Source: an uncultured Dehalococcoidales bacterium
GTDB taxonomy: Bacteria; Chloroflexota; Dehalococcoidia; Dehalococcoidales; BS750m-G39
Direction of reading: 5' to 3'
Length of the DNA: 49,494 nucleotides
Assembly (NCBI GenBank): GCA_964652005.1
Contig: CAZYZL010000001.1
Coordinates: forward strand, 1 to 49,494
The notes beneath the pieces were generated by a model that saw nothing but the letters and a program-made list of their open reading frames with translations, did no database searches and was not told the origin of the DNA. The translations under genes and the position numbers were made by a program. How positions within the stretch are numbered: position 1 is the first letter of the stretch; each line of letters begins with the position of its first letter. Shown piece by piece: positions 1 through 49,494 of the stretch.

Positions 1-771
1 GTCAGCCTGACGGCACTGCTTGTCTTCTGCATATGCTGTCCTCCCGGTCCGCTAGACCGAAACACGTCAACCTTCAAATCGTCAGGCCCTATCTTGACAT
101 CGACATCGGCTTCGGCTTCAGGCAAGACCTCCACCAAGGCGAAGGAAGTATGCCGAGCATGGTCAGCGTCAAAAGGAGAGAGACGAACCAGCCGGTGGAC
201 GCCGTGCTCTGACTTCAGGTAGCCACAGGCATAATCGCCATTAACCCCGATAACCACGCTCTTTACCCCCGCCTCCTCGCCCGGTGAAATATCCAGTATC
301 TCAGCCTTATAACCACGCCGCTCAGCCCAGCGCAGGTACATTCTCATCAGCATCTGCGCCCAGTCCTGGGATTCTGTGCCGCCAGCCCCGGCATGGATAG
401 ACAGAATGGCATTTCTGGCATCATACTCACCGCTAAAGGCTGCCTCCAGTTCCAGCTCATCAAGGCGAGAGGCTAACTTGTCTACCTCGGACTGAATCTC
501 TGCTTCCAGCGAGCTGTCCCCCAGGGAGATTAATTCGGCAACCTCAGCCGCCCTTTTCTCCACCTCCCGCCACCGGTTGACTACCTTCTCCTGCTCAGCC
601 AACTGGCGCATAATATGTTGCGCCTTTTCCGGTTCCAACCAGAAGTCAGGCTGGGCTGACTGCTCCTCCAGTCTTGAAATCTCCTCTTCCCTGGCGGCAA
701 TGTCAAAGATGCACCATCGCCATAGAGATTCTAGCCTGTAAATCCTCTAATCTATCCCTTAACTCCTGCAT
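1..771 (-). CDS. prfB: Peptide chain release factor 2. The N-terminal ~256 codons are in the window and the 3' end runs off the window start. Requires a programmed +1 frameshift.
   Basis: Minus-strand translation from the ATG at 771 gives MQELRDRLEDLQARISMAMVHL, then an in-frame TGA. The +1 frame continues DIAAREEEISRLEEQSAQPDFW...HAGAGGTESQDWAQMLMRMY...FRSSGPGGQHMQKTSSAVRLT, which contains the GGQ motif. The gene is absent from the ORF track because of the frameshift and the edge truncation. Confidence 0.9.
702..715 (-). promoter_or_regulatory. RF2 autoregulatory +1 frameshift site (SD-like GGTG, 3-nt spacer, CTT TGA C)
   Basis: The reverse complement of 702-715 is GGTGCATCTTTGAC. CTT is codon 22 (708-706) and TGA is at 705-703, and the reading frame continues from GAC at 704-702. 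This matches the classic CUU UGA C slippery or stop context. Confidence 0.85.
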
Positions 772-802
772 TTATCCTCACCGTAATTCTTTGATTATTT
801 TC

Positions 803-940
803 TACCTCACCCCCTTTATCCCCCTCTCCTTTCAAAAGGAGAGGGGGAAGAGATTTTAGAGAGGGGGCTTCGCCCCCTCTCTTACTTTCACTCCCCCCTT
901 CCCTTATCAAGGGAAGGGGGACAGGGGGATGGGTTACTAA
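803..940 (-). repeat. Modular three-hairpin intergenic repeat, copy A
   Basis: H1 is CCCCCTCTCC-TTTCAAAA-GGAGAGGGGG (820-847). H2 is AGAGAGGGGGC-TTC-GCCCCCTCTCT (858-882). H3 is CCCCCTTCCCTT-ATC-AAGGGAAGGGGG (894-920). The tail is ACAGGGGGATGGGTTACTAA (921-940). It is near-identical to copies at 1741-1939, 6171-6400 and, inverted, 15244-15373. Confidence 0.9.
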
Positions 941-957
941 ACAATATCTAAATTCTT

Positions 958-1680
958 CTAAACAAAAAGCCTCCCTTGATAATCTACTTCCTGGGTTAGA
1001 GCGCCCTCTTCTCTCCCCAGATTCCCCCCGGCTGCCAGATGAGCAAGGCGGGCAGGCTCGGGCAGGCGATAGCCGCGGCACAATTTTACCACCCAGTACA
1101 TTGCCGTCTCTAGGTCAATTTTATGACCGATAGAAACATAAACCGGCTTACTCCCCGGCTTGGTTCGCACTGCAGCACCGATAACCTCGCCCCTATCCAT
1201 TATCTCAGCACAGCTACCAAGCTCGTCTCCCGGCTCCTCATGACTACCACAGAGCAGCGATTTGGCACAGCCAATTGTTGGCGTATCTAGAAGGAGTCCG
1301 AGGTGAGAGGCAAGCCCGAAGCGGCGGGGGTGAGCAATCCCCTGCCCATCAACCAGGATAAGGTCAGGGGTAAGGCTGAGTCTCTGGCAAGCCGCCAAGG
1401 TTAACGGTGCCTCCCTAAAGGATAAAAGACCAGGGACATAAGGAAAATCAACCTTGCCACTTACCACCTTTGTCTCCACCAATCTAAGCTCAGGATAGTT
1501 TAACACCACTATTGCCCCACTTGCCACCCCTTGCTCTCTATTTACTGATATATCCACGCCAGCGATAAGCCTGGGATTAGCCACCTCATTACGCCGAGAA
1601 ACCTGTGATGCCAGCCTAAGCTGCAGGTCTAACGCCTGAGCCGGGCTGACCTGCCAACTATGTAAGTTACTTACCTTCAT
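958..1680 (-). CDS. nfi: Endonuclease V (deoxyinosine 3' endonuclease)
   Basis: Family-typical stretches are GVDISV...FPYVPGLLSFREAP...LILVDGQGIAHPRRFGLASHLGLLLDTPTIGCAKS...PVYVSIGHKI. I moved the start to MKVSNL (ATG at 1680), because the 29 upstream codons of the tracked ORF read through repeat copy B. There is no clear SD. Confidence 0.85.
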   Translation of the reverse strand: MKVSNLHSWQVSPAQALDLQLRLASQVSRRNEVANPRLIAGVDISVNREQGVASGAIVVLNYPELRLVETKVVSGKVDFPYVPGLLSFREAPLTLAACQRLSLTPDLILVDGQGIAHPRRFGLASHLGLLLDTPTIGCAKSLLCGSHEEPGDELGSCAEIMDRGEVIGAAVRTKPGSKPVYVSIGHKIDLETAMYWVVKLCRGYRLPEPARLAHLAAGGNLGREEGALTQEVDYQGRLFV

Positions 1681-1740
1681 AACCCGATTATAGCGACTAG
1701 ATAACCCGATGACAACTATAATTCCGAGGTTGTTTTTCAA

Positions 1741-1939
1741 CCTCACTCCCCTTGTCCCCCTCTCCACTCTTTGGAGAGGGGGAAGAGAAGAAAGAGGGAC
1801 TGACGCCCCTCTTAGACACTCTTAATCAAGTAAGCTCTCACCGAAGAAGGAGGGACTTTAGAGAGGGGCTTCGCCCCTCTCTTACTCTACTCCCCCTTCC
1901 CTTTGTAAGGGAAGGGGGTCAGGGGGATGGGTTACTAAA
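1741..1939 (-). repeat. Modular three-hairpin intergenic repeat, copy B, with an extra ~70-nt insert between H1 and H2
   Basis: H1 is CCCCCTCTCC...GGAGAGGGGG (1756-1782). H2 is AGAGAGGGGC-TTC-GCCCCTCTCT (1860-1882). H3 is CCCCCTTCCCTT...AAGGGAAGGGGG (1892-1918). The tail is TCAGGGGGATGGGTTACTAA. Confidence 0.9.
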
Positions 1940-1959
1940 TAATCTCATAATTCCAGCCA

Positions 1960-1988
1960 TTGACAGTCAGACAATTATAGCGCATAAT
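1960..1988 (+). promoter_or_regulatory. Putative sigma70-type promoter for rpsP-KH-rimM
   Basis: TTGACA (1960-1965), a 17-nt spacer, then CATAAT (1983-1988), about 25 nt upstream of the rpsP TTG start. Confidence 0.5.
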
Positions 1989-2012
1989 AACCTATAAAGA
2001 AGGCCGATAAAA

Positions 2013-2417
2013 TTGGTAAAGATTAGATTACGCCGGGTAGGAGCCAAAACAAAGCCGAGTTATCGACTAGTAGTAGCCGATGCCCGAGCCCCCCGCAACG
2101 GGGCATTTATTACCATTATTGGTCACTATAATCCCCTAACTGACCCGGAAACGATAGTTGTAGATGGAGAAAAAGCGCTAACCTGGCTCAGGCAAGGGGC
2201 TCAACCAACAACCACCGCCGCTAGATTACTAGCTAAAGCCGGGATTATCGAAGAGTCTGAGGCAAGGAAAGATAAAATGAAAGCCGGCATTACCGAAAAA
2301 CCCAAAGCAAGTAAGAAGAAAACCAAGGCTGGTGTCACCGAAAAACCCAAAGCAAGCAAGGAGAAACCCGAAGCCAGCACCACTGAAGAACCCAAAGCAA
2401 GCAAGGAGAAAACATGA
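2013..2417 (+). CDS. rpsP: 30S ribosomal protein S16 with a Lys/Glu-rich repetitive C-terminal extension
   Basis: [30 protein letters not shown]...IGHYNP is canonical S16. The start is TTG. The tail is [45 protein letters not shown]. Confidence 0.9.
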
Positions 2418-2641
2418 AAGAAATAGTTGAATACATCGCCAAATCAATTGTCAATTCACCTGATGATGTGGTAGTCACTGAGGAGACCGACGAACAGGGC
2501 ATAATGCTCAAGTTGCAGGTCGCTGATGAAGATAAGGGGCGGGTTATTGGCAAGCAGGGTCGCGTCGCTCAAGCCATGCGCACCTTGCTCAGGGTGAGAG
2601 CAGCTAAAGAAGGCACCAGGGTTACTCTCGAAATCCTGTGA
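2414..2641 (+). CDS. KH-domain RNA-binding protein (UPF0109 / YlqC-like)
   Basis: The GKQGR motif appears in [16 protein letters not shown]. The protein is 75 aa and occupies the conserved position between rpsP and rimM. Its ATG overlaps the rpsP stop (ATGA). Confidence 0.85.
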
Positions 2642-2660
2642 CCATCGCTCAGTAACAGGA

Positions 2661-3176
2661 ATGATATCGCCAGGGCTGGAATTTATCACTATTGGCCAAG
2701 TCCTAGCCCCGTGGGGTATTAAGGGTAAGGTAAGGGTTGAGGTAGTAACCGATTTCCCCCAGCGCTTCGCCCCCAGTTCTCAGATTTACATTAACCGAAA
2801 GCCGATGACTATTGCCAGCACCCAGTGGCATAAAGGCAAAGCAATAGTCAAGCTAGACACCATTGATAGCATTGAACAGGCGGAAAAGCTCCAGGGGCAA
2901 ACGATAGAAATACACCATAGCCAGCTTCAGCCTCTGCCTGAAGGGCAATACTACCACTTTCAACTCATCGGGCTGGAGGTATGGACAACTCAGGGGGAAC
3001 TACTGGGAAAAATTAGCCAAATTCTAACCGCAGAGAGCAATGATAACTACGCAGTCCACGGAGCCAAAGGAGAGATTCTTATTCCAGCCATTGAGGATAT
3101 AGTAAAGTCGGTTGACCTTGATAACGGGCGGATAACTATTGAAGCTATAGATGGGCTACTGAGCTTAAACCGTTAG
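2661..3176 (+). CDS. rimM: 16S rRNA processing protein RimM
   Basis: [28 protein letters not shown] is a RimM N-terminal signature, followed by a PRC-barrel-like C-terminus. Synteny with rpsP supports the call. Confidence 0.85.
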
Positions 3177-3604
3177 CCAGGTTGGCCCCCCGGCTTCCTT
3201 TTTCGCCTCCTCTCCACCACCTTAAGGCGGGCAAGGGAGCGTCGCAGTGCTGCCTCAGCCTGGGCTGCATTCACCTCGGGGGGATGTTGTCTAAGTAGCT
3301 CCTCAGCCCGGCGCTTTGCCGCCTCAGCTCGAGCTATATCAATCTCCTCAGCCCTCTCAGCAGCATCAGCCAGAACTATAATCCGGTCAGGACGCACCTC
3401 AAGAAAGCCCCCGGAAATGGCTAGGGAGAACTCCTCCCCACCCTTCCTCGCCCGCAGCTCACCGGGCTGTAACATGGTCATCAGAGGGGCATGATGGGGC
3501 AGGATTCCCAGCTGACCTTCAACCCCGGGAGCAACCACCACATCCACATCCTCGGAGAAAACTACCCCCTCCGCAGTAACAATATCAAGCCTTGTTGTAG
3601 CCAT
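3173..3604 (-). CDS. atpC: F1 ATP synthase subunit epsilon
   Basis: The N-terminus [40 protein letters not shown] is family-typical, and the gene lies downstream of atpD. Confidence 0.9.
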
Positions 3605-3615
3605 TGACCCTAAAC

Positions 3616-5293
<1,678 letters not shown>

Positions 5294-5311
5294 GGGTAAA
5301 ACCTCCTTCGT

Positions 5312-6169
5312 TTAAGCTAGAGCCGCGGCTCCGCCGGTAATGTCCAAGAGTTCTTTGGTTATTGACTCCTGCCGTGCTTTATTATACATCAGAGTCAGCT
5401 CTTCAATAAGCTCGCTAGCATTATCAGTGGCATTGCGCATTGCCACCTTCCTGGCTGACTGCTCACTGGCAATGGATTCCAGAATAGCATGATATACCTG
5501 CATCTCAACAAATCGGGGTAGAAGCCCACCCAATACTGACGTCGGTTCTGGCTCATATATATAGTCTACATTCTGCGCCTGGGGTATCTCTGCCGGTTCA
5601 ACAGGAAGTATCTGCTGTATAATTGGTCTCTGCACCATAGTGGAAATAAACTGAGCATAAACCAGATAGACCAAGTCAATAATCCCGTTGGTGTAGTCGT
5701 CAATAATGATACGGGATATAGGCAGCGTATCCAGCAAGCTAGGTCGGTCGCCAAGCCCGGTAAAATCAGCCCGAATGTCCCGACCATATCGCCTCATAAA
5801 ATCCCTCCCCTTGCGACCGACGGTAATAAGGGTAACCGATACACTCTGCTCCAGGATAAAGCTGGCTGTCCTGCGGTTCAGGCTGGCATTAAGCCCACCA
5901 CACAGCCCACGGTCAGGGGTGATATGGACTATGGCGATTTTGGTCACCGGTCGGCGCTGCAACAGCGGATGCAGTGCTTCACCTTCCCTGGGCAAAGCCG
6001 CCAGGTCAGCCAGCACCTGGCGAATCTTCTCAGAATAAGGTCGCCCCGCCAGGCTACGCTCCTGAGCCCGCCTCATCTTTGAGGTGGCAATCATCTCCAT
6101 CGCCCGGGTAATCTTGGCGGTAGATTGAATGCCCCGTATTCGGCGGCGAATCAGGCGAATATTAGCCAA
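5312..6169 (-). CDS. atpG: F1 ATP synthase subunit gamma
   Basis: The N-terminus ANIRLIRRRIRGIQSTAKITRAMEMIATSKMRRAQ and the C-terminus ARQESITKELLDITGGAAAL are canonical. The start is TTG. Confidence 0.95.
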   Translation of the reverse strand: MANIRLIRRRIRGIQSTAKITRAMEMIATSKMRRAQERSLAGRPYSEKIRQVLADLAALPREGEALHPLLQRRPVTKIAIVHITPDRGLCGGLNASLNRRTASFILEQSVSVTLITVGRKGRDFMRRYGRDIRADFTGLGDRPSLLDTLPISRIIIDDYTNGIIDLVYLVYAQFISTMVQRPIIQQILPVEPAEIPQAQNVDYIYEPEPTSVLGGLLPRFVEMQVYHAILESIASEQSARKVAMRNATDNASELIEELTLMYNKARQESITKELLDITGGAAALA

Positions 6170-6170
6170 T

Positions 6171-6400
6171 CTCTGACCTCACCCCCTTTATCCCCTCTCC
6201 TTGGCAAGGAGAGGGGAAACTGGTTTTGGGAAGAAGGGTTTCACCCTTCTTAAACTACCCGTATTTAGTTTTGCCTTGCTCCTTAACTATTCCCTCCCAT
6301 CGGGAGAGTTTTAGAGAGGCGAAGCCTCTCTAACTATTCCCCCCTTCCCCTTGGCAAGGGGAAGGGGATAGGGTTACTATTAAACAGGGGCGAAGCCCCT
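6171..6400 (-). repeat. Modular three-hairpin intergenic repeat, copy C, inside the atp operon between atpA and atpG
   Basis: H1 is CCCCTCTCCTT-GGC-AAGGAGAGGGG (6192-6216). H2 is TAGAGAGGC-GAA-GCCTCTCTA (6312-6332). H3 is CCCCTTCCCCTT-GGC-AAGGGGAAGGGG (6341-6367). The tail is ATAGGGTTACTAT. Extra small hairpins are GAAGAAGGGTTTCACCCTTCTT and AGGGGCGAAGCCCCT. Confidence 0.9.
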
Positions 6401-6422
6401 TCAATCTTCCCCACCACCCTAA

Positions 6423-7943
6423 TTAGTAGGTCATCCCCTGCTTGAACTCTAAAATTGCCGCTTTTAATTTCTCCTCAGTCTCAGCACTAATCTCTTTTTT
6501 GCTAGCAATGGACTGACCTATCTCAGGGTGATTTGCCTCCATAGACCGGTGGAAGTTAGCCTCAAAGGCAGTGACCTTATCCATCGGTATATCATCAAGA
6601 TAACCGTTGATAGCCACATACAAAATCATAACCTGCTTTTCCAACGGCATCGGGACATACTGAGGTTGCTTTAAGATTTCAGTGATTCGCTGACCACGCT
6701 CAAGCTGGGCTCTGGTTGACTTATCCAGCTCACTAGTGCCAAATTGAGCAAAGGCAGCCAGCTCCCGGTATTGAGCCAGCTCCAGTCTCAGTCTGCCTGC
6801 CACCTGTTTCATCGCCTTGGTCTGGGCGGCGCTGCCAACCCGAGATACTGATAAACCTACGTTCAGCGCTGGCCTGATACCGGCATTAAATAGGTCGGTT
6901 TCTAGATAAATCTGACCATCAGTAATAGAGATAACATTAGTCGGGATATAGGCAGCTACATCACCAGCCTGCGTTTCGATGATAGGCAGAGCACTAAGAG
7001 AGCCACCGCCATATTCAGGGGCATACTTAGCTGCCCGCTCAAGCAAGCGACTGTGGAGATAGAAAACATCACCGGGGTAAGCCTCTCGGCCTGGGGGGCG
7101 GCGCAGCAACAGGGAAAGCTGCCGATACGCCCAGCCATGCTTGGAAAGGTCGTCGTAGACAACCAGAGCATCCCTTCCCCCCTCCATGAACTCCTCACCC
7201 ATAGCGCAGCCGGCATAAGGAGCAAGATATTGCATGGCAACCGAGTCGGAGGCATTAGCCACTACCACTATGGTATGCTCCATAGCCCCATGAGCCTCTA
7301 GAGTGGCGACTACTCGTGCCACCTTGGAGGTTTTCTGACCAATGGCGACATAGATACAGGTTAAGTCGCCACCCTTTTGGTTGATAATGGTATCAAGGGC
7401 AATAGCCGTCTTGCCCGTTGACCGGTCACCGATAATAAGCTCTCTCTGCCCCCGACCTATAGGAATCATACTATCTATAGCCTTGATACCGGTTTGCACC
7501 GGGGTATCCACCGGCTTACGTAAGGTAACATTGGGAGCCACCCGCTCCACGGGTCGGGTCTTATCAGTCTTTATCAGACCCTTGCCATCCAGGGGTTGAC
7601 CGAGGGAATCAACTACCCTGCCGATAAGCGCTTCGCCCACTGGCACCTCGGCAATCCGCCCAGTGCACCGCACCTCGTCCCCTTCCTTAACGCTGGTGTA
7701 ATCGCCGAGGACAACAGCGGCAACACTATCCTCTTCCAGGTTCAGGGTAATCCCCATGACCTCATGGGGAAATTGAAGTAGCTCATTATACTCGGCGGCG
7801 GCTAGACCGTGAATCCGGGCAATACCATCGCCAATCTCAATCACGGTGCCAACATCGACCATGGTCAACGCTGCACCAAACTGCTCAATCTGCTGCTTGA
7901 TAACAGAAACAATGTCTTGCCCTCTGGTTGTCACTTGAGCCAC
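6423..7943 (-). CDS. atpA: F1 ATP synthase subunit alpha
   Basis: Walker [10 protein letters not shown] is present. The protein is 506 aa and alpha-typical throughout. Confidence 0.97.
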
Positions 7944-7959
7944 CTCCTTACCAGCCTAT

Positions 7960-8502
7960 TCATCTTACCTCCCTACTAGCCAGCGTCTTCTTTAGCACCA
8001 TCAATTTACTATGGGTACTACCGTCCACCAGCTTGCCACCAATCCTAGCTATAATCCCACCTACCACATTGGGGTCCACCTCTGGCTTGACCACCACCTT
8101 CTTGCCGACCACAGCCCCGAGAAGCTGCTCCAACCTCTGCCTATCTTTACCATCAAGCTCAATGGCGGTAGTAACCTCAGCCTGCTCTATACCGCGATAA
8201 CTATCCAATAAACGCTGATACTCATCAGCAATATCACCCACCAGGCTCAATCTGCCTCTGGTCACTAATAAATAAACCAGATTCAATGCTACAGGGTTTA
8301 TATCACCCAGCCACCCAGATAAAAGTCTTGCCTTATCCTCAAAATGAATCTTGGGGTTTTCTAGCAGAGCAATAAATGGAGCATCCTCAGCCAGAGTGGC
8401 AATCTTTCTCAGGTCAGACTGCCATCTATCTAACTCATTTCTCTCCAGGGCAATGTTGAACACTGCCTGGGAATAGCGCCTGGCGTAAATCCTTCTTGCC
8501 AC
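7960..8502 (-). CDS. atpH: F1 ATP synthase subunit delta (OSCP)
   Basis: A 180-aa protein in the operon position between atpF and atpA, with an OSCP-like C-terminus IIARIGGKLVDGSTHSKL. Confidence 0.85.
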   Translation of the reverse strand: MARRIYARRYSQAVFNIALERNELDRWQSDLRKIATLAEDAPFIALLENPKIHFEDKARLLSGWLGDINPVALNLVYLLVTRGRLSLVGDIADEYQRLLDSYRGIEQAEVTTAIELDGKDRQRLEQLLGAVVGKKVVVKPEVDPNVVGGIIARIGGKLVDGSTHSKLMVLKKTLASREVR

Positions 8503-8507
8503 GATAG

Positions 8508-9017
8508 CTAACCCTTCTTCAGGGTTTTGCTCTCCTCCAGCACCTTATCAATAATCTGGCGGTGAGCTTTCTTATCCAAAGACCGGTCAATCACCTTCTC
8601 CGCCGCCATTATAGTTATGTCGGCAAACTCCTTACGCAACTCATCAATAGCTTCGTCTCGCTCCCTCTGAATCTCAGCCTGTGCCCTAGCAATGAGGGCT
8701 TCGGCTTCCTGCTTGGCTTGCTGCTGTGCCCCTTGTCTAATCTCCTCCCCGGTTCGCAGCGCCCGGGCTATCGCTTCCTGCCCCTCTTTAGCCGCAGCCT
8801 CAATCCGTTTGGCCGCCTCCTCCTCAGCCCTTCCCGCCTGCTGCTTAATATATTCTGTCCGCTCCATGCTTTCCTTAATCTTCCTGGAGCGCTCATCCAG
8901 CATCCTCATAATTGGCTTATAGGCAACGAGATACAAAAGCCCAAAAAGAACGATAAAATTTATAATCTGTGCCAGCAGCACTGGCATATTTATACCGAGA
9001 TTTGCCAGCCCTCCCAT
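8508..9017 (-). CDS. atpF: Fo ATP synthase subunit b
   Basis: One N-terminal TM segment (VLLAQIINFIVLFGLLYLVAY) followed by a long charged helix. I prefer the ATG at 9017 (SD GGGGG 5 nt upstream) over the tracked GTG at 9023. Confidence 0.85.
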   Translation of the reverse strand: MGGLANLGINMPVLLAQIINFIVLFGLLYLVAYKPIMRMLDERSRKIKESMERTEYIKQQAGRAEEEAAKRIEAAAKEGQEAIARALRTGEEIRQGAQQQAKQEAEALIARAQAEIQRERDEAIDELRKEFADITIMAAEKVIDRSLDKKAHRQIIDKVLEESKTLKKG

Positions 9018-9040
9018 TTTCACCCCCTGACCTGAATTGA

Positions 9041-9160
9041 CTAAGGCATACTAATGCCAAAAAGCATCGCCGCAACTACTGACCCAATAAGAAATGTTGC
9101 GCCCAAAATTACTATTGAAAGGAAAATCGCTATAGATAGAGGTATACCATCTTGTCCCAT
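9041..9160 (-). CDS. Candidate 39-aa single-TM membrane peptide between atpE and atpF, below the ORF-track size cutoff
   Basis: The reverse complement reads ATG GGA CAA ... CCT TAG, giving MGQDGIPLSIAIFLSIVILGATFLIGSVVAAMLFGISMP. An SD AAGGAGAG lies 7 nt upstream of the ATG. The ORF fills the atpE-atpF gap almost exactly (atpE stop at 9180, atpF start at 9017). Confidence 0.5.
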   Translation of the reverse strand: MGQDGIPLSIAIFLSIVILGATFLIGSVVAAMLFGISMP

Positions 9161-9179
9161 GATTTCTCTCCTTTTATCC

Positions 9180-9413
9180 CTACTGTACAATCATAGCCAG
9201 AATTATGGCTATAATCAGGGCATAAATGCCGATAGCCTCAGCAAAGGCAGTAACCAGAATCATGTTGGTCATTATCGGACCACTTGCCTCAGGGTTGCGG
9301 GCTAACCCCTGTAACGCCGAATAGCCGATAAGTCCGATAGCCAAAGCTGGTCCCAATAACCCCAGACTACCTACCAATCCTACCGCCAACAATTTCATTA
9401 CTTCTGGTTCCAT
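9180..9413 (-). CDS. atpE: Fo ATP synthase subunit c
   Basis: A 77-aa hairpin proteolipid with the GLARNPE loop and a carboxylate in AFAEAIGIYAL. Confidence 0.95.
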   Translation of the reverse strand: MEPEVMKLLAVGLVGSLGLLGPALAIGLIGYSALQGLARNPEASGPIMTNMILVTAFAEAIGIYALIIAIILAMIVQ

Positions 9414-9439
9414 TTTTCTCCCCCCTTTCTTAGTTTATG

Positions 9440-10399
9440 TTAAGTTGCCTCGGCTCCATGATGAGCGACAGCAACGGTAAGGAATACCAGAGTTAAGCCA
9501 CCAAAGATGAGAGCCTGAACAAAGCCAACCAGTAACTCCAGCCCGTAAAAGGGCAAGGCAAATATCCAGGGAATGAGGAATATCGATATCAAAAGCAATA
9601 TCTCGCCAGCGGTCATATTGCCAAAAAGACGGAAGGTAAAGCTAACAATACGCACCAGTTCGCTCAGCGCTTCTAAAAAACCAACAAAAATATTGATGAC
9701 CCCGGTGATTAACCCGCCCAAGCCAGCCCGAAGCCTGCCTCTAAATATCTGACCCACACTCCGGAAAAACGGACCAACATTAATGAACTTACCCAGGTAA
9801 CGAATGCCCCCTCCCCGTCTTAAGCCAAAGAACTCAACGAAGACAAAGGACATAAGAGCCAGCGCCAGAGGCATATTAATATCGGTGTTGGCACCCCGCA
9901 GTAGATGCATCTCGCCCTCGGCTGTTTCCACGGTTATTGAACCAAACCCGGGAAGTAAGCTCAGCCAGGCATTAAAGGCAACAAAGAGAAAAATAGTCGC
10001 CACCACCGGGAAGAAGCGGCGCCCATTTTCCTCTCCGGCAACACTCTGGCAGAAGTTATATAGCCAGCCAAGGAAAGCTTCAAACAGGCTTTGCAATCTG
10101 GAGGGGATGAGCTTCATCCGACGGCTAATGGCGTAGGAAAATCCCACCAGGAAGATAATAGTAAGCCAGGCACCGATAATGCTATTAGTAATGGGAAAGC
10201 CAAACAGATGGAAGACCACCTCAGGAGGAAGCTTGGGGGCGGGGCGGGGGCCAGCCAGCCAGGCAGGCAACCCCAAATCACCAAGCATGCTCTTACCCAA
10301 GGGACCAATAACAAAACCGGCTACAAAGAGAACAACAAAGACAAGCAAAACCCCAATTATGATAGGAAAGGAACAACCCAGGCAGCCCCGCTTAGGCAC
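9440..10399 (-). CDS. atpB: Fo ATP synthase subunit a
   Basis: A polytopic membrane protein with the conserved Arg region SFTFRLFGNMTAGE. The start is GTG and overlaps the upstream stop. Confidence 0.92.
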   Translation of the reverse strand: MPKRGCLGCSFPIIIGVLLVFVVLFVAGFVIGPLGKSMLGDLGLPAWLAGPRPAPKLPPEVVFHLFGFPITNSIIGAWLTIIFLVGFSYAISRRMKLIPSRLQSLFEAFLGWLYNFCQSVAGEENGRRFFPVVATIFLFVAFNAWLSLLPGFGSITVETAEGEMHLLRGANTDINMPLALALMSFVFVEFFGLRRGGGIRYLGKFINVGPFFRSVGQIFRGRLRAGLGGLITGVINIFVGFLEALSELVRIVSFTFRLFGNMTAGEILLLISIFLIPWIFALPFYGLELLVGFVQALIFGGLTLVFLTVAVAHHGAEAT

Positions 10400-10623
10400 T
10401 AGCTATTCTCCTTGTCTTGCTTGCTACGCAGCAGAGGTAAAAGCATCTGATAAACGCCATAGAAAGCAACAATTATGCCTAATAGTAAACCAACAATCAC
10501 TAAAATAGGCTCAGTATTAAACTTGCTATCAGCCCAGAGTCCGGCAAATACACCCAAGGCAATTGAACCGCCGATGAAAAAACCGACACCAGTTAACCTT
10601 AAAGCTGCAGCCAACCTGCTCAT
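10399..10623 (-). CDS. AtpZ/AtpI-like small membrane protein (ATPase_gene1 family), first gene of the atp operon
   Basis: A 74-aa protein with two TM segments. The pattern GGSIALGVFAGLWADSKFNTEPILVIVGLLLGI is typical of AtpZ-type proteins. Confidence 0.7.
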   Translation of the reverse strand: MSRLAAALRLTGVGFFIGGSIALGVFAGLWADSKFNTEPILVIVGLLLGIIVAFYGVYQMLLPLLRSKQDKENS

Positions 10624-10632
10624 GCCGTCAGC

Positions 10633-10661
10633 AGCATATCAAATCTACTCCCTATGGTCAA
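10633..10661 (-). promoter_or_regulatory. Putative sigma70-type promoter of the atp operon
   Basis: On the minus strand: TTGACC (10661-10656), a 17-nt spacer, then TATGCT (10638-10633). Only 9 nt separate the -10 from the AtpZ-like ATG, and no SD is present. Confidence 0.4.
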
Positions 10662-10678
10662 GCTCGCTTTTGGTCACT

Positions 10679-10718
10679 AAAGAGCCCTAGACCTTTCAGC
10701 TCTAGGGCTCTTTATTCT
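10679..10718 (-). terminator. Strong hairpin, probably the terminator of the upstream Zn-ribbon gene, insulating the atp promoter
   Basis: AAAGAGCCCTAGA (10679-10691), a 9-nt loop, then TCTAGGGCTCTTT (10701-10713). This is a 13-bp perfect stem with flanking T/A runs on both strands. Confidence 0.6.
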
Positions 10719-10734
10719 CAAACCCTCAGACTAG

Positions 10735-11064
10735 CTATTTCCGACTAAAAAACCGAGAAAAGTCCCCATCAAAGGTCTCTAAGAAATTATGCATATCCAA
10801 CACCTCATCCGCCGTCAGCCTACCCGCATTCTTAAATTTATTTACTTCCGCCCCAGTAAGGTCAGTAATAACCTCAGGCGCCCTTCCTTCCTTAATTACT
10901 GCTGCCACTAAATACTGGGTATGGCAAGTTGAACAAAACACCTTCAAAAACCACAAATCTTCCTGACGACCCAGAACACTAACATTAGCTGACTCATAAC
11001 ACTGCCCGCAAACACCACACTTCATTAAGGTCATCACTCGCTTAATAACATTTTCCTTCATCAA
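10735..11064 (-). CDS. Hypothetical Zn-ribbon-like protein
   Basis: A 109-aa ORF with CGVCGQC...CSTCH, that is CxxC(x2)C ... CxxC spacing. I recognise no family. Confidence 0.5.
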   Translation of the reverse strand: MMKENVIKRVMTLMKCGVCGQCYESANVSVLGRQEDLWFLKVFCSTCHTQYLVAAVIKEGRAPEVITDLTGAEVNKFKNAGRLTADEVLDMHNFLETFDGDFSRFFSRK

Positions 11065-11102
11065 TGGGCTCCTGAATCTGCCTAAGGTGGGGAAAGTGGG
11101 GC

Positions 11103-11651
11103 TCAGGATTTACGCTTATCAAAGTCTTCTAAATCAAGGGTGTTGATGAAATCATAGAAAGCGGACATCTTTTTTAGCTCTTCCTCACTGACCTTCCCAC
11201 TGCCAGCGGCACCGGTTTCACTCTCTTGAGGAATAGGTTTGCCCGTCTCCTTGTCTAATAAGATGCCGGCTTTATCTAAAACTGCCTCATCGGCATAGAT
11301 AGGCACGCCTACCCTTACCGCCAGCGCCAGGGCATCGCTGGGACGAGAGTCGACTTCCATTTGCTTCCCATCTACATTAAGGATAATCTTGGCATAAAAG
11401 GTATCGTTTTTGAGGTCACTGACAATGATAGAGTTAATAGTCGCCCCCAGGGCATCAATGACCGAGCGCAGTAAGTCGTGAGTTAATGGTCTTGGCACGG
11501 TAACATCCTGAAGTTTCACTGCTATGGCATCTGCTTCCGCAGGACCAATCCAGATAGGTAGATAGCGCTCTGCCGTCTTTTCTTTCAGAATCACCACCCG
11601 TTGATAGTTCATCAGACTGACCCTGATACTATCAATAGTCATCTCTATCAT
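11103..11651 (-). CDS. Bifunctional nuclease (BFN / DUF151) family protein
   Basis: LPIWIGPAEADAIA...RPLTHDLL...DSRPSDALALAVRVGVPIY matches the BFN-domain pattern. I set the start at MIEMTID (ATG at 11651), which has GGAGG 7 nt upstream. Confidence 0.75.
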   Translation of the reverse strand: MIEMTIDSIRVSLMNYQRVVILKEKTAERYLPIWIGPAEADAIAVKLQDVTVPRPLTHDLLRSVIDALGATINSIIVSDLKNDTFYAKIILNVDGKQMEVDSRPSDALALAVRVGVPIYADEAVLDKAGILLDKETGKPIPQESETGAAGSGKVSEEELKKMSAFYDFINTLDLEDFDKRKS

Positions 11652-11743
11652 AGTCACACCTCCTCTATTTCTCGCCAGCATTTCAATTTTACTCTACATA
11701 TCCCCTACTGTCAACCTTAAAATTGCGGGGTTTACTTAAGCAT

Positions 11744-11771
11744 TTAGACAAACGCCTCATTATGGTATAAT
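11744..11771 (+). promoter_or_regulatory. Putative extended -10 promoter for ppsA
   Basis: TTAGAC (11744-11749), a 16-nt spacer, then TGgTATAAT (TG at 11763-64, TATAAT at 11766-11771). Confidence 0.45.
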
Positions 11772-11882
11772 AAACTATAACTACCCAGTAGAAGCTTCAA
11801 TCAGCCAAGCTAAGAATAGTGAACAAATGTTTCATTTAGTCCCCTAGCCCTGATTAAAGGATAACTGCAAGGAGGTATAGGT

Positions 11883-14138
11883 ATGCGCCAGGGTCAAAAG
11901 GACATCGTCTGGTTTAATGAGGTAACCAAGAAGGATGTACCCACTGTCGGCGGCAAGGGAGCCAATCTCGGCGAAATGACTAATGCTAACATACCTGTCC
12001 CCCCAGGCTTCATTGTAACCGCAGACGCCTATTTTGACTTCCTAGAAAAGTCAAAACTTACCGATAAAATTCACCACCGGCTACAGCCACTAGACCCCGG
12101 CGATAGCAAACAGCTTCAACAGGTAGCTGCCCAGATTAAGCAGCTAATTCTAGACACTGCTATGCCACTGAAGTTAGCCAAAGAGATTGAACAGGCCTAC
12201 ATCAAGATGGGCAGAGGTTTGGTTGCTGTGCGCTCCTCGGCTACTGCTGAAGACCTGCCCGAGGCTTCCTTTGCCGGTCAGCAACGCACCTTCCTCAATG
12301 TGCAGGGAGAAAAGGAGGTGGTGGCCGCCGTCCAGGGGTGCTGGGCATCCCTCTTTGAACCACGGGCTATCTTCTACAGGCACCAGCAGGGTTTCGACCA
12401 CTTCAAGGTTGGTATCGCTGTACCGGTACAAAAAATGGTTCAATCTCAAGCCTCAGGGGTAATGTTTACTATAGAACCGGTAACCAGTGACAACAGCAAG
12501 ATTGTTATTGAGGCTGTCTATGGGCTGGGTGAGGCTATCGTCTCGGGAGAGGTAACCCCCGACCTGTACATCATAGATAAAGAGGGGTTGAAAATTAGCA
12601 CTAAGAAAGTAGCTAAACAAGAGACGCAGCTAATTAGGAATCCGGCCGCCGTTCAGGGAGAGGCTAATATTTGGGTGCCAATCGCACCAGCAGAGCAAAA
12701 CCAGCCAAAGTTAACCGATGACGACATAATCAGCCTAGCCAAGCTGGGAAAACAGCTTGAGGACTGGTATCAATTCCCCCAGGATATTGAGTGGGCAAAA
12801 GATGAAAAGAAAATCTTTATCGTTCAAACTCGCCCGGTAACCACCATCAAGGAGGTGACTGAGGTTATACCTGAAATCAAAGCCCCGGTGCTTCTCACCG
12901 GAGCTCCCGCCAGTCCAGGCATGGCTTCAGGACCGGTGAAAATAGTCCCCGAGCCGTCACAAATAGACAAGGTAAAAACGGGCAATATCCTGGTCGCCGA
13001 AATGACCACCCCCGACTTTGTGCCGGCGATGAAACGAGCCGCAGCTATCGTGACCGACCGCGGCGGTAGAACTGCCCATGCCGCTATTGTCAGTCGAGAG
13101 CTGGGTATTCCCTGCGTTGTCGGCACTGAGCAGGCAACAACTACCCTGACCGATGGGCAAATAATCACTGTAGACGGCTCGCGGGGTAAGGTGTATCAGG
13201 GCAAAATAGCCAAGGAAAAAATGACTGTAGTTACCAATATTCTCAGGGAAGAGATTAAGACCAAGACCAAGGTCTATGTAAATCTGGCTCAACCTGAGCT
13301 GGCTGAAGCCGTGGCTGCCCGTAATGTTGATGGCGTCGGCTTACTCCGCGCCGAGTTCATGATTGCCCAGATTGGTGAGCACCCCCGGTATATGATTAGC
13401 CAGAACCGGGGACGAGAATTTGTGGACAAACTGGCAAAAGGCATTGAAACCTTCGCCACGGCGTTTAACCCCCGCCCGGTAGTTTACCGAACTACCGATT
13501 TCAAGACCAATGAATATAGAGAGCTCACCGGTGGGCAGGAATACGAGGAGATTGAGGAGAACCCCATGCTCGGCTACAGGGGAGCTTCACGCTATATCCA
13601 CGACCTTGACATGTTTAAACTAGAACTAGAAGCCATAAAAAGGGTGAGACGGAAGTACAAAAATCTATGGGTGATGATTCCCTTCGTCAGGACGGTGGAG
13701 GAACTGGCTAGAACCAAGGAAATTTTGGAATCTGAGGGACTAAAGCGCTCTGATGACTTCAAGCTGTGGATGATGGTTGAGGTACCGTCTAACATCTTCC
13801 TTATGGAGAAGTTCCTTGAAGTCGGCATTGATGGCATATCCATCGGCTCAAATGACCTGACCCAGCTTATCCTGGGAATTGACCGGGATAGTGGGAAGCT
13901 AGCTAAGGAATTTGATGAGCGAAACGAGGCGGTACTTGTCGCTCTAGAGAGGGCAATCAAGGTATCCAAGGCTATGGGTGTCACTTCCTCTATCTGCGGG
14001 CAGGCACCCTCCGTCTACCCCGAGCTTACTGAAAAGCTGGTAGAATGGGGTATTACTTCGGTTTCAGTAAGCCCGGATATGATTGGCACCACCAGAGAGA
14101 CAATCGCTAAGGCAGAAGCAAGATTACAAGGCAGATGA
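11883..14138 (+). CDS. ppsA: Phosphoenolpyruvate synthase (pyruvate, water dikinase)
   Basis: An ATP-grasp N-terminal domain, the phosphohistidine motif GGRTAHAAIVSRELGIPCVVG, and a PEP-utilising C-terminal domain. The SD is AGGAGG. Confidence 0.9.
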   Translation: MRQGQKDIVWFNEVTKKDVPTVGGKGANLGEMTNANIPVPPGFIVTADAYFDFLEKSKLTDKIHHRLQPLDPGDSKQLQQVAAQIKQLILDTAMPLKLAKEIEQAYIKMGRGLVAVRSSATAEDLPEASFAGQQRTFLNVQGEKEVVAAVQGCWASLFEPRAIFYRHQQGFDHFKVGIAVPVQKMVQSQASGVMFTIEPVTSDNSKIVIEAVYGLGEAIVSGEVTPDLYIIDKEGLKISTKKVAKQETQLIRNPAAVQGEANIWVPIAPAEQNQPKLTDDDIISLAKLGKQLEDWYQFPQDIEWAKDEKKIFIVQTRPVTTIKEVTEVIPEIKAPVLLTGAPASPGMASGPVKIVPEPSQIDKVKTGNILVAEMTTPDFVPAMKRAAAIVTDRGGRTAHAAIVSRELGIPCVVGTEQATTTLTDGQIITVDGSRGKVYQGKIAKEKMTVVTNILREEIKTKTKVYVNLAQPELAEAVAARNVDGVGLLRAEFMIAQIGEHPRYMISQNRGREFVDKLAKGIETFATAFNPRPVVYRTTDFKTNEYRELTGGQEYEEIEENPMLGYRGASRYIHDLDMFKLELEAIKRVRRKYKNLWVMIPFVRTVEELARTKEILESEGLKRSDDFKLWMMVEVPSNIFLMEKFLEVGIDGISIGSNDLTQLILGIDRDSGKLAKEFDERNEAVLVALERAIKVSKAMGVTSSICGQAPSVYPELTEKLVEWGITSVSVSPDMIGTTRETIAKAEARLQGR

Positions 14139-15187
14139 TCAGTCAGCTTAATATCCGCCAACTAGCTGAAGAAAGGGAGGAGAGTCTTTCCCCTTATGCC
14201 GTGAAAAGCAAGCTATCGCGGGGCAGGCTGAAATACGAGCCACCCTGTCCGGTGCGCACCGCCTTTCAGCATGACCGTGACCGCATTATCCACTGTAAGG
14301 CGTTTCGCCGCCTCAAGCATAAGACACAGGTCTTCATTGCCCCCTTAGGTGACCACTACGTAACCCGACTCACCCATACCCTGGAGGTTTCTCAAATCGC
14401 CCGCACTATTGCTCGTGCCCTAAACCTCAATGAGGATTTAACCGAGGCAATCGCCTTAGGCCATGACTTGGGACACACCCCCTTCGGTCATGTTGGCGAG
14501 GAGGTTCTCGACGAGCTGTACCAGCCGGGCTTCAGACATAATGAGCAAAGCCTGCGCGTGGTCGACCTTCTGGAGAACAATGGTCACGGGCTCAACCTTA
14601 CCTGGGAGGTGAGGGACGGCATCCTGAACCACTCCAAGACCAGGGTAGATATCTGGGGGGAGGGCTGGGGAAAGGTAAATACCCTGGAGGGGGAGGTGGT
14701 TAAGATTTCAGATTCCGTGGCCTACATCAACCATGATATTGATGATGCCGTAAGAGCCAGCATGATTACCGAGGGCGATTTACCCCTCTCAGCCATTACC
14801 AAATTAGGTAATTCCCGCTCCCTCCGCATCAATACCATGGTCTGCGATATTATTGAGCGCTCATGGGCAGTAAGGGGTGATAGCCAGGGAAATCCCACTA
14901 TAACTATGAGCCCCGAGATTCTGGAGGCAACCAATACCCTGCGTGAATTTCTCTTTGAGCGGGTTTACAATGTCCGCTCAGCACAGGAGGAATCAGAACG
15001 GGCGAGGCAGGTGGTTCGGGCATTATATAAATACTTCAATGAGCATAAAGATAAACTGCCAGCAGAGTATAGTTTTTACAGCGATGAGCCAGAGCGAAGG
15101 GTGGTTGACTACATCGCCGGCATGACCGACCAGTATGCCCTGAGGCTGGCTGAAGAACTGTCTTTGACTAAAGGCAAGGCTAAATAA
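14135..15187 (+). CDS. dgt: dGTP triphosphohydrolase-like HD-domain protein
   Basis: FQHDRDRIIHCKAFRRLKHKTQVF...THTLEVSQI...GHDLGHTPFGH is the Dgt-like HD signature. The ATGA overlaps the ppsA stop. Confidence 0.85.
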   Translation: MISQLNIRQLAEEREESLSPYAVKSKLSRGRLKYEPPCPVRTAFQHDRDRIIHCKAFRRLKHKTQVFIAPLGDHYVTRLTHTLEVSQIARTIARALNLNEDLTEAIALGHDLGHTPFGHVGEEVLDELYQPGFRHNEQSLRVVDLLENNGHGLNLTWEVRDGILNHSKTRVDIWGEGWGKVNTLEGEVVKISDSVAYINHDIDDAVRASMITEGDLPLSAITKLGNSRSLRINTMVCDIIERSWAVRGDSQGNPTITMSPEILEATNTLREFLFERVYNVRSAQEESERARQVVRALYKYFNEHKDKLPAEYSFYSDEPERRVVDYIAGMTDQYALRLAEELSLTKGKAK

Positions 15188-15219
15188 CAAATAATTAAGG
15201 GAAGATTGAAGGGGAGTTA

Positions 15220-15373
15220 AAGAGGGGCGAAGCCTCTCTTATATAACCCATCCCCCTGACCCCCTTCCCTTAGTAAGGGAAGGGGGAGTAAAAGTAAGAG
15301 AGGGGGCAAAGCCCCCTCTCTAAAACCTCTTCTCCCTCTCTTTTGAAGGAGAGGGGGATAAAAGGGGAGAGGT
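15220..15373 (+). repeat. Modular three-hairpin intergenic repeat, copy D, inverted on the + strand relative to A-C
   Basis: The tail TAACCCATCCCCCTGA starts at 15244. H3 is CCCCCTTCCCTT-AGT-AAGGGAAGGGGG (15260-15286). H2 is AGAGAGGGGGC-AAA-GCCCCCTCTCT (15297-15321). A degenerate H1 is CCCTCTC-TTTTGAAG-GAGAGGG (15334-15355). An extra hairpin AGAGGGGCGAAGCCTCTCT lies at 15221-15239. Confidence 0.9.
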
Positions 15374-15390
15374 AGTAAAATATAATTAAA

Positions 15391-17172
15391 ATGGGCATTA
15401 TAGATGAGGTAAAACAGAGAGTAGACATCGTTGATGTGGTTAGCCAGTATGCCTCTTTAACCAAAGCCGGGCGAACCTTCAGGGCGCTATGCCCGTTCCA
15501 CAGTGAAAAGCACCCCTCCTTCTTCGTCTATCCTGAGCAGCAGAGCTGGCATTGCTTTGGCGCCTGCAGTACTGGCGGCGATGTCTTTTCCTTCATCATG
15601 AAAAAGCAGGGAATTGACTTTGGCGAAGCGCTGAGACTTCTTGCCCAAAGGGCAGGGGTTGCCATCCCGTCAAGATTTGAACCTAGGGCTGAAAGCGAGG
15701 AGAAGCAAAGGTTATATCAGGTTAACCAGGCAGCAGCCCAATATTTCCACAATCTGCTCCTAAGCTCCCCGGCTGGAGAAAAGGCAAGAAGTTATGTCAC
15801 AGGAAGAGGTTTCTCACTGAAAACCGCTGCCGACTTCCAGCTAGGCTTCAGCCCCGATAGCTGGGATGCCCTTAAGCAACACCTCATGGATAGAGGCTAT
15901 AGCCAGGGCGAACTGCTGACCGCCGGTTTAATAATAGAGGCGGAGGCAGGAAAAAGCCACGACCGGTTCCGCAACCGATTAATGTTCCCCATACATGACG
16001 TTAGAGGACGGATTACTGGATTTGGGGCTAGGGCGCTTGATGACTCACTACCCAAATACATCAATTCGCCGCAGACGCCAGTCTTTGATAAAAGTAGCAG
16101 CCTTTATGGCATAAACCTTGCCACCGAGGCTATCAGGCAACAGAATCTAGCAGTGATTGTCGAGGGCTACATGGACGTTATCACTGCCCACCAGAATGGT
16201 TTCCACAATGTAGTTGCCTCAATGGGAACCTCAGTCACCGAGAAACAGGTCAGCATTCTAAAGAGGCTAACCAAAAACATGGCCTTAGCCCTTGATGCTG
16301 ACACTGCTGGAGATGAAGCCACCCTACGGGCGGTGGATTATGAAAATACCCTTGATGCTGAGGTAAAGGTTATCATCCTGCCCAGAGGTCAAGACCCCGA
16401 TGATGTCATTAAACAAGATGCCAAAAGCTGGCAAAAACTGGTGGTAGAGGCTTTACCTATAGTTGATTATGCTTTCAATAGGGTTAGCTCTGAGCTTGAC
16501 CTGACTACAGCCAAGGGCAAGTCTTCAGCCGTGGATAAGCTTCTCCCCATCATCGCCGAGGTAAAAGACATCACACGCCAGGGATATTATTTAGACAGAC
16601 TGGCTCAATTGGTAAAACAGAGCCAGCACAGTATAGAGGCGGCTCTAAGTAGAATTAAACCTGACCGCCGGGTTAGGGAGTCAAAGCCGGAAGCGATGGC
16701 ACACGCCTTGCAGCCCCTCCGGTCCAGTCCTGTGGAGGAATATTGCCTGGCGCTTCTGCTGCACTACCCGGAGCTTAAACATAGGCAGGAGGGGCTTTTG
16801 CCGGAATACTTTGAAAATAGCGAAAACCGTGAAATCTTTATCGCTTGGCAACGGAGTGATAAAATAGAATTGCTCAAACAGGAGCTTGCCTCCGAAATTC
16901 ACGAGCACCTTGATTCTCTAGTAACCAGGAACTTATTAAGCACTGATATAGGGCAAAAATATGCTGAGTGCGCTCTCAGGCTACGGGAGAAATTCCTCCG
17001 CAGTCTGGCAACCAAGATAGAGGTGGTATTAACCGTAGAAGCTCAGTCAGGAGGCAAGACGGCTGAGCTGGCTAAACTTAAGGAGCTAGGGATAGAGGTC
17101 AATAGTCAGTTGGGCGAGGTTTTGGCTCAAAAAAGCCAGAGCCGGTTAGAGCAAAGGGGGATGAGGAAATGA
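15391..17172 (+). CDS. dnaG: DNA primase
   Basis: A zinc ribbon [25 protein letters not shown] and the TOPRIM motif EGYMDV. Confidence 0.95.
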
Positions 17173-18698
17173 GGCCAAAAAACAGCAAGGATAGTATCCA
17201 CTTCCCACCACAAAATAAGGACGATGAGCAGCTAAATACCGAGCCAGAGGAATCTGGTTTGCATGCCCTGTTCCCTGAATCTGAGGAGGAAATGGAGGCT
17301 GAAGGTAAAATTGAGCCAGGTCCGCCATGGCGCGAGGCAAGGCACCTTGAAATTGAAAAACCCGAGTCCAGCTTAGACTTAGAGCTGGAAACACCGCTAG
17401 AAGAACTGGAGGGGCAGGAGGTAGTAGACGACCCGGTTCGCATGTACCTCCATGAAATTGGCCGGGTGTCGCTTCTCACCGCTGAAGAGGAAAAGGATTT
17501 AGCTAGAAATATGGAGGAGGGTAGGCGCATTAAAGAGATTAAACAGGACTACCTGCAGAGACATGGGAGGGAGCCATCCGCCAGTGAAGTAATAATTACC
17601 ATACTCGAGGAGTTGTCTCAGGCTGCCCCTGTCATCCAGCTCCTCCAGGAACAGCTCCAGCTAGGTCGTGCTGCCAGCTTTATAGACAGCATTTCCAACC
17701 CTAAATTGCAAGCCAGCATTGATAGCGAGACAAGCCCACAAATAGCCCTGACTATCGCTCGCCAGACCAAAAAATCAATATCTGAAACCGAGGTGCTCAT
17801 CACTGAGCTATCACTAAATATTAATCTATTACCAAGAGAAGTCCTTGACGCTATCGGGGATAGCGTCTCTCTGGCTGACATGGAGACCTTGCTGACAAAG
17901 CCTGATTTCATCAATTCTATCCAGGCTTATGAGAAGCAGCTCCAGGTTTACCTGGAGAATATCAAGTGTGAGGCAGAAAAGGCGGAGAAACATCTTACTG
18001 AAGCCAACCTGCGTTTGGTGGTCAGCGTAGCCAAGAAACATATTGGACGAGGGATGTCGCTCCTTGACCTCATCCAGGAGGGGAATATCGGACTAATTAG
18101 AGCCGTGGAGAAATTTGATTACCGTAAAGGATATAAATTCAGCACCTATGCTACGTGGTGGATTCGTCAAGCTATCACTCGGTCTATAGCTGACCAGGCC
18201 CGGACTATCCGCATCCCGGTTCACATGGTTGAGACCATCAATAAACTACTACGGGTAAGCCGTCGTCTGGCTCAGGAATATGGGCGAGAGCCTACCGCCA
18301 AGGAAATCGGCAAAGAAATGGAAATACCCCCGGAAAAGGTCGGGGAGATAGTCAAGGTATCACAACTGCCGGTATCTCTGGAGTCACCAATGGGTGAGGA
18401 GGAAGACAGCCACCTGGGTGACTTTATAGAAGACCGCAATGCTTTACCGCCGGCTGACGCTGCCTCCAGGCAGCTACTTAAGGAGCAGATTGATGCCGTG
18501 CTGTCCACCCTCAGCCCTCGGGAGCAACGGGTGCTCCAGCTCAGGTTTGGTCTTGAAGACGGAAGAAGCCGAACCCTGGAGGAAGTGGGTAAGGAGTTTA
18601 GCGTTACCAGAGAGCGAATTCGCCAGATTGAAGCTAAAGCACTGCGTAAGCTCCGTCACCCCAGCCGAAGCCGAAGATTGAAGGATTACCTGGAATAA
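17169..18698 (+). CDS. rpoD: RNA polymerase primary sigma factor
   Basis: An acidic N-terminus, region 2 [37 protein letters not shown], and region 4.2 [20 protein letters not shown]. The ATGA overlaps the dnaG stop. Confidence 0.95.
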
Positions 18699-18705
18699 TT
18701 AAAAA

Positions 18706-20034
18706 CTAGCTAAACATTCCTCTTAAATTCTGCGGTAGTTTACCACCAACACCCAGCTTCATCAGCTTCTGCATCTGACGGAACTGGTTAAGGAGCTGAT
18801 TAACATCCTGTGGCGTTACCCCACTCCCCCTGGCGATGCGGCGGCGACGGCTACCGTCAATAATATTTGGATTATGTCTCTCCTCAAGGGTCATAGAAAG
18901 TATCATTGCCTCAACCTTCTTTAGCTGCTTCTCCTCCATGCCCTCAGGCAATCGCCTCGCCAGCTGTGAGGCTCCGGGCAGCATCTCCACCAGCTGGGCA
19001 ATGGGACCAATCTTCTTAATCTCCCTGAGCTGAGATAGAAAGTCCTCTAAATTGAAGCTGGCAGTTCGCACCTTCTTCTCCAGCTCCTTAACCCGCCGCT
19101 CATCAAAGGTCTTTTCCGCTTTCTCAATGAAGGTCAGTACATCACCCATACCCAGGATACGTGACGCCAGACGGTCAGGGTAAAACGGCTCAAAGGCATC
19201 AACCTTCTCACCGATACCGATAAACTTAATAGGCACGCCGCTAACCCACCGAATGGAAAGAGCCGCCCCACCCCGGGCATCCCCATCCATCTTGGTCAGG
19301 ATAAGCCCAGTCAAGCCTAGCCTGGAATTAAACTCTTCCGCCATCCGCACCGCATCCTGCCCGGTCATGGCATCAACCACCAGCAATACCTCAGCCGGCT
19401 TTAGCTCCTCCTTAACCTCAGCCAGCTCCTGCATCATTGGCTCATCTATGTGGAAACGACCGGCGGTATCAACTATAACCCAGGTAGCGGCTAGCTCTTT
19501 TGCCTGGCTCAGAGCATGGACACAAACATCCTTACTTCTGGAGCCAGCTGCCTCCCGATAAACTGGGATGTCAATCTGGTCGCCCAGAGTAACTAGCTGC
19601 TCTATAGCCGCCGGGCGGCGGTTATCGGCTGCCACCAAGAGCGGGCGCTGCCCGGAATGCTTAAGGTGAAGGGCTAGCTTGGCGGCGGTGGTGGTCTTGC
19701 CACAGCCCTGCAATCCCACCAGCATGGCTACGGAAAGAGGGTGCGGCGCTGCTACCAGGCGACTCTCCCCCCCACCCAGGGTAGCAATAAGCTCCTCATT
19801 AACGATTTTGATTATCTGCTGGGCTGGGGTCAGGCTTTGCAATACTTGAGCACCAAGGGAGCGCTCCCTCACCCTGACAGTAAAATCCTTGACCACTTTA
19901 AAATTTACATCTGCCTCCAGAAGGGCTAACCGAATCTGGCGCAGGGCATCATCTATATCCTTCTCGCTGAGCTTACCTTTACCGCTGAGCTTGCGAAATA
20001 CCGCACTTAACTTATCACTAAGAACCTCAAACAT
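18706..20034 (-). CDS. ffh: Signal recognition particle protein Ffh
   Basis: An NG domain with GLQGCGKTTT and DTAGR, plus a Met-rich M domain. Confidence 0.95.
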   Translation of the reverse strand: MFEVLSDKLSAVFRKLSGKGKLSEKDIDDALRQIRLALLEADVNFKVVKDFTVRVRERSLGAQVLQSLTPAQQIIKIVNEELIATLGGGESRLVAAPHPLSVAMLVGLQGCGKTTTAAKLALHLKHSGQRPLLVAADNRRPAAIEQLVTLGDQIDIPVYREAAGSRSKDVCVHALSQAKELAATWVIVDTAGRFHIDEPMMQELAEVKEELKPAEVLLVVDAMTGQDAVRMAEEFNSRLGLTGLILTKMDGDARGGAALSIRWVSGVPIKFIGIGEKVDAFEPFYPDRLASRILGMGDVLTFIEKAEKTFDERRVKELEKKVRTASFNLEDFLSQLREIKKIGPIAQLVEMLPGASQLARRLPEGMEEKQLKKVEAMILSMTLEERHNPNIIDGSRRRRIARGSGVTPQDVNQLLNQFRQMQKLMKLGVGGKLPQNLRGMFS

Positions 20035-20204
20035 AGTGATTCCATTCTAATTGGGGGTGCCTTCGCCGTCAAGCATATCATGTAACCCTCTCAGGTCATC
20101 CACATAGTCCCGCACTACCTCTCGAAATAATCCAGAGAAGGAAGGAGGCAAAGAGGAGGACATTACAGGTAAGAATCGTCAGCATTCACTTTGTTCAAAT
20201 TGCC

Positions 20205-20495
20205 CTAACCGCCTGCAGCGAGAGGGAAAATATGCAAAACATCTCCCCCCCTCAGCTTGACCTGCCGCAGGCTTTGCCTGCTGACATTATGACCGTTAAG
20301 CAGAAGAAGGCAATAATCCTGTATCTCCTGGTCAGCTTGGATTCCAAGCGCTTGGAGCTTTGCCCGAAGCTGCGCTCCAAACTTCTCTTCCACTTGAGCC
20401 ATCACCTGGCCTACATCAGCTGCTTCCAGAGACAAAGTATCTAGTCCCAGATAAGCGCGCCAAAAGGCGTAAAACTTCACAGTGATTGATGCCAT
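20205..20495 (-). CDS. MoaD/ThiS-family beta-grasp sulfur-carrier or ubiquitin-like protein ending in Gly-Gly
   Basis: A 96-aa protein ending ...GGDVLHIFPLAAGG, placed immediately downstream of an E1-like gene. Confidence 0.75.
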   Translation of the reverse strand: MASITVKFYAFWRAYLGLDTLSLEAADVGQVMAQVEEKFGAQLRAKLQALGIQADQEIQDYCLLLLNGHNVSRQSLRQVKLRGGDVLHIFPLAAGG

Positions 20496-20505
20496 CTTCT
20501 ATCCT

Positions 20506-21417
20506 TTAATCCGCATTTTCCCGAGCATCTTTTTGCGAAACTTCTGACCTTAATTTGATTTCCTCAGCAGTTCCTTCTCTAGCGTCTAGTATGAGAAGGC
20601 GGTTGCGGAGAGGTTTACCAACGCCAGTAATGATCTTGATTACCTCCTGGACCTGCCAAGCTGCAATCATTGTAGGGGTAGCAGAAGGATTGCCGGCTCC
20701 TACCTCAATGCCTCGCTCAGGAAGCTCGCCAGGGGGTCCATAAATGGAACGTAGCCCTTCATCTTCTGGGAAGATGGTCATAAGCTGCCCACTGAAACCG
20801 GCAATTGTTCCGTGAACAAAAGGGATTCTGAGGTTGCGGCAGGCTTCTTCAACCAGAAAACGCGAAGGCAAATTATCCAGACCATCAACCACTACCTGGG
20901 CATCCTTAAACAATTCGGGGGCATTCTCCTTGGTAATCTTTTCTACAACTGGGACGGCACTGGTTGCTGAATTTATCTTCTTAACCCTTCTCGCAGCGAC
21001 CACCGCCTTGTATTCACCTAGATGGCCTTCTGTAGACATTAACTGCCTATTTAAATCTTCTTCGGCAAAGCGGTCATGGTCAATGATGATAATGTGTCCT
21101 ATTCCCTGCCGAGCCAGGAGTTCAATTATGGTGCCGCCTAGCCCACCAGCCCCTATTACACCTACTACTGACCGCAATAGCTTTACCTCTCCTTCTCGAC
21201 CGATGGTACCCATGTTCCGGAGATAACGCCGAGGAATGACACCCTGTTCTAACGCCATGCTCTCTACCTCTTTAGTTGAGGTTCTGCTCTCCCGGGCGAT
21301 TAGTCTTGCTACTTTCAAACTAATAACAGGGTATTCTTTGCCGTCTGGAGCAACACATATTTCTTTAAATTTGTCAATAAACCGAATTACCTCTGTATCA
21401 GTAGCATCAGTCGCCAT
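20506..21417 (-). CDS. ThiF/MoeB/HesA-family E1-like adenylyltransferase
   Basis: A Rossmann motif VIGAGGLGGTIIELLARQGIGHIIIIDHDRFAEEDLNRQ. I see no CxxC pairs or active-site Cys in the C-terminal half. Confidence 0.8.
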   Translation of the reverse strand: MATDATDTEVIRFIDKFKEICVAPDGKEYPVISLKVARLIARESRTSTKEVESMALEQGVIPRRYLRNMGTIGREGEVKLLRSVVGVIGAGGLGGTIIELLARQGIGHIIIIDHDRFAEEDLNRQLMSTEGHLGEYKAVVAARRVKKINSATSAVPVVEKITKENAPELFKDAQVVVDGLDNLPSRFLVEEACRNLRIPFVHGTIAGFSGQLMTIFPEDEGLRSIYGPPGELPERGIEVGAGNPSATPTMIAAWQVQEVIKIITGVGKPLRNRLLILDAREGTAEEIKLRSEVSQKDARENAD

Positions 21418-21504
21418 CTGTTTTCCCTTCTATAATATCAACGAGAATCTGCTAACAGTTTACCACCTTACTAGTTGGGCTTCCATTCCATACCCTTGAC
21501 AATA

Positions 21505-21536
21505 GATGCACTCCCACGGTGCCGTGGGAGTGCATC
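21505..21536. other. Perfect 32-bp palindrome between the permease gene and the ThiF-like gene (terminator or operator)
   Basis: GATGCACTCCCACGG-TG-CCGTGGGAGTGCATC. No convincing T-tract on either strand. Confidence 0.6.
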
Positions 21537-21668
21537 TTGACCACCCTCAGCCATACTTTTTCCGCCCTACATCTTTAATCGCCTCTCCTTGCTAGAGAGG
21601 AACTAACTTTGGTTTTCCCCATCTTCTATATTCCTATCTCTTTCTTAGGCACCCCGTAAGCAGCCGAT

Positions 21669-23000
21669 TTATTCTCTCACTACCTTATTCTTGGCGTAAA
21701 ATTGCCAGATAATCCACGCAAGAAGAGCTACGCCTGCCGCAATTGATGCCCCTACGATAGCCACCGAGATATCAAAATAAATCGTATAGTACATTACTAT
21801 CCCGGTTCCAATAACCCCCAATATGGGCCCGATGGGCGCCTTGAATGGACCACCAGCGTAGAATGGTCTTTCCATATCTGGTCTCCTGTGCCTTAGAATT
21901 ATGGTATAGACGCAGATGGCCAGATAAGTTATGGTGAAGAGAAAGGCGTCCATCGCCGCTACCCACAGTGGTGATTTTGCTACTATAGTCAAAATTACTG
22001 TAAGGACGAATACTATAGATAAGGTGACCCACGGCGTCCTGAACCTGGGATGAAGATAACCAATAACCTTACCAAGATAGCCGTCGGCACCCAGTCCGTA
22101 TAGCACCCTTGATGTGCATGCCATCACCGCATTAAATGTGGCAAAGGTCGCTACTATAGTGCCTACACCGAATAAGATAAACCCGGCGGTGCCAAAGAAT
22201 GCCTGTCCAGCCATGACATGGGGGTATGTCGTAGCAAATGTTGCCTCGGCGCCTAGGGTTCCGGCGGCGGCGAATCCAATAAGAGCTTGAAGGACAAATA
22301 TGATTCCCAGGGCAACGAACATCGCTCTAGGAACATTCCTGGCAGGGTTTTTGATTTCCTCAATAAGCGGAGCCGGTGCCTCAACCATGGCATATAGCCA
22401 TATACCGACAATAAGCCATACCCCAACTGCCCCCCAGCCGGCAGGGGCGAATCCACCAAAGGTAGCAAGGCTGAACGGTTGAATGCCACCGCCTGCAAAC
22501 TGGACTATGGCACCTATGCCATAGATAGCGGTGAAGAGAACAGTCAGGACTACCTGAGTCCAGCCGACAATCACTATGCCCAGCATGTTAAGGACATAAA
22601 AGATGGCTATAAATATGAGGGTATACCACTGCCAGGCTATGACCGGCCAGAACATATTGGTGACCATGCCTATAACCATCGCCTCAGCTGCTAGCCCGGT
22701 GAAAACCATAAAATACATAATCCCTTGCCATATACCGCCGACAGGTCCCAGCGCCGCTCTAGCATACTCACCCATACTGGAAGCCCTTGGCATAGCCACA
22801 GCAAGTTCAGAAACACTTAGCGCGAACAGCCCCACTATAACACCAGCCCCAATCATTGACAGGAAGAACGCTGGACCGGCTTCGGCAAAACCGTAGCAGA
22901 CCATCATCAAGGTTGTTGAACATACAACCAGCCCGAGAGAAGCCGCCAGTGTCATTGGAAAACCCAAAACACCCTTCCTCAAGGTAACTGGTTCAACCAT
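21669..23000 (-). CDS. APC-superfamily amino acid or amine permease
   Basis: A 443-aa protein, roughly 12 TM segments by eye, with an APC-like glycine-rich N-terminal TM region. The SD is AAGGAGG. Confidence 0.75.
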   Translation of the reverse strand: MVEPVTLRKGVLGFPMTLAASLGLVVCSTTLMMVCYGFAEAGPAFFLSMIGAGVIVGLFALSVSELAVAMPRASSMGEYARAALGPVGGIWQGIMYFMVFTGLAAEAMVIGMVTNMFWPVIAWQWYTLIFIAIFYVLNMLGIVIVGWTQVVLTVLFTAIYGIGAIVQFAGGGIQPFSLATFGGFAPAGWGAVGVWLIVGIWLYAMVEAPAPLIEEIKNPARNVPRAMFVALGIIFVLQALIGFAAAGTLGAEATFATTYPHVMAGQAFFGTAGFILFGVGTIVATFATFNAVMACTSRVLYGLGADGYLGKVIGYLHPRFRTPWVTLSIVFVLTVILTIVAKSPLWVAAMDAFLFTITYLAICVYTIILRHRRPDMERPFYAGGPFKAPIGPILGVIGTGIVMYYTIYFDISVAIVGASIAAGVALLAWIIWQFYAKNKVVRE

Positions 23001-23066
23001 TTAATTAGCCTCCTTTCTAAAATTTTTATATAAAATAAAGCGGGCACCCCGCCTTATGTTACCTAT

Positions 23067-24461
23067 TTAACCCACCATGCCCTTTCTGACGATGTCCAGG
23101 AAGATGTCTACTGCTTTATTAAAGTGCTCCCTGGTGCACACCAACGGTGGCATAAAACGCATGACATTGCCATAGCGTCCACAAGGGAAGGCCAACACAC
23201 CCCGGTCACGCATCATCCACATGAGGTTACCTATCGCCATGCCGGAAACTGGTTTCCTGGTTGCCTTGTCTTGGACGAATTCCACCGCCAGCATAAAACC
23301 CCTGCCTCGAACCTCACCCATAATCCTACTGCCTTTGGCGAAATCGCTAAGCTTTTTCTTGATTTCCTCACCAACGATGGCTGCCCGCCCGATAAGGTCA
23401 TCATTCTTGTCCGTCATTATGTCGATATTAGCTAGTGCAGCAGCACAGGCTACGGCATTGGCAGTGAAGGTGAGCGGCTGAGTCAGTGGCTCAAGTTTAT
23501 CTGCCAGGTCGCGGCGGAGAGTTACGCCGGTTAGTGGCTGGTCGCCACCAACCCCTTTACCCCAAACCAATATATCAGGCTTAACATTATCCCATTCACA
23601 TGACCACATCTTGCCGGTGCGACCGAATCCAGCTTGAACCTCATCTACAACGAATAAGCAGCCGTTCTTGCGGCAGATTTCCTCAACCCTCCTGAGAAAC
23701 CCCGCTGGTGGGACAACATAGCCACCCTCACCAACTACGGGCTCGATGAAAACGGCAGCAACATCATTGGCCGCAGTATAGGGTGTGTTAAGCAGATAGT
23801 CCAGATAATCGGCAGCTTGTTCCCCGCACTCAGCCTCTGATGCTACTTTGAACGGCCAGCGGTAATAGTAGGGATACGGCGCGTGTATTATGTAAGGGGC
23901 TAAGGGTCCCCAGCCTTCACGATAGTGGTCACCTGTGGTCATTGCATTAGACCAGCCCCATACGCCGTGATAGGCTCCGTGAAAGGCAAGAATCTGAGTC
24001 CTCTTGGTGATGTAGCGGGCATATTTCACCGCTGTCTCCACTGCCCCACTACCACTAGCAGCATAGGCAGTGACGCAATTGCCACGCAAACCCTCGGGCA
24101 TGATTTCAGACAGCCTTTCGGATAGTCTCTGGTTCACGATGCCTACCATGTCAATGGTATGCATTACCCTTCTCGCCTGTCTACGGATAGCCGCAACCAC
24201 CTTCGGATGACACTGACCCACATTGTTGACAGCTATGCCACCAGTCATATTAATCATGATATTACCATCGGGGTCTTTCACCGTTGCTCCACGAGCTTCC
24301 TGCCAGACAAAAGGCAACCCCATTCCGCCGACACGGGTGGGTGTTTGAAACTTTAACGACTTATCATATATCTTTTGCCCCTTTGGGCCCGGCACCTTCG
24401 CGGTAACTATTTTTGGTGCCTCTGGATACGAAAGCTTAGCCAGTTCCTCCTCAGAAATCAT
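23067..24461 (-). CDS. Class-III (omega) PLP-dependent aminotransferase
   Basis: AFHGAYHG, DEVQAGFGRTGKMW and WGKGVGG (PLP lysine) are present. I prefer the start at MISEEEL (ATG at 24461, SD AAGGAG 8 nt upstream) over the tracked 24500. Confidence 0.85.
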   Translation of the reverse strand: MISEEELAKLSYPEAPKIVTAKVPGPKGQKIYDKSLKFQTPTRVGGMGLPFVWQEARGATVKDPDGNIMINMTGGIAVNNVGQCHPKVVAAIRRQARRVMHTIDMVGIVNQRLSERLSEIMPEGLRGNCVTAYAASGSGAVETAVKYARYITKRTQILAFHGAYHGVWGWSNAMTTGDHYREGWGPLAPYIIHAPYPYYYRWPFKVASEAECGEQAADYLDYLLNTPYTAANDVAAVFIEPVVGEGGYVVPPAGFLRRVEEICRKNGCLFVVDEVQAGFGRTGKMWSCEWDNVKPDILVWGKGVGGDQPLTGVTLRRDLADKLEPLTQPLTFTANAVACAAALANIDIMTDKNDDLIGRAAIVGEEIKKKLSDFAKGSRIMGEVRGRGFMLAVEFVQDKATRKPVSGMAIGNLMWMMRDRGVLAFPCGRYGNVMRFMPPLVCTREHFNKAVDIFLDIVRKGMVG

Positions 24462-24556
24462 ATTTTCGTCTCCTTCCCAATCTTCAGTCCGGTTCAGCAT
24501 CAGCTGACTAAACCATAAAAATCACCTCCCTGCCTAAACAGTTAGATTGGTATAAC

Positions 24557-25669
24557 TCATAATAAAGCCTCAAATGATGCACATTCTAATCCCAAGGAAT
24601 CAGCTACCGGCTTATTGGTTACCTTCCCCTTGCATACATTGAGCCCTTTACACAATGAACTATCAGACCTCAGTGCTTTTTGGTAACCAAAATTAGCTAG
24701 CTTCAACGCATACGGGAAAGTAGCACTGGTCAAAGCAAATGTTGAGGTTCGGGCAACAGCACTGGGCATGTTAGCCACGCAATAGTGAATCACACCATCA
24801 ACTACAAAAGTTGGGTTATCAAAGCTAGTAGGAACAGTGGTCTCAATGCAACCCCCTTGGTCAACCGCCACATCTACTACTACCGAGCCCTTTCTCATCT
24901 TTGAAATCGTATCTCTGGTTACCAACCGGGGTGCCCTAGCTCCTGGTATCAATACAGACCCCACCACTAAATCAGCATTGACTACAGCAGACTCAATGTT
25001 GCTGCTATTTGACACCAAGGCAGTGAGATTATTACCAAAAATATCTTTTAGGTACCTCAATCTATTCAGGTCTATATCTAGGATAGTTACACTGGCACCC
25101 ATACCTAAGGCTACCCTGGCTGCATTGGTGCCTACAGTTCCAGCACCAATGATGGCCACCTTGCCAGCCTCGGTGCCTGGGACTCCACCCAATAAAACCC
25201 CGCTACCACCATTTTCCTTTTGTAGATAGTGGGCACCGACCTGAATAGACATCTTACCGGCAATCTCGCTCATAGGAGTCAATAGCGGTAAAGAGCCATC
25301 TTCTAGCTGAACTGTCTCATAGGCCACAGCTATTATTTTACACTTTAACAGGGCTTGGGTAAGCTCCGGTGCCGGTGCCAGGTGTAAATAGGTAAATAAT
25401 ACCTGCTCCTCGTGTAGCAAACCGTATTCCTGAGGAAGGGGCTCTTTCACCTTTACAATCATCTTAGCTTCGTTAAAGATATCTGGGGCAGATTTTCTAA
25501 TCTCCGCCCCAGCTTGAATGTAGTCTTTATCGGATATGCCACTTCCCTCACCAGCTGACCTTTGCACCACCACCTTGTGCCCGTGTTCCACGAGGGTTCT
25601 CACGACAGCGGGAACTATCGCTACCCGATACTCGTTATTCTTTACTTCTTTCGGTACTCCAATAATCAA
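24557..25669 (-). CDS. ald: Alanine dehydrogenase
   Basis: MIIGVPKEVKNNEYRVAIVP..., the NAD motif IIGAGTVGTNAA, and ...YCVANMP. The protein is 370 aa. The start is TTG. Confidence 0.9.
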   Translation of the reverse strand: MIIGVPKEVKNNEYRVAIVPAVVRTLVEHGHKVVVQRSAGEGSGISDKDYIQAGAEIRKSAPDIFNEAKMIVKVKEPLPQEYGLLHEEQVLFTYLHLAPAPELTQALLKCKIIAVAYETVQLEDGSLPLLTPMSEIAGKMSIQVGAHYLQKENGGSGVLLGGVPGTEAGKVAIIGAGTVGTNAARVALGMGASVTILDIDLNRLRYLKDIFGNNLTALVSNSSNIESAVVNADLVVGSVLIPGARAPRLVTRDTISKMRKGSVVVDVAVDQGGCIETTVPTSFDNPTFVVDGVIHYCVANMPSAVARTSTFALTSATFPYALKLANFGYQKALRSDSSLCKGLNVCKGKVTNKPVADSLGLECASFEALL

Positions 25670-25700
25670 GCTTCTTTCCTTTTACTATCACTGCTCTCCA

Positions 25701-27404
25701 TCACCCCTTCAAAAGCCCCTGCTCCTTCATCTTCTTAATCTCCTCTTCCCTTAGTGCCCGCTTGAAGATTTTCTCGGTCACCGTTAAAGGTAAATCGTCC
25801 CTGAACTCCACAAATTTGGGGACAGCCACCGGTTCAAGCTCACGCTTGCAATGCTCAATTATGTCCTCGGCTGTCACCTTGCCTTTATACCCTTCCTTTA
25901 ATTTAATAAAGGCCTTCACCCTTTCGCTTCCTGGAATTTCGGGGTCAGGGATGCCAATGGCGCAACCTATGGCAACTGCCGGGTGCTTGAATAGAACATC
26001 ATCTACCACGATGGTGTAGACCTTAAGCCCAGAAACATTTACCATATCCTTGATTCGGTCTTCAAGGTAAAAGTAACCATCCTCCTCCATTCTTCCGATG
26101 TCACCGGTGCGAAGCCAGCCATCCACCAGACCGTTACCAGGCGTAGGCCAGTATCCCTTCATCAGTTGCGGACCACGAACCCATATTTCACCGGTTTCAC
26201 CGAAAGGAACCTCCTCACCTGTCTCTGGGTCAACCAACTTGCAATCGGTATCAGGGATTGGTACCCCAAGGCTGCCGGGTTTTAGAGCCGGGGCAAATCC
26301 GGTAATCTTGGAAAATGCTATGAGATTCATGTGAGTAAGCGGGCTGGTTTCGGTTAAACCATATGCCTCTGACACCGGCATACCAACCTCTGCCAGGAGT
26401 GCGTCAGAAAGCACTCGGGGAAGGGGTGCAGTGCCAGAAAGGAGCATGCTTTGCATCCTACCAACCTTCCTGTCGACCAGACGCATGTACTGGGTAGGAA
26501 CACAACAAATCAGGTAAGGACGATGTTCCCTCATGAGCTCCATAATCGTATCCGTATCCCTTGGGTCTGGAACCAGTATGTTTCGCATCCCCCAATAGAC
26601 AGATGTTTCACTCGCCCAATATCCATAGGCATGGGATAAGGGAATAGCTACCAGTACAGACACCTTACCTACCACTCCTAGTTTCAACGGCGTTAACATC
26701 CACGGGACTGACTGCAGAATATTAGTCATTCTATTGAAATGGGTTAGCATTACGCCTTTAGGCACGCCTGTGGCACCACCGGTAAAGTTAAGATAAGCCA
26801 AATCCTCCATTGGGTCAATTTCCACCTCGGGGGGATTAGCCTCGTGCTCTTCTATCAATCTCTTAAATTGATAGGCGCCTGGTACCTCCCTTACTTCTGG
26901 CGGCTTTAGGGTATAGTCTTCGGTTGATGTCACTATTACATTCTTAATCTTTACCTTGGGCTTTAGTGAGTTAACCAGGTCAAGGGATGCTTCTGAGCAG
27001 ATTACCGTCTCAGCCCCAGCTGCAGTGAGTTCGTATTCCAGCTCCGGAGCCTTAATGGTAAAGGCTATAGGAACAAAGACCGCACCTGTCTTTAATACCG
27101 CGAAATCGCTTATGATGAATTGGGGAAGGTTGGGCAGAATTACCGCCACCTTGTCGCCTTTCTTTATACCTAGGTCCGCCAGAGCAGTGGCTAGCTTATC
27201 TACCACCACCTTCAACTCAGGGAACCTTATTTCCCATCCCCGGAAAAGAATAGCCACTCTACCGGGATAATTGACAGCGGCGTCATCCAGAACCTTAAAC
27301 AAAGGCACCTTTGGGTATGGCTCTAAAGTTTGTGCCAATTTCCATGGCCCTAACATATAACTCTTAAGCCACGGCTTATCGGCATAACTTGCCCTCTCCG
27401 CCAT
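25701..27404 (-). CDS. AMP-forming acyl-CoA ligase (adenylate-forming superfamily)
   Basis: FTGGATGVPKGVMLTH (AMP-binding motif), YGLTET, and TGDIGRMEEDGYFYLEDRIKD. Confidence 0.85.
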   Translation of the reverse strand: MAERASYADKPWLKSYMLGPWKLAQTLEPYPKVPLFKVLDDAAVNYPGRVAILFRGWEIRFPELKVVVDKLATALADLGIKKGDKVAVILPNLPQFIISDFAVLKTGAVFVPIAFTIKAPELEYELTAAGAETVICSEASLDLVNSLKPKVKIKNVIVTSTEDYTLKPPEVREVPGAYQFKRLIEEHEANPPEVEIDPMEDLAYLNFTGGATGVPKGVMLTHFNRMTNILQSVPWMLTPLKLGVVGKVSVLVAIPLSHAYGYWASETSVYWGMRNILVPDPRDTDTIMELMREHRPYLICCVPTQYMRLVDRKVGRMQSMLLSGTAPLPRVLSDALLAEVGMPVSEAYGLTETSPLTHMNLIAFSKITGFAPALKPGSLGVPIPDTDCKLVDPETGEEVPFGETGEIWVRGPQLMKGYWPTPGNGLVDGWLRTGDIGRMEEDGYFYLEDRIKDMVNVSGLKVYTIVVDDVLFKHPAVAIGCAIGIPDPEIPGSERVKAFIKLKEGYKGKVTAEDIIEHCKRELEPVAVPKFVEFRDDLPLTVTEKIFKRALREEEIKKMKEQGLLKG

Positions 27405-27463
27405 GCGGCTCTCCTTTCTGAGGCCAGAGATAATAACTATGACGTTATTTCACACTATTAGCC

Positions 27464-29326
27464 TTACATACCCTTGATTACATCTGCTAACCCTAATTCT
27501 CTTAGTTTTTTCGCCGTTGGCTTGCCGGTCTTCTTGTCCCATCCTCGTATTTCATAGTACGGGTCTAAGAGTTTTGCCAGGTTATTTACATGACCCTTGG
27601 CTGGACCTTCAGGCAGCGGCTCCTCCAACAGGCGCTTGGGCAGGGTATCATCAGCTCTGGTCATTCCCTCTCTCATGTTGAACACCCTGGCTAAGTTAAA
27701 AACCCTTTCGCCAGCCTTCCAAAGGTCTTCTTTACCAAATTTCCAGCCAGTAGCACCTGCTATGGTAGCTGCCACTCCATCAGCATCCAGACACAGACCC
27801 ATGAATTTGCATGCCCCAGCGGCATCAATAGCAGTAAGCGCATCCTCTAGGTCTTTGACAACCTTGGCTTCCGCCGGGTCTTCCTTGAACACGTCCTTAA
27901 TGGTACTTTCCTCAACGATAAGGAAGGGCATACCGAAGAAAGTTGGTCCCTGGACAAAGGCTGTTATATGGTCGCCGCCACGATTGGCAGTAGCAAAGGC
28001 TAGCCCGGTTATCTTAGCTGCTCTAGAATCATAGCAGGGGAGCTCTAGACCCTTGACATGCATGGCGAAAGCCTCTGAGCCCTTGCCAATTTTCTCCGCC
28101 ATCCTCTTTACTCCCTCAGCCAGAAAATTACCAAAGCCTTCCCTCTTTCCAATTTTCTCTGCCAGTTCAACTATCAACGCCGGACGACCAAACCCAAGCT
28201 CTATTCCTCCGGTATCTTTTTTGGTCAATAGCCCCTTCTCATAGCATTCTGTAGCGAAGGCTATGCAACTACCAGTGGAGATAGTATCAAGCCCTAGTTC
28301 ATTGCAGAAGTAATTAGCGGCAGAGATGGCGGCAATATCTGTGACCACATTCATACCACCAAGAGCCCCGATAGTTTCATATTCTGGGCCCTCACCACTT
28401 CGACCGGCGTATACCCCTTTCTCAATTCTAGTCAACCTCCCGCACCTGATGGGACAGGCAAAGCAAGGCTTGGTGTCATAGAGAAGTCCGCCCTCACCAC
28501 AAAGTGCCGTTGAATTTATTTTGTCTACTTCTGGGAAGACACCAGTTTGCCAATTTCTAGTGGGGAACCCACCTCGCACATTCACCACATCGACACCAAA
28601 GCTAGTTCCATATGCGGTAAATCCAACCTTCATGGCAGAAGAATCAACGATGTCATATTGCTTTCTTGTCGCCTCTAGGAAGAGATTCGCATTGCCAATC
28701 TTGGGTCTCTTTGTTCCCTTTACCGCGACAGCCTTGACCCGCTTTGAACCCATCACTGCTCCTCCGCCACACCTTCCAGCGGCTCGATGCTCATCGTTCA
28801 TAACCGAAGCATATCTAACCATGTTCTCACCAGCTGGTCCAATACAGAGAACACTATAATCTTTGCCCAGCTTTCCTTTAATCAATCTTGTAGTTTCCAT
28901 AACGTTTTTGCCCCAGATAAATGATGCGTCTTGGAGCTCAGCCTTATCGTCTTCAACTACAAGATAAACCGGCTTTGGTGAGATACCCTGAAAAATGATG
29001 CCGTCAAACCCGGTTTTCTTGAACTCTGATGCCCAAAAGCCACCGGAATTTGCGTTTCCCCAGCCGTTGGTTAGAGGAGACTTACAGGTTACATTATACC
29101 TTGAACCACTTGGCGAAGCCAACCCAGTCAGAGGTCCAGTCATGATTATAGCTTCATTTTCTGGACCTAATGGGTCAGCTCCCTTTGGCACTTCATCATA
29201 GAGATACCTGGTTGCTAGCCCACTGCCACCCAAGAAATTCCTAGCCTTAGCTTCGGGGATATCCTCCACCGTAACCTTGGACTTTGACAAGTCCACCCTT
29301 ATGATTTTCCCCCATAATCCAAACAC
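27464..29326 (-). CDS. aor: Aldehyde:ferredoxin oxidoreductase (tungstopterin AOR family)
   Basis: A 620-aa protein with an AOR-type N-terminus WGKIIRVDLS, the [4Fe-4S] motif CFACPIRC, and EYETIGALG. The start is GTG with SD GGGGG. Confidence 0.9.
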   Translation of the reverse strand: MFGLWGKIIRVDLSKSKVTVEDIPEAKARNFLGGSGLATRYLYDEVPKGADPLGPENEAIIMTGPLTGLASPSGSRYNVTCKSPLTNGWGNANSGGFWASEFKKTGFDGIIFQGISPKPVYLVVEDDKAELQDASFIWGKNVMETTRLIKGKLGKDYSVLCIGPAGENMVRYASVMNDEHRAAGRCGGGAVMGSKRVKAVAVKGTKRPKIGNANLFLEATRKQYDIVDSSAMKVGFTAYGTSFGVDVVNVRGGFPTRNWQTGVFPEVDKINSTALCGEGGLLYDTKPCFACPIRCGRLTRIEKGVYAGRSGEGPEYETIGALGGMNVVTDIAAISAANYFCNELGLDTISTGSCIAFATECYEKGLLTKKDTGGIELGFGRPALIVELAEKIGKREGFGNFLAEGVKRMAEKIGKGSEAFAMHVKGLELPCYDSRAAKITGLAFATANRGGDHITAFVQGPTFFGMPFLIVEESTIKDVFKEDPAEAKVVKDLEDALTAIDAAGACKFMGLCLDADGVAATIAGATGWKFGKEDLWKAGERVFNLARVFNMREGMTRADDTLPKRLLEEPLPEGPAKGHVNNLAKLLDPYYEIRGWDKKTGKPTAKKLRELGLADVIKGM

Positions 29327-30052
29327 TTTAGCCCCCTTTCATATCTTACTAATGGAAAAAACCTTCTATGCGAGAGACCAATTGCTAACTATCTCCCGCA
29401 TCTTGATCTTGCCCCTTGCTACTTCAAGACTATCACCTCCCCGTCAGTTGCTCTATCTGCTCCTTGAGCCCCTTTCCGAAACTATAGAATAGCCCGCTAC
29501 GAAGCACTTCTTCAGTATTTTTATCACCGGTGGTTACACTACCATAATTTGGACGCTCTCGAGTTCTCTGAACATTTCTCTGGCTACTAACAGGGTTTCA
29601 TTTAATGGCAACCAACTTGAGTGGACGTCTTCCGAGCAATCTAACTCATAGAAGTTAAAGGGACAAAAACCACCTCCCATTGGCTATCTCCCTGATCAGG
29701 TCTTGAATACCTGACCACATCTATCTCGTGCGATATCAGATAAGATACGAGAGTAAACCTGTCCGATAAAACAATCGTTCTTTTGGGTGTCAAACTGCAT
29801 CTTAAACGCGGCGCTTGACCTAGAGTAGGCACCTCCAGAACTTCTTAACCTATTTTAGCCAAAAAGAGAACACCTGAATCGCATTTCTACTATGGCGTAT
29901 TTTACATAGAAGTCTAAACCAACTCGTAATGAGTGTCAATACCTAAAATGAGTGACTTTCTAGGCTTGAGAAAGGAGACTGTAGTGCAAATTTAGTATAC
30001 ACTGTGGTATAATAACATCGTAGTACAATACATATACATTACGGTAAGATGT

Positions 30053-31194
30053 ATGTGCAGACTAGAGGGTCGGGATTACAAGGACATTATTGATGTCAAC
30101 CAACTTGCTCATTCCTCGCTGGATACCAAGACAATACGGATGCGCGTCCTTTCCATTTTGGAGAGTATGTTCAAGGCATGGGGTGGGGTATTTCTTATTG
30201 GCGACCACGAACTGAACAAATTAGCTGTAAATAACATTGTCGGCCTTAATGTAGATAAGAGTGGAATTGATAAGTACGCTCAGTATTATTGGCGTTATGA
30301 TCCCATTTACCACGCGGCATTGCACTCGAGAAGGCTCGTTTTCAGAAACAATGATATTCTGCCATACTCCGACTGGGTAAAGCTCGAATACTACAATGAT
30401 TTCCTTCAACCACTGAATATCTACCGCGAACTGGCTATCTGCCTTCGCTTGGGTACCAAAATTCTTGGGCAGATAAGCCTCTTACGACCTAGGCTGCAGT
30501 CAAACTTTAATGAGAGTGACATATTAAGGGCAAATCTCGTGGCTCCTTCTATCGCCATTGCCCTGCGGAATGCCATCCTGTTCTCAAAAGCTGAAAATGA
30601 GAGACAACTGCTCTCGAAGCTCAGCGAGTCCTTGTTGGAGGGAGTCATTATCTTGGACTATGAGCTTTATCCTATATATATATCAGTCCTAAGGCTAAGG
30701 AAATGTTTCCTTATCTTTTGCACAAACATTCGGGACGGGTCGGTGGGGTGGGGAGTGAGAATGGGTCTATCCCTTCTGTGATTTTAGAAAATTGTTCAGC
30801 TATCAAACGAGTCTCCCAGAGCATAAGTAGGTGTGTCCACTTTCAACACGAAATAACCACAGATGAAAAACAGAATAAGATGTTGCGTATGGGAATATCA
30901 AGGTTTCCAATGCGTTGTGAGGTACCGCGTGCGCCTTATTTTTTGGTCTCTATGAAGTATGTCTCTGGAACCTGCGATAGCGGGGAAGAACTTACGAAGG
31001 GAGAGCGTTTTCTGACAAAGAGGGAAATGGATATCGCTTTATGTGTCGGGGAGGGTCTAACTAATAAGCAAATCTCTCAGAAACTCTTCATCAGCAAATT
31101 TACTGTCGGGACACATCTCAAGAATATCTTTGAGAAGACAGGAGCTAGGAACAGGGCAGAACTCGTTACTTACATGCAATCCGCTTGCATGTAG
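30053..31194 (+). pseudogene. LuxR-family regulator (N-terminal sensory region plus C-terminal HTH) split by a frameshift at a (TA)n tract
   Basis: ORFs 30053-30781 and 30703-31194 overlap in different frames. Removing one TA from 30673-30683 joins ...LDYELYPIYI to SPKAKEMFPYLL... The C-terminus LTKREMDIALCVGEGLTNKQISQKLFISKFTVGTHLKNIFEKTG is a LuxR/GerE HTH. Confidence 0.75.
30673..30683. repeat. (TA)5T dinucleotide tract at the frameshift point
   Basis: TATATATATAT read directly from the sequence. Both reading frames are open across it. Confidence 0.9.
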
Positions 31195-31371
31195 TCAGCA
31201 AAAGTGGGACAGTTTGGCTTGGAAAATAATGGACACTTTAAGTAGCTAAGCTGTGTTTGTCAAGGGCTCCAAGTTTATTAATCACTCCACCATCCCTGAA
31301 AACGCTGACTTTGTCAAATTAACAGGATATTACCTATTCATCCCTTCGTAGCTTCATAGTCACACTATGTT

Positions 31372-31605
31372 GTTCAGGCTGAGGCTGACTTAAGGGATAA
31401 GATTGAGGCTATCTGCCTTGAGTTTCCCCGCTACGGCTACCGCGGCGTCAGCCAACAGCCAAAGTGGGAGGGGTGTCAGGTGAATCATAAGAAGGTGCTG
31501 CGGCTGATGCGGGAGAGTGACCTTTTCTGCCGGGTCAAGCGGAAGTGGGTGAAGACCACAGACTCAAAGCACCACTTCCCCAGATATCACAATCTTATCA
31601 AAGAT
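31372..31605 (+). pseudogene. IS3-family transposase OrfB fragment (relic)
   Basis: The translation ...IEAICLEFPRYGYRGVSQQPKWEGCQVNHKKVLRLMRESDLFCRVKRKWVKTTDSKHHFPRYHNLIKD matches the N-terminal YGYRRI...VNHKRV.RLMRE..L...TT.S.H segment of IS3 OrfB. The DDE core and OrfA are absent. Confidence 0.65.
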
Positions 31606-31993
31606 GATAGAATGCGGGAAAGCGCCCGGGAACGGCTTGATGAAATAGGTATAAGTCCAGCTGAAGAGTGAGGGAGGCAAACTGCACAACACGATGTAGT
31701 GTGTCCCTTGTGTTCTATTACCAGCTTACAGACAACCAATTTAGGGCTGCCAGGGGCCAGTAATCAGCTAAACTGTCAGTGGCAACGAGAGACAAGGAGG
31801 TAATGGCGCCGTGACTGGGTCCACTGCGTATTGGTTGAGCTACGTTAAACAGAGGAAATCTACGTGAACAATAGAGGGGAGTGTGACCTCAAAAAGAAAC
31901 TTCTCACTACGTATGTTGACCCTTAAGTGGCTTAGCAAGTGAGTTGAGAAAACGTTTCCTCTACGATTTCAAAACTATCGCCCTGCCCCCGCA

Positions 31994-33574
31994 CTATCTG
32001 GCTAATTTCACGATGGGTGCTCTATACATATCAGGTATAGCCAGTATCCGTTGATAACATTCTGTAGGGAGAGGCTCGTCCAAGCAGAGAGCCATCATTG
32101 CTTTGCCACCGCGCTGCAAGCCCAAGCTCACTTGCATCTGACTAATATTGATGCCAGAATCACCGATTATGGTGCCTACTGCCCCAATCATGCCAGGGCG
32201 GTCTTTATGTTCGGTGAATAACATGTAACTGTCCGACGGCTCTATTTCCAGCCAGTAATCGTTTACCCGTGTCAGGTAGGTCTTGCCCCGAACTGAGGAA
32301 CCGGCTACCAGCGTGTTTCCATACTTAGTCTTCACCTCGACTGTCAACATGTTAGTGTAGTTTTCACAGGTGCTATCTTTCTGTTCGGTAATCCTTAGCC
32401 CCCGACTGCTGGCTACCACATCGGCATTAACAATACTAACTCGCTCGTCAGTGGTCATTTCCAGAAGGCCGCTCAGAACAGCAACTTTAATGGGGTCGGT
32501 GTTCTCTCTGGCGATGTCGCCTTGATAGCGGATAGTCAGTGATTCTGGGTGCCCTGGAATTAATTGCGTGGCAACTCTGCCAATCGTTCTACCTACTTCC
32601 AAATACGGACCGAGCGCTGAGATAGCTTCCTTGGAAATCATGGGTGCATTTACTGGAGACCTGGGGGGATAACCCCTAAGGACTGCCACTACCTGTTCGG
32701 CAATATCTCTGCTGGCACTTATCTCAGCTTCAACTGTTGATGCTGCTAGATGGGGTGTTGCGATTACCTTGTCACTCTTTAACAGGACGTTGTCTTGGGC
32801 GGGTTCCTCACTGAAAACGTCGACGGCAGCACCTGCCAAAAGGCCTTGATTGAGTGCCTCATAGAGTGCGTTTTCGTCCACTATGCCACCTCGAGCACAG
32901 TTCACGAGCATTGATGTCGGCTTCACCAACTTAAGTTGGTCACGGCTGATTAATCCTTTGGTGGTAGCATTCAAGGGCACATGTATAGTTATAAAGTCCG
33001 ATGTTGCCAGCAGCGTTTCCAGTTCGACCAGCTCTATATCCAGCTTCTCAGCCCAGGCCTCTGATATCAGGGGGTCATAGGCAATAACGCGCATGCGCAA
33101 CCCCTTAGCTAGCTGCGCTACCTCGGTACCTACCCGGCCAAGTCCGATGATACCTAGGGTCTTATTACGAATCTCAAAGCCTTTAAGTTGGCGATTCCAG
33201 ACCCTATCGTGAAGCAGGCTATTTGCCTTAGGAATCTGGCGCACTAGAGCTAGGAGCATGGCTATAGTATGTTCGGCAGTAGAGGCTATGTTTCCCTCGG
33301 GAGAATTGACCACAAGTATGCCACGGCGGGTAGCCGCGTCTACATCAATATTGTCTACTCCAACTCCAGCCCGTCCTATGACCAGTAAGTTGTCGGCAGC
33401 ATTGATAATATTGGACGTCACCTTAGTCTGACTGCGTACTATCAATGCTTCGTAACGCCCGATGATTGATTGCAACTGTTCCGGTGTCGGCGCTAGCTGA
33501 ATATCAACCTCAGCCCACTGGCTAAGAATCTCGACACCTACATCAGCTATTCGGTCGGTGATGAGCACCTTCAT
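31994..33574 (-). CDS. serA: D-3-phosphoglycerate dehydrogenase (long form with ACT domain)
   Basis: MKVLITDRI..., the NAD motif GIIGLGRVGTEVA, RGGIVDE and TPHLAAST, with a C-terminal ASB/ACT region. I moved the start to the ATG at 33574. Confidence 0.9.
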   Translation of the reverse strand: MKVLITDRIADVGVEILSQWAEVDIQLAPTPEQLQSIIGRYEALIVRSQTKVTSNIINAADNLLVIGRAGVGVDNIDVDAATRRGILVVNSPEGNIASTAEHTIAMLLALVRQIPKANSLLHDRVWNRQLKGFEIRNKTLGIIGLGRVGTEVAQLAKGLRMRVIAYDPLISEAWAEKLDIELVELETLLATSDFITIHVPLNATTKGLISRDQLKLVKPTSMLVNCARGGIVDENALYEALNQGLLAGAAVDVFSEEPAQDNVLLKSDKVIATPHLAASTVEAEISASRDIAEQVVAVLRGYPPRSPVNAPMISKEAISALGPYLEVGRTIGRVATQLIPGHPESLTIRYQGDIARENTDPIKVAVLSGLLEMTTDERVSIVNADVVASSRGLRITEQKDSTCENYTNMLTVEVKTKYGNTLVAGSSVRGKTYLTRVNDYWLEIEPSDSYMLFTEHKDRPGMIGAVGTIIGDSGINISQMQVSLGLQRGGKAMMALCLDEPLPTECYQRILAIPDMYRAPIVKLAR

Positions 33575-33787
33575 CTGGTACCTCTTTTGCAGCACATGGC
33601 ATAGGAATATTCTCCTATGAACGTAATATAATATCAAGGATAATGGCCCTCTGTCAAAACTTTCAGGCTGCCCACCCTTAAGGAACATAATTCACACTTA
33701 GGAGGCTAAAGACGACCTGACTTACTTTGAACATAGTTTTGTCCAAAAGATTAGCAGCCCATTGTGGCAACCAAACTAGAGGTTCTG

Positions 33788-33817
33788 TTGACAACTATGG
33801 CGGGGATATGCTATAAA
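33788..33817 (+). promoter_or_regulatory. Putative promoter of the riboswitch-gcv operon
   Basis: TTGACA (33788-33793), an 18-nt spacer, then TATAAA (33812-33817), about 20 nt upstream of riboswitch P1. Confidence 0.5.
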
Positions 33818-33835
33818 TTTTACTAGGGTTGTTGA

Positions 33836-34025
33836 CTTACGGCAGGAGATGCCCTATATAGGGAGCCGAAGGGGCAAGAGACAGAGTGTTAGCTCGAGGT
33901 CTTGAAACTCTCAGGCAAAAGGACTACCGTAAGTAAAAACCTCTGGAGAGATCTCTGTATGAGGTCGCCGAAGGGGTAAGTCCGCAAATATGCAGCGGGC
34001 AATCTCTCAGGTGAAGGGACAGGGG
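33836..34025 (+). promoter_or_regulatory. Tandem glycine riboswitch (two aptamers)
   Basis: Aptamer 1 has P1 CTTACGG (33836-42) pairing with CCGTAAG (33927-33), plus GGAGA...GCCGAAGGGGCAA...CTCTCAGGCAAAAGGAC. Aptamer 2 has CTCTGGAGAG...CGCCGAAGGGGTAA...TCTCTCAGGTGAAGGGACAGGGG. It lies upstream of gcvT. Confidence 0.9.
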
Positions 34026-34060
34026 TAATCTGTTTAATATAGATTACCCCTTCTTGTTTT
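34021..34060 (+). terminator. Riboswitch expression-platform intrinsic terminator
   Basis: AGGGGTAATCT, a 9-nt loop, AGATTACCCCT, then TCTTGTTTT. The 5' arm overlaps the 3' strand of aptamer-2 P1. Confidence 0.75.
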
Positions 34061-34108
34061 GGGAAGAAGGTAAAATTATTTAGCCATCTCTTGTAAGGAG
34101 ATTAAGTA

Positions 34109-35188
34109 ATGAAATTACTAAAGAAGACACCCCTTAACAAGGTGCATCATGACTTGAAAGCCAGGATGATAGATTTTGCTGGCTGGGAGTTACCTGTCTG
34201 GTTCACTTCTATTTTGGCGGAGCATAGGGCTGTTCGCTCTGGAGCAGGTATGTTTGATGTCTCCGATATGGGCAGAGTTTGGGTAAGCGGCAGGAAAGCG
34301 GGTTCCTTTCTTGATAAGGTATTAACCAAGCCAGCCCAGCAGTTAGAGGTAGGTTCGGCTCAGCTCTGCTTGCTGTGTTTAGAGGATGGAGGTATTCTAG
34401 ATGACTTGTGGGTATATCACGTAGGGACTGACCGGTATTTAATAGTTTGGAATGCAGCCAATATTGAGCAAAAGCTTGACTGGTTATGCCGTTGCTCAGG
34501 CTCAGACCCTGATATCATCATTGAGGACACATCTCCTGATACGGTTATGCTGGCTGTCCAGGGTCCATCTGTTTGCCAACTGAAGAATCTGAAGGGTGTC
34601 TCCCATTTACCTCGCTTTGGTCACACCCAAACGAAGATAGGCGGTCTAAGCGTATTTGTGGCTAGAACGGGATACACCGGAGAGGATGGCTTTGAGATTA
34701 TTAGCCATGCGGCAAATGCCTTACCCTTATGGGAATCGTTTATGGAACAGGGAGTGAAGCCCTGTGGCTTGGGGGCACGTGACAGCCTGCGATTGGAAGC
34801 CGGTATGCTGTTGTATGGGCAGGACATGGATACAGGCACCAATCCTTTTGAGGCTGGACTGGAGTGGTTAGTAGACCTTGGCAAGGGCGAGTTTATCGGT
34901 AAAAGTGCTCTGCTTGCGATTAAGCGCCAAGGTGTTAAGCGCAAGCTCATTGGCTTTCAAGTGAAAGGGCGAGAGATAGCTCGCTCAGCTTACAAAATTT
35001 TCAAATCTGACCAAGAGGTGGGCAGGGTTACTAGTGGTGGATATGCGCCAACTCTAGGTGTTAGTATTGGCCTGGGTTATGTTCCTATTGAGCTAGCCAC
35101 CATCGGCACTGATATTGAGATAATGATTCGCAACAAACCAGCGGCTGCTCAAGTAGTTAATAAGCGATTCTACCAAAGAGGAGCGTAA
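34109..35188 (+). CDS. gcvT: Glycine cleavage system T protein (aminomethyltransferase)
   Basis: TPLNKVHHDLKARMIDFAGWELPVWF, GMFDVSDMG, and RTGYTGEDGFEI. Confidence 0.95.
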   Translation: MKLLKKTPLNKVHHDLKARMIDFAGWELPVWFTSILAEHRAVRSGAGMFDVSDMGRVWVSGRKAGSFLDKVLTKPAQQLEVGSAQLCLLCLEDGGILDDLWVYHVGTDRYLIVWNAANIEQKLDWLCRCSGSDPDIIIEDTSPDTVMLAVQGPSVCQLKNLKGVSHLPRFGHTQTKIGGLSVFVARTGYTGEDGFEIISHAANALPLWESFMEQGVKPCGLGARDSLRLEAGMLLYGQDMDTGTNPFEAGLEWLVDLGKGEFIGKSALLAIKRQGVKRKLIGFQVKGREIARSAYKIFKSDQEVGRVTSGGYAPTLGVSIGLGYVPIELATIGTDIEIMIRNKPAAAQVVNKRFYQRGA

Positions 35189-35189
35189 A

Positions 35190-35591
35190 ATGAACTCAAA
35201 AGACTGTAAGTACACACAGGAACATGAATGGATTCGTCCTGAGCCTGGGAATAAGGGGAGTATAGGGCTTACCGATTATGCCCAATCTCAGTTGGGAGAT
35301 ATAGTTTATCTGGACTTGCCCGCCCCGGGCACTCAAGTGGAACAGTTCAAGAAGATGGGTGAGGTCGAATCAGTGAAAGCAGTTTCAGACATTTTCTCAC
35401 CAGTTAGTGGGCAGGTATTGGAAATCAACCAAACTGTCATCGATGAGCCTGGGCTGGTGAATGAAGACCCTTACGGAGCTGGTTGGCTGGTTAGGTTAGA
35501 ATTGAGCAAGCCTTCAGAGCTTGATGCCTTAATGGATAGCGACAAGTATGATAAATTTGTAGCTGAGTTATCTGAAGAAGAGTCAGAATAG
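35190..35591 (+). CDS. gcvH: Glycine cleavage system H protein
   Basis: YTQEHEWI and the lipoyl-lysine motif GEVESVKAVSDIFSPVSG. Confidence 0.95.
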   Translation: MNSKDCKYTQEHEWIRPEPGNKGSIGLTDYAQSQLGDIVYLDLPAPGTQVEQFKKMGEVESVKAVSDIFSPVSGQVLEINQTVIDEPGLVNEDPYGAGWLVRLELSKPSELDALMDSDKYDKFVAELSEEESE

Positions 35592-35607
35592 ATGGAGGAT
35601 AAGACTA

Positions 35608-36909
35608 ATGCCATCACCTTATTTACCCAATACTGATGCTGACCGCAGGGCTATGTTGCGGGAAATCGGAGTCAGTTCAATTGAGGAGCTATTTCAGGAT
35701 ATACCTGAAAAGTTACGCCATGCCCGGTTCAAGTTGCCGCCTCCTCTCTCTGAGCTAGAACTCAAAAAAGAACTCCATCAACTGGCAAGCCGTAATGCCA
35801 GTTTGGATAATTATGCTTGTTTTCTAGGTGGCGGTAGCTACCGGCACTTTATTCCGAGCACGGTTGAACACGTTACCGGTCGAAGCGAGTTCTATACTGC
35901 TTACACTCCATATCAAGCCGAGGTCAGCCAGGGTACACTACAAACCGTCTACGAATACCAGTCGCTGGTCTGCCAGCTCACCGGGATGGAAGTGAGCAAT
36001 GCTGGAATGTATGATGGCAGCACAGCGGCTGGGGAAGCAGCCATAATGGCATGTATAATAAAGAAAAAGAACAAGGTTGCTGTGTCAACCACGGTAAACC
36101 CGACCTATCGTGAGGTGATAAATACTTATGTTACGGGTCGGAACCTTTCTATAGAGACGGTAGAGTTAAACTCAAGCTTATCTTCGGACTGTGCCTGTTT
36201 AATAGTCCAACAGCCCAATTTCTTTGGCTATCTTGAAGAGATGGAAGCCTATGTTCAGAAAGCCCATGATATTGGGGCCTTATTCATTGCCATAGTTGAC
36301 CCTATTTCGCTAGGGATGTTTAAGCCACCAGAGGATTATAGGGCTGATATTGCTGTTGCTGATGGTCAGGCGTTGGGCAACCCGACAAGCTTTGGGGGAC
36401 CAGGTTTGGGCGCCTTTGCCTGTCGCAAAGAATACTTGCGCCAGATGCCAGGCAGGATTGTGGGCAAGACGGTGGATGTTGAGGGTAAGCCAGGGTATGT
36501 GATGACCTTGGTGACCCGCGAGCAATATATCCGAAGAGAGCGAGCTACATCTAATATCTGCACCAGTGAGGCTTTGATGGCCCTAGCCGCAGCGGTTTAT
36601 CTAGCTACCTTGGGCAAAAGAGGACTGAGACAGGTAGCTGAGCTATGCTATCACAAGGCTCACTATGCTGCCGAAAAAGTAGCTAAGCTCAAGGGATATT
36701 CCCTCGTTTTTCAAAAGCCTTTCTTCAAGGAGTTTGTCATTCGTTGCCCAATAGCACCCTCCCAGATTAACCAAGCCCTTTTCAAGGAAGGAATAATCGG
36801 TGGTTTAGATATAAGCTACATAATAGACAATAGTATGCTGCTCTGTGTTACCGAGATGAACACCAAACAGGAGATAGACAAATTGGTTGAAATTCTAGGA
36901 GCATTTTAG
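35608..36909 (+). CDS. gcvPA: Glycine dehydrogenase (decarboxylating) subunit 1
   Basis: YLPNTDADRRAMLREIG, FLGGGSYRHFIP, and YTPYQAEVSQGTLQ. Confidence 0.93.
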   Translation: MPSPYLPNTDADRRAMLREIGVSSIEELFQDIPEKLRHARFKLPPPLSELELKKELHQLASRNASLDNYACFLGGGSYRHFIPSTVEHVTGRSEFYTAYTPYQAEVSQGTLQTVYEYQSLVCQLTGMEVSNAGMYDGSTAAGEAAIMACIIKKKNKVAVSTTVNPTYREVINTYVTGRNLSIETVELNSSLSSDCACLIVQQPNFFGYLEEMEAYVQKAHDIGALFIAIVDPISLGMFKPPEDYRADIAVADGQALGNPTSFGGPGLGAFACRKEYLRQMPGRIVGKTVDVEGKPGYVMTLVTREQYIRRERATSNICTSEALMALAAAVYLATLGKRGLRQVAELCYHKAHYAAEKVAKLKGYSLVFQKPFFKEFVIRCPIAPSQINQALFKEGIIGGLDISYIIDNSMLLCVTEMNTKQEIDKLVEILGAF

Positions 36910-36921
36910 GGGGAGCGAGAA

Positions 36922-38364
36922 ATGAGTCATTATTATTTACTTCCTAACATTAGCCAGCCGGGCAAGATTGGGTGCAGTCTACCAACTCTAGATGTATCTC
37001 CGGCCAAGTTGCCCCCTAAGGAGCTACTCCGCCGAGAACTAAAGCTACCCGAGGTAAGTGAGGTTGAGCTAATGAGGTATTTCACCAGCTTAAGCAAGCT
37101 CAATTACGGAGTGGATACGGGATTTTACCCACTAGGCAGCTGCACCATGAAATATAATCCAAAATGGCATGAGGATATTGCCAAACTTGCCGGTTTTGCT
37201 TCAATTCACCCCCACCAGCCAGAGGAGTCTGTTCAGGGAGCCCTGCAGCTTATGTTCGAGCTGCAAGAGTATTTAGCTGAGATTACTGGCATGAATGCCA
37301 CCAGCTTGGTTCCTATAGCCGGAGCCCATGGTGAGTTTACCGGCTTGCTAATGGTAAAAGCATACCATCAACACCGAGGGGGTAAAGCTCGGAAGAAGAT
37401 ACTATTAACCGATTCTTCCCATGGAACCAACCCGGCTAGTGCTGTTATGTGCGGATTTGAGATAGGTGTCGTGGCTTCCGATAGTGAAGGTAATGTAGAT
37501 ATGAAGAGTCTGGAATCGGTGATGAATGAGGAGGTGGCTGCTTTAACATTAACCATGCCTACCACTTTAGGTCTATTTGACCCACAAATAGTGGAAATTA
37601 GCCAATTGGTTCATGAAAGGGGGGGACTTCTGGGTGCTGATGGGGCAAACTTGAATGCTTTCTTGGGGCGGGTGAAATTTGGAGAGTTGGGCTATGATTA
37701 TGTCCAGCTAAATCTCCATAAAACCTTCAGTACCCCCCATGGGGGTGGCGGACCAGGCTCAGGTCCGGTCTGTGCTAAGGAAAATTTGACTGATTTTCTG
37801 CCCTCACCTTTGGTAACTAAGAATAATGGGAAGTATAAGTTTGTCTCACCAGCTAAGTCTATAGGGAGGATAGCTAATTTTTACGGAAACTTTGGTGTAA
37901 TGGTTAAGGCTTATGCTTATATCCGTTCTCTGGGCGCCGAAGGGCTAAAGGAGGTCAGCGAGAACGCTGTTCTAAATGCTAACTACCTTAAGGAGAGGCT
38001 AAAACCATATTATTACCTGCCCTATGACCGCACCTGCATGCATGAAGTAGTGTTTTCGGGGAAACGCCAAAAGGTAAAGGGTGTTCATACGTTAGATATC
38101 GCCAAGCGTTTGCTTGATTACGGTCTTCACCCCCCCACCGTCTATTTCCCCTTGATAGTTGACGAAGCCCTCATGACTGAGCCTAATGAGACAGAGAGCA
38201 AACAAACACTGGATGCTTATATTGAGGCTATGAAAGAAATAGCCAGAGAGGCCGAGGAAAACCCTGAAATCTTGCATTCTGCTCCCCATAACACACCGGT
38301 TAGGCGCCTGGACGACGTCAGAGCTGCCAGAAATCCCGACTTACGCTGGGAGATGAGGAGTTAA
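36922..38364 (+). CDS. gcvPB: Glycine dehydrogenase (decarboxylating) subunit 2
   Basis: LGSCTMKYNPK and NLHKTFSTPHGGGGPGSGP (PLP lysine). Confidence 0.93.
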   Translation: MSHYYLLPNISQPGKIGCSLPTLDVSPAKLPPKELLRRELKLPEVSEVELMRYFTSLSKLNYGVDTGFYPLGSCTMKYNPKWHEDIAKLAGFASIHPHQPEESVQGALQLMFELQEYLAEITGMNATSLVPIAGAHGEFTGLLMVKAYHQHRGGKARKKILLTDSSHGTNPASAVMCGFEIGVVASDSEGNVDMKSLESVMNEEVAALTLTMPTTLGLFDPQIVEISQLVHERGGLLGADGANLNAFLGRVKFGELGYDYVQLNLHKTFSTPHGGGGPGSGPVCAKENLTDFLPSPLVTKNNGKYKFVSPAKSIGRIANFYGNFGVMVKAYAYIRSLGAEGLKEVSENAVLNANYLKERLKPYYYLPYDRTCMHEVVFSGKRQKVKGVHTLDIAKRLLDYGLHPPTVYFPLIVDEALMTEPNETESKQTLDAYIEAMKEIAREAEENPEILHSAPHNTPVRRLDDVRAARNPDLRWEMRS

Positions 38365-38368
38365 GGCT

Positions 38369-39751
38369 TTGGATGAAAAGGACATAGTGATAATTGGAGG
38401 CGGTCCTGCTGGCTATGTGGCAGCAATTCATGCTTCTCACCGGGGGGCTAAAGTGGCTGTGGTTGAGAAGGACAAGCTAGGTGGTACTTGCCTTAACCGA
38501 GGCTGTATTCCCACCAAGGCGCTTACCAGAAGCGTGGAGGTGCTCCTTGAAGCAAGAAGGGCAAACGATTTCGGAATAGAGGTTAACAACATCAAGATAA
38601 ATTTTCCCAAGATTATGGCTCGTAAAAGCAATGTCGTTAGCCAATTAGTGTCCGGTGTTGAACAGTTAATGAAAGCAAACAAGATAAGTATCTATAGGGG
38701 TACTGGCTGCATTCTGTCTCCATACCTGGTTAAAGTGAATGATGAAGAGATAGCAACCAGGAAGCTTATTATTGCCACTGGCTCCGAGTCGACTCCACTT
38801 CCTATCCCTGGTAGAGACCTGCCTGGGGTGCTGACCACTGATGATATCCTTGAGTTAACAGAACCCCCGGAGAGCCTTGTGGTCATTGGGGGTAGTTATG
38901 TGGGTGTTGAGTTCGCTAGCATCTTTAATGTGTTGGGGACAAAGGTAACCATTGTTAAAAGACGTCCTCTCCGGCTAGAGCCTATTGATGAAGAGGTTGG
39001 ACGACGTTTCGCCCAGACCTTGCCGAGGCAAGGTATTGAAGTCAAAATTGGAGCTGCGGTTAAGGCTATTAAGAGGAATGGAGCCGTTCTCAGCGTGGTT
39101 TGGGATACTCCACAGGGTGAGCAGGGAGTGGAGGGGCAGATGGTTCTTATGGCTACCGGGCGTGCCCCTTATACTGAGGGCCTGGGCTTATCACAACTCG
39201 GTATAAAGATGGACGGGCGAGCTATCGTGGTGAATGAACACCTTGAGACAAATATCAAAGATGTTTATGCCATCGGGGATGTTGTTGGCAAGAACATGCT
39301 GGCGCATGTTGCCTCCTATGAGGGAGAGGTAGCTGTTGAGAATGCCCTTGGTCATCCCCGTCAAGCCGATTATCACGCTGTCCCTAGTTGTATCTTTGCC
39401 CAACCCGAGATAGCCGGTGTTGGCATCACTGAGAAGGAAGCAAATGATAGCGGGATTCCTTATAAAGTGAGCAAATTCCCCTTCCTCGCCTGCGGCCGTG
39501 CTGTAGCCATGGGCGAGACGACGGGCATGGTTAAGATGATTTGTCATGCCGATAATGATAGGGTTCTAGGAATGCACATTATGGGACCCCATGCCAGCGA
39601 CCTCATCGCCGAGGGCGCGCTTGCCATACAACTAGGAGTAACGGCTGAGGACATTGTCCACACTATCCACGCCCATCCCACTCTACCTGAGGCAGTGCGC
39701 GAAACAGCAATGGGGCAGCTCGACGGTGCCATCCACTTCCTAAGGATGTAG
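38369..39751 (+). CDS. lpdA: Dihydrolipoyl dehydrogenase (L protein)
   Basis: IIGGGPAGYVAA, the redox disulfide GGTCLNRGCIPTK, and a C-terminal HAHPTLPE. The start is TTG. Confidence 0.92.
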   Translation: MDEKDIVIIGGGPAGYVAAIHASHRGAKVAVVEKDKLGGTCLNRGCIPTKALTRSVEVLLEARRANDFGIEVNNIKINFPKIMARKSNVVSQLVSGVEQLMKANKISIYRGTGCILSPYLVKVNDEEIATRKLIIATGSESTPLPIPGRDLPGVLTTDDILELTEPPESLVVIGGSYVGVEFASIFNVLGTKVTIVKRRPLRLEPIDEEVGRRFAQTLPRQGIEVKIGAAVKAIKRNGAVLSVVWDTPQGEQGVEGQMVLMATGRAPYTEGLGLSQLGIKMDGRAIVVNEHLETNIKDVYAIGDVVGKNMLAHVASYEGEVAVENALGHPRQADYHAVPSCIFAQPEIAGVGITEKEANDSGIPYKVSKFPFLACGRAVAMGETTGMVKMICHADNDRVLGMHIMGPHASDLIAEGALAIQLGVTAEDIVHTIHAHPTLPEAVRETAMGQLDGAIHFLRM

Positions 39752-39761
39752 AGCTCCACTG

Positions 39762-40469
39762 ATGAGTATTTCTACCAGCAAGAAAGTGTGTATCGCCCCT
39801 TACTTGGGGATAGTGCCATATGAGCTTAGCTTAAAGCTACAACAAGGACTAATGCAAGCGAGAGCTGAGGGCAAAATTGGTGATGTATTACTGCTCCTCC
39901 AGCACCCACCGGTTTTCACCATAGGGCGGTTTAGGGGTGAAGAGGATATAATTGTTCCTCCAGAGGCACTAGCTCAAGAGGGAATAGCTGTCTTTCATAC
40001 CAATCGGGGGGGCGGCAGCACCTATCATGGTCCAGGACAGCTTGTAGGCTATCCCATCATTAACCTTAAAGAAAATGGTCTTGGTGTGCGTGAATATATC
40101 TGGAAATTAGAAGCTGTTATCATCAAGTTATTGCTGGCTCTTGGTATCCAGGGTCACCGGCTGGCAGAGTACCCCGGCGTCTGGGTGGGTGAAAAGAAAG
40201 TTTGTTCCATAGGTATACATGTTAGCCACTACATTACTACACACGGCTTTGCTTTGAATGTAACTAACGACCTGCGGTATTTTGAATATATAAGACCTTG
40301 TGGCTTGGCAAGTGGAGTGATAACCTCAGTTTCAGAATTATTGGGACATCGGGTAGGGGTGGAAACCGTCATAGAAAAATTACTTCGTTCCTTCTCGGAG
40401 ACATTTGGCTTAAGCTGCGAGCCGGGGGATGATAAATGGTTGGCTATACTAGACGCCCTGAGTGGCTGA
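39762..40469 (+). CDS. lipB: Octanoyltransferase (lipoyl(octanoyl) transferase)
   Basis: LLLLQHPPVFTIGR and TNRGGGSTYHGPGQLVGYP. Confidence 0.9.
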   Translation: MSISTSKKVCIAPYLGIVPYELSLKLQQGLMQARAEGKIGDVLLLLQHPPVFTIGRFRGEEDIIVPPEALAQEGIAVFHTNRGGGSTYHGPGQLVGYPIINLKENGLGVREYIWKLEAVIIKLLLALGIQGHRLAEYPGVWVGEKKVCSIGIHVSHYITTHGFALNVTNDLRYFEYIRPCGLASGVITSVSELLGHRVGVETVIEKLLRSFSETFGLSCEPGDDKWLAILDALSG

Positions 40470-41344
40470 AGCTAAGTCCTCTCGAGCCTGCCATACTGAA
40501 CAAAATGAGAAGGCTCACCCGTGACCTGAAGCTGCATACCGTTTGCCAAAGTGCCCGTTGTCCCAACCAGCCAAAATGCTTTGCTGAAGGTACTGCTACC
40601 TTCATGATACTGGGTGACATTTGCACTCGCAATTGCACCTTCTGTGCAGTAAAAAAGGGAAAGCCCCAAGTCCCCGACCCCCAGGAGCCAGAGCATATTG
40701 TGGAAGCAGTCAACAAATTGGAGCTCCGCTATGTGGTTATTACCTCTGTAACTAGGGACGACCTTCCCGATGGTGGTTCCTCCCACTTTGCCCAAACCAT
40801 CAGAGCCATCCATAAGTATGACCCCAATATCAGGGTCGAAGTCCTTATCCCTGATTTCAAGGGTTCACTATCTGCGTTGCAGACAGTGATAGACGCCTTC
40901 CCGGCTGTTCTGAACCATAACATAGAGACGGTACCCCGGCTTTACCCTGAGGTTCGCCCTCAGGCGAAATATCAGCGGTCCCTCGAGCTTTTAAAGCAAG
41001 CCAAGCTCTTCAGTGGTGGACTTTTAACCAAATCAGGGCTCATGTTGGGATTAGGTGAAGCTCGGGAGGAGGTCATTGAAGTAATGGCTGATCTTAGGCA
41101 GGCTGGCTGTGGGATTCTAACGATAGGTCAGTATTTACCGCCTTCGCTAAAGCACCACCAGCTGGTCAGGTACATCCCCCCTGAAGAGTTTGAACAATAT
41201 CAAAATAGGGGAAAGGAAATGGGGTTTGTTGCTGTTATTTCTGGTCCGCTAGTGCGTAGCTCGTTTCATGCTGCTGACGTATCTCTCAGGAGCCTGGGAA
41301 ATGGAGTGGATGTCAAAAAAGTGGGTGGTGTAACATTGGGATGA
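40436..41344 (+). CDS. lipA: Lipoyl synthase (radical SAM)
   Basis: RPEWLK, CPNQPKCF, and CTRNCTFCAV (CxxxCxxC). The gene overlaps the lipB 3' end by 34 nt if the tracked ATG is used. Confidence 0.9.
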   Translation: MVGYTRRPEWLKLSPLEPAILNKMRRLTRDLKLHTVCQSARCPNQPKCFAEGTATFMILGDICTRNCTFCAVKKGKPQVPDPQEPEHIVEAVNKLELRYVVITSVTRDDLPDGGSSHFAQTIRAIHKYDPNIRVEVLIPDFKGSLSALQTVIDAFPAVLNHNIETVPRLYPEVRPQAKYQRSLELLKQAKLFSGGLLTKSGLMLGLGEAREEVIEVMADLRQAGCGILTIGQYLPPSLKHHQLVRYIPPEEFEQYQNRGKEMGFVAVISGPLVRSSFHAADVSLRSLGNGVDVKKVGGVTLG

Positions 41345-41413
41345 CATTTCTCCGGGGCAACCATCGATTTGTCCGAAAACGACTGAACCATTACAATCGG
41401 TCTTAATAAGTCT

Positions 41414-42970
41414 CTAAACCAGTTCCCTAATAACATCTATAATTGTTCCATCCCTATACTCTTGGACCGCTATGATTTTATCCTTAAACTCCGGCCTTCT
41501 AGGCACTCCACAATATTTATAGGCCATATTTTTTAGTTCTTCAATTTCAAGGATTCGCAGTTTAGCCCCTTTCAAATTCTCTAATAAATCTTCTCTTTTG
41601 GGGTTAACTGCAATGCCTCTTTCGGTAACTAAAGCATCAACGGTTTCTCCTGGCGTGGTTACAGTCAATACTTCATCCACAACAATTGGAATCCTATCTC
41701 TCATAATCGGTGCTACTACTATAGATAGTTTGCTTCCAGCAGCGGAGTCGCTGTGACCTCCTGAACCGCCTATGATAGTCCCATCTGATGCAGTGGTTAC
41801 ATTCACATTAAAATTTACATCTATCTCTGTAGCACCAAGTACGGAAACGGTTAACATATCAGTTGCACAACCTTTTGTGTGTGGATTTGCATACATTGAA
41901 GCTCCTATCTCCACATGATTTGGGTTATTTTTCAACGATTCAACACTTTTTAAATCAAAATCTTGGACATCTAACAAAACTTTTAACAGACCCTTGTCTA
42001 ATAAATCAATAAAATAACTAGTTATCCCTCCTAAGCCAAAACTGCCCGTTAATTTTTTACATACCATTATTTCCCCGAGATACTGTGCGGTTGCTAATGA
42101 AATCCCGCCAGCACCAGTTTGGAAAGAAAAACCAGTCTGCAACAATCCGGAAGCCTCAATAACTTTGGCAGCGCGATACGCAATTTCGGTGCCTACAAGG
42201 CCTGGCACACTTTTTGTAGTTCCCGATACAATGCCAGTTGCATCTCCGATTTTGTCTACTTCTACAACGTAATCAACATGAGTTTGATCAATGCTAATAT
42301 ATGAGAGTGGATAGCTAACTAGATTATCGGTTATTGCTACCACATAGTCTGCATATTCTGCATCAGGAAAGCTATATCCTAAGGAGCCACACGCTGATCG
42401 GCCATCGACACCGTTGATATTTCCGTAGATATCCGCCGTTGGGGAAGCAATAAAGGCTACATCAATATGTGTATCTCCAGACTCTATCCTTCTCGCTCGT
42501 CCTCCATGCGTTAATAATTTTATTGGCTCATTCAACCTAATGGTTCCTTCCTTGAGACCCTGGCATAACCTTTTTCCTAGCCCACTAGAAATGTAATCCG
42601 CCTCAATACTTGTAATCACTCCGTTCTTAATATGTTGAAGTAGCAGTTCATGAATATCAAACAATGCTGAATGCATCAGTTTTAATTCTTTTATCCCAAG
42701 TTTACTTATTTCATCAACAACCATATTTGTAACATAATCACCATTTCGAAGATGGTGGTGGAATGATATAGTCATCCCGTCTTTTAACTCAACCTTAAGT
42801 ATAGCCTCTTTGATGCTGCTTAGGACTTTCTCTCGCCCAAGTTTAACGCGGTATGAAGGATGAGTTTTACATCCGCTCCTTTCAATATGTTTTAAAGCAC
42901 CCTTAAATGGGGGCACCTTCTTGTAGCCTTCAATGGCATCGGGGATTTCTCTACCAACCGAATTAATCAT
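41414..42970 (-). CDS. citF: Citrate lyase alpha subunit / citrate CoA-transferase homologue
   Basis: Recognised by recalled similarity to E. coli CitF: DGMTISFHHHLRNGD, CGSLGYS, QTGAGGISLA, NPNHVEI and SGGHSDSAAGSKLSIVVAP. Confidence 0.85.
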   Translation of the reverse strand: MINSVGREIPDAIEGYKKVPPFKGALKHIERSGCKTHPSYRVKLGREKVLSSIKEAILKVELKDGMTISFHHHLRNGDYVTNMVVDEISKLGIKELKLMHSALFDIHELLLQHIKNGVITSIEADYISSGLGKRLCQGLKEGTIRLNEPIKLLTHGGRARRIESGDTHIDVAFIASPTADIYGNINGVDGRSACGSLGYSFPDAEYADYVVAITDNLVSYPLSYISIDQTHVDYVVEVDKIGDATGIVSGTTKSVPGLVGTEIAYRAAKVIEASGLLQTGFSFQTGAGGISLATAQYLGEIMVCKKLTGSFGLGGITSYFIDLLDKGLLKVLLDVQDFDLKSVESLKNNPNHVEIGASMYANPHTKGCATDMLTVSVLGATEIDVNFNVNVTTASDGTIIGGSGGHSDSAAGSKLSIVVAPIMRDRIPIVVDEVLTVTTPGETVDALVTERGIAVNPKREDLLENLKGAKLRILEIEELKNMAYKYCGVPRRPEFKDKIIAVQEYRDGTIIDVIRELV

Positions 42971-42971
42971 T

Positions 42972-43844
42972 TTACTCTTCCTCCCCCATCCCCAGTCTGG
43001 CTTTTTTCAGAATTAGTTTTGCCCTGGTGACCACCGGTTTATCTATCATCCGGCCATTCTCCAAAACAACTCCTTTTCCCTCTTTTTTGCCCTCCGTGAA
43101 AGCCTTAACTACTCTTAGTGAATATTCTATCTCCTCTTGAGACGGACTGAATACTTCATTAATCACATCAATTTGCGACGGATGTATTGCAGCTTTTCCA
43201 GTAAATCCTAGCTGTTTAGCAACAGCGGCGTCCTTTCTCAGTCCTGCGAGGTTTTTGATATCTGTGAATGGGGTATCTATGACCTCGACTCCTGCTATAT
43301 GAGCTGCGATAGTCAATTTTGAACGTGAATACCATAATTCGCTACCTTCAGGTGTTCGAGCAATCCCCATATCTGCAGTGAAATCTTCAGCCCCCCAAAA
43401 AACTGCTATTATCCTCTCTGATGACTTTAATATTTGATTGATATACTCAACTCCAAAAGCGGTTTCAACAAGGGGAGCAATCGGTACTTGATAATTCAAT
43501 TTATATTCACTTTCAATTCTCTCCAGCTTCTCATTGACTATTGACATATTTGATAGATCTACTTTAGGAATGACTAATGGGTAATCGCCCAATGGTACTA
43601 TCTCCTTTATATCCTCATCAAAATAAGCTGTGGAAGGATTATTTACTCTTATTAAGATATTCTTCTCCCTAATAAAATCAAGGCTTTTGAAAGCCTCTCT
43701 CAATAAAATTCTTGCAGAATCCTTCTCTTCTAGTGGAATAGTATCTTCCAAATCAAAAACAATTGAATCTGAATGAAGAACCACGGCACTATTTATCATA
43801 GATGGTATATTTGCCGGCATAAATATCGCTGATCTGCCTATCAT
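42972..43844 (-). CDS. citE: Citrate lyase beta subunit / citryl-CoA lyase (HpcH/HpaI-CitE family)
   Basis: RSAIFMPANIPSMI...DSIVFDLEDT... and GFTGKAAIHPSQI. It is translationally coupled to citD and citF. Confidence 0.8.
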   Translation of the reverse strand: MIGRSAIFMPANIPSMINSAVVLHSDSIVFDLEDTIPLEEKDSARILLREAFKSLDFIREKNILIRVNNPSTAYFDEDIKEIVPLGDYPLVIPKVDLSNMSIVNEKLERIESEYKLNYQVPIAPLVETAFGVEYINQILKSSERIIAVFWGAEDFTADMGIARTPEGSELWYSRSKLTIAAHIAGVEVIDTPFTDIKNLAGLRKDAAVAKQLGFTGKAAIHPSQIDVINEVFSPSQEEIEYSLRVVKAFTEGKKEGKGVVLENGRMIDKPVVTRAKLILKKARLGMGEEE

Positions 43845-44149
43845 TTGCCTCCCCTTGAAGTTCTAAGAATTGCAGTTTCCAATCTTGCATTCAATACATA
43901 ATCCAGTGCTCCCCGATCATTAATCTCAATGTATATATCTGATACCCCTAATTCTTGTAGCTTCTTCCTTACTACCTTTGATATTTCATCTTTGTATAAT
44001 GATTCTACTCTGCTTTGCAATGTTGTACGCACGCCTTCACCCTTATGCAGTGGTTTGACTCGTATAAATACATCTCCTTCATTGGTAGTTCCGGCTGTTG
44101 CCTCTATTTCGCCGGCTGAATTTATGAATTTTACGTCACCGGTATTCAT
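43841..44149 (-). CDS. citD: Citrate lyase gamma subunit (acyl carrier protein)-like
   Basis: ATAGTTNEGDVFIRVKPL and NDRGALDYVLNARLETAIL align by eye to CitD AGTLESGDVMIRIAPL and DDKGALDCILRARLEALL. I set the start at MNTGDV (ATG at 44149), which has a G-rich SD. Confidence 0.7.
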   Translation of the reverse strand: MNTGDVKFINSAGEIEATAGTTNEGDVFIRVKPLHKGEGVRTTLQSRVESLYKDEISKVVRKKLQELGVSDIYIEINDRGALDYVLNARLETAILRTSRGGK

Positions 44150-44300
44150 CTTTCCCCCAATCAAAACCCAGGGTTCAAGGACGAGGAGCACCTCAGTGTC
44201 AGTAGCAGCTTAGTCAGCTCTTTAGATACTCTTTTCTAGGTGATGCTCTTTGGCAAGTCAATAACCACTATCTTTGAACCACCCGGTTGATTAGGTTGTA

Positions 44301-44507
44301 TCACATCGTGCTCATAGTAGTCAACACCTCCTTTCTTCGGTGTGGAGACAGCCGCTCGCGGTAACTCATCCCTTCAATCACAATCTGGTAGCTGGCGTTG
44401 GTCAAGCTGCCCAGGGCAAGGAGGAACAATTGACTTTGGTCAAGGCCGAGGTGTAAAATCAGCCCTGAGGTGAACAAAAGTAGCCGAAAGGGGGTGATAG
44501 CTTTCAA
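44301..44507 (-). pseudogene. Probable IS21-family IstB C-terminal relic
   Basis: LLLFTSGL...LGSLTNASYQIVIEGMSYRER resembles the IstB C-terminus (..IITSNL...LDRLTHH.HI.E..GESYR.K). No Walker motifs and no istA are present. Confidence 0.35.
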
Positions 44508-44708
44508 GGGATAACGACTAAGGCGCCGGAGATAATTGATGGTCGGTGATTAGCCTTCGGCAGAGAAGGTTTTTAGACAGCCTGAGTAGTCTGCATTTTA
44601 ACTGGCAGTGGCTTGAAGGACGTAGCAGCCCTTAAAAACCACTACCTGCCAGAGAAAGAGCCTGAAAGATAAGGCTATCTAAAAATAAATGAAACAGGGG
44701 AGGTGAAT

Positions 44709-46121
44709 ATGGCAAGAGAAAAACCTTTTATCCACCCCTATATCCCGAATTCAGTCCCCGAGGTAACCGAGGAGATGCTTAAAGAGGTGGGGGTGACAGA
44801 CATAGAAACTCTCTATGAAGAAATCCCAGAAAAACTAAGGCTTAGACGAAAACTGAACTTGCCAGAGCCTCTTTTATCCGAGTACGAGCTTAAGAAATAC
44901 GTGAAGAGCATCCTGTTAAAAAACAAGACCTGTGAGGAAAACCTTAACTTTCTCGGTGGTGGTTGCTGGCAACACTATGTACCGGCGGTCTGTGACGAGA
45001 TTAACCAGCGCTCAGAATTTCTGACAGCTTATACAGGTTCACCTTATGCCAACCTGGGAAAATTTCAGGCATGGTTCGAGTTTCAGAGCCAGATGGGTGA
45101 ACTGGTGGGTATGGAGGTGGTAAGTGTTCCTACTTATAGCTGGGGAGCTGCTGCCGGTAACGCAATTCGTATGGCTTCAAGAATAACGGGCAGGAATGAG
45201 GTATTAATACCCAGAACAATTGACCAGGCAAGGCTGTCAACAATAAAGAATTTCTGCCAGCAGCAAGATACGGCAGGTCATATAGATATTAAGCAAGTTG
45301 GATATAACCCTGAGACAGGCCTGCTGAATATCACCGAATTAGAGAGCAAAATATCATCAAAAACAGCCGCTGTTTATATTGAAAACCCCTCATTTCTCGG
45401 ATTTATTGAGCCTCAAGGCGCTAAAATCTCTGAGATGGCACATGCCAGGGGGGCACTAAGTATCGTAGGGGTTGACCCAATATCCTTAGGCGTCCTGGCT
45501 CCACCAGCCGAGTACGGAGCCGATATAGTAGTTGGTACTGCGCAATCTCTGGGAATACATATGAACTGCGGTGGCGGTTCTATCGGGTTCATCGCTACCA
45601 GAGATGAAGAAAAATATGTCGCCGAACACCCCTCACTTCTGATAAGCATCACCGACACCGTAGAAGAGGGGGAATACGGGTTCTACTTGTGTAAGTCAGA
45701 AAGAACTTCGTATGACTTAAGAGACAAAGGCAAAGATTGGGTCGGAACGGCTGTAGGCCTGTGGGCTATCACCGCTGCGGTTTATATGGCGCTGATGGGT
45801 CCCAAAGGTTTCAAGGAAATAGGGCAGACTATCATACAGAAATCTCATTATGCCATTAAACTGCTATCTGAGGTAAAAGGCGTTAAAGCCCTGTTTCAAC
45901 AGAATGTTTTTAAGGAATTTGTGGTCAACTTTGACGCCATCGGCAAAAGCGTCAGTGATATAAATAAAGCCCTTCTCAAATACAATATTTTCGGCGGGTA
46001 TGATATTTCAAAGGAATTTCCAGAACTGGGCAACAGTGCCCTATACTGTGTAACCGAAATCCACAGCCAGGAAGATATCCAAAAGCTTGCCAATGCCTTA
46101 AGGGAGGTTCTAGCCGGATGA
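44709..46121 (+). CDS. Divergent GcvPA-like protein (P-protein subunit-1 paralogue)
   Basis: HPYIPNSVPEVTEEMLKEVGV, FLGGGCWQHYVP and RSEFLTAYTGSPYANLGKFQ align to GcvPA, but the YTPYQ.E.SQG motif is changed. The start is set at the ATG at 44709, with GGGGAGG 5 nt upstream. Confidence 0.8.
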   Translation: MAREKPFIHPYIPNSVPEVTEEMLKEVGVTDIETLYEEIPEKLRLRRKLNLPEPLLSEYELKKYVKSILLKNKTCEENLNFLGGGCWQHYVPAVCDEINQRSEFLTAYTGSPYANLGKFQAWFEFQSQMGELVGMEVVSVPTYSWGAAAGNAIRMASRITGRNEVLIPRTIDQARLSTIKNFCQQQDTAGHIDIKQVGYNPETGLLNITELESKISSKTAAVYIENPSFLGFIEPQGAKISEMAHARGALSIVGVDPISLGVLAPPAEYGADIVVGTAQSLGIHMNCGGGSIGFIATRDEEKYVAEHPSLLISITDTVEEGEYGFYLCKSERTSYDLRDKGKDWVGTAVGLWAITAAVYMALMGPKGFKEIGQTIIQKSHYAIKLLSEVKGVKALFQQNVFKEFVVNFDAIGKSVSDINKALLKYNIFGGYDISKEFPELGNSALYCVTEIHSQEDIQKLANALREVLAG

Positions 46122-47674
46122 AAAAGAATGTAAAGTTGCGAAAGTTTCATGCTCCCGTTTGGAGCGAGCCGGTTATTATGGAAATGGGCAATAAAGGTGA
46201 AAGAGGCATCATAATGCCTGAAGTCGAAGAGGAGATACAGGCGGCCATAGGTGATGCCGAGTCCTATATCCCGGAAGAAATGAGGAGGAAAGAAGAGCCG
46301 GCGCTTCCGGAGATATCACAACCACAGCTTTTAAGGCATTATGAGCACCTTTCCGAGCAGACGGTCGGCATGGAGGAAAATATTGACATCAGCCAGGGCA
46401 CCTGTACCATGAAGTACAGCCCCAAGGTAAATGAAATGCTGGCCAGAATGCCCCAGATGACAGAAATACACCCTTATCAGGATGAGGATACCATCCAGGG
46501 CTGTCTGGAGATAATGTACCAGCTTGACCTTTTCCTGAGAGAAATCTCCGGGCTGGATAAATTTACCTTTCAGCCTTGCGGCGGCTCTCAGGCTGCCTAC
46601 ACCAATGTCTGCATCATAGCAGCCTACCATGCTTCCAGAGGGGAGCTTGCCCAGCGAAATGAAATGATCACCACAATCTTCTCACACCCCTGTAACGCCG
46701 CTACGGCAAACACGGCCGGCTTTAAGGTTATTACCCTGATGCCGGAAGAAAACGGTCGCCCCAGCCTTGAAGCCCTGAAAGCTGTTTGTTCAGAGCATAC
46801 CGCCGGTCTAATGATAACCAACCCGGAGGACACAGGCATATATAACCCGCAAATAAGAGAGTTTGTTGATACTGTTCACACAGCGGGGGGACTCTGCTGC
46901 TACGACCAAGCTAATGCCAACGGTATACTGGGCATAACCAGAGCCAAGGAAGCTGGCTTTGATGGCTGTTTCTTTAACCTGCACAAGACATTCTCCTCTC
47001 CTCACGGGTCTATGGGGCCGGGTTGTGGAGCTTATGGGTGTACCGAAGAGCTGGCAAAATTCCTGCCTTACCCTGTGGTGACTTTTGATGGCACAAAATA
47101 TCATCTGGAATATGGCCGCCCGGACAGCATCGGCAAGGCCAGTGAATTTATAGGCAACATTCCATCTGTTCTTAAGGCTTACGGCTGGATAATGAGCATG
47201 GGGGCAGAAGGTTTGCTCAAGGTTGCTCAGATATCCACCCTGAATAACCATTACCTTGACAAGATGCTTATGCAGATACCGGGTATAGTAAAATACTACG
47301 ACACCGGCAAGCGCAGAATTGAGCAGGTTAGATACAGCTGGGAGAAAATGGAAAAGGAAACCGGTTGCGGCACTGAAGATGTGCGGAGAAGAATGGTAGA
47401 TTATGGCCTTCAGCAATATTTTACCAGCCATCACCCGTGGGTAGTTCCAGAACCGTTCACCCCTGAGCCCTGTGAAACATACTCCAAAGAAGACTGTGAA
47501 TACTGGGCTGCAGTAATGGCCCAGATATCTAAAGAAGCCTATACAGACCGGAAAATTCTCAAAAAGGCTCCCCATAACTCTACCATACACAAGCTAAATT
47601 ATGAGACATTTGATGACCCGCAGAAATGGGCAATGACCTGGCGGGCATTCCTCAGAAAAAAAGGAGGGAAATAA
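46118..47674 (+). CDS. Divergent GcvPB-like protein (P-protein subunit-2 paralogue), PLP lysine retained
   Basis: GTCTMKYSPK and NLHKTFSSPHGSMGPGCG. The protein is 518 aa. The ATGA overlaps the upstream stop. Confidence 0.8.
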   Translation: MKKNVKLRKFHAPVWSEPVIMEMGNKGERGIIMPEVEEEIQAAIGDAESYIPEEMRRKEEPALPEISQPQLLRHYEHLSEQTVGMEENIDISQGTCTMKYSPKVNEMLARMPQMTEIHPYQDEDTIQGCLEIMYQLDLFLREISGLDKFTFQPCGGSQAAYTNVCIIAAYHASRGELAQRNEMITTIFSHPCNAATANTAGFKVITLMPEENGRPSLEALKAVCSEHTAGLMITNPEDTGIYNPQIREFVDTVHTAGGLCCYDQANANGILGITRAKEAGFDGCFFNLHKTFSSPHGSMGPGCGAYGCTEELAKFLPYPVVTFDGTKYHLEYGRPDSIGKASEFIGNIPSVLKAYGWIMSMGAEGLLKVAQISTLNNHYLDKMLMQIPGIVKYYDTGKRRIEQVRYSWEKMEKETGCGTEDVRRRMVDYGLQQYFTSHHPWVVPEPFTPEPCETYSKEDCEYWAAVMAQISKEAYTDRKILKKAPHNSTIHKLNYETFDDPQKWAMTWRAFLRKKGGK

Positions 47675-47675
47675 G

Positions 47676-48473
47676 ATGGGAAAGCTGGAAGGTAAGGTAG
47701 CCATCATAACAGGGGCTGCCAGAGGTAATGGTGAAGGAGCAGCCAGGGTTATGGCAAAAGAAGGCGCCACCACGGTATTAACCGACATTCTGGACCAGGT
47801 TCACGAAACTGCCAAAAGCATCTGTGAAGACGGCTATAAGGCTGTTTCTTTCAAGATGGATGTTACCAAGCCAGCCGAGATTAAGGATGTAGTTAAGAAG
47901 GTGTTAGCACAGCTTGGCAAAATAGATATCCTGGTTAACAATGCCGGCATAGTGCGTGGTTTCCGCCTCGTTGATATGCCGGACGAAGAAAGAGACAGAC
48001 AGTTTGACGTTAATATCAAAGGAGCCTTTAACTGTGCCAAGGCAGTGCTGCCAGGCATGATAGAGCAGAGATACGGCAAAATAATAAATGTATCTTCGGT
48101 TACAGGGCCTATGGTTGCTGATATTGGACACTGCGCTTATGCAGCAACCAAAGCCGCCCTCTGGGGTTTTACCCGGGCACTGGCTCTTGAGGTTGCTGAA
48201 TATGGTATAAATGTAAACGCTATCTGCCCTGGTTACATTTTGACCCCATGGATAAAAATTAGCGCCAGCAAAAGAAACCCAGCCAACCCTGATGCCGTTC
48301 TTAACCAGTGGGCAAAACATATACCGATGGGTAGGCTGGGAACAATAGAAGAGTTTGGTCAACTGGTAGCATTCCTGGCATCTGACGAATCAAAATACAT
48401 AACCGGCACGCCTGTTATTATTGACGGGGGAAACACCATACCGGAGTCAGGTATAGGCTATCAGGAAGCATAG
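47676..48473 (+). CDS. Short-chain dehydrogenase/reductase (classical SDR)
   Basis: TGAARGNG, NNAG, and the S...YAATK catalytic triad context. Confidence 0.85.
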   Translation: MGKLEGKVAIITGAARGNGEGAARVMAKEGATTVLTDILDQVHETAKSICEDGYKAVSFKMDVTKPAEIKDVVKKVLAQLGKIDILVNNAGIVRGFRLVDMPDEERDRQFDVNIKGAFNCAKAVLPGMIEQRYGKIINVSSVTGPMVADIGHCAYAATKAALWGFTRALALEVAEYGINVNAICPGYILTPWIKISASKRNPANPDAVLNQWAKHIPMGRLGTIEEFGQLVAFLASDESKYITGTPVIIDGGNTIPESGIGYQEA

Positions 48474-48512
48474 GTTACCTGTAAAGGCAGAGAACGGAAA
48501 GGAGACATTAAA

Positions 48513-49289
48513 ATGGGTAGATTAGACGGCAAGGTTGCCCTGATAACCGGCGCTGCTATGGGCATAGGAGAGGCCAGTGCCAGGCTCTTTGCCAAAGAAG
48601 GGGCTAAGGTTGCAGTTGCCGACATCAATGAAGCTAAAGGTAAAGAGGTAGTTGAAGATATCAGGAAGGGTGGTGGGGAAGCCATCTTTGTCAAGCTGGA
48701 TGTCAGCAAGGAGAGTGATTGGACAGCAGGAGTTAACAAGGTTGTTAAAACATATGGCAAGTTAAATGTACTGGTTAATAATGCCGGAATCATAGTGTGT
48801 GTGCCGTTTGAAGAGACCACCCTGGAGCAGTGGAACCGAATAATGGAGGTTAACGCAACCGGTGTCTTCTTGGGGGTTAAGTATGGCATTAAAGCCATGA
48901 AAGATAACGGCGAGCTGTGTTCAATCATAAACAGGTCATCGACTGCTGCCAAGGTAGCAGGTAAAAACATAGCGGCATACGGCGCCTCCAAGGGTGCTGT
49001 CTCAACTCTAACCAAACAGGCAGCAATTGCCTGCTGCGAAGCAGGGTACAAGATTAGAGTTAACTCCGTGCTACCCTGCGAGGTTCGCACACCGATGGCA
49101 GAGCAAGAAGCTAGGGAATTCGGAATGTCAGTTAAGGATTACCTGGAACTGAGAAGAAAGGGGCTCCCCATCGGTCGTATCGGTGAACCGATTGATATTG
49201 CTTACATGGACCTGTATCTGGCATCTGATGAATCCAGCTGGGTTACCGGCTCCGAATTTGTCATAGATGGGGGTGTGCTGGCGCGCTAG
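48513..49289 (+). CDS. Short-chain dehydrogenase/reductase (classical SDR)
   Basis: TGAAMGIG, NNAG, and YGASK. Confidence 0.85.
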   Translation: MGRLDGKVALITGAAMGIGEASARLFAKEGAKVAVADINEAKGKEVVEDIRKGGGEAIFVKLDVSKESDWTAGVNKVVKTYGKLNVLVNNAGIIVCVPFEETTLEQWNRIMEVNATGVFLGVKYGIKAMKDNGELCSIINRSSTAAKVAGKNIAAYGASKGAVSTLTKQAAIACCEAGYKIRVNSVLPCEVRTPMAEQEAREFGMSVKDYLELRRKGLPIGRIGEPIDIAYMDLYLASDESSWVTGSEFVIDGGVLAR

Positions 49290-49344
49290 CAATATTTACC
49301 GCGAACTCTGGCAGTAAGCTCAGCAGTTTTATATGAGGAACCTG

Positions 49345-49385
49345 CCTACACCCCTCTGTTATAAGAAGGGGGTAGGTGGGTTTTG
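49345..49385 (+). terminator. Possible intrinsic terminator after the second SDR gene
   Basis: CCTACACCCCT ... AGGGGGTAGG forms an imperfect stem with one bulge, followed by TGGGTTTT. Confidence 0.4.
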
Positions 49386-49431
49386 ACATTCTTTGATAAA
49401 AGGCAAGACTAAGCAAGCAGAGAGAGCTAAT

Positions 49432-49494
49432 TTGGGAAAGAAAAAGCTTGGGTTCATAGTAAACCCTGTCGCCGGAATGGGGGGGCGGGTAGGG
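49432..49494 (+). CDS. 5' end of an ATP-NAD kinase-like / AcoX-like protein (truncated by the window end)
   Basis: From a TTG start the translation is GKKKLGFIVNPVAGMGGRVG, which resembles the N-terminal (I/F)IVNP.AGMGGRVGLKG signature of AcoX-type proteins. Only 21 codons are visible. Confidence 0.4.
   Translation, partial: MGKKKLGFIVNPVAGMGGRVG

Follow-up and report, generated by a model that had tools for sequence, protein, structure and literature searches.

The Correia elements (NEMIS/CREE) of Neisseria resemble the repeats described here in being approximately 100–156 bp long, with 26-bp terminal inverted repeats and no coding capacity, and in occurring as hundreds of intergenic copies that are co-transcribed with their neighbors (PMC3049150, PMC3733652). 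Correia RNA folds through the inverted repeats and individual copies alter the expression of neighboring genes (PMC3049150, PMC3733652). In the BOX elements of Streptococcus pneumoniae and S. suis, as in the present family, conserved end modules surround a variable number of independently folding internal modules. The boxA and boxC modules act as inverted repeats, the effect on downstream expression depends on orientation, and an insertion sequence has been suggested to mobilize BOX in trans (PMC3049150). The ERIC/IRU sequences of enterobacteria are MITEs of about 127 bp that occupy transcribed spacers and have an orientation-dependent effect on mRNA (PMC3049150). A further point of likeness is provided by REP/BIME sequences, in which short GC-rich palindromes are arrayed as mosaics within spacers and which have reported roles in attenuation and mRNA stability (PMC3733652).

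We analyzed a stretch of 49,494 nt (hereafter the window) from an uncultured Dehalococcoidales bacterium, in which four loci, here termed copies A to D, had been predicted to carry the same ordered hairpin modules. All four are present and the modules follow the expected order, i.e., head, H1, H2, H3, and tail. The best explanation, to which we assign a probability of roughly 80%, is that these repeats are a gene-less, MITE-like non-autonomous transposon that fills spacers in uncultured Dehalococcoidales. Their transposon nature rests on terminal inverted repeats, an 8-bp target duplication, and orthologous sites that are filled in some genomes and empty in others. Bacterial MITEs are an already known kind of element; this family is new. 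The original prediction had not recognized this modular, BOX-like dispersed family; its modularity is borne out, and we found no published description of it.

A canonical unit spans some 155 nt and ends in 26-nt imperfect terminal inverted repeats (GAGATTGTTTAKYAACCTMWCCCCCT). The L terminus reads GAGATTGTTTATTAACCTCACCCCCT and the reverse complement of the R terminus reads GAGATTGTTTAGCAACCTATCCCCCT; the two match at approximately 21 of 26 positions, and their length lies within the 15–30 bp of MITE-type repeats. Conservation falls away sharply 14 nt outward of both 12-nt cores. Its interior consists of three homopurine/homopyrimidine hairpins (H1, H2, and H3), flanked on inspection of 23 aligned copies by TTTAT, AAGAG, TTAC, CACT, and TCAG, and longer copies contain extra small palindromic hairpin modules nested among these three. 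Full copies range from 70 to 360 nt (mode ~155), are too small to hold a gene, and have no coding capacity. The minimum free energy is −99 or −101 kcal/mol (z ~ −15) and the consensus structure comprises 44 pairs, with compensatory changes in 7; both strands would fold into a very stable four-way junction closed by the inverted repeats as a stem. The two ends were located by typed 12-mer and 26-mer matching, since nhmmer models built for them by iteration drifted to a generic hairpin plus terminus and did not keep L and R apart. Gene calls were made with a custom caller based on ORFs and codon usage rather than a standard gene finder.

Copy A (792–949, plus strand) is a canonical three-hairpin unit that aligns with 22 other canonical copies. 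It comprises the L repeat (~792–815), H1 (820–848), H2 (858–882), H3 (894–920), and the R repeat (923–949), and lies between the stop of nfi and the start of prfB, both on the minus strand; Pfam identifies their products as endonuclease V (958–1680) and an RF2-type release factor (3–638), respectively. Its predicted fold is a four-way junction of −89 to −91 kcal/mol (z ~ −13). An unstranded 7-nt direct repeat, AATTCTT, at 785–791 on its left and 951–957 on its right is probably a decayed target-site duplication. Copy B (1726–1946, plus strand, 221 nt) has an L repeat GAGGTTGTTTTTCAACCTCACTCCCCT at 1726–1752 and an R repeat AGGGGGATGGGTTACTAAATAATCTC at 1921–1946, between which H1, two extra hairpin modules, H2, and H3 follow in that order. 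Both inverted repeats are abutted by a perfect 8-bp target-site duplication, ATAATTCC, at 1718–1725 and 1947–1954. This copy occupies the divergent spacer between nfi (minus strand) and rpsP (plus strand, Ribosomal_S16).

Copy C (6170–6419, plus strand) is a 250-nt mosaic with five or six hairpins that fills the entire spacer between the minus-strand genes atpA (ATP synthase alpha, 6423–7943, Pfam) and atpG (ATP synthase gamma, 5312–6169, Pfam). It contains an L-end core GACCTCACCCCCT at 6175–6187 and an R core at ~6365–6378, with an additional GGGGCGAAGCCCC hairpin after the latter; read along the mRNA strand, the copy closes with GGGGGTGAGGTCAGAGA, directly before the TTG at 6169 with which the AtpG N-terminus begins. 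Copy D (15,220–15,387) is inverted, on the minus strand, and was aligned with the family, its inverted repeats being I1–I4, and folded. An extra hairpin (15,220–15,240) is followed by the R core AACCCATCCCCCT (15,245–15,257), H3 (15,260–15,286), H2 (15,297–15,321), H1 (15,331–15,358), and the reverse-complemented L end AAGGGGAGAGGTAGTAAAATATAATT (15,362–15,387). The ATG of dnaG (15,391–17,172, plus strand, DnaG by Pfam) stands just past this L end, at 15,391. Copy A and the reverse complement of copy D are 93% identical over aligned columns, or 78% with gaps counted; the estimate by eye had been roughly 90%.

These boundaries extend the four loci, which had been drawn too short. The polarity claimed for them holds in 4/4 cases, with copies A to C reading L to R on the plus strand and copy D inverted. 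The copies do precede prfB, nfi, atpG, and dnaG as proposed, but copy B, in its divergent spacer, also precedes rpsP. The window likewise has no further copy from 15.4 to 49.5 kb, as first noted; with ~160 loci genome-wide, however, the grouping of copies within the first 16 kb is no more than local fluctuation.

In this 1.0-Mb MAG, the ~160 loci make up 1.6% of the genome and ~11% of its non-coding DNA, at a density of about one locus per 6 kb, with many at contig ends. The repeats are not due to chance, since the 26-nt terminus has 146 matches in the genome at ≤6 mismatches and none in a reversed-sequence control. All copies are strictly intergenic, and divergent, promoter-bearing spacers are enriched approximately four-fold for the element. 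Family matches occur in 28 of 31 related Dehalococcoidales genomes, and the hosts carrying the family are Dehalococcoidales MAGs.

Target-site duplications, which the original prediction proposed to look for, are present. In genome G000, direct repeats of at least 7 nt flank both ends of 13 of 43 full copies (2.1 expected), and across three data sets abutting repeats of at least 8 nt were observed in 21 of 91 full copies (0.46 expected), with a modal length of 8. The duplicated target is 8 bp of variable sequence, and a recognizable duplication is kept by only about a quarter of full copies. At C74 of G000, the 8-mer CTCTCCTT lies on either side of the element, and the empty orthologous site of genome G001 has a single copy of it; such clean empty sites are few because flanks have diverged. 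Across 325 syntenic gene pairs of these two genomes, the element occupies 60 spacers, 39 of which differ: G000 alone has it in 17 and G001 alone in 22, the remaining 21 being filled in both genomes. In two further relatives (G005 and G009), the site of copy A is empty and the spacer of copy B holds different elements in the opposite orientation. The atpA–atpG spacer measures 3–24 nt in eight relatives and contains 94–467 nt of repeat modules in seven.

The element would be moved in trans by a DDE-type transposase making staggered 8-bp cuts, presumably encoded outside the assemblies examined. A partner insertion sequence with matching inverted repeats is usual for a MITE, although not obligatory. 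In G000, G001, G010, and the mixed set of 114 loci, no terminus pairs 0.5–4 kb apart surround a transposase; those at this distance enclose only housekeeping genes (lexA-like, lepB, lspA, hisA, and acyl-CoA carboxylase). The IS256, ISL3, IS66, and Y1 transposase families (Pfam) are absent from 30 family genomes, in MAGs that are 71–97% complete and of a type of assembly that often drops insertion sequences. IS1182-like DDE genes, found as DDE_Tnp_1 matches in 7 of 31 relatives, were rejected as partners, being without the ends of the family. The outer inverted repeat may resemble the end of IS903, which makes a 9-bp duplication.

In co-directional spacers, the pooled ratio of favored to opposite orientation is 87:39 (p = 2 × 10⁻⁵), i.e., 27:12 in G000, 34:11 in G001, and 26:16 at other Dehalococcoidales loci. 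The bias seen in the window therefore extends genome-wide, but it is not absolute, as ~30% of copies point the other way. Divergent and convergent spacers show no bias, with a ratio of 13:10 relative to the regional majority gene strand, and where local and regional strands conflict the element follows local genes 6:3. The orientation bias is thus real but partial (~70%), and tracks local transcription rather than regional strand. GC skew along the contigs tracks the coding strand (r = 0.83) and is therefore unusable as a test of replication strand.

Two accounts of this bias, both compatible with a MITE, can be weighed. We tentatively favor selection after insertion, acting via mRNA, while placing it somewhat below even odds. 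It is unlikely that the transposition mechanism or the replication strand sets the orientation. That account does predict equal bias in insertions of different age, as is observed for lineage-specific younger (10:3) and shared older (10:4) insertions. However, both the 13:10 ratio against the regional strand and the adherence to local genes argue against it, although these numbers are small and come from MAGs. A DDE transposase that duplicates 8 bp at variable targets will also usually insert either way round. Of the alternatives first offered for the four copies, an RNA-level role or a strongly directional insertion preference, the latter is unsupported; the former is upheld in that the L end looks RNA-relevant, but the family is primarily a transposon.

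The start-proximal L end looks RNA-relevant because it mimics a Shine-Dalgarno sequence. Its bottom strand, AAAGGGGGTGAGGT, is a near-perfect match to the complement of the 16S 3′ end (AAAGGAGGTGAT), and its top strand, TCACCCCCTTTAT, agrees with the 16S tail at 11 of 13 positions. As G000 and G001 yielded no 16S gene, the 3′ end used was that of the relative G010 (GGATCACCTCCTTTCT), which belongs to the same family. A start codon lies 4–15 nt beyond 28 of 145 L ends compared to 0 of 40 R ends (p = 0.0008), such that approximately 19% of gene-facing L ends are in the position of a ribosome-binding site. Ortholog N-termini confirm most of these start codons, and G000 and G001 have several of them in common. 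This adjacency is absent in the mixed 114-locus set (3/41 vs. 3/46). A distance of 14 nt or more separates the mimic from the edge of canonical copies, and in the predicted RNA fold the mimic is paired inside the inverted-repeat stem.

Selection after insertion could act through these features. Because it is inserted in short spacers, the element would be co-transcribed with its neighbors. The favored orientation would set a ribosome-binding site before the downstream gene, atpG being one example, and the Shine-Dalgarno mimic is a plausible cause of the orientation bias. In the disfavored orientation, H2 and its T-rich tail may act as a weak terminator; a terminator scan flagged H2 plus CTCTTACTTT only on the L-to-R strand, in copies A and D, with 5–6 T per 10 nt in the tail. 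It is more doubtful that the terminus serves as a portable ribosome-binding site gated by pairing with the other terminus, with co-opted control of translation for a set of genes in streamlined Dehalococcoidales (e.g., atpG and a dnaJ-like gene) producing the bias.

A considerably less probable reading is that the family is primarily a structured RNA selected by the host, i.e., a 5′ stabilizer, processing site, or translational regulator that merely looks like a transposon. The bias relative to transcription, the very stable folds, and the share of L ends in ribosome-binding-site position would suit it. So would the atp copy, which is 92–93% identical between two genera, a segment unique in the genome included, compared to 68–71% at four-fold sites; the orthologous mosaic of copy C in G001 is 93% identical against 68% at the four-fold sites of atpG. 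However, target-site duplications and filled/empty polymorphism show insertion, and neither the ~30% of opposite copies nor the H2 loop, in which TTC and GAA are equally frequent (60/60), fits an RNA element. Stems on the mRNA-sense strand give no sign of RNA-level selection (37 G:U vs. 35 A:C mismatches) and H2 loop polarity is not significant (48 vs. 31). Copies shared between genera are not extra-conserved (0.84, n = 5) relative to spacers free of the element (0.82, n = 48); the one exception is the atp copy (0.92), and individual copies may have been exapted. The absence of any Rfam family at the gathering score also weighs against this reading, the repeats matching, at E ≤ 5, nothing but generic hairpin models (chiefly miRNA precursors) below threshold.

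Mobilization of REP/BIME-type palindromes by a RAYT (Y1, IS200/IS605-like) transposase via single-stranded hairpins would suit the mosaic of short GC-rich hairpins in variable number, and the excess of G:T over A:C mismatches on the element plus strand (50 vs. 22) could hint at a single-strand intermediate, though master-copy inheritance explains it equally well, but we consider this reading very improbable, as 26-nt inverted repeats and 8-bp duplications are not products of RAYT or IS200-type movement, Y1_Tnp (PF01797) is found in 6 control genomes and in 0 of 30 family genomes, and the 23 aligned copies have no conserved GTAG or CGTC tag beside the hairpins (compared with PMC3733652).

As a MITE-like transposon, the family constitutes about a tenth of non-coding DNA in genomes of only 1–1.8 Mb. 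The elements break MAG assemblies at contig ends and yield spurious ORFs (e.g., 752–1081 and 1752–1997); annotation of the family therefore helps with Dehalococcoidales genomes. They also pose a puzzle, as these streamlined genomes are almost without transposase genes, yet orthologous sites differ between genera and some mover is required. If the mimic does supply ribosome-binding sites, the family would clearly exemplify how a mobile element can rewire the initiation of translation, the ATP synthase operon included, and there would be a concrete selective reason for orientation bias in a MITE. The mimic reading aside, the element is an ordinary kind of selfish DNA, save for a ribosome-binding-site-mimicking end that usually faces the next gene.

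Comparison with the described systems sets the family apart from each. Correia elements duplicate TA, in contrast to the 8 bp of variable sequence duplicated here. The present interior is built as a cassette of independent homopurine/homopyrimidine hairpins, at least three in number, and the hosts are Chloroflexota with 1–1.8-Mb genomes; judged by the known features of Correia elements, there is no similarity in sequence. Relative to BOX, considered by the description of its boxes, the internal modules are several different hairpins and nested palindromes rather than tandem boxB. The Dehalococcoidales element is G+C- and purine-rich whereas BOX is AT-rich, and for the former no insertion sequence was found whose ends match. 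ERIC/IRU sequences belong to a different sequence family and different hosts; the orientation effect proposed here would operate via the Shine-Dalgarno mimic and the terminator-like hairpin. Finally, REP units are without long inverted repeats or target duplications, bear a GTAG/CGTC tag, and are associated with Y1 transposases, whereas the Dehalococcoidales family, in 30 genomes without Y1_Tnp, combines inverted repeats with an 8-bp duplication.

All four loci of the original prediction contain the same modules in the same order: a head (ACCTCACCCCCTTTAT), the hairpins H1 (CCCCCTCTCC..GGAGAGGGGG), H2 (AGAGAGGGGGC..GCCCCCTCTCT) and H3 (CCCCCTTCCCTT..AAGGGAAGGGGG), and a tail (CAGGGGGATGGGTTACTAA). 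As described, this order runs along the + strand in copies A (792-949), B (1726-1946) and C (6170-6419) and is inverted in copy D (15220-15387); H2 hairpins lie at 858-882, 1860-1882 and 15297-15321. Copy A and the reverse complement of copy D, judged roughly 90% alike, are 93% identical over aligned columns (78% counting gaps). Pfam searches recovered the expected flanking genes, i.e., an RF2-type release factor, endonuclease V, ATP synthase gamma and alpha, and DnaG, together with an HD phosphohydrolase and, as the second neighbour of copy B, rpsP. On the transcribed strand, each of the four copies does read from tail to head and stops shortly before a start codon. ORFs of 109 aa (752-1081, -) and 81 aa (1752-1997, +) cross copies A and B; these are probably spurious frames made by the repeats, which gene callers may annotate. 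At 33833-33936 (+) lies a glycine riboswitch aptamer (RF00504) with a score of 58.5 bits (gathering score 32).

The unit extends beyond the limits first proposed. Printed in a common orientation, the copies are conserved for 14 nt outside each of their two end cores, and they terminate in imperfect 26-nt inverted repeats, L and R (L = GAGATTGTTTATTAACCTCACCCCCT; reverse complement of R = GAGATTGTTTAGCAACCTATCCCCCT). Allowing up to six mismatches, there are 146 such termini in the genome of origin (G000; a 1.0-Mb MAG of 126 contigs with 50% G+C, the window being its contig 1), compared to none in the reversed sequence. The canonical unit is ~155 nt long, with about 82% column-wise identity across MAGs of different genera. 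Longer copies, up to ~360 nt, contain added hairpin modules, some of them small palindromes that sit directly inside a terminus, between short duplications of their own. These include TTACCCCACGAAATCAGGATTTCGCGGGGA, with a duplicated CCCCTTAATC on either side, and AGCACCCAGAAAAATC..GATTTTTCTGGGAACCCGCC; such modules occur on G000 contigs C5 (near 11216), C43 (near 113), C94 (near 4183), C42 (near 91), C19, C61, C79, C92, C108, C109 and C125. This nested placement suggests that tiny hairpins, themselves mobile, form a second layer. At G000 C27 6330-6884, R-type and L-type ends lie 555 nt apart around a small ORF (~95 aa, membrane-protein-like), representing either two partial elements or one element with a passenger.

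BLASTN with the four window copies located ~160 loci in G000, many at contig ends; the element accounts for 1.6% of the genome sequence and for about 11% of the non-coding DNA. Given this genome-wide spread, the clustering in the first 16 kb, with no copy at 16-49 kb of the window, is a local fluctuation. The family is present in 28 of 31 related genomes, often with 40-66 matches per genome, and an exact-pattern scan of species genomes found matches almost only in Dehalococcoidales and Dehalococcoidia MAGs. At least one matching contig, CAVTZP010000003.1, has an odd label, "uncultured delta proteobacterium", which is probably an NCBI naming problem: its apparent counterpart, contig 3 of the relative G010, is placed taxonomically in the window's own family. 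For MAGs of this kind, the organism names given by NCBI are unreliable, as are the apparent matches outside Chloroflexota that depend on them.

This repeat family is a transposon. Direct repeats of at least 7 nt abut 13 of 43 G000 copies, compared to 2.1 expected from flank shuffling; across three data sets, repeats of at least 8 nt abut 21 of 91 full copies, where 0.46 would be expected, and 8 nt is their most common length. Around copy B, the 8-bp sequence ATAATTCC is perfectly duplicated (1718-1725 and 1947-1954), and copy A is bordered by the direct repeat AATTCTT. We compared G000 with the whole genome of G001, a member of a different genus (four-fold-site identity 0.66), across 325 syntenic gene pairs: 265 spacers were empty in both, 21 filled in both, 17 filled in G000 only and 22 in G001 only. 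On G000 C74, the 8-mer CTCTCCTT is duplicated beside the element and single in the empty orthologous G001 site. Two further relatives, G005 and G009, lack an element at locus A and have different elements in opposite orientation at locus B. In eight relatives, the atpA-atpG spacer measures 3-24 nt; another seven have 94-467 nt of repeat modules there. A small conserved Cys-rich ORF of ~110 aa, starting M(E/D)KMIAYCG..C..C, lies in this spacer in six relatives (G011, G006, G013, G016, G007 and G012; loci L132, L135, L137, L138, L140 and L142), where it replaces repeat modules or stands alongside them.

The original prediction had also raised an RNA-level role. Either strand is predicted to form a four-way junction whose arms are H1-H3 and whose closing stem is made by the inverted repeats (minimum free energy about -100 kcal/mol, z about -15); RNAalifold returned the same junction with 44 pairs, seven of them with compensatory changes. 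No Rfam family matched the repeats, and further tests gave no support for a dedicated RNA function. Stem mismatches on the mRNA-sense strand were balanced (37 G:U vs 35 A:C), TTC and reverse-complement GAA versions of the H2 loop were equally frequent across the G000 genome (60 each) and showed no significant polarity on mRNAs, and shared copies were no more conserved than element-free spacers between G000 and G001 (0.84 vs 0.82). The atp copy is an exception on conservation, with 92-93% identity compared to 68-71% at four-fold sites, and includes a stretch unique in the genome. H2-type hairpins also vary in having TTT/AAA loops or T-A closing pairs in place of C-G; loop inversion is flip-flop-like, inside elements of fixed overall polarity.

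The orientation bias extends genome-wide, but its exclusivity does not. Using our own ORF and codon-usage gene calls, the polarity of the window copies (R->L on mRNA) prevailed in co-directional spacers by 27:12 in G000, 34:11 in G001 and 26:16 at loci from other genomes, i.e., 87:39 pooled (p = 2e-5), leaving 39 opposite copies. Lineage-specific (10:3) and shared (10:4) insertions were similarly biased. The bias seems tied to local transcription, albeit on small numbers, since it disappears when divergent and convergent spacers are judged by the majority strand of their region (13:10) and elements follow local genes 6:3 where local and regional directions conflict. Divergent spacers are enriched in elements (18/65 occupied in G000, 28/101 in G001); the occupied share is about 6% for co-directional spacers and 5-7% for convergent ones.

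The only unusual aspect of the element is its Shine-Dalgarno-mimic terminus. The 16S rRNA of G010 ends GGATCACCTCCTTTCT; the L-end bottom strand, AAAGGGGGTGAGGT, is an almost perfect complement of this tail, and the top strand, TCACCCCCTTTAT, matches it (TCACCTCCTTTCT) at 11/13 positions. The mimic is paired within the closing stem of the folded RNA, and in canonical copies 14 nt or more separate it from the edge of the element. An element copy also occurs ~115 nt past the G010 16S rRNA 3' end (L243 3120-3260, on C3). In G000 and G001, the first in-frame start codon of the downstream gene came within 15 nt after GGGG[GA]TGAGGT in 28 of 145 cases, compared to 0 of 40 for the R-end motif (p = 0.0008); this adjacency was not seen in a mixed set of 114 loci. 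Most such starts match the first residue of the ortholog, and some of them (several) are kept between the two genera. Copy C is among them, with GGGGGTGAGGTCAGAGA preceding the TTG of atpG. The same L-end or R-end remnant closes the atpG leader of relatives, including where the spacer measures only 18 nt. A simple scan found H2 plus the T-rich tail terminator-like on the L->R strand only. As a possible reason for the orientation bias, the mimic, the start-codon adjacency and this terminator-like site together suggest that an insertion more often harms expression of the downstream gene when it has the disfavoured orientation.

A DDE-type enzyme is the inferred mover, judging from the inverted repeats and 8-bp duplication only. 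No termini pairs flanked a transposase at insertion-sequence-like spacing in G000, G001, G010 or the 114 fetched loci, and the Pfam families of IS256, ISL3, IS66 and Y1 (RAYT/IS200) transposases had no match in any of the taxonomic family's 30 genomes but did score in control genomes. IS1182-like DDE_Tnp_1 genes (L233 1054-2304; counterparts L234-L238 and L240) were found in 7 of the 31 relatives, whereas G000 and G001 have none; they were rejected as partners, as none of the element's ends lies beside them. Their ~416-425-aa products are single or low-copy, and the genes may be domesticated or decayed, since no recognisable inverted repeats surround them. Within these incomplete assemblies, the element is an orphan MITE.

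A literature search found no papers on MITEs in Dehalococcoidia. The original prediction of a BOX- or BIME-like architecture stands in part: REP/BIME identity is rejected by the lack of a Y1 transposase in the 30 family genomes and of a GTAG or CGTC tag, and by the presence of inverted repeats and target duplication. In how it is built and how it acts, the family resembles the modular BOX elements, ERIC with its orientation-dependent mRNA effects, and the Correia/NEMIS elements of ~150 bp with 26-bp inverted repeats (PMC3049150; PMC3733652).

Follow-up and report, generated by a model that had tools for sequence, protein, structure and literature searches.

Organization of the operon

The window, that is, the whole analysed stretch of 49,494 nucleotides from an uncultured Dehalococcoidales bacterium, ends with an operon of five genes (44709-49494) recognized by inspection of the open reading frames. 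PA2 and PB2, coding for the alpha-like and beta-like subunits of a P-protein, are followed by two genes for short-chain dehydrogenases/reductases (SDRs) and by the start of a gene for a kinase-fold protein (Table 1). The PA2 stop and PB2 start codons overlap as ATGA, SDR1 follows after 1 nt, and the 39-nt gap between SDR1 and SDR2 contains a GGAG ribosome-binding site. This is the layout described in a first-pass annotation made from the sequence alone, and the Pfam and NCBIfam assignments agree with it. An in-frame GTG at 44703 lies 5' of the PA2 ATG. A hairpin between SDR2 and the kinase-fold gene, read from the sequence and absent from the terminator scan output, might serve as a weak terminator or as an attenuator. 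The exact-match metagenome contigs (L001-L005) all end shortly past SDR2; contig L039, 98.7% identical to the window, extends beyond its end, and there the kinase-fold gene is complete (~375 aa) and the operon finishes.

Table 1. Coordinates of the features discussed in the text
Feature	Coordinates	Strand	Description
Amino-acid permease	21669-23000	-	Distant cluster (21669-29326)
Class III aminotransferase	23067-24500	-	Distant cluster; GABA-transaminase-like
Alanine dehydrogenase	24557-25669	-	Distant cluster
AMP-binding CoA ligase	25701-27404	-	Distant cluster
Aldehyde:ferredoxin oxidoreductase	27464-29326	-	Distant cluster
Canonical glycine cleavage locus	33833-41344	+	Glycine riboswitch (33833-33936, Rfam); gcvT, gcvH, gcvPA, gcvPB, lpd, lplA-like, radical SAM (34109-41344)
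Promoter-like site	44430-44459	+	TTGACT-18-TAAAAT; consensus match only
PA2	44709-46121	+	Alpha-like P-protein subunit, 470 aa; ATG start
PB2	46118-47674	+	Beta-like catalytic subunit, 518 aa
SDR1	47676-48473	+	265 aa
SDR2	48513-49289	+	258 aa
Hairpin	49345-49384	+	Bulged, 10 bp, then T-run TGGGTTTT
Kinase-fold gene start	49432-49494	+	TTG start; opens MGKKKLGFIVNPVAGMGGRVG; cut at window end

The 517-nt intergenic region 5' of PA2 contains a promoter-like site found by consensus scan, whose function is not shown and from which the leader would be about 250 nt long. A permissive scan of 44150-44760 detected no Rfam RNA family 5' of PA2. The canonical glycine cleavage locus, with GcvPA and GcvPB about 6 kb upstream of PA2/PB2, is a possible source of the GcvH, T and L proteins in trans.

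PA2 and PB2 form a separate P-protein clade

Identity to the canonical copies of the window (PA1 and PB1) is 37% for both PA2 and PB2, which exceed the 433 and 480 aa of those copies by 37 and 38 residues, in keeping with the roughly 38 extra residues noticed at first. PA2 matches Pfam GDC-P with 209 bits, and both subunits exceed the NCBIfam equivalog cut-offs for GcvPA (499 bits; cut-off 364, canonical copy 610) and GcvPB (542 bits; cut-off 441, canonical copy 717); their closest structures are 1WYT_A and 1WYT_B, respectively. Fold and two-subunit architecture are shared with the canonical enzyme. In PB2 the PLP lysine (NLHKTFSSPHG), the aspartate (YDQANANG) and the histidine (SHP) are retained; all three are conserved in 25 PB2 sequences when the family consensus is set against the canonical one. 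PB2 carries GTCTMKYSPK as well. PA2, like the canonical alpha subunit, lacks the PLP lysine and has a glutamine where it would stand.

Differences from the canonical subunits are found in both chains. In the PB2 family the glycine-rich loop and the SHHPW and PTxxFP segments are altered, and a C-terminal extension is conserved. In PA2 the loop YTPYQxExSQG is replaced by YTGSPYANLGKFQ, and KATSNICT by RDKGKDWVGT. That the first of these loops is truly replaced, as the first-pass annotation had claimed from the motifs it quoted, was borne out on proper alignment, where motif comparison showed both replacements to be clade-wide. The canonical loop is near-invariant, whereas its replacement differs among subclades; both new loops have acquired conserved basic residues (G-K/R-x-Q and K-D/E-W/F). 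In fold-type-I PLP enzymes, the adjacent active site is shaped by the loops that the partner subunit contributes at these positions. In human GLDC the YTPYQ tyrosines, Y161 and Y164, are active-site residues, and R373 and K376 of the RRDKATSNICT loop lie at the docking-predicted interface with the H-protein (homology-model paper, PMC7259800). The role assigned here to the two alpha loops comes from that model and from general knowledge of the fold type, without residue-level structural mapping, and should be taken as presumptive.

In an alpha-subunit tree of 112 sequences the 24 altered-loop members group in a single clade that includes no canonical sequence, and the motifs split cleanly, without intermediates, among 107 representative sequences. 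The paralogue thus stands outside the ordinary GcvP clades. The pair had also been regarded as an orphan, and this cannot be maintained, since it belongs to a very large family with thousands of homologues across domains (bacteria and archaea, also on plasmids), in which catalytic residues, clade-specific residues and gene order are conserved. Identity within the family is 52-92% (Chloroflexota, Desulfobacterales, Firmicutes, Bathyarchaeia, plasmids) versus 37% to the canonical copies. The family is labelled as ordinary glycine cleavage genes in databases, PGAP annotating its members as GcvPA/GcvPB; the literature searched contained neither a functional study of it nor a demonstration that the paralogue has redundant glycine decarboxylase activity.

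SDRs and kinase-fold partner

SDR1 is a classical, UcpA-like SDR with NNAG and YAATK motifs (Pfam adh_short_C2, 220 bits; NCBIfam UcpA, 345 bits, slightly below the cut-off of 356), whose best solved relatives are a generic alcohol dehydrogenase and FabG. SDR2, also classical and 37% identical to SDR1, resembles (R)-specific alcohol dehydrogenases. Homologues of SDR1 (50-56% identical) adjoin the pair in other phyla, and homologues of SDR2 (43-61%) do so in loci of Desulfobacterales, Bathyarchaeia and Baldrarchaeota; judged by sequence, both sets are consistent with orthology.

The kinase-fold protein has the ATP-NAD-kinase/diacylglycerol-kinase fold and is COG3199/AcoX-like; it is about 375 aa long in L032 as in L039, and the N-terminus encoded in the window matches P0271 and P0272. 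Pfam NAD_kinase, NAD_kinase_C and, weakly, DAGK_cat match it, no NCBIfam model does, and the GGDGT motif is invariant. Foldseek gave only weak TM-scores of 0.2-0.3, with DgkB-type diacylglycerol kinases as the best hits and no solved relative, and the JGI name is predicted NAD kinase. Resemblance to diacylglycerol kinases is as strong as that to NAD kinases, and kinase activity of the partner is unproven. Of the earlier AcoX/NAD-kinase-like designation the kinase fold stands: both NAD_kinase domains, GGDGT and length are shared with the AcoX/COG3199 'predicted polyphosphate/ATP-dependent NAD kinase', although no bona fide AcoX sequence was compared. No acetoin dehydrogenase genes lie near the module in any locus examined. 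A 45%-identical relative in Pseudoalteromonas stands alone.

Gene neighbourhoods and glycine riboswitches

Of 48 well-flanked loci, 42 have the kinase-fold gene together with the pair and 32 have SDRs, against four with GcvH and one with GcvT nearby; SDR is the sole strongly recurrent Pfam family among 128 neighbouring proteins. The linkage first noticed here is thus not peculiar to this genome, and recurs in several phyla, in archaea and on plasmids. Amino-acid permeases, a class III aminotransferase or amine oxidase, CoA ligase, aldehyde:ferredoxin oxidoreductase and M20 deacylase recur as well. The order is LysR followed by SDR-APC permease-SDR-kinase-PA2-PB2-CoA ligase-M20 deacylase in Rhodococcus, and TetR followed by kinase-PA2-PB2-APC permease-SDR-acyl-CoA synthetase-primary-amine oxidase in Gemmobacter. 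Elsewhere a class III aminotransferase lies directly 3' of PA2-PB2-kinase (L010, L041), an aldehyde:ferredoxin oxidoreductase follows the module (L032), a Liv-type ABC transporter is inserted into it (L037) or BrnQ lies directly upstream (L017). All these contexts are of catabolic type; since the accessory genes differ between loci, no single pathway can be read off.

The window itself contains, 15-23 kb upstream of the operon, a cluster that together makes an amine-to-aldehyde-to-acid-to-acyl-CoA set. Its aminotransferase shares 59% identity with the L041 copy and 52% with the L010 copy. The cluster is possibly linked to the operon, an inference drawn solely from this identity and from the occurrence of these functions around the module at other loci, and the association may be a coincidence.

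The absence of a riboswitch noted initially holds for PA2 in this window, and does not extend to the family: glycine riboswitches precede PA2 in three of about 127 loci, from two distant lineages. In Thermincola and Phosphitispora two tandem glycine ON-type riboswitches stand in series before PA2, both having a terminator of their own, and the operons end with a second gcvH, in one gene string with pdxS. In L088, of a 54%-identical lineage, the riboswitch-preceded PA2 lies beside a riboswitch-controlled glycine reductase operon. These riboswitch-controlled versions are from Firmicutes and lack SDRs. This window, L024/L130 and L033 have lipoyl-system genes, such as gcvH or lpd, close to the module, and at least three genomes encode an intact canonical P-protein a few kb from the pair.

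Proposed function and alternatives

We tentatively propose, without claiming that it is probable, that the operon is an instance of a catabolic module, conserved and spread horizontally, whose core is a two-subunit P-protein with a new function. The inferred function would most likely be that of a PLP decarboxylase feeding an amine-to-aldehyde-to-acid or alcohol route. In the model, PB2/PA2 would retain PLP-dependent alpha-decarboxylation of a small amino acid. Given the part that loops at these positions play in fold-type-I enzymes, and the active-site tyrosines and predicted H-protein contact located in them in human GLDC, the decarboxylated intermediate would no longer be passed to lipoyl-GcvH; it would probably be protonated and leave the enzyme as a primary amine or an amino alcohol. 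An omega-transaminase, or an amine oxidase in aerobes, would form the aldehyde, the SDRs would interconvert hydroxyl and carbonyl on the released product or its derived aldehyde, and aldehyde:ferredoxin oxidoreductase, SDR or alcohol dehydrogenase together with CoA ligase would finish the route. The kinase-fold protein would probably phosphorylate a hydroxyl of substrate or product, or act as an ATP-dependent partner. The working logic resembles that of group II PLP amino-acid decarboxylases (e.g. glutamate decarboxylase with GadC and GABA transaminase), in that a PLP decarboxylase is combined with an APC-family permease, an omega-transaminase or amine oxidase and aldehyde-handling enzymes, which flank the module in several genomes. 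However, PA2/PB2 belong to a different sequence family, the likeness is one of gene context only, and amine release has not been shown. Given the glycine riboswitches of relatives in two distant lineages, glycine stays a possible substrate; no other input has direct (regulatory) support, and this support is limited to the SDR-less Firmicutes versions. For the SDR-bearing version in the window the substrate is unresolved, a hydroxylated or an acidic amino acid being possible.

The PA2 riboswitches and operon-end gcvH fit ordinary glycine and H-protein chemistry better than amine release. PA2/PB2 could accordingly be a second true glycine decarboxylase, an alternative isoenzyme serving for example at high glycine loads and delivering the aminomethyl group to lipoyl-GcvH in trans, with the SDRs and kinase-fold gene as passengers or modulators. 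The intact PLP residues, the equivalog scores, the PGAP names, the gcvH2-pdxS string, the lipoyl-system genes near some modules and the canonical gcvT, gcvH and lpd nearby in the window would all be accommodated. We nevertheless consider it unlikely: both near-invariant alpha loops are replaced throughout the clade, intact canonical P-protein is already present a few kb away in several genomes, the module keeps company with kinase-fold and SDR genes far more often than with GcvH or GcvT, glycine cleavage needs no permease, CoA ligase, amine oxidase or deacylase, and the riboswitches are confined to three loci.

The constancy of the kinase-fold gene admits another order of events, in which a hydroxy-amino acid such as serine or threonine is first phosphorylated by the kinase-fold protein and its O-phospho derivative is then decarboxylated by PA2/PB2, much as threonine phosphate is by CobD; a class III phospho-lyase would then split the phospho-amino-alcohol to an aldehyde for the SDRs, aldehyde:ferredoxin oxidoreductase or CoA ligase. 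L-threonine kinase and CobD of cobamide synthesis are likewise a kinase paired with a PLP decarboxylase, although both module components come from other protein families, no cobamide genes are linked to the module, and the comparison is an analogy only. In P. acidaminophilum a kinase-fold relative overlaps the gene of a HisC/CobD-family PLP enzyme, a family acting on phospho-esters. The new basic residues of the alpha loops could bind an anionic group, class III aminotransferase-family genes adjoin the module, a calcineurin-like phosphoesterase occurs in or near it in Formimonas and Vagococcus, and in Vagococcus an EutV/EutW-like ANTAR two-component system lies directly upstream. Yet the module-linked class III enzymes score nearest GABA and acetylornithine transaminases, not phospho-lyases, ATP expenditure in catabolism would be unusual, the glycine riboswitches are left unexplained and the kinase substrates are wholly hypothetical and untested, so that this scheme appears improbable.

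Doubtful to the same degree is a reaction in which the glycine carbanion attacks, instead of the lipoyl disulfide, a new electrophile such as an acyl-thioester or carbonyl, giving an aminomethyl ketone or amino alcohol to be reduced or oxidised by the SDRs and phosphorylated by the kinase-fold protein. It would reconcile the riboswitches with the constant SDR and kinase-fold partners and with loops remodelled at the predicted H-protein/lipoamide entrance, and mycobacterial microcompartments offer a parallel to the set of SDR, kinase, class III enzyme and permease in their aminoacetone/aminopropanol pathway. Nevertheless the reaction is purely inferential and unprecedented among GcvP proteins, SDRs are missing from the riboswitch-controlled versions, and no conserved candidate gene supplies the electrophile.

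Decay or loss of function of a gcvPA/gcvPB duplicate lying beside unrelated genes by chance, for which a PB2 truncated to 166 aa in L088 could be invoked, is already contradicted by the conservation data on the family and by the intact, translationally coupled reading frames of PA2 and PB2, and can practically be dismissed.

A separate clade of P-protein paralogues

PA2 and PB2, the second alpha/beta pair of glycine-decarboxylase type in the window, each share 37% identity with their counterparts PA1 and PB1, the canonical GcvPA and GcvPB. Both meet the Pfam GDC-P and GcvP2_C and the NCBIfam GcvPA/GcvPB family criteria, PA2 with 499 bits (equivalog cut-off 364; canonical copy 610) and PB2 with 542 bits (cut-off 441; canonical copy 717). 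The description of the pair as an orphan in the first-pass annotation is contradicted, since PA2 and PB2 are members of a large and distinct clade. At least 8000 PA2 homologues were scored at E <1e-30 in the protein search, and the best 120 of 8000 scored, 65-100% identical to PA2, belong to Chloroflexota, Syntrophales, Deltaproteobacteria and Bathyarchaeia. Genome and plasmid searches extended the hosts to Desulfobacterales, a Gammaproteobacteria MAG, Baldrarchaeota, [Clostridium] ultunense, Bacillus chungangensis, Vagococcus elongatus, Thermincola, Phosphitispora, Formimonas, Rhodococcus, Paracoccus, Sphingomonas, Gemmobacter and a haloarchaeon, the paralogue being plasmid-borne in the last five. 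The paralogue family, made up of more than 12 clusters at 50% identity, is mobile.

When one representative per 50%-identity cluster was searched (1.84 billion proteins) and the 107 full-length matches were aligned, the alpha sequences split into two classes with no intermediates. The canonical class carries YTPYQ(P/A)E(I/V)SQGxLQ as first loop and R(E)KATSNICTN as second, whereas the paralogue class (class B) has aY.G-..Y.D.G(K/R).Q, one residue shorter, and R..(A/G)K(D/E)(W/F).GT at these positions. In a neighbour-joining tree, which is a distance tree, all 24 sequences of the paralogue class group in a single clade outside canonical GcvP and with no canonical member within it; mean identity is 45% inside the class and 32% between classes. 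The longer class-B proteins contain no additional recognisable domain, and fusions of T- and P-protein occurred only among canonical sequences.

The clade is an uncharacterised P-protein variant, at present mis-named by automatic annotation; full-text searching, whose literature coverage is incomplete, found no published work on this GcvP paralogue family. Because annotation pipelines label class-B genes as glycine cleavage P-protein subunits, the capacity for glycine cleavage or the reductive glycine route has probably been over-counted in reconstructions of Chloroflexota, Bathyarchaeia, sulfate reducers, syntrophs and others.

Organization of the operon

Five co-directional genes occupy 44709-49494, the last of them entering the window with its first 21 residues only. 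The first-pass annotation had read this segment as an operon that joins a divergent P-protein-like pair to two SDRs (short-chain dehydrogenases/reductases) and an AcoX-like gene of NAD-kinase fold. That overall reading holds, the observation is real, and all the motifs it quoted are found in the PA2/PB2 sequences. The rest of the kinase-fold protein was taken from L039, a metagenome contig that matches the window at 98.7% identity, and from the closest relative, L032; past 49494, L039 contains the whole kinase-fold gene, and the cluster stops there. SDR1 (TGAARGNG, NNAG(88), YAATK(155)) and SDR2 (TGAAMGIG, NNAG(89), YGASK(156)) satisfy the classical SDR motifs, namely the Rossmann TGxxxGxG, NNAG and the catalytic YxxxK.

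Coordinates of the features in the window and in the compared loci
Sequence	Feature	Coordinates	Strand	Length or content	Remark
Window	possible linked cluster	21669-29326	-	amino-acid permease, GABA-transaminase-like class III aminotransferase, alanine dehydrogenase, AMP-binding CoA ligase, aldehyde:ferredoxin oxidoreductase	
Window	canonical glycine cleavage locus	33833-41344		glycine riboswitch, gcvT, gcvH, gcvPA, gcvPB, lpd, lplA-like, radical SAM gene	
Window	citrate lyase operon citFED	41414-44191	-	citF 518 aa, citE 290 aa, citD (ACP subunit)	
Window	intergenic stretch	44192-44708		517 nt	5' of PA2
Window	promoter-like site	44430-44459			
Window	PA2	44709-46121	+	470 aa	GGAGG ribosome-binding site 5'
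Window	PB2	46118-47674	+	518 aa	ATGA overlap with PA2
Window	antisense ORF	46808-47590			in PB2; regarded as spurious
Window	SDR1	47676-48473	+	265 aa	1-nt gap after PB2
Window	antisense ORF	48461-49090			in SDR2; regarded as spurious
Window	SDR2	48513-49289	+	258 aa	39-nt gap after SDR1
Window	hairpin	49345-49384		bulged 10-bp stem and T-run	between SDR2 and kinase-fold gene
Window	kinase-fold gene	49432-49494 (partial)	+	about 375 aa complete	TTG start; 3' of hairpin
L024 (Thermincola ferriacetica)	serial glycine riboswitches	8745-9586			
L130 (Phosphitispora fastidiosa)	serial glycine riboswitches	8091-8599			
L088	glycine riboswitch, PA2, PB2, kinase-fold gene, second glycine riboswitch, trxB-trxA-grdE-grdA-grdB	1-8400			
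L026 (Vagococcus)	ANTAR response regulator and histidine kinase	7805-9798			directly 5' of module
L121 (Paracoccus aminophilus plasmid)	ANTAR regulator and substrate-binding-domain protein	7206-9105			regulator divergent; beside module
L126 (Peptoclostridium acidaminophilum plasmid EAL2_808p)	kinase-fold homologue and HisC/CobD-family PLP enzyme	7992-10068		PLP enzyme 328 aa	overlapping genes
L128 (Pseudoalteromonas sp. NC201)	kinase-fold homologue and epmC	6421-8113			overlapping genes

A transcript begun at the promoter-like site 5' of PA2 would carry a leader of some 250 nt with no known role, and an Rfam scan of 44150-44760, permissive mode included, matched no RNA family. The two antisense ORFs were set aside in view of the strong family matches obtained for the sense frames. 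Five metagenome contigs with identical PB2 (L001-L005) all end at most about 200 nt past SDR2, near the hairpin; of these and L039, only L039 reads through 49290-49494. Assembly that breaks repeatedly at this point, or variation among strains, could account for the contig ends.

Retained and altered residues

Across 25 family members the beta subunit conserves the PLP-binding lysine (NLHK(290)TF in PB2), the ring-stacking histidine in SHP and the N1-binding aspartate in YDQANANG, and the alpha subunit PA2 retains glutamine in the place of the lysine. Compared with canonical sequences, the beta family shows four changes: SAHGTNPA becomes fSHPxNAA, PHGGGGPGSGP becomes PHGxxGPxxGA, T(V/I)YFPLIV becomes SHHPWvvPEP, and a conserved C-terminal extension is added. 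In PA2 itself the near-invariant first loop of canonical alpha subunits gives way to YTGSPYANLGKFQ, one residue shorter, and R(E/R)xKATSNICT, the predicted entrance for H-protein and lipoamide, to RDKGKDWVGT. The first loop is replaced throughout the clade by a sequence that differs among subclades; the canonical loop hardly varies. In fold-type-I PLP enzymes, segments of the partner subunit at such positions shape the substrate specificity of the neighbouring active site. That the replacements in PA2 bear on the specificity of the adjacent site is inferred here without residue-level mapping on a structure. In human GLDC, Y161 and Y164, the tyrosines of YTPYQ, are classed as active-site residues, and docking predicts R373 and K376 of the RRDKATSNICT loop at the H-protein interface (PMC7259800).

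Gene neighbourhood

We compared 114 loci from genomes and metagenomes; they are not phylogenetically independent, and their ORFs were called mechanically. PB2 lies 3' of PA2 in every locus where the sequence permits, and of the 69 loci that extend 1.4 kb or more past PB2, 60 have the kinase-fold gene. The linkage of a GcvP-like pair to SDRs and a kinase-fold gene, first seen in the window, recurs: in the 48 loci whose flanks both reach 2.5 kb or more, the kinase-fold gene was found 42 times and SDRs 32 times, followed by class III aminotransferase and M20 deacylase (5 each) and Zn-dependent alcohol dehydrogenase, aldehyde:ferredoxin oxidoreductase and aldo-keto reductase (4 each). SDR was the sole strongly recurrent family in a Pfam tally of 128 neighbouring proteins. 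In other phyla, the SDR1/SDR2 homologues that adjoin the pair match the window copies at 43-61% identity, a level consistent with their being orthologues. In L032 (92% PA2 identity) the order PA2-PB2-SDR1-SDR2-kinase is followed by an aldehyde:ferredoxin oxidoreductase, and the upstream region is unrelated.

Annotated plasmids show the module in catabolic-type operons: Rhodococcus qingshengii (LysR / SDR-APC permease-SDR-kinase-PA2-PB2-CoA ligase-ArgE/DapE deacylase), Gemmobacter (TetR / kinase-PA2-PB2-APC permease-SDR-acyl-CoA synthetase-primary-amine oxidase) and Sphingomonas (LysR / alcohol dehydrogenases-kinase-PA2-PB2). Bacillus sp. F19 has a further operon of this type, sigma-54 regulator / SDR-PA2-PB2-SDR-M20-aminotransferase. 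The substrate-binding-domain protein of the Paracoccus aminophilus plasmid was read as AmiC-like, and the Vagococcus regulators, the histidine kinase of which bears a PdtaS-type GAF domain, as an EutV/EutW-like pair; the ANTAR antitermination regulators in both hosts hint at a small amine or amide as inducer. Transporters beside the module include BrnQ (L017) and, in several loci, APC permeases, and in L037 an inserted Liv-type ABC system separates PB2 from the kinase gene. DUF436 (TIGR01440, function unknown) occurs within or immediately beside the module in five Firmicutes loci (L024, L027, L130, L131, L132), as does pdxS, encoding PLP synthase, in L024, L130 and L132. Two T-boxes were rejected as regulators of the module: that of L027, 5' of the gene string, governs argG and argH and is therefore uninformative, and that of L024 precedes the next downstream gene, serA by synteny with L130.

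Proposed function

The clade (i) is distinct, conserved and mobile; (ii) keeps the PLP residues while its alpha loops are replaced; (iii) forms a conserved module with a kinase-fold protein and SDRs; (iv) occurs in catabolic-type contexts, and (v) carries glycine riboswitches in two of its lineages. We propose, as possible rather than probable, that PA2/PB2 is a PLP-dependent decarboxylase, an activity itself inferred, from which the decarboxylated intermediate would leave as an amine or amino alcohol instead of being transferred to lipoyl-GcvH. The released amine would be converted to an aldehyde and then to an acid, alcohol or acyl-CoA, and the kinase-fold protein may act on a hydroxyl of substrate or product, or be an ATP-dependent partner. 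No substrate can be assigned to the SDR-bearing subclade of the window.

That the pair is a true isoenzyme of glycine decarboxylase, relying on GcvH in trans, is unlikely without being negligible. Both subunits pass the equivalog cut-offs of the family and a canonical gcv set lies 6 kb away; the genomic association with gcvT and gcvH is not kept at the PA2-PB2 loci, GcvH being found in 4 and GcvT in 1 of the 48 well-flanked ones.

Glycine riboswitches

The window has no detectable glycine riboswitch 5' of PA2. Among about 127 loci only L024, L130 and L088 have one, and a self-built covariance model, run on all 127 loci and the window, added no further case. L024 and L130 contain two tandem glycine riboswitches in series in the lpd-PA2 gap, with the same orientation as PA2. 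A separate terminator, overlapping the P1 stem, lies 3' of each of them in L130, and in L024 a corresponding hairpin lies 3' of the first; about 400 nt separate the last terminator from the PA2 start. This double-gated layout is unusual, and precedes the string PA2-PB2-kinase-permease-MFS-DUF436-PdxS-x-GcvH2. In L088, the PA2 of which shares only 54% identity with the L024 copy, the PB2 between PA2 and the kinase-fold gene is truncated to 166 aa, either by deletion in the module or as an assembly artefact, and a second glycine riboswitch stands 5' of trxB-trxA-grdE-grdA-grdB with a SECIS element.

The riboswitches are the only direct functional clue, and point to glycine at least for the SDR-less Firmicutes versions. 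We regard as quite unlikely for the clade a reading in which an H-protein-independent glycine decarboxylase, serving anaerobes and plasmid-borne catabolic operons, converts glycine to methylamine or passes its aminomethyl carbanion to a new electrophile, with amino-acid/amine permease, kinase-fold partner and SDRs attached. If this is true, glycine catabolism would include a route overlooked until now, which could be a biological source of methylated amines or amino alcohols in anoxic sediments and is at present concealed by the GcvPA/GcvPB annotation. A decarboxylative condensation of glycine with a new electrophile, which would accommodate the three riboswitch-bearing loci and the replaced loops, is given a low probability.

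The kinase-fold partner

The COG3199/AcoX-like partner has the Pfam NAD_kinase N- and C-terminal domains (PF01513 and PF20143) and a weak DAGK_cat match (PF00781), and its GGDGT motif is invariant in 30 sequences. No NCBIfam model matched. The AlphaFold model (pLDDT 82.5) has DgkB diacylglycerol kinases as best PDB neighbours, weakly (TM 0.2-0.3); the PDB held no convincing structural neighbour and no sequence relative, no solved or characterised close relative was found (NAD(H) kinase activity is without data), and we found no reported function for the family. The acetoin dehydrogenase genes acoABC, the linkage to which defines AcoX, were absent from all loci examined.

The plasmid of P. acidaminophilum provides a second kind of pairing between a kinase-fold protein and a PLP enzyme. 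In Pseudoalteromonas a 45%-identical homologue overlaps the end of epmC (EF-P hydroxylase) with no P-protein paralogue nearby, and the kinase-fold gene was rejected as a marker of the module. A kinase-first pathway through an O-phospho-amino acid would give the frequent linkage a place; it too appears improbable. That PA2/PB2 is merely a decaying duplicate can be all but dismissed for a pair with conserved PLP residues and a clade of its own.

For the decarboxylase that we propose, as for any other reaction, identification would give a function to two uncharacterised families together, the PA2-PB2 clade and the COG3199/AcoX-like proteins, and would reveal how a lipoyl-dependent decarboxylase was repurposed and why some glycine riboswitches control the clade. 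Since Rhodococcus jostii RHA1, Paracoccus aminophilus, Phosphitispora fastidiosa and [Clostridium] ultunense are cultured hosts, the question is directly testable.

Other clusters in the window

The minus-strand cluster 5' of the canonical gcv locus looks like an amine-to-acyl-CoA route, and its functions are the same as those of accessory genes flanking the module elsewhere. Its aminotransferase is 59% identical to the copy in L041 and 52% to that in L010, both directly 3' of PA2-PB2-kinase; a tie with the PA2-PB2 operon is suggestive only. The riboswitch of the canonical gcv locus is a single glycine aptamer match of 58.5 bits, and the radical SAM gene may encode lipoyl synthase. citFED lies between this locus and PA2, convergent with the gcv genes and divergent from the paralogue. 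Nearness to the canonical gcv locus was rejected as a conserved trait, being absent in L032; it recurs in Thermincola, Phosphitispora and L033.
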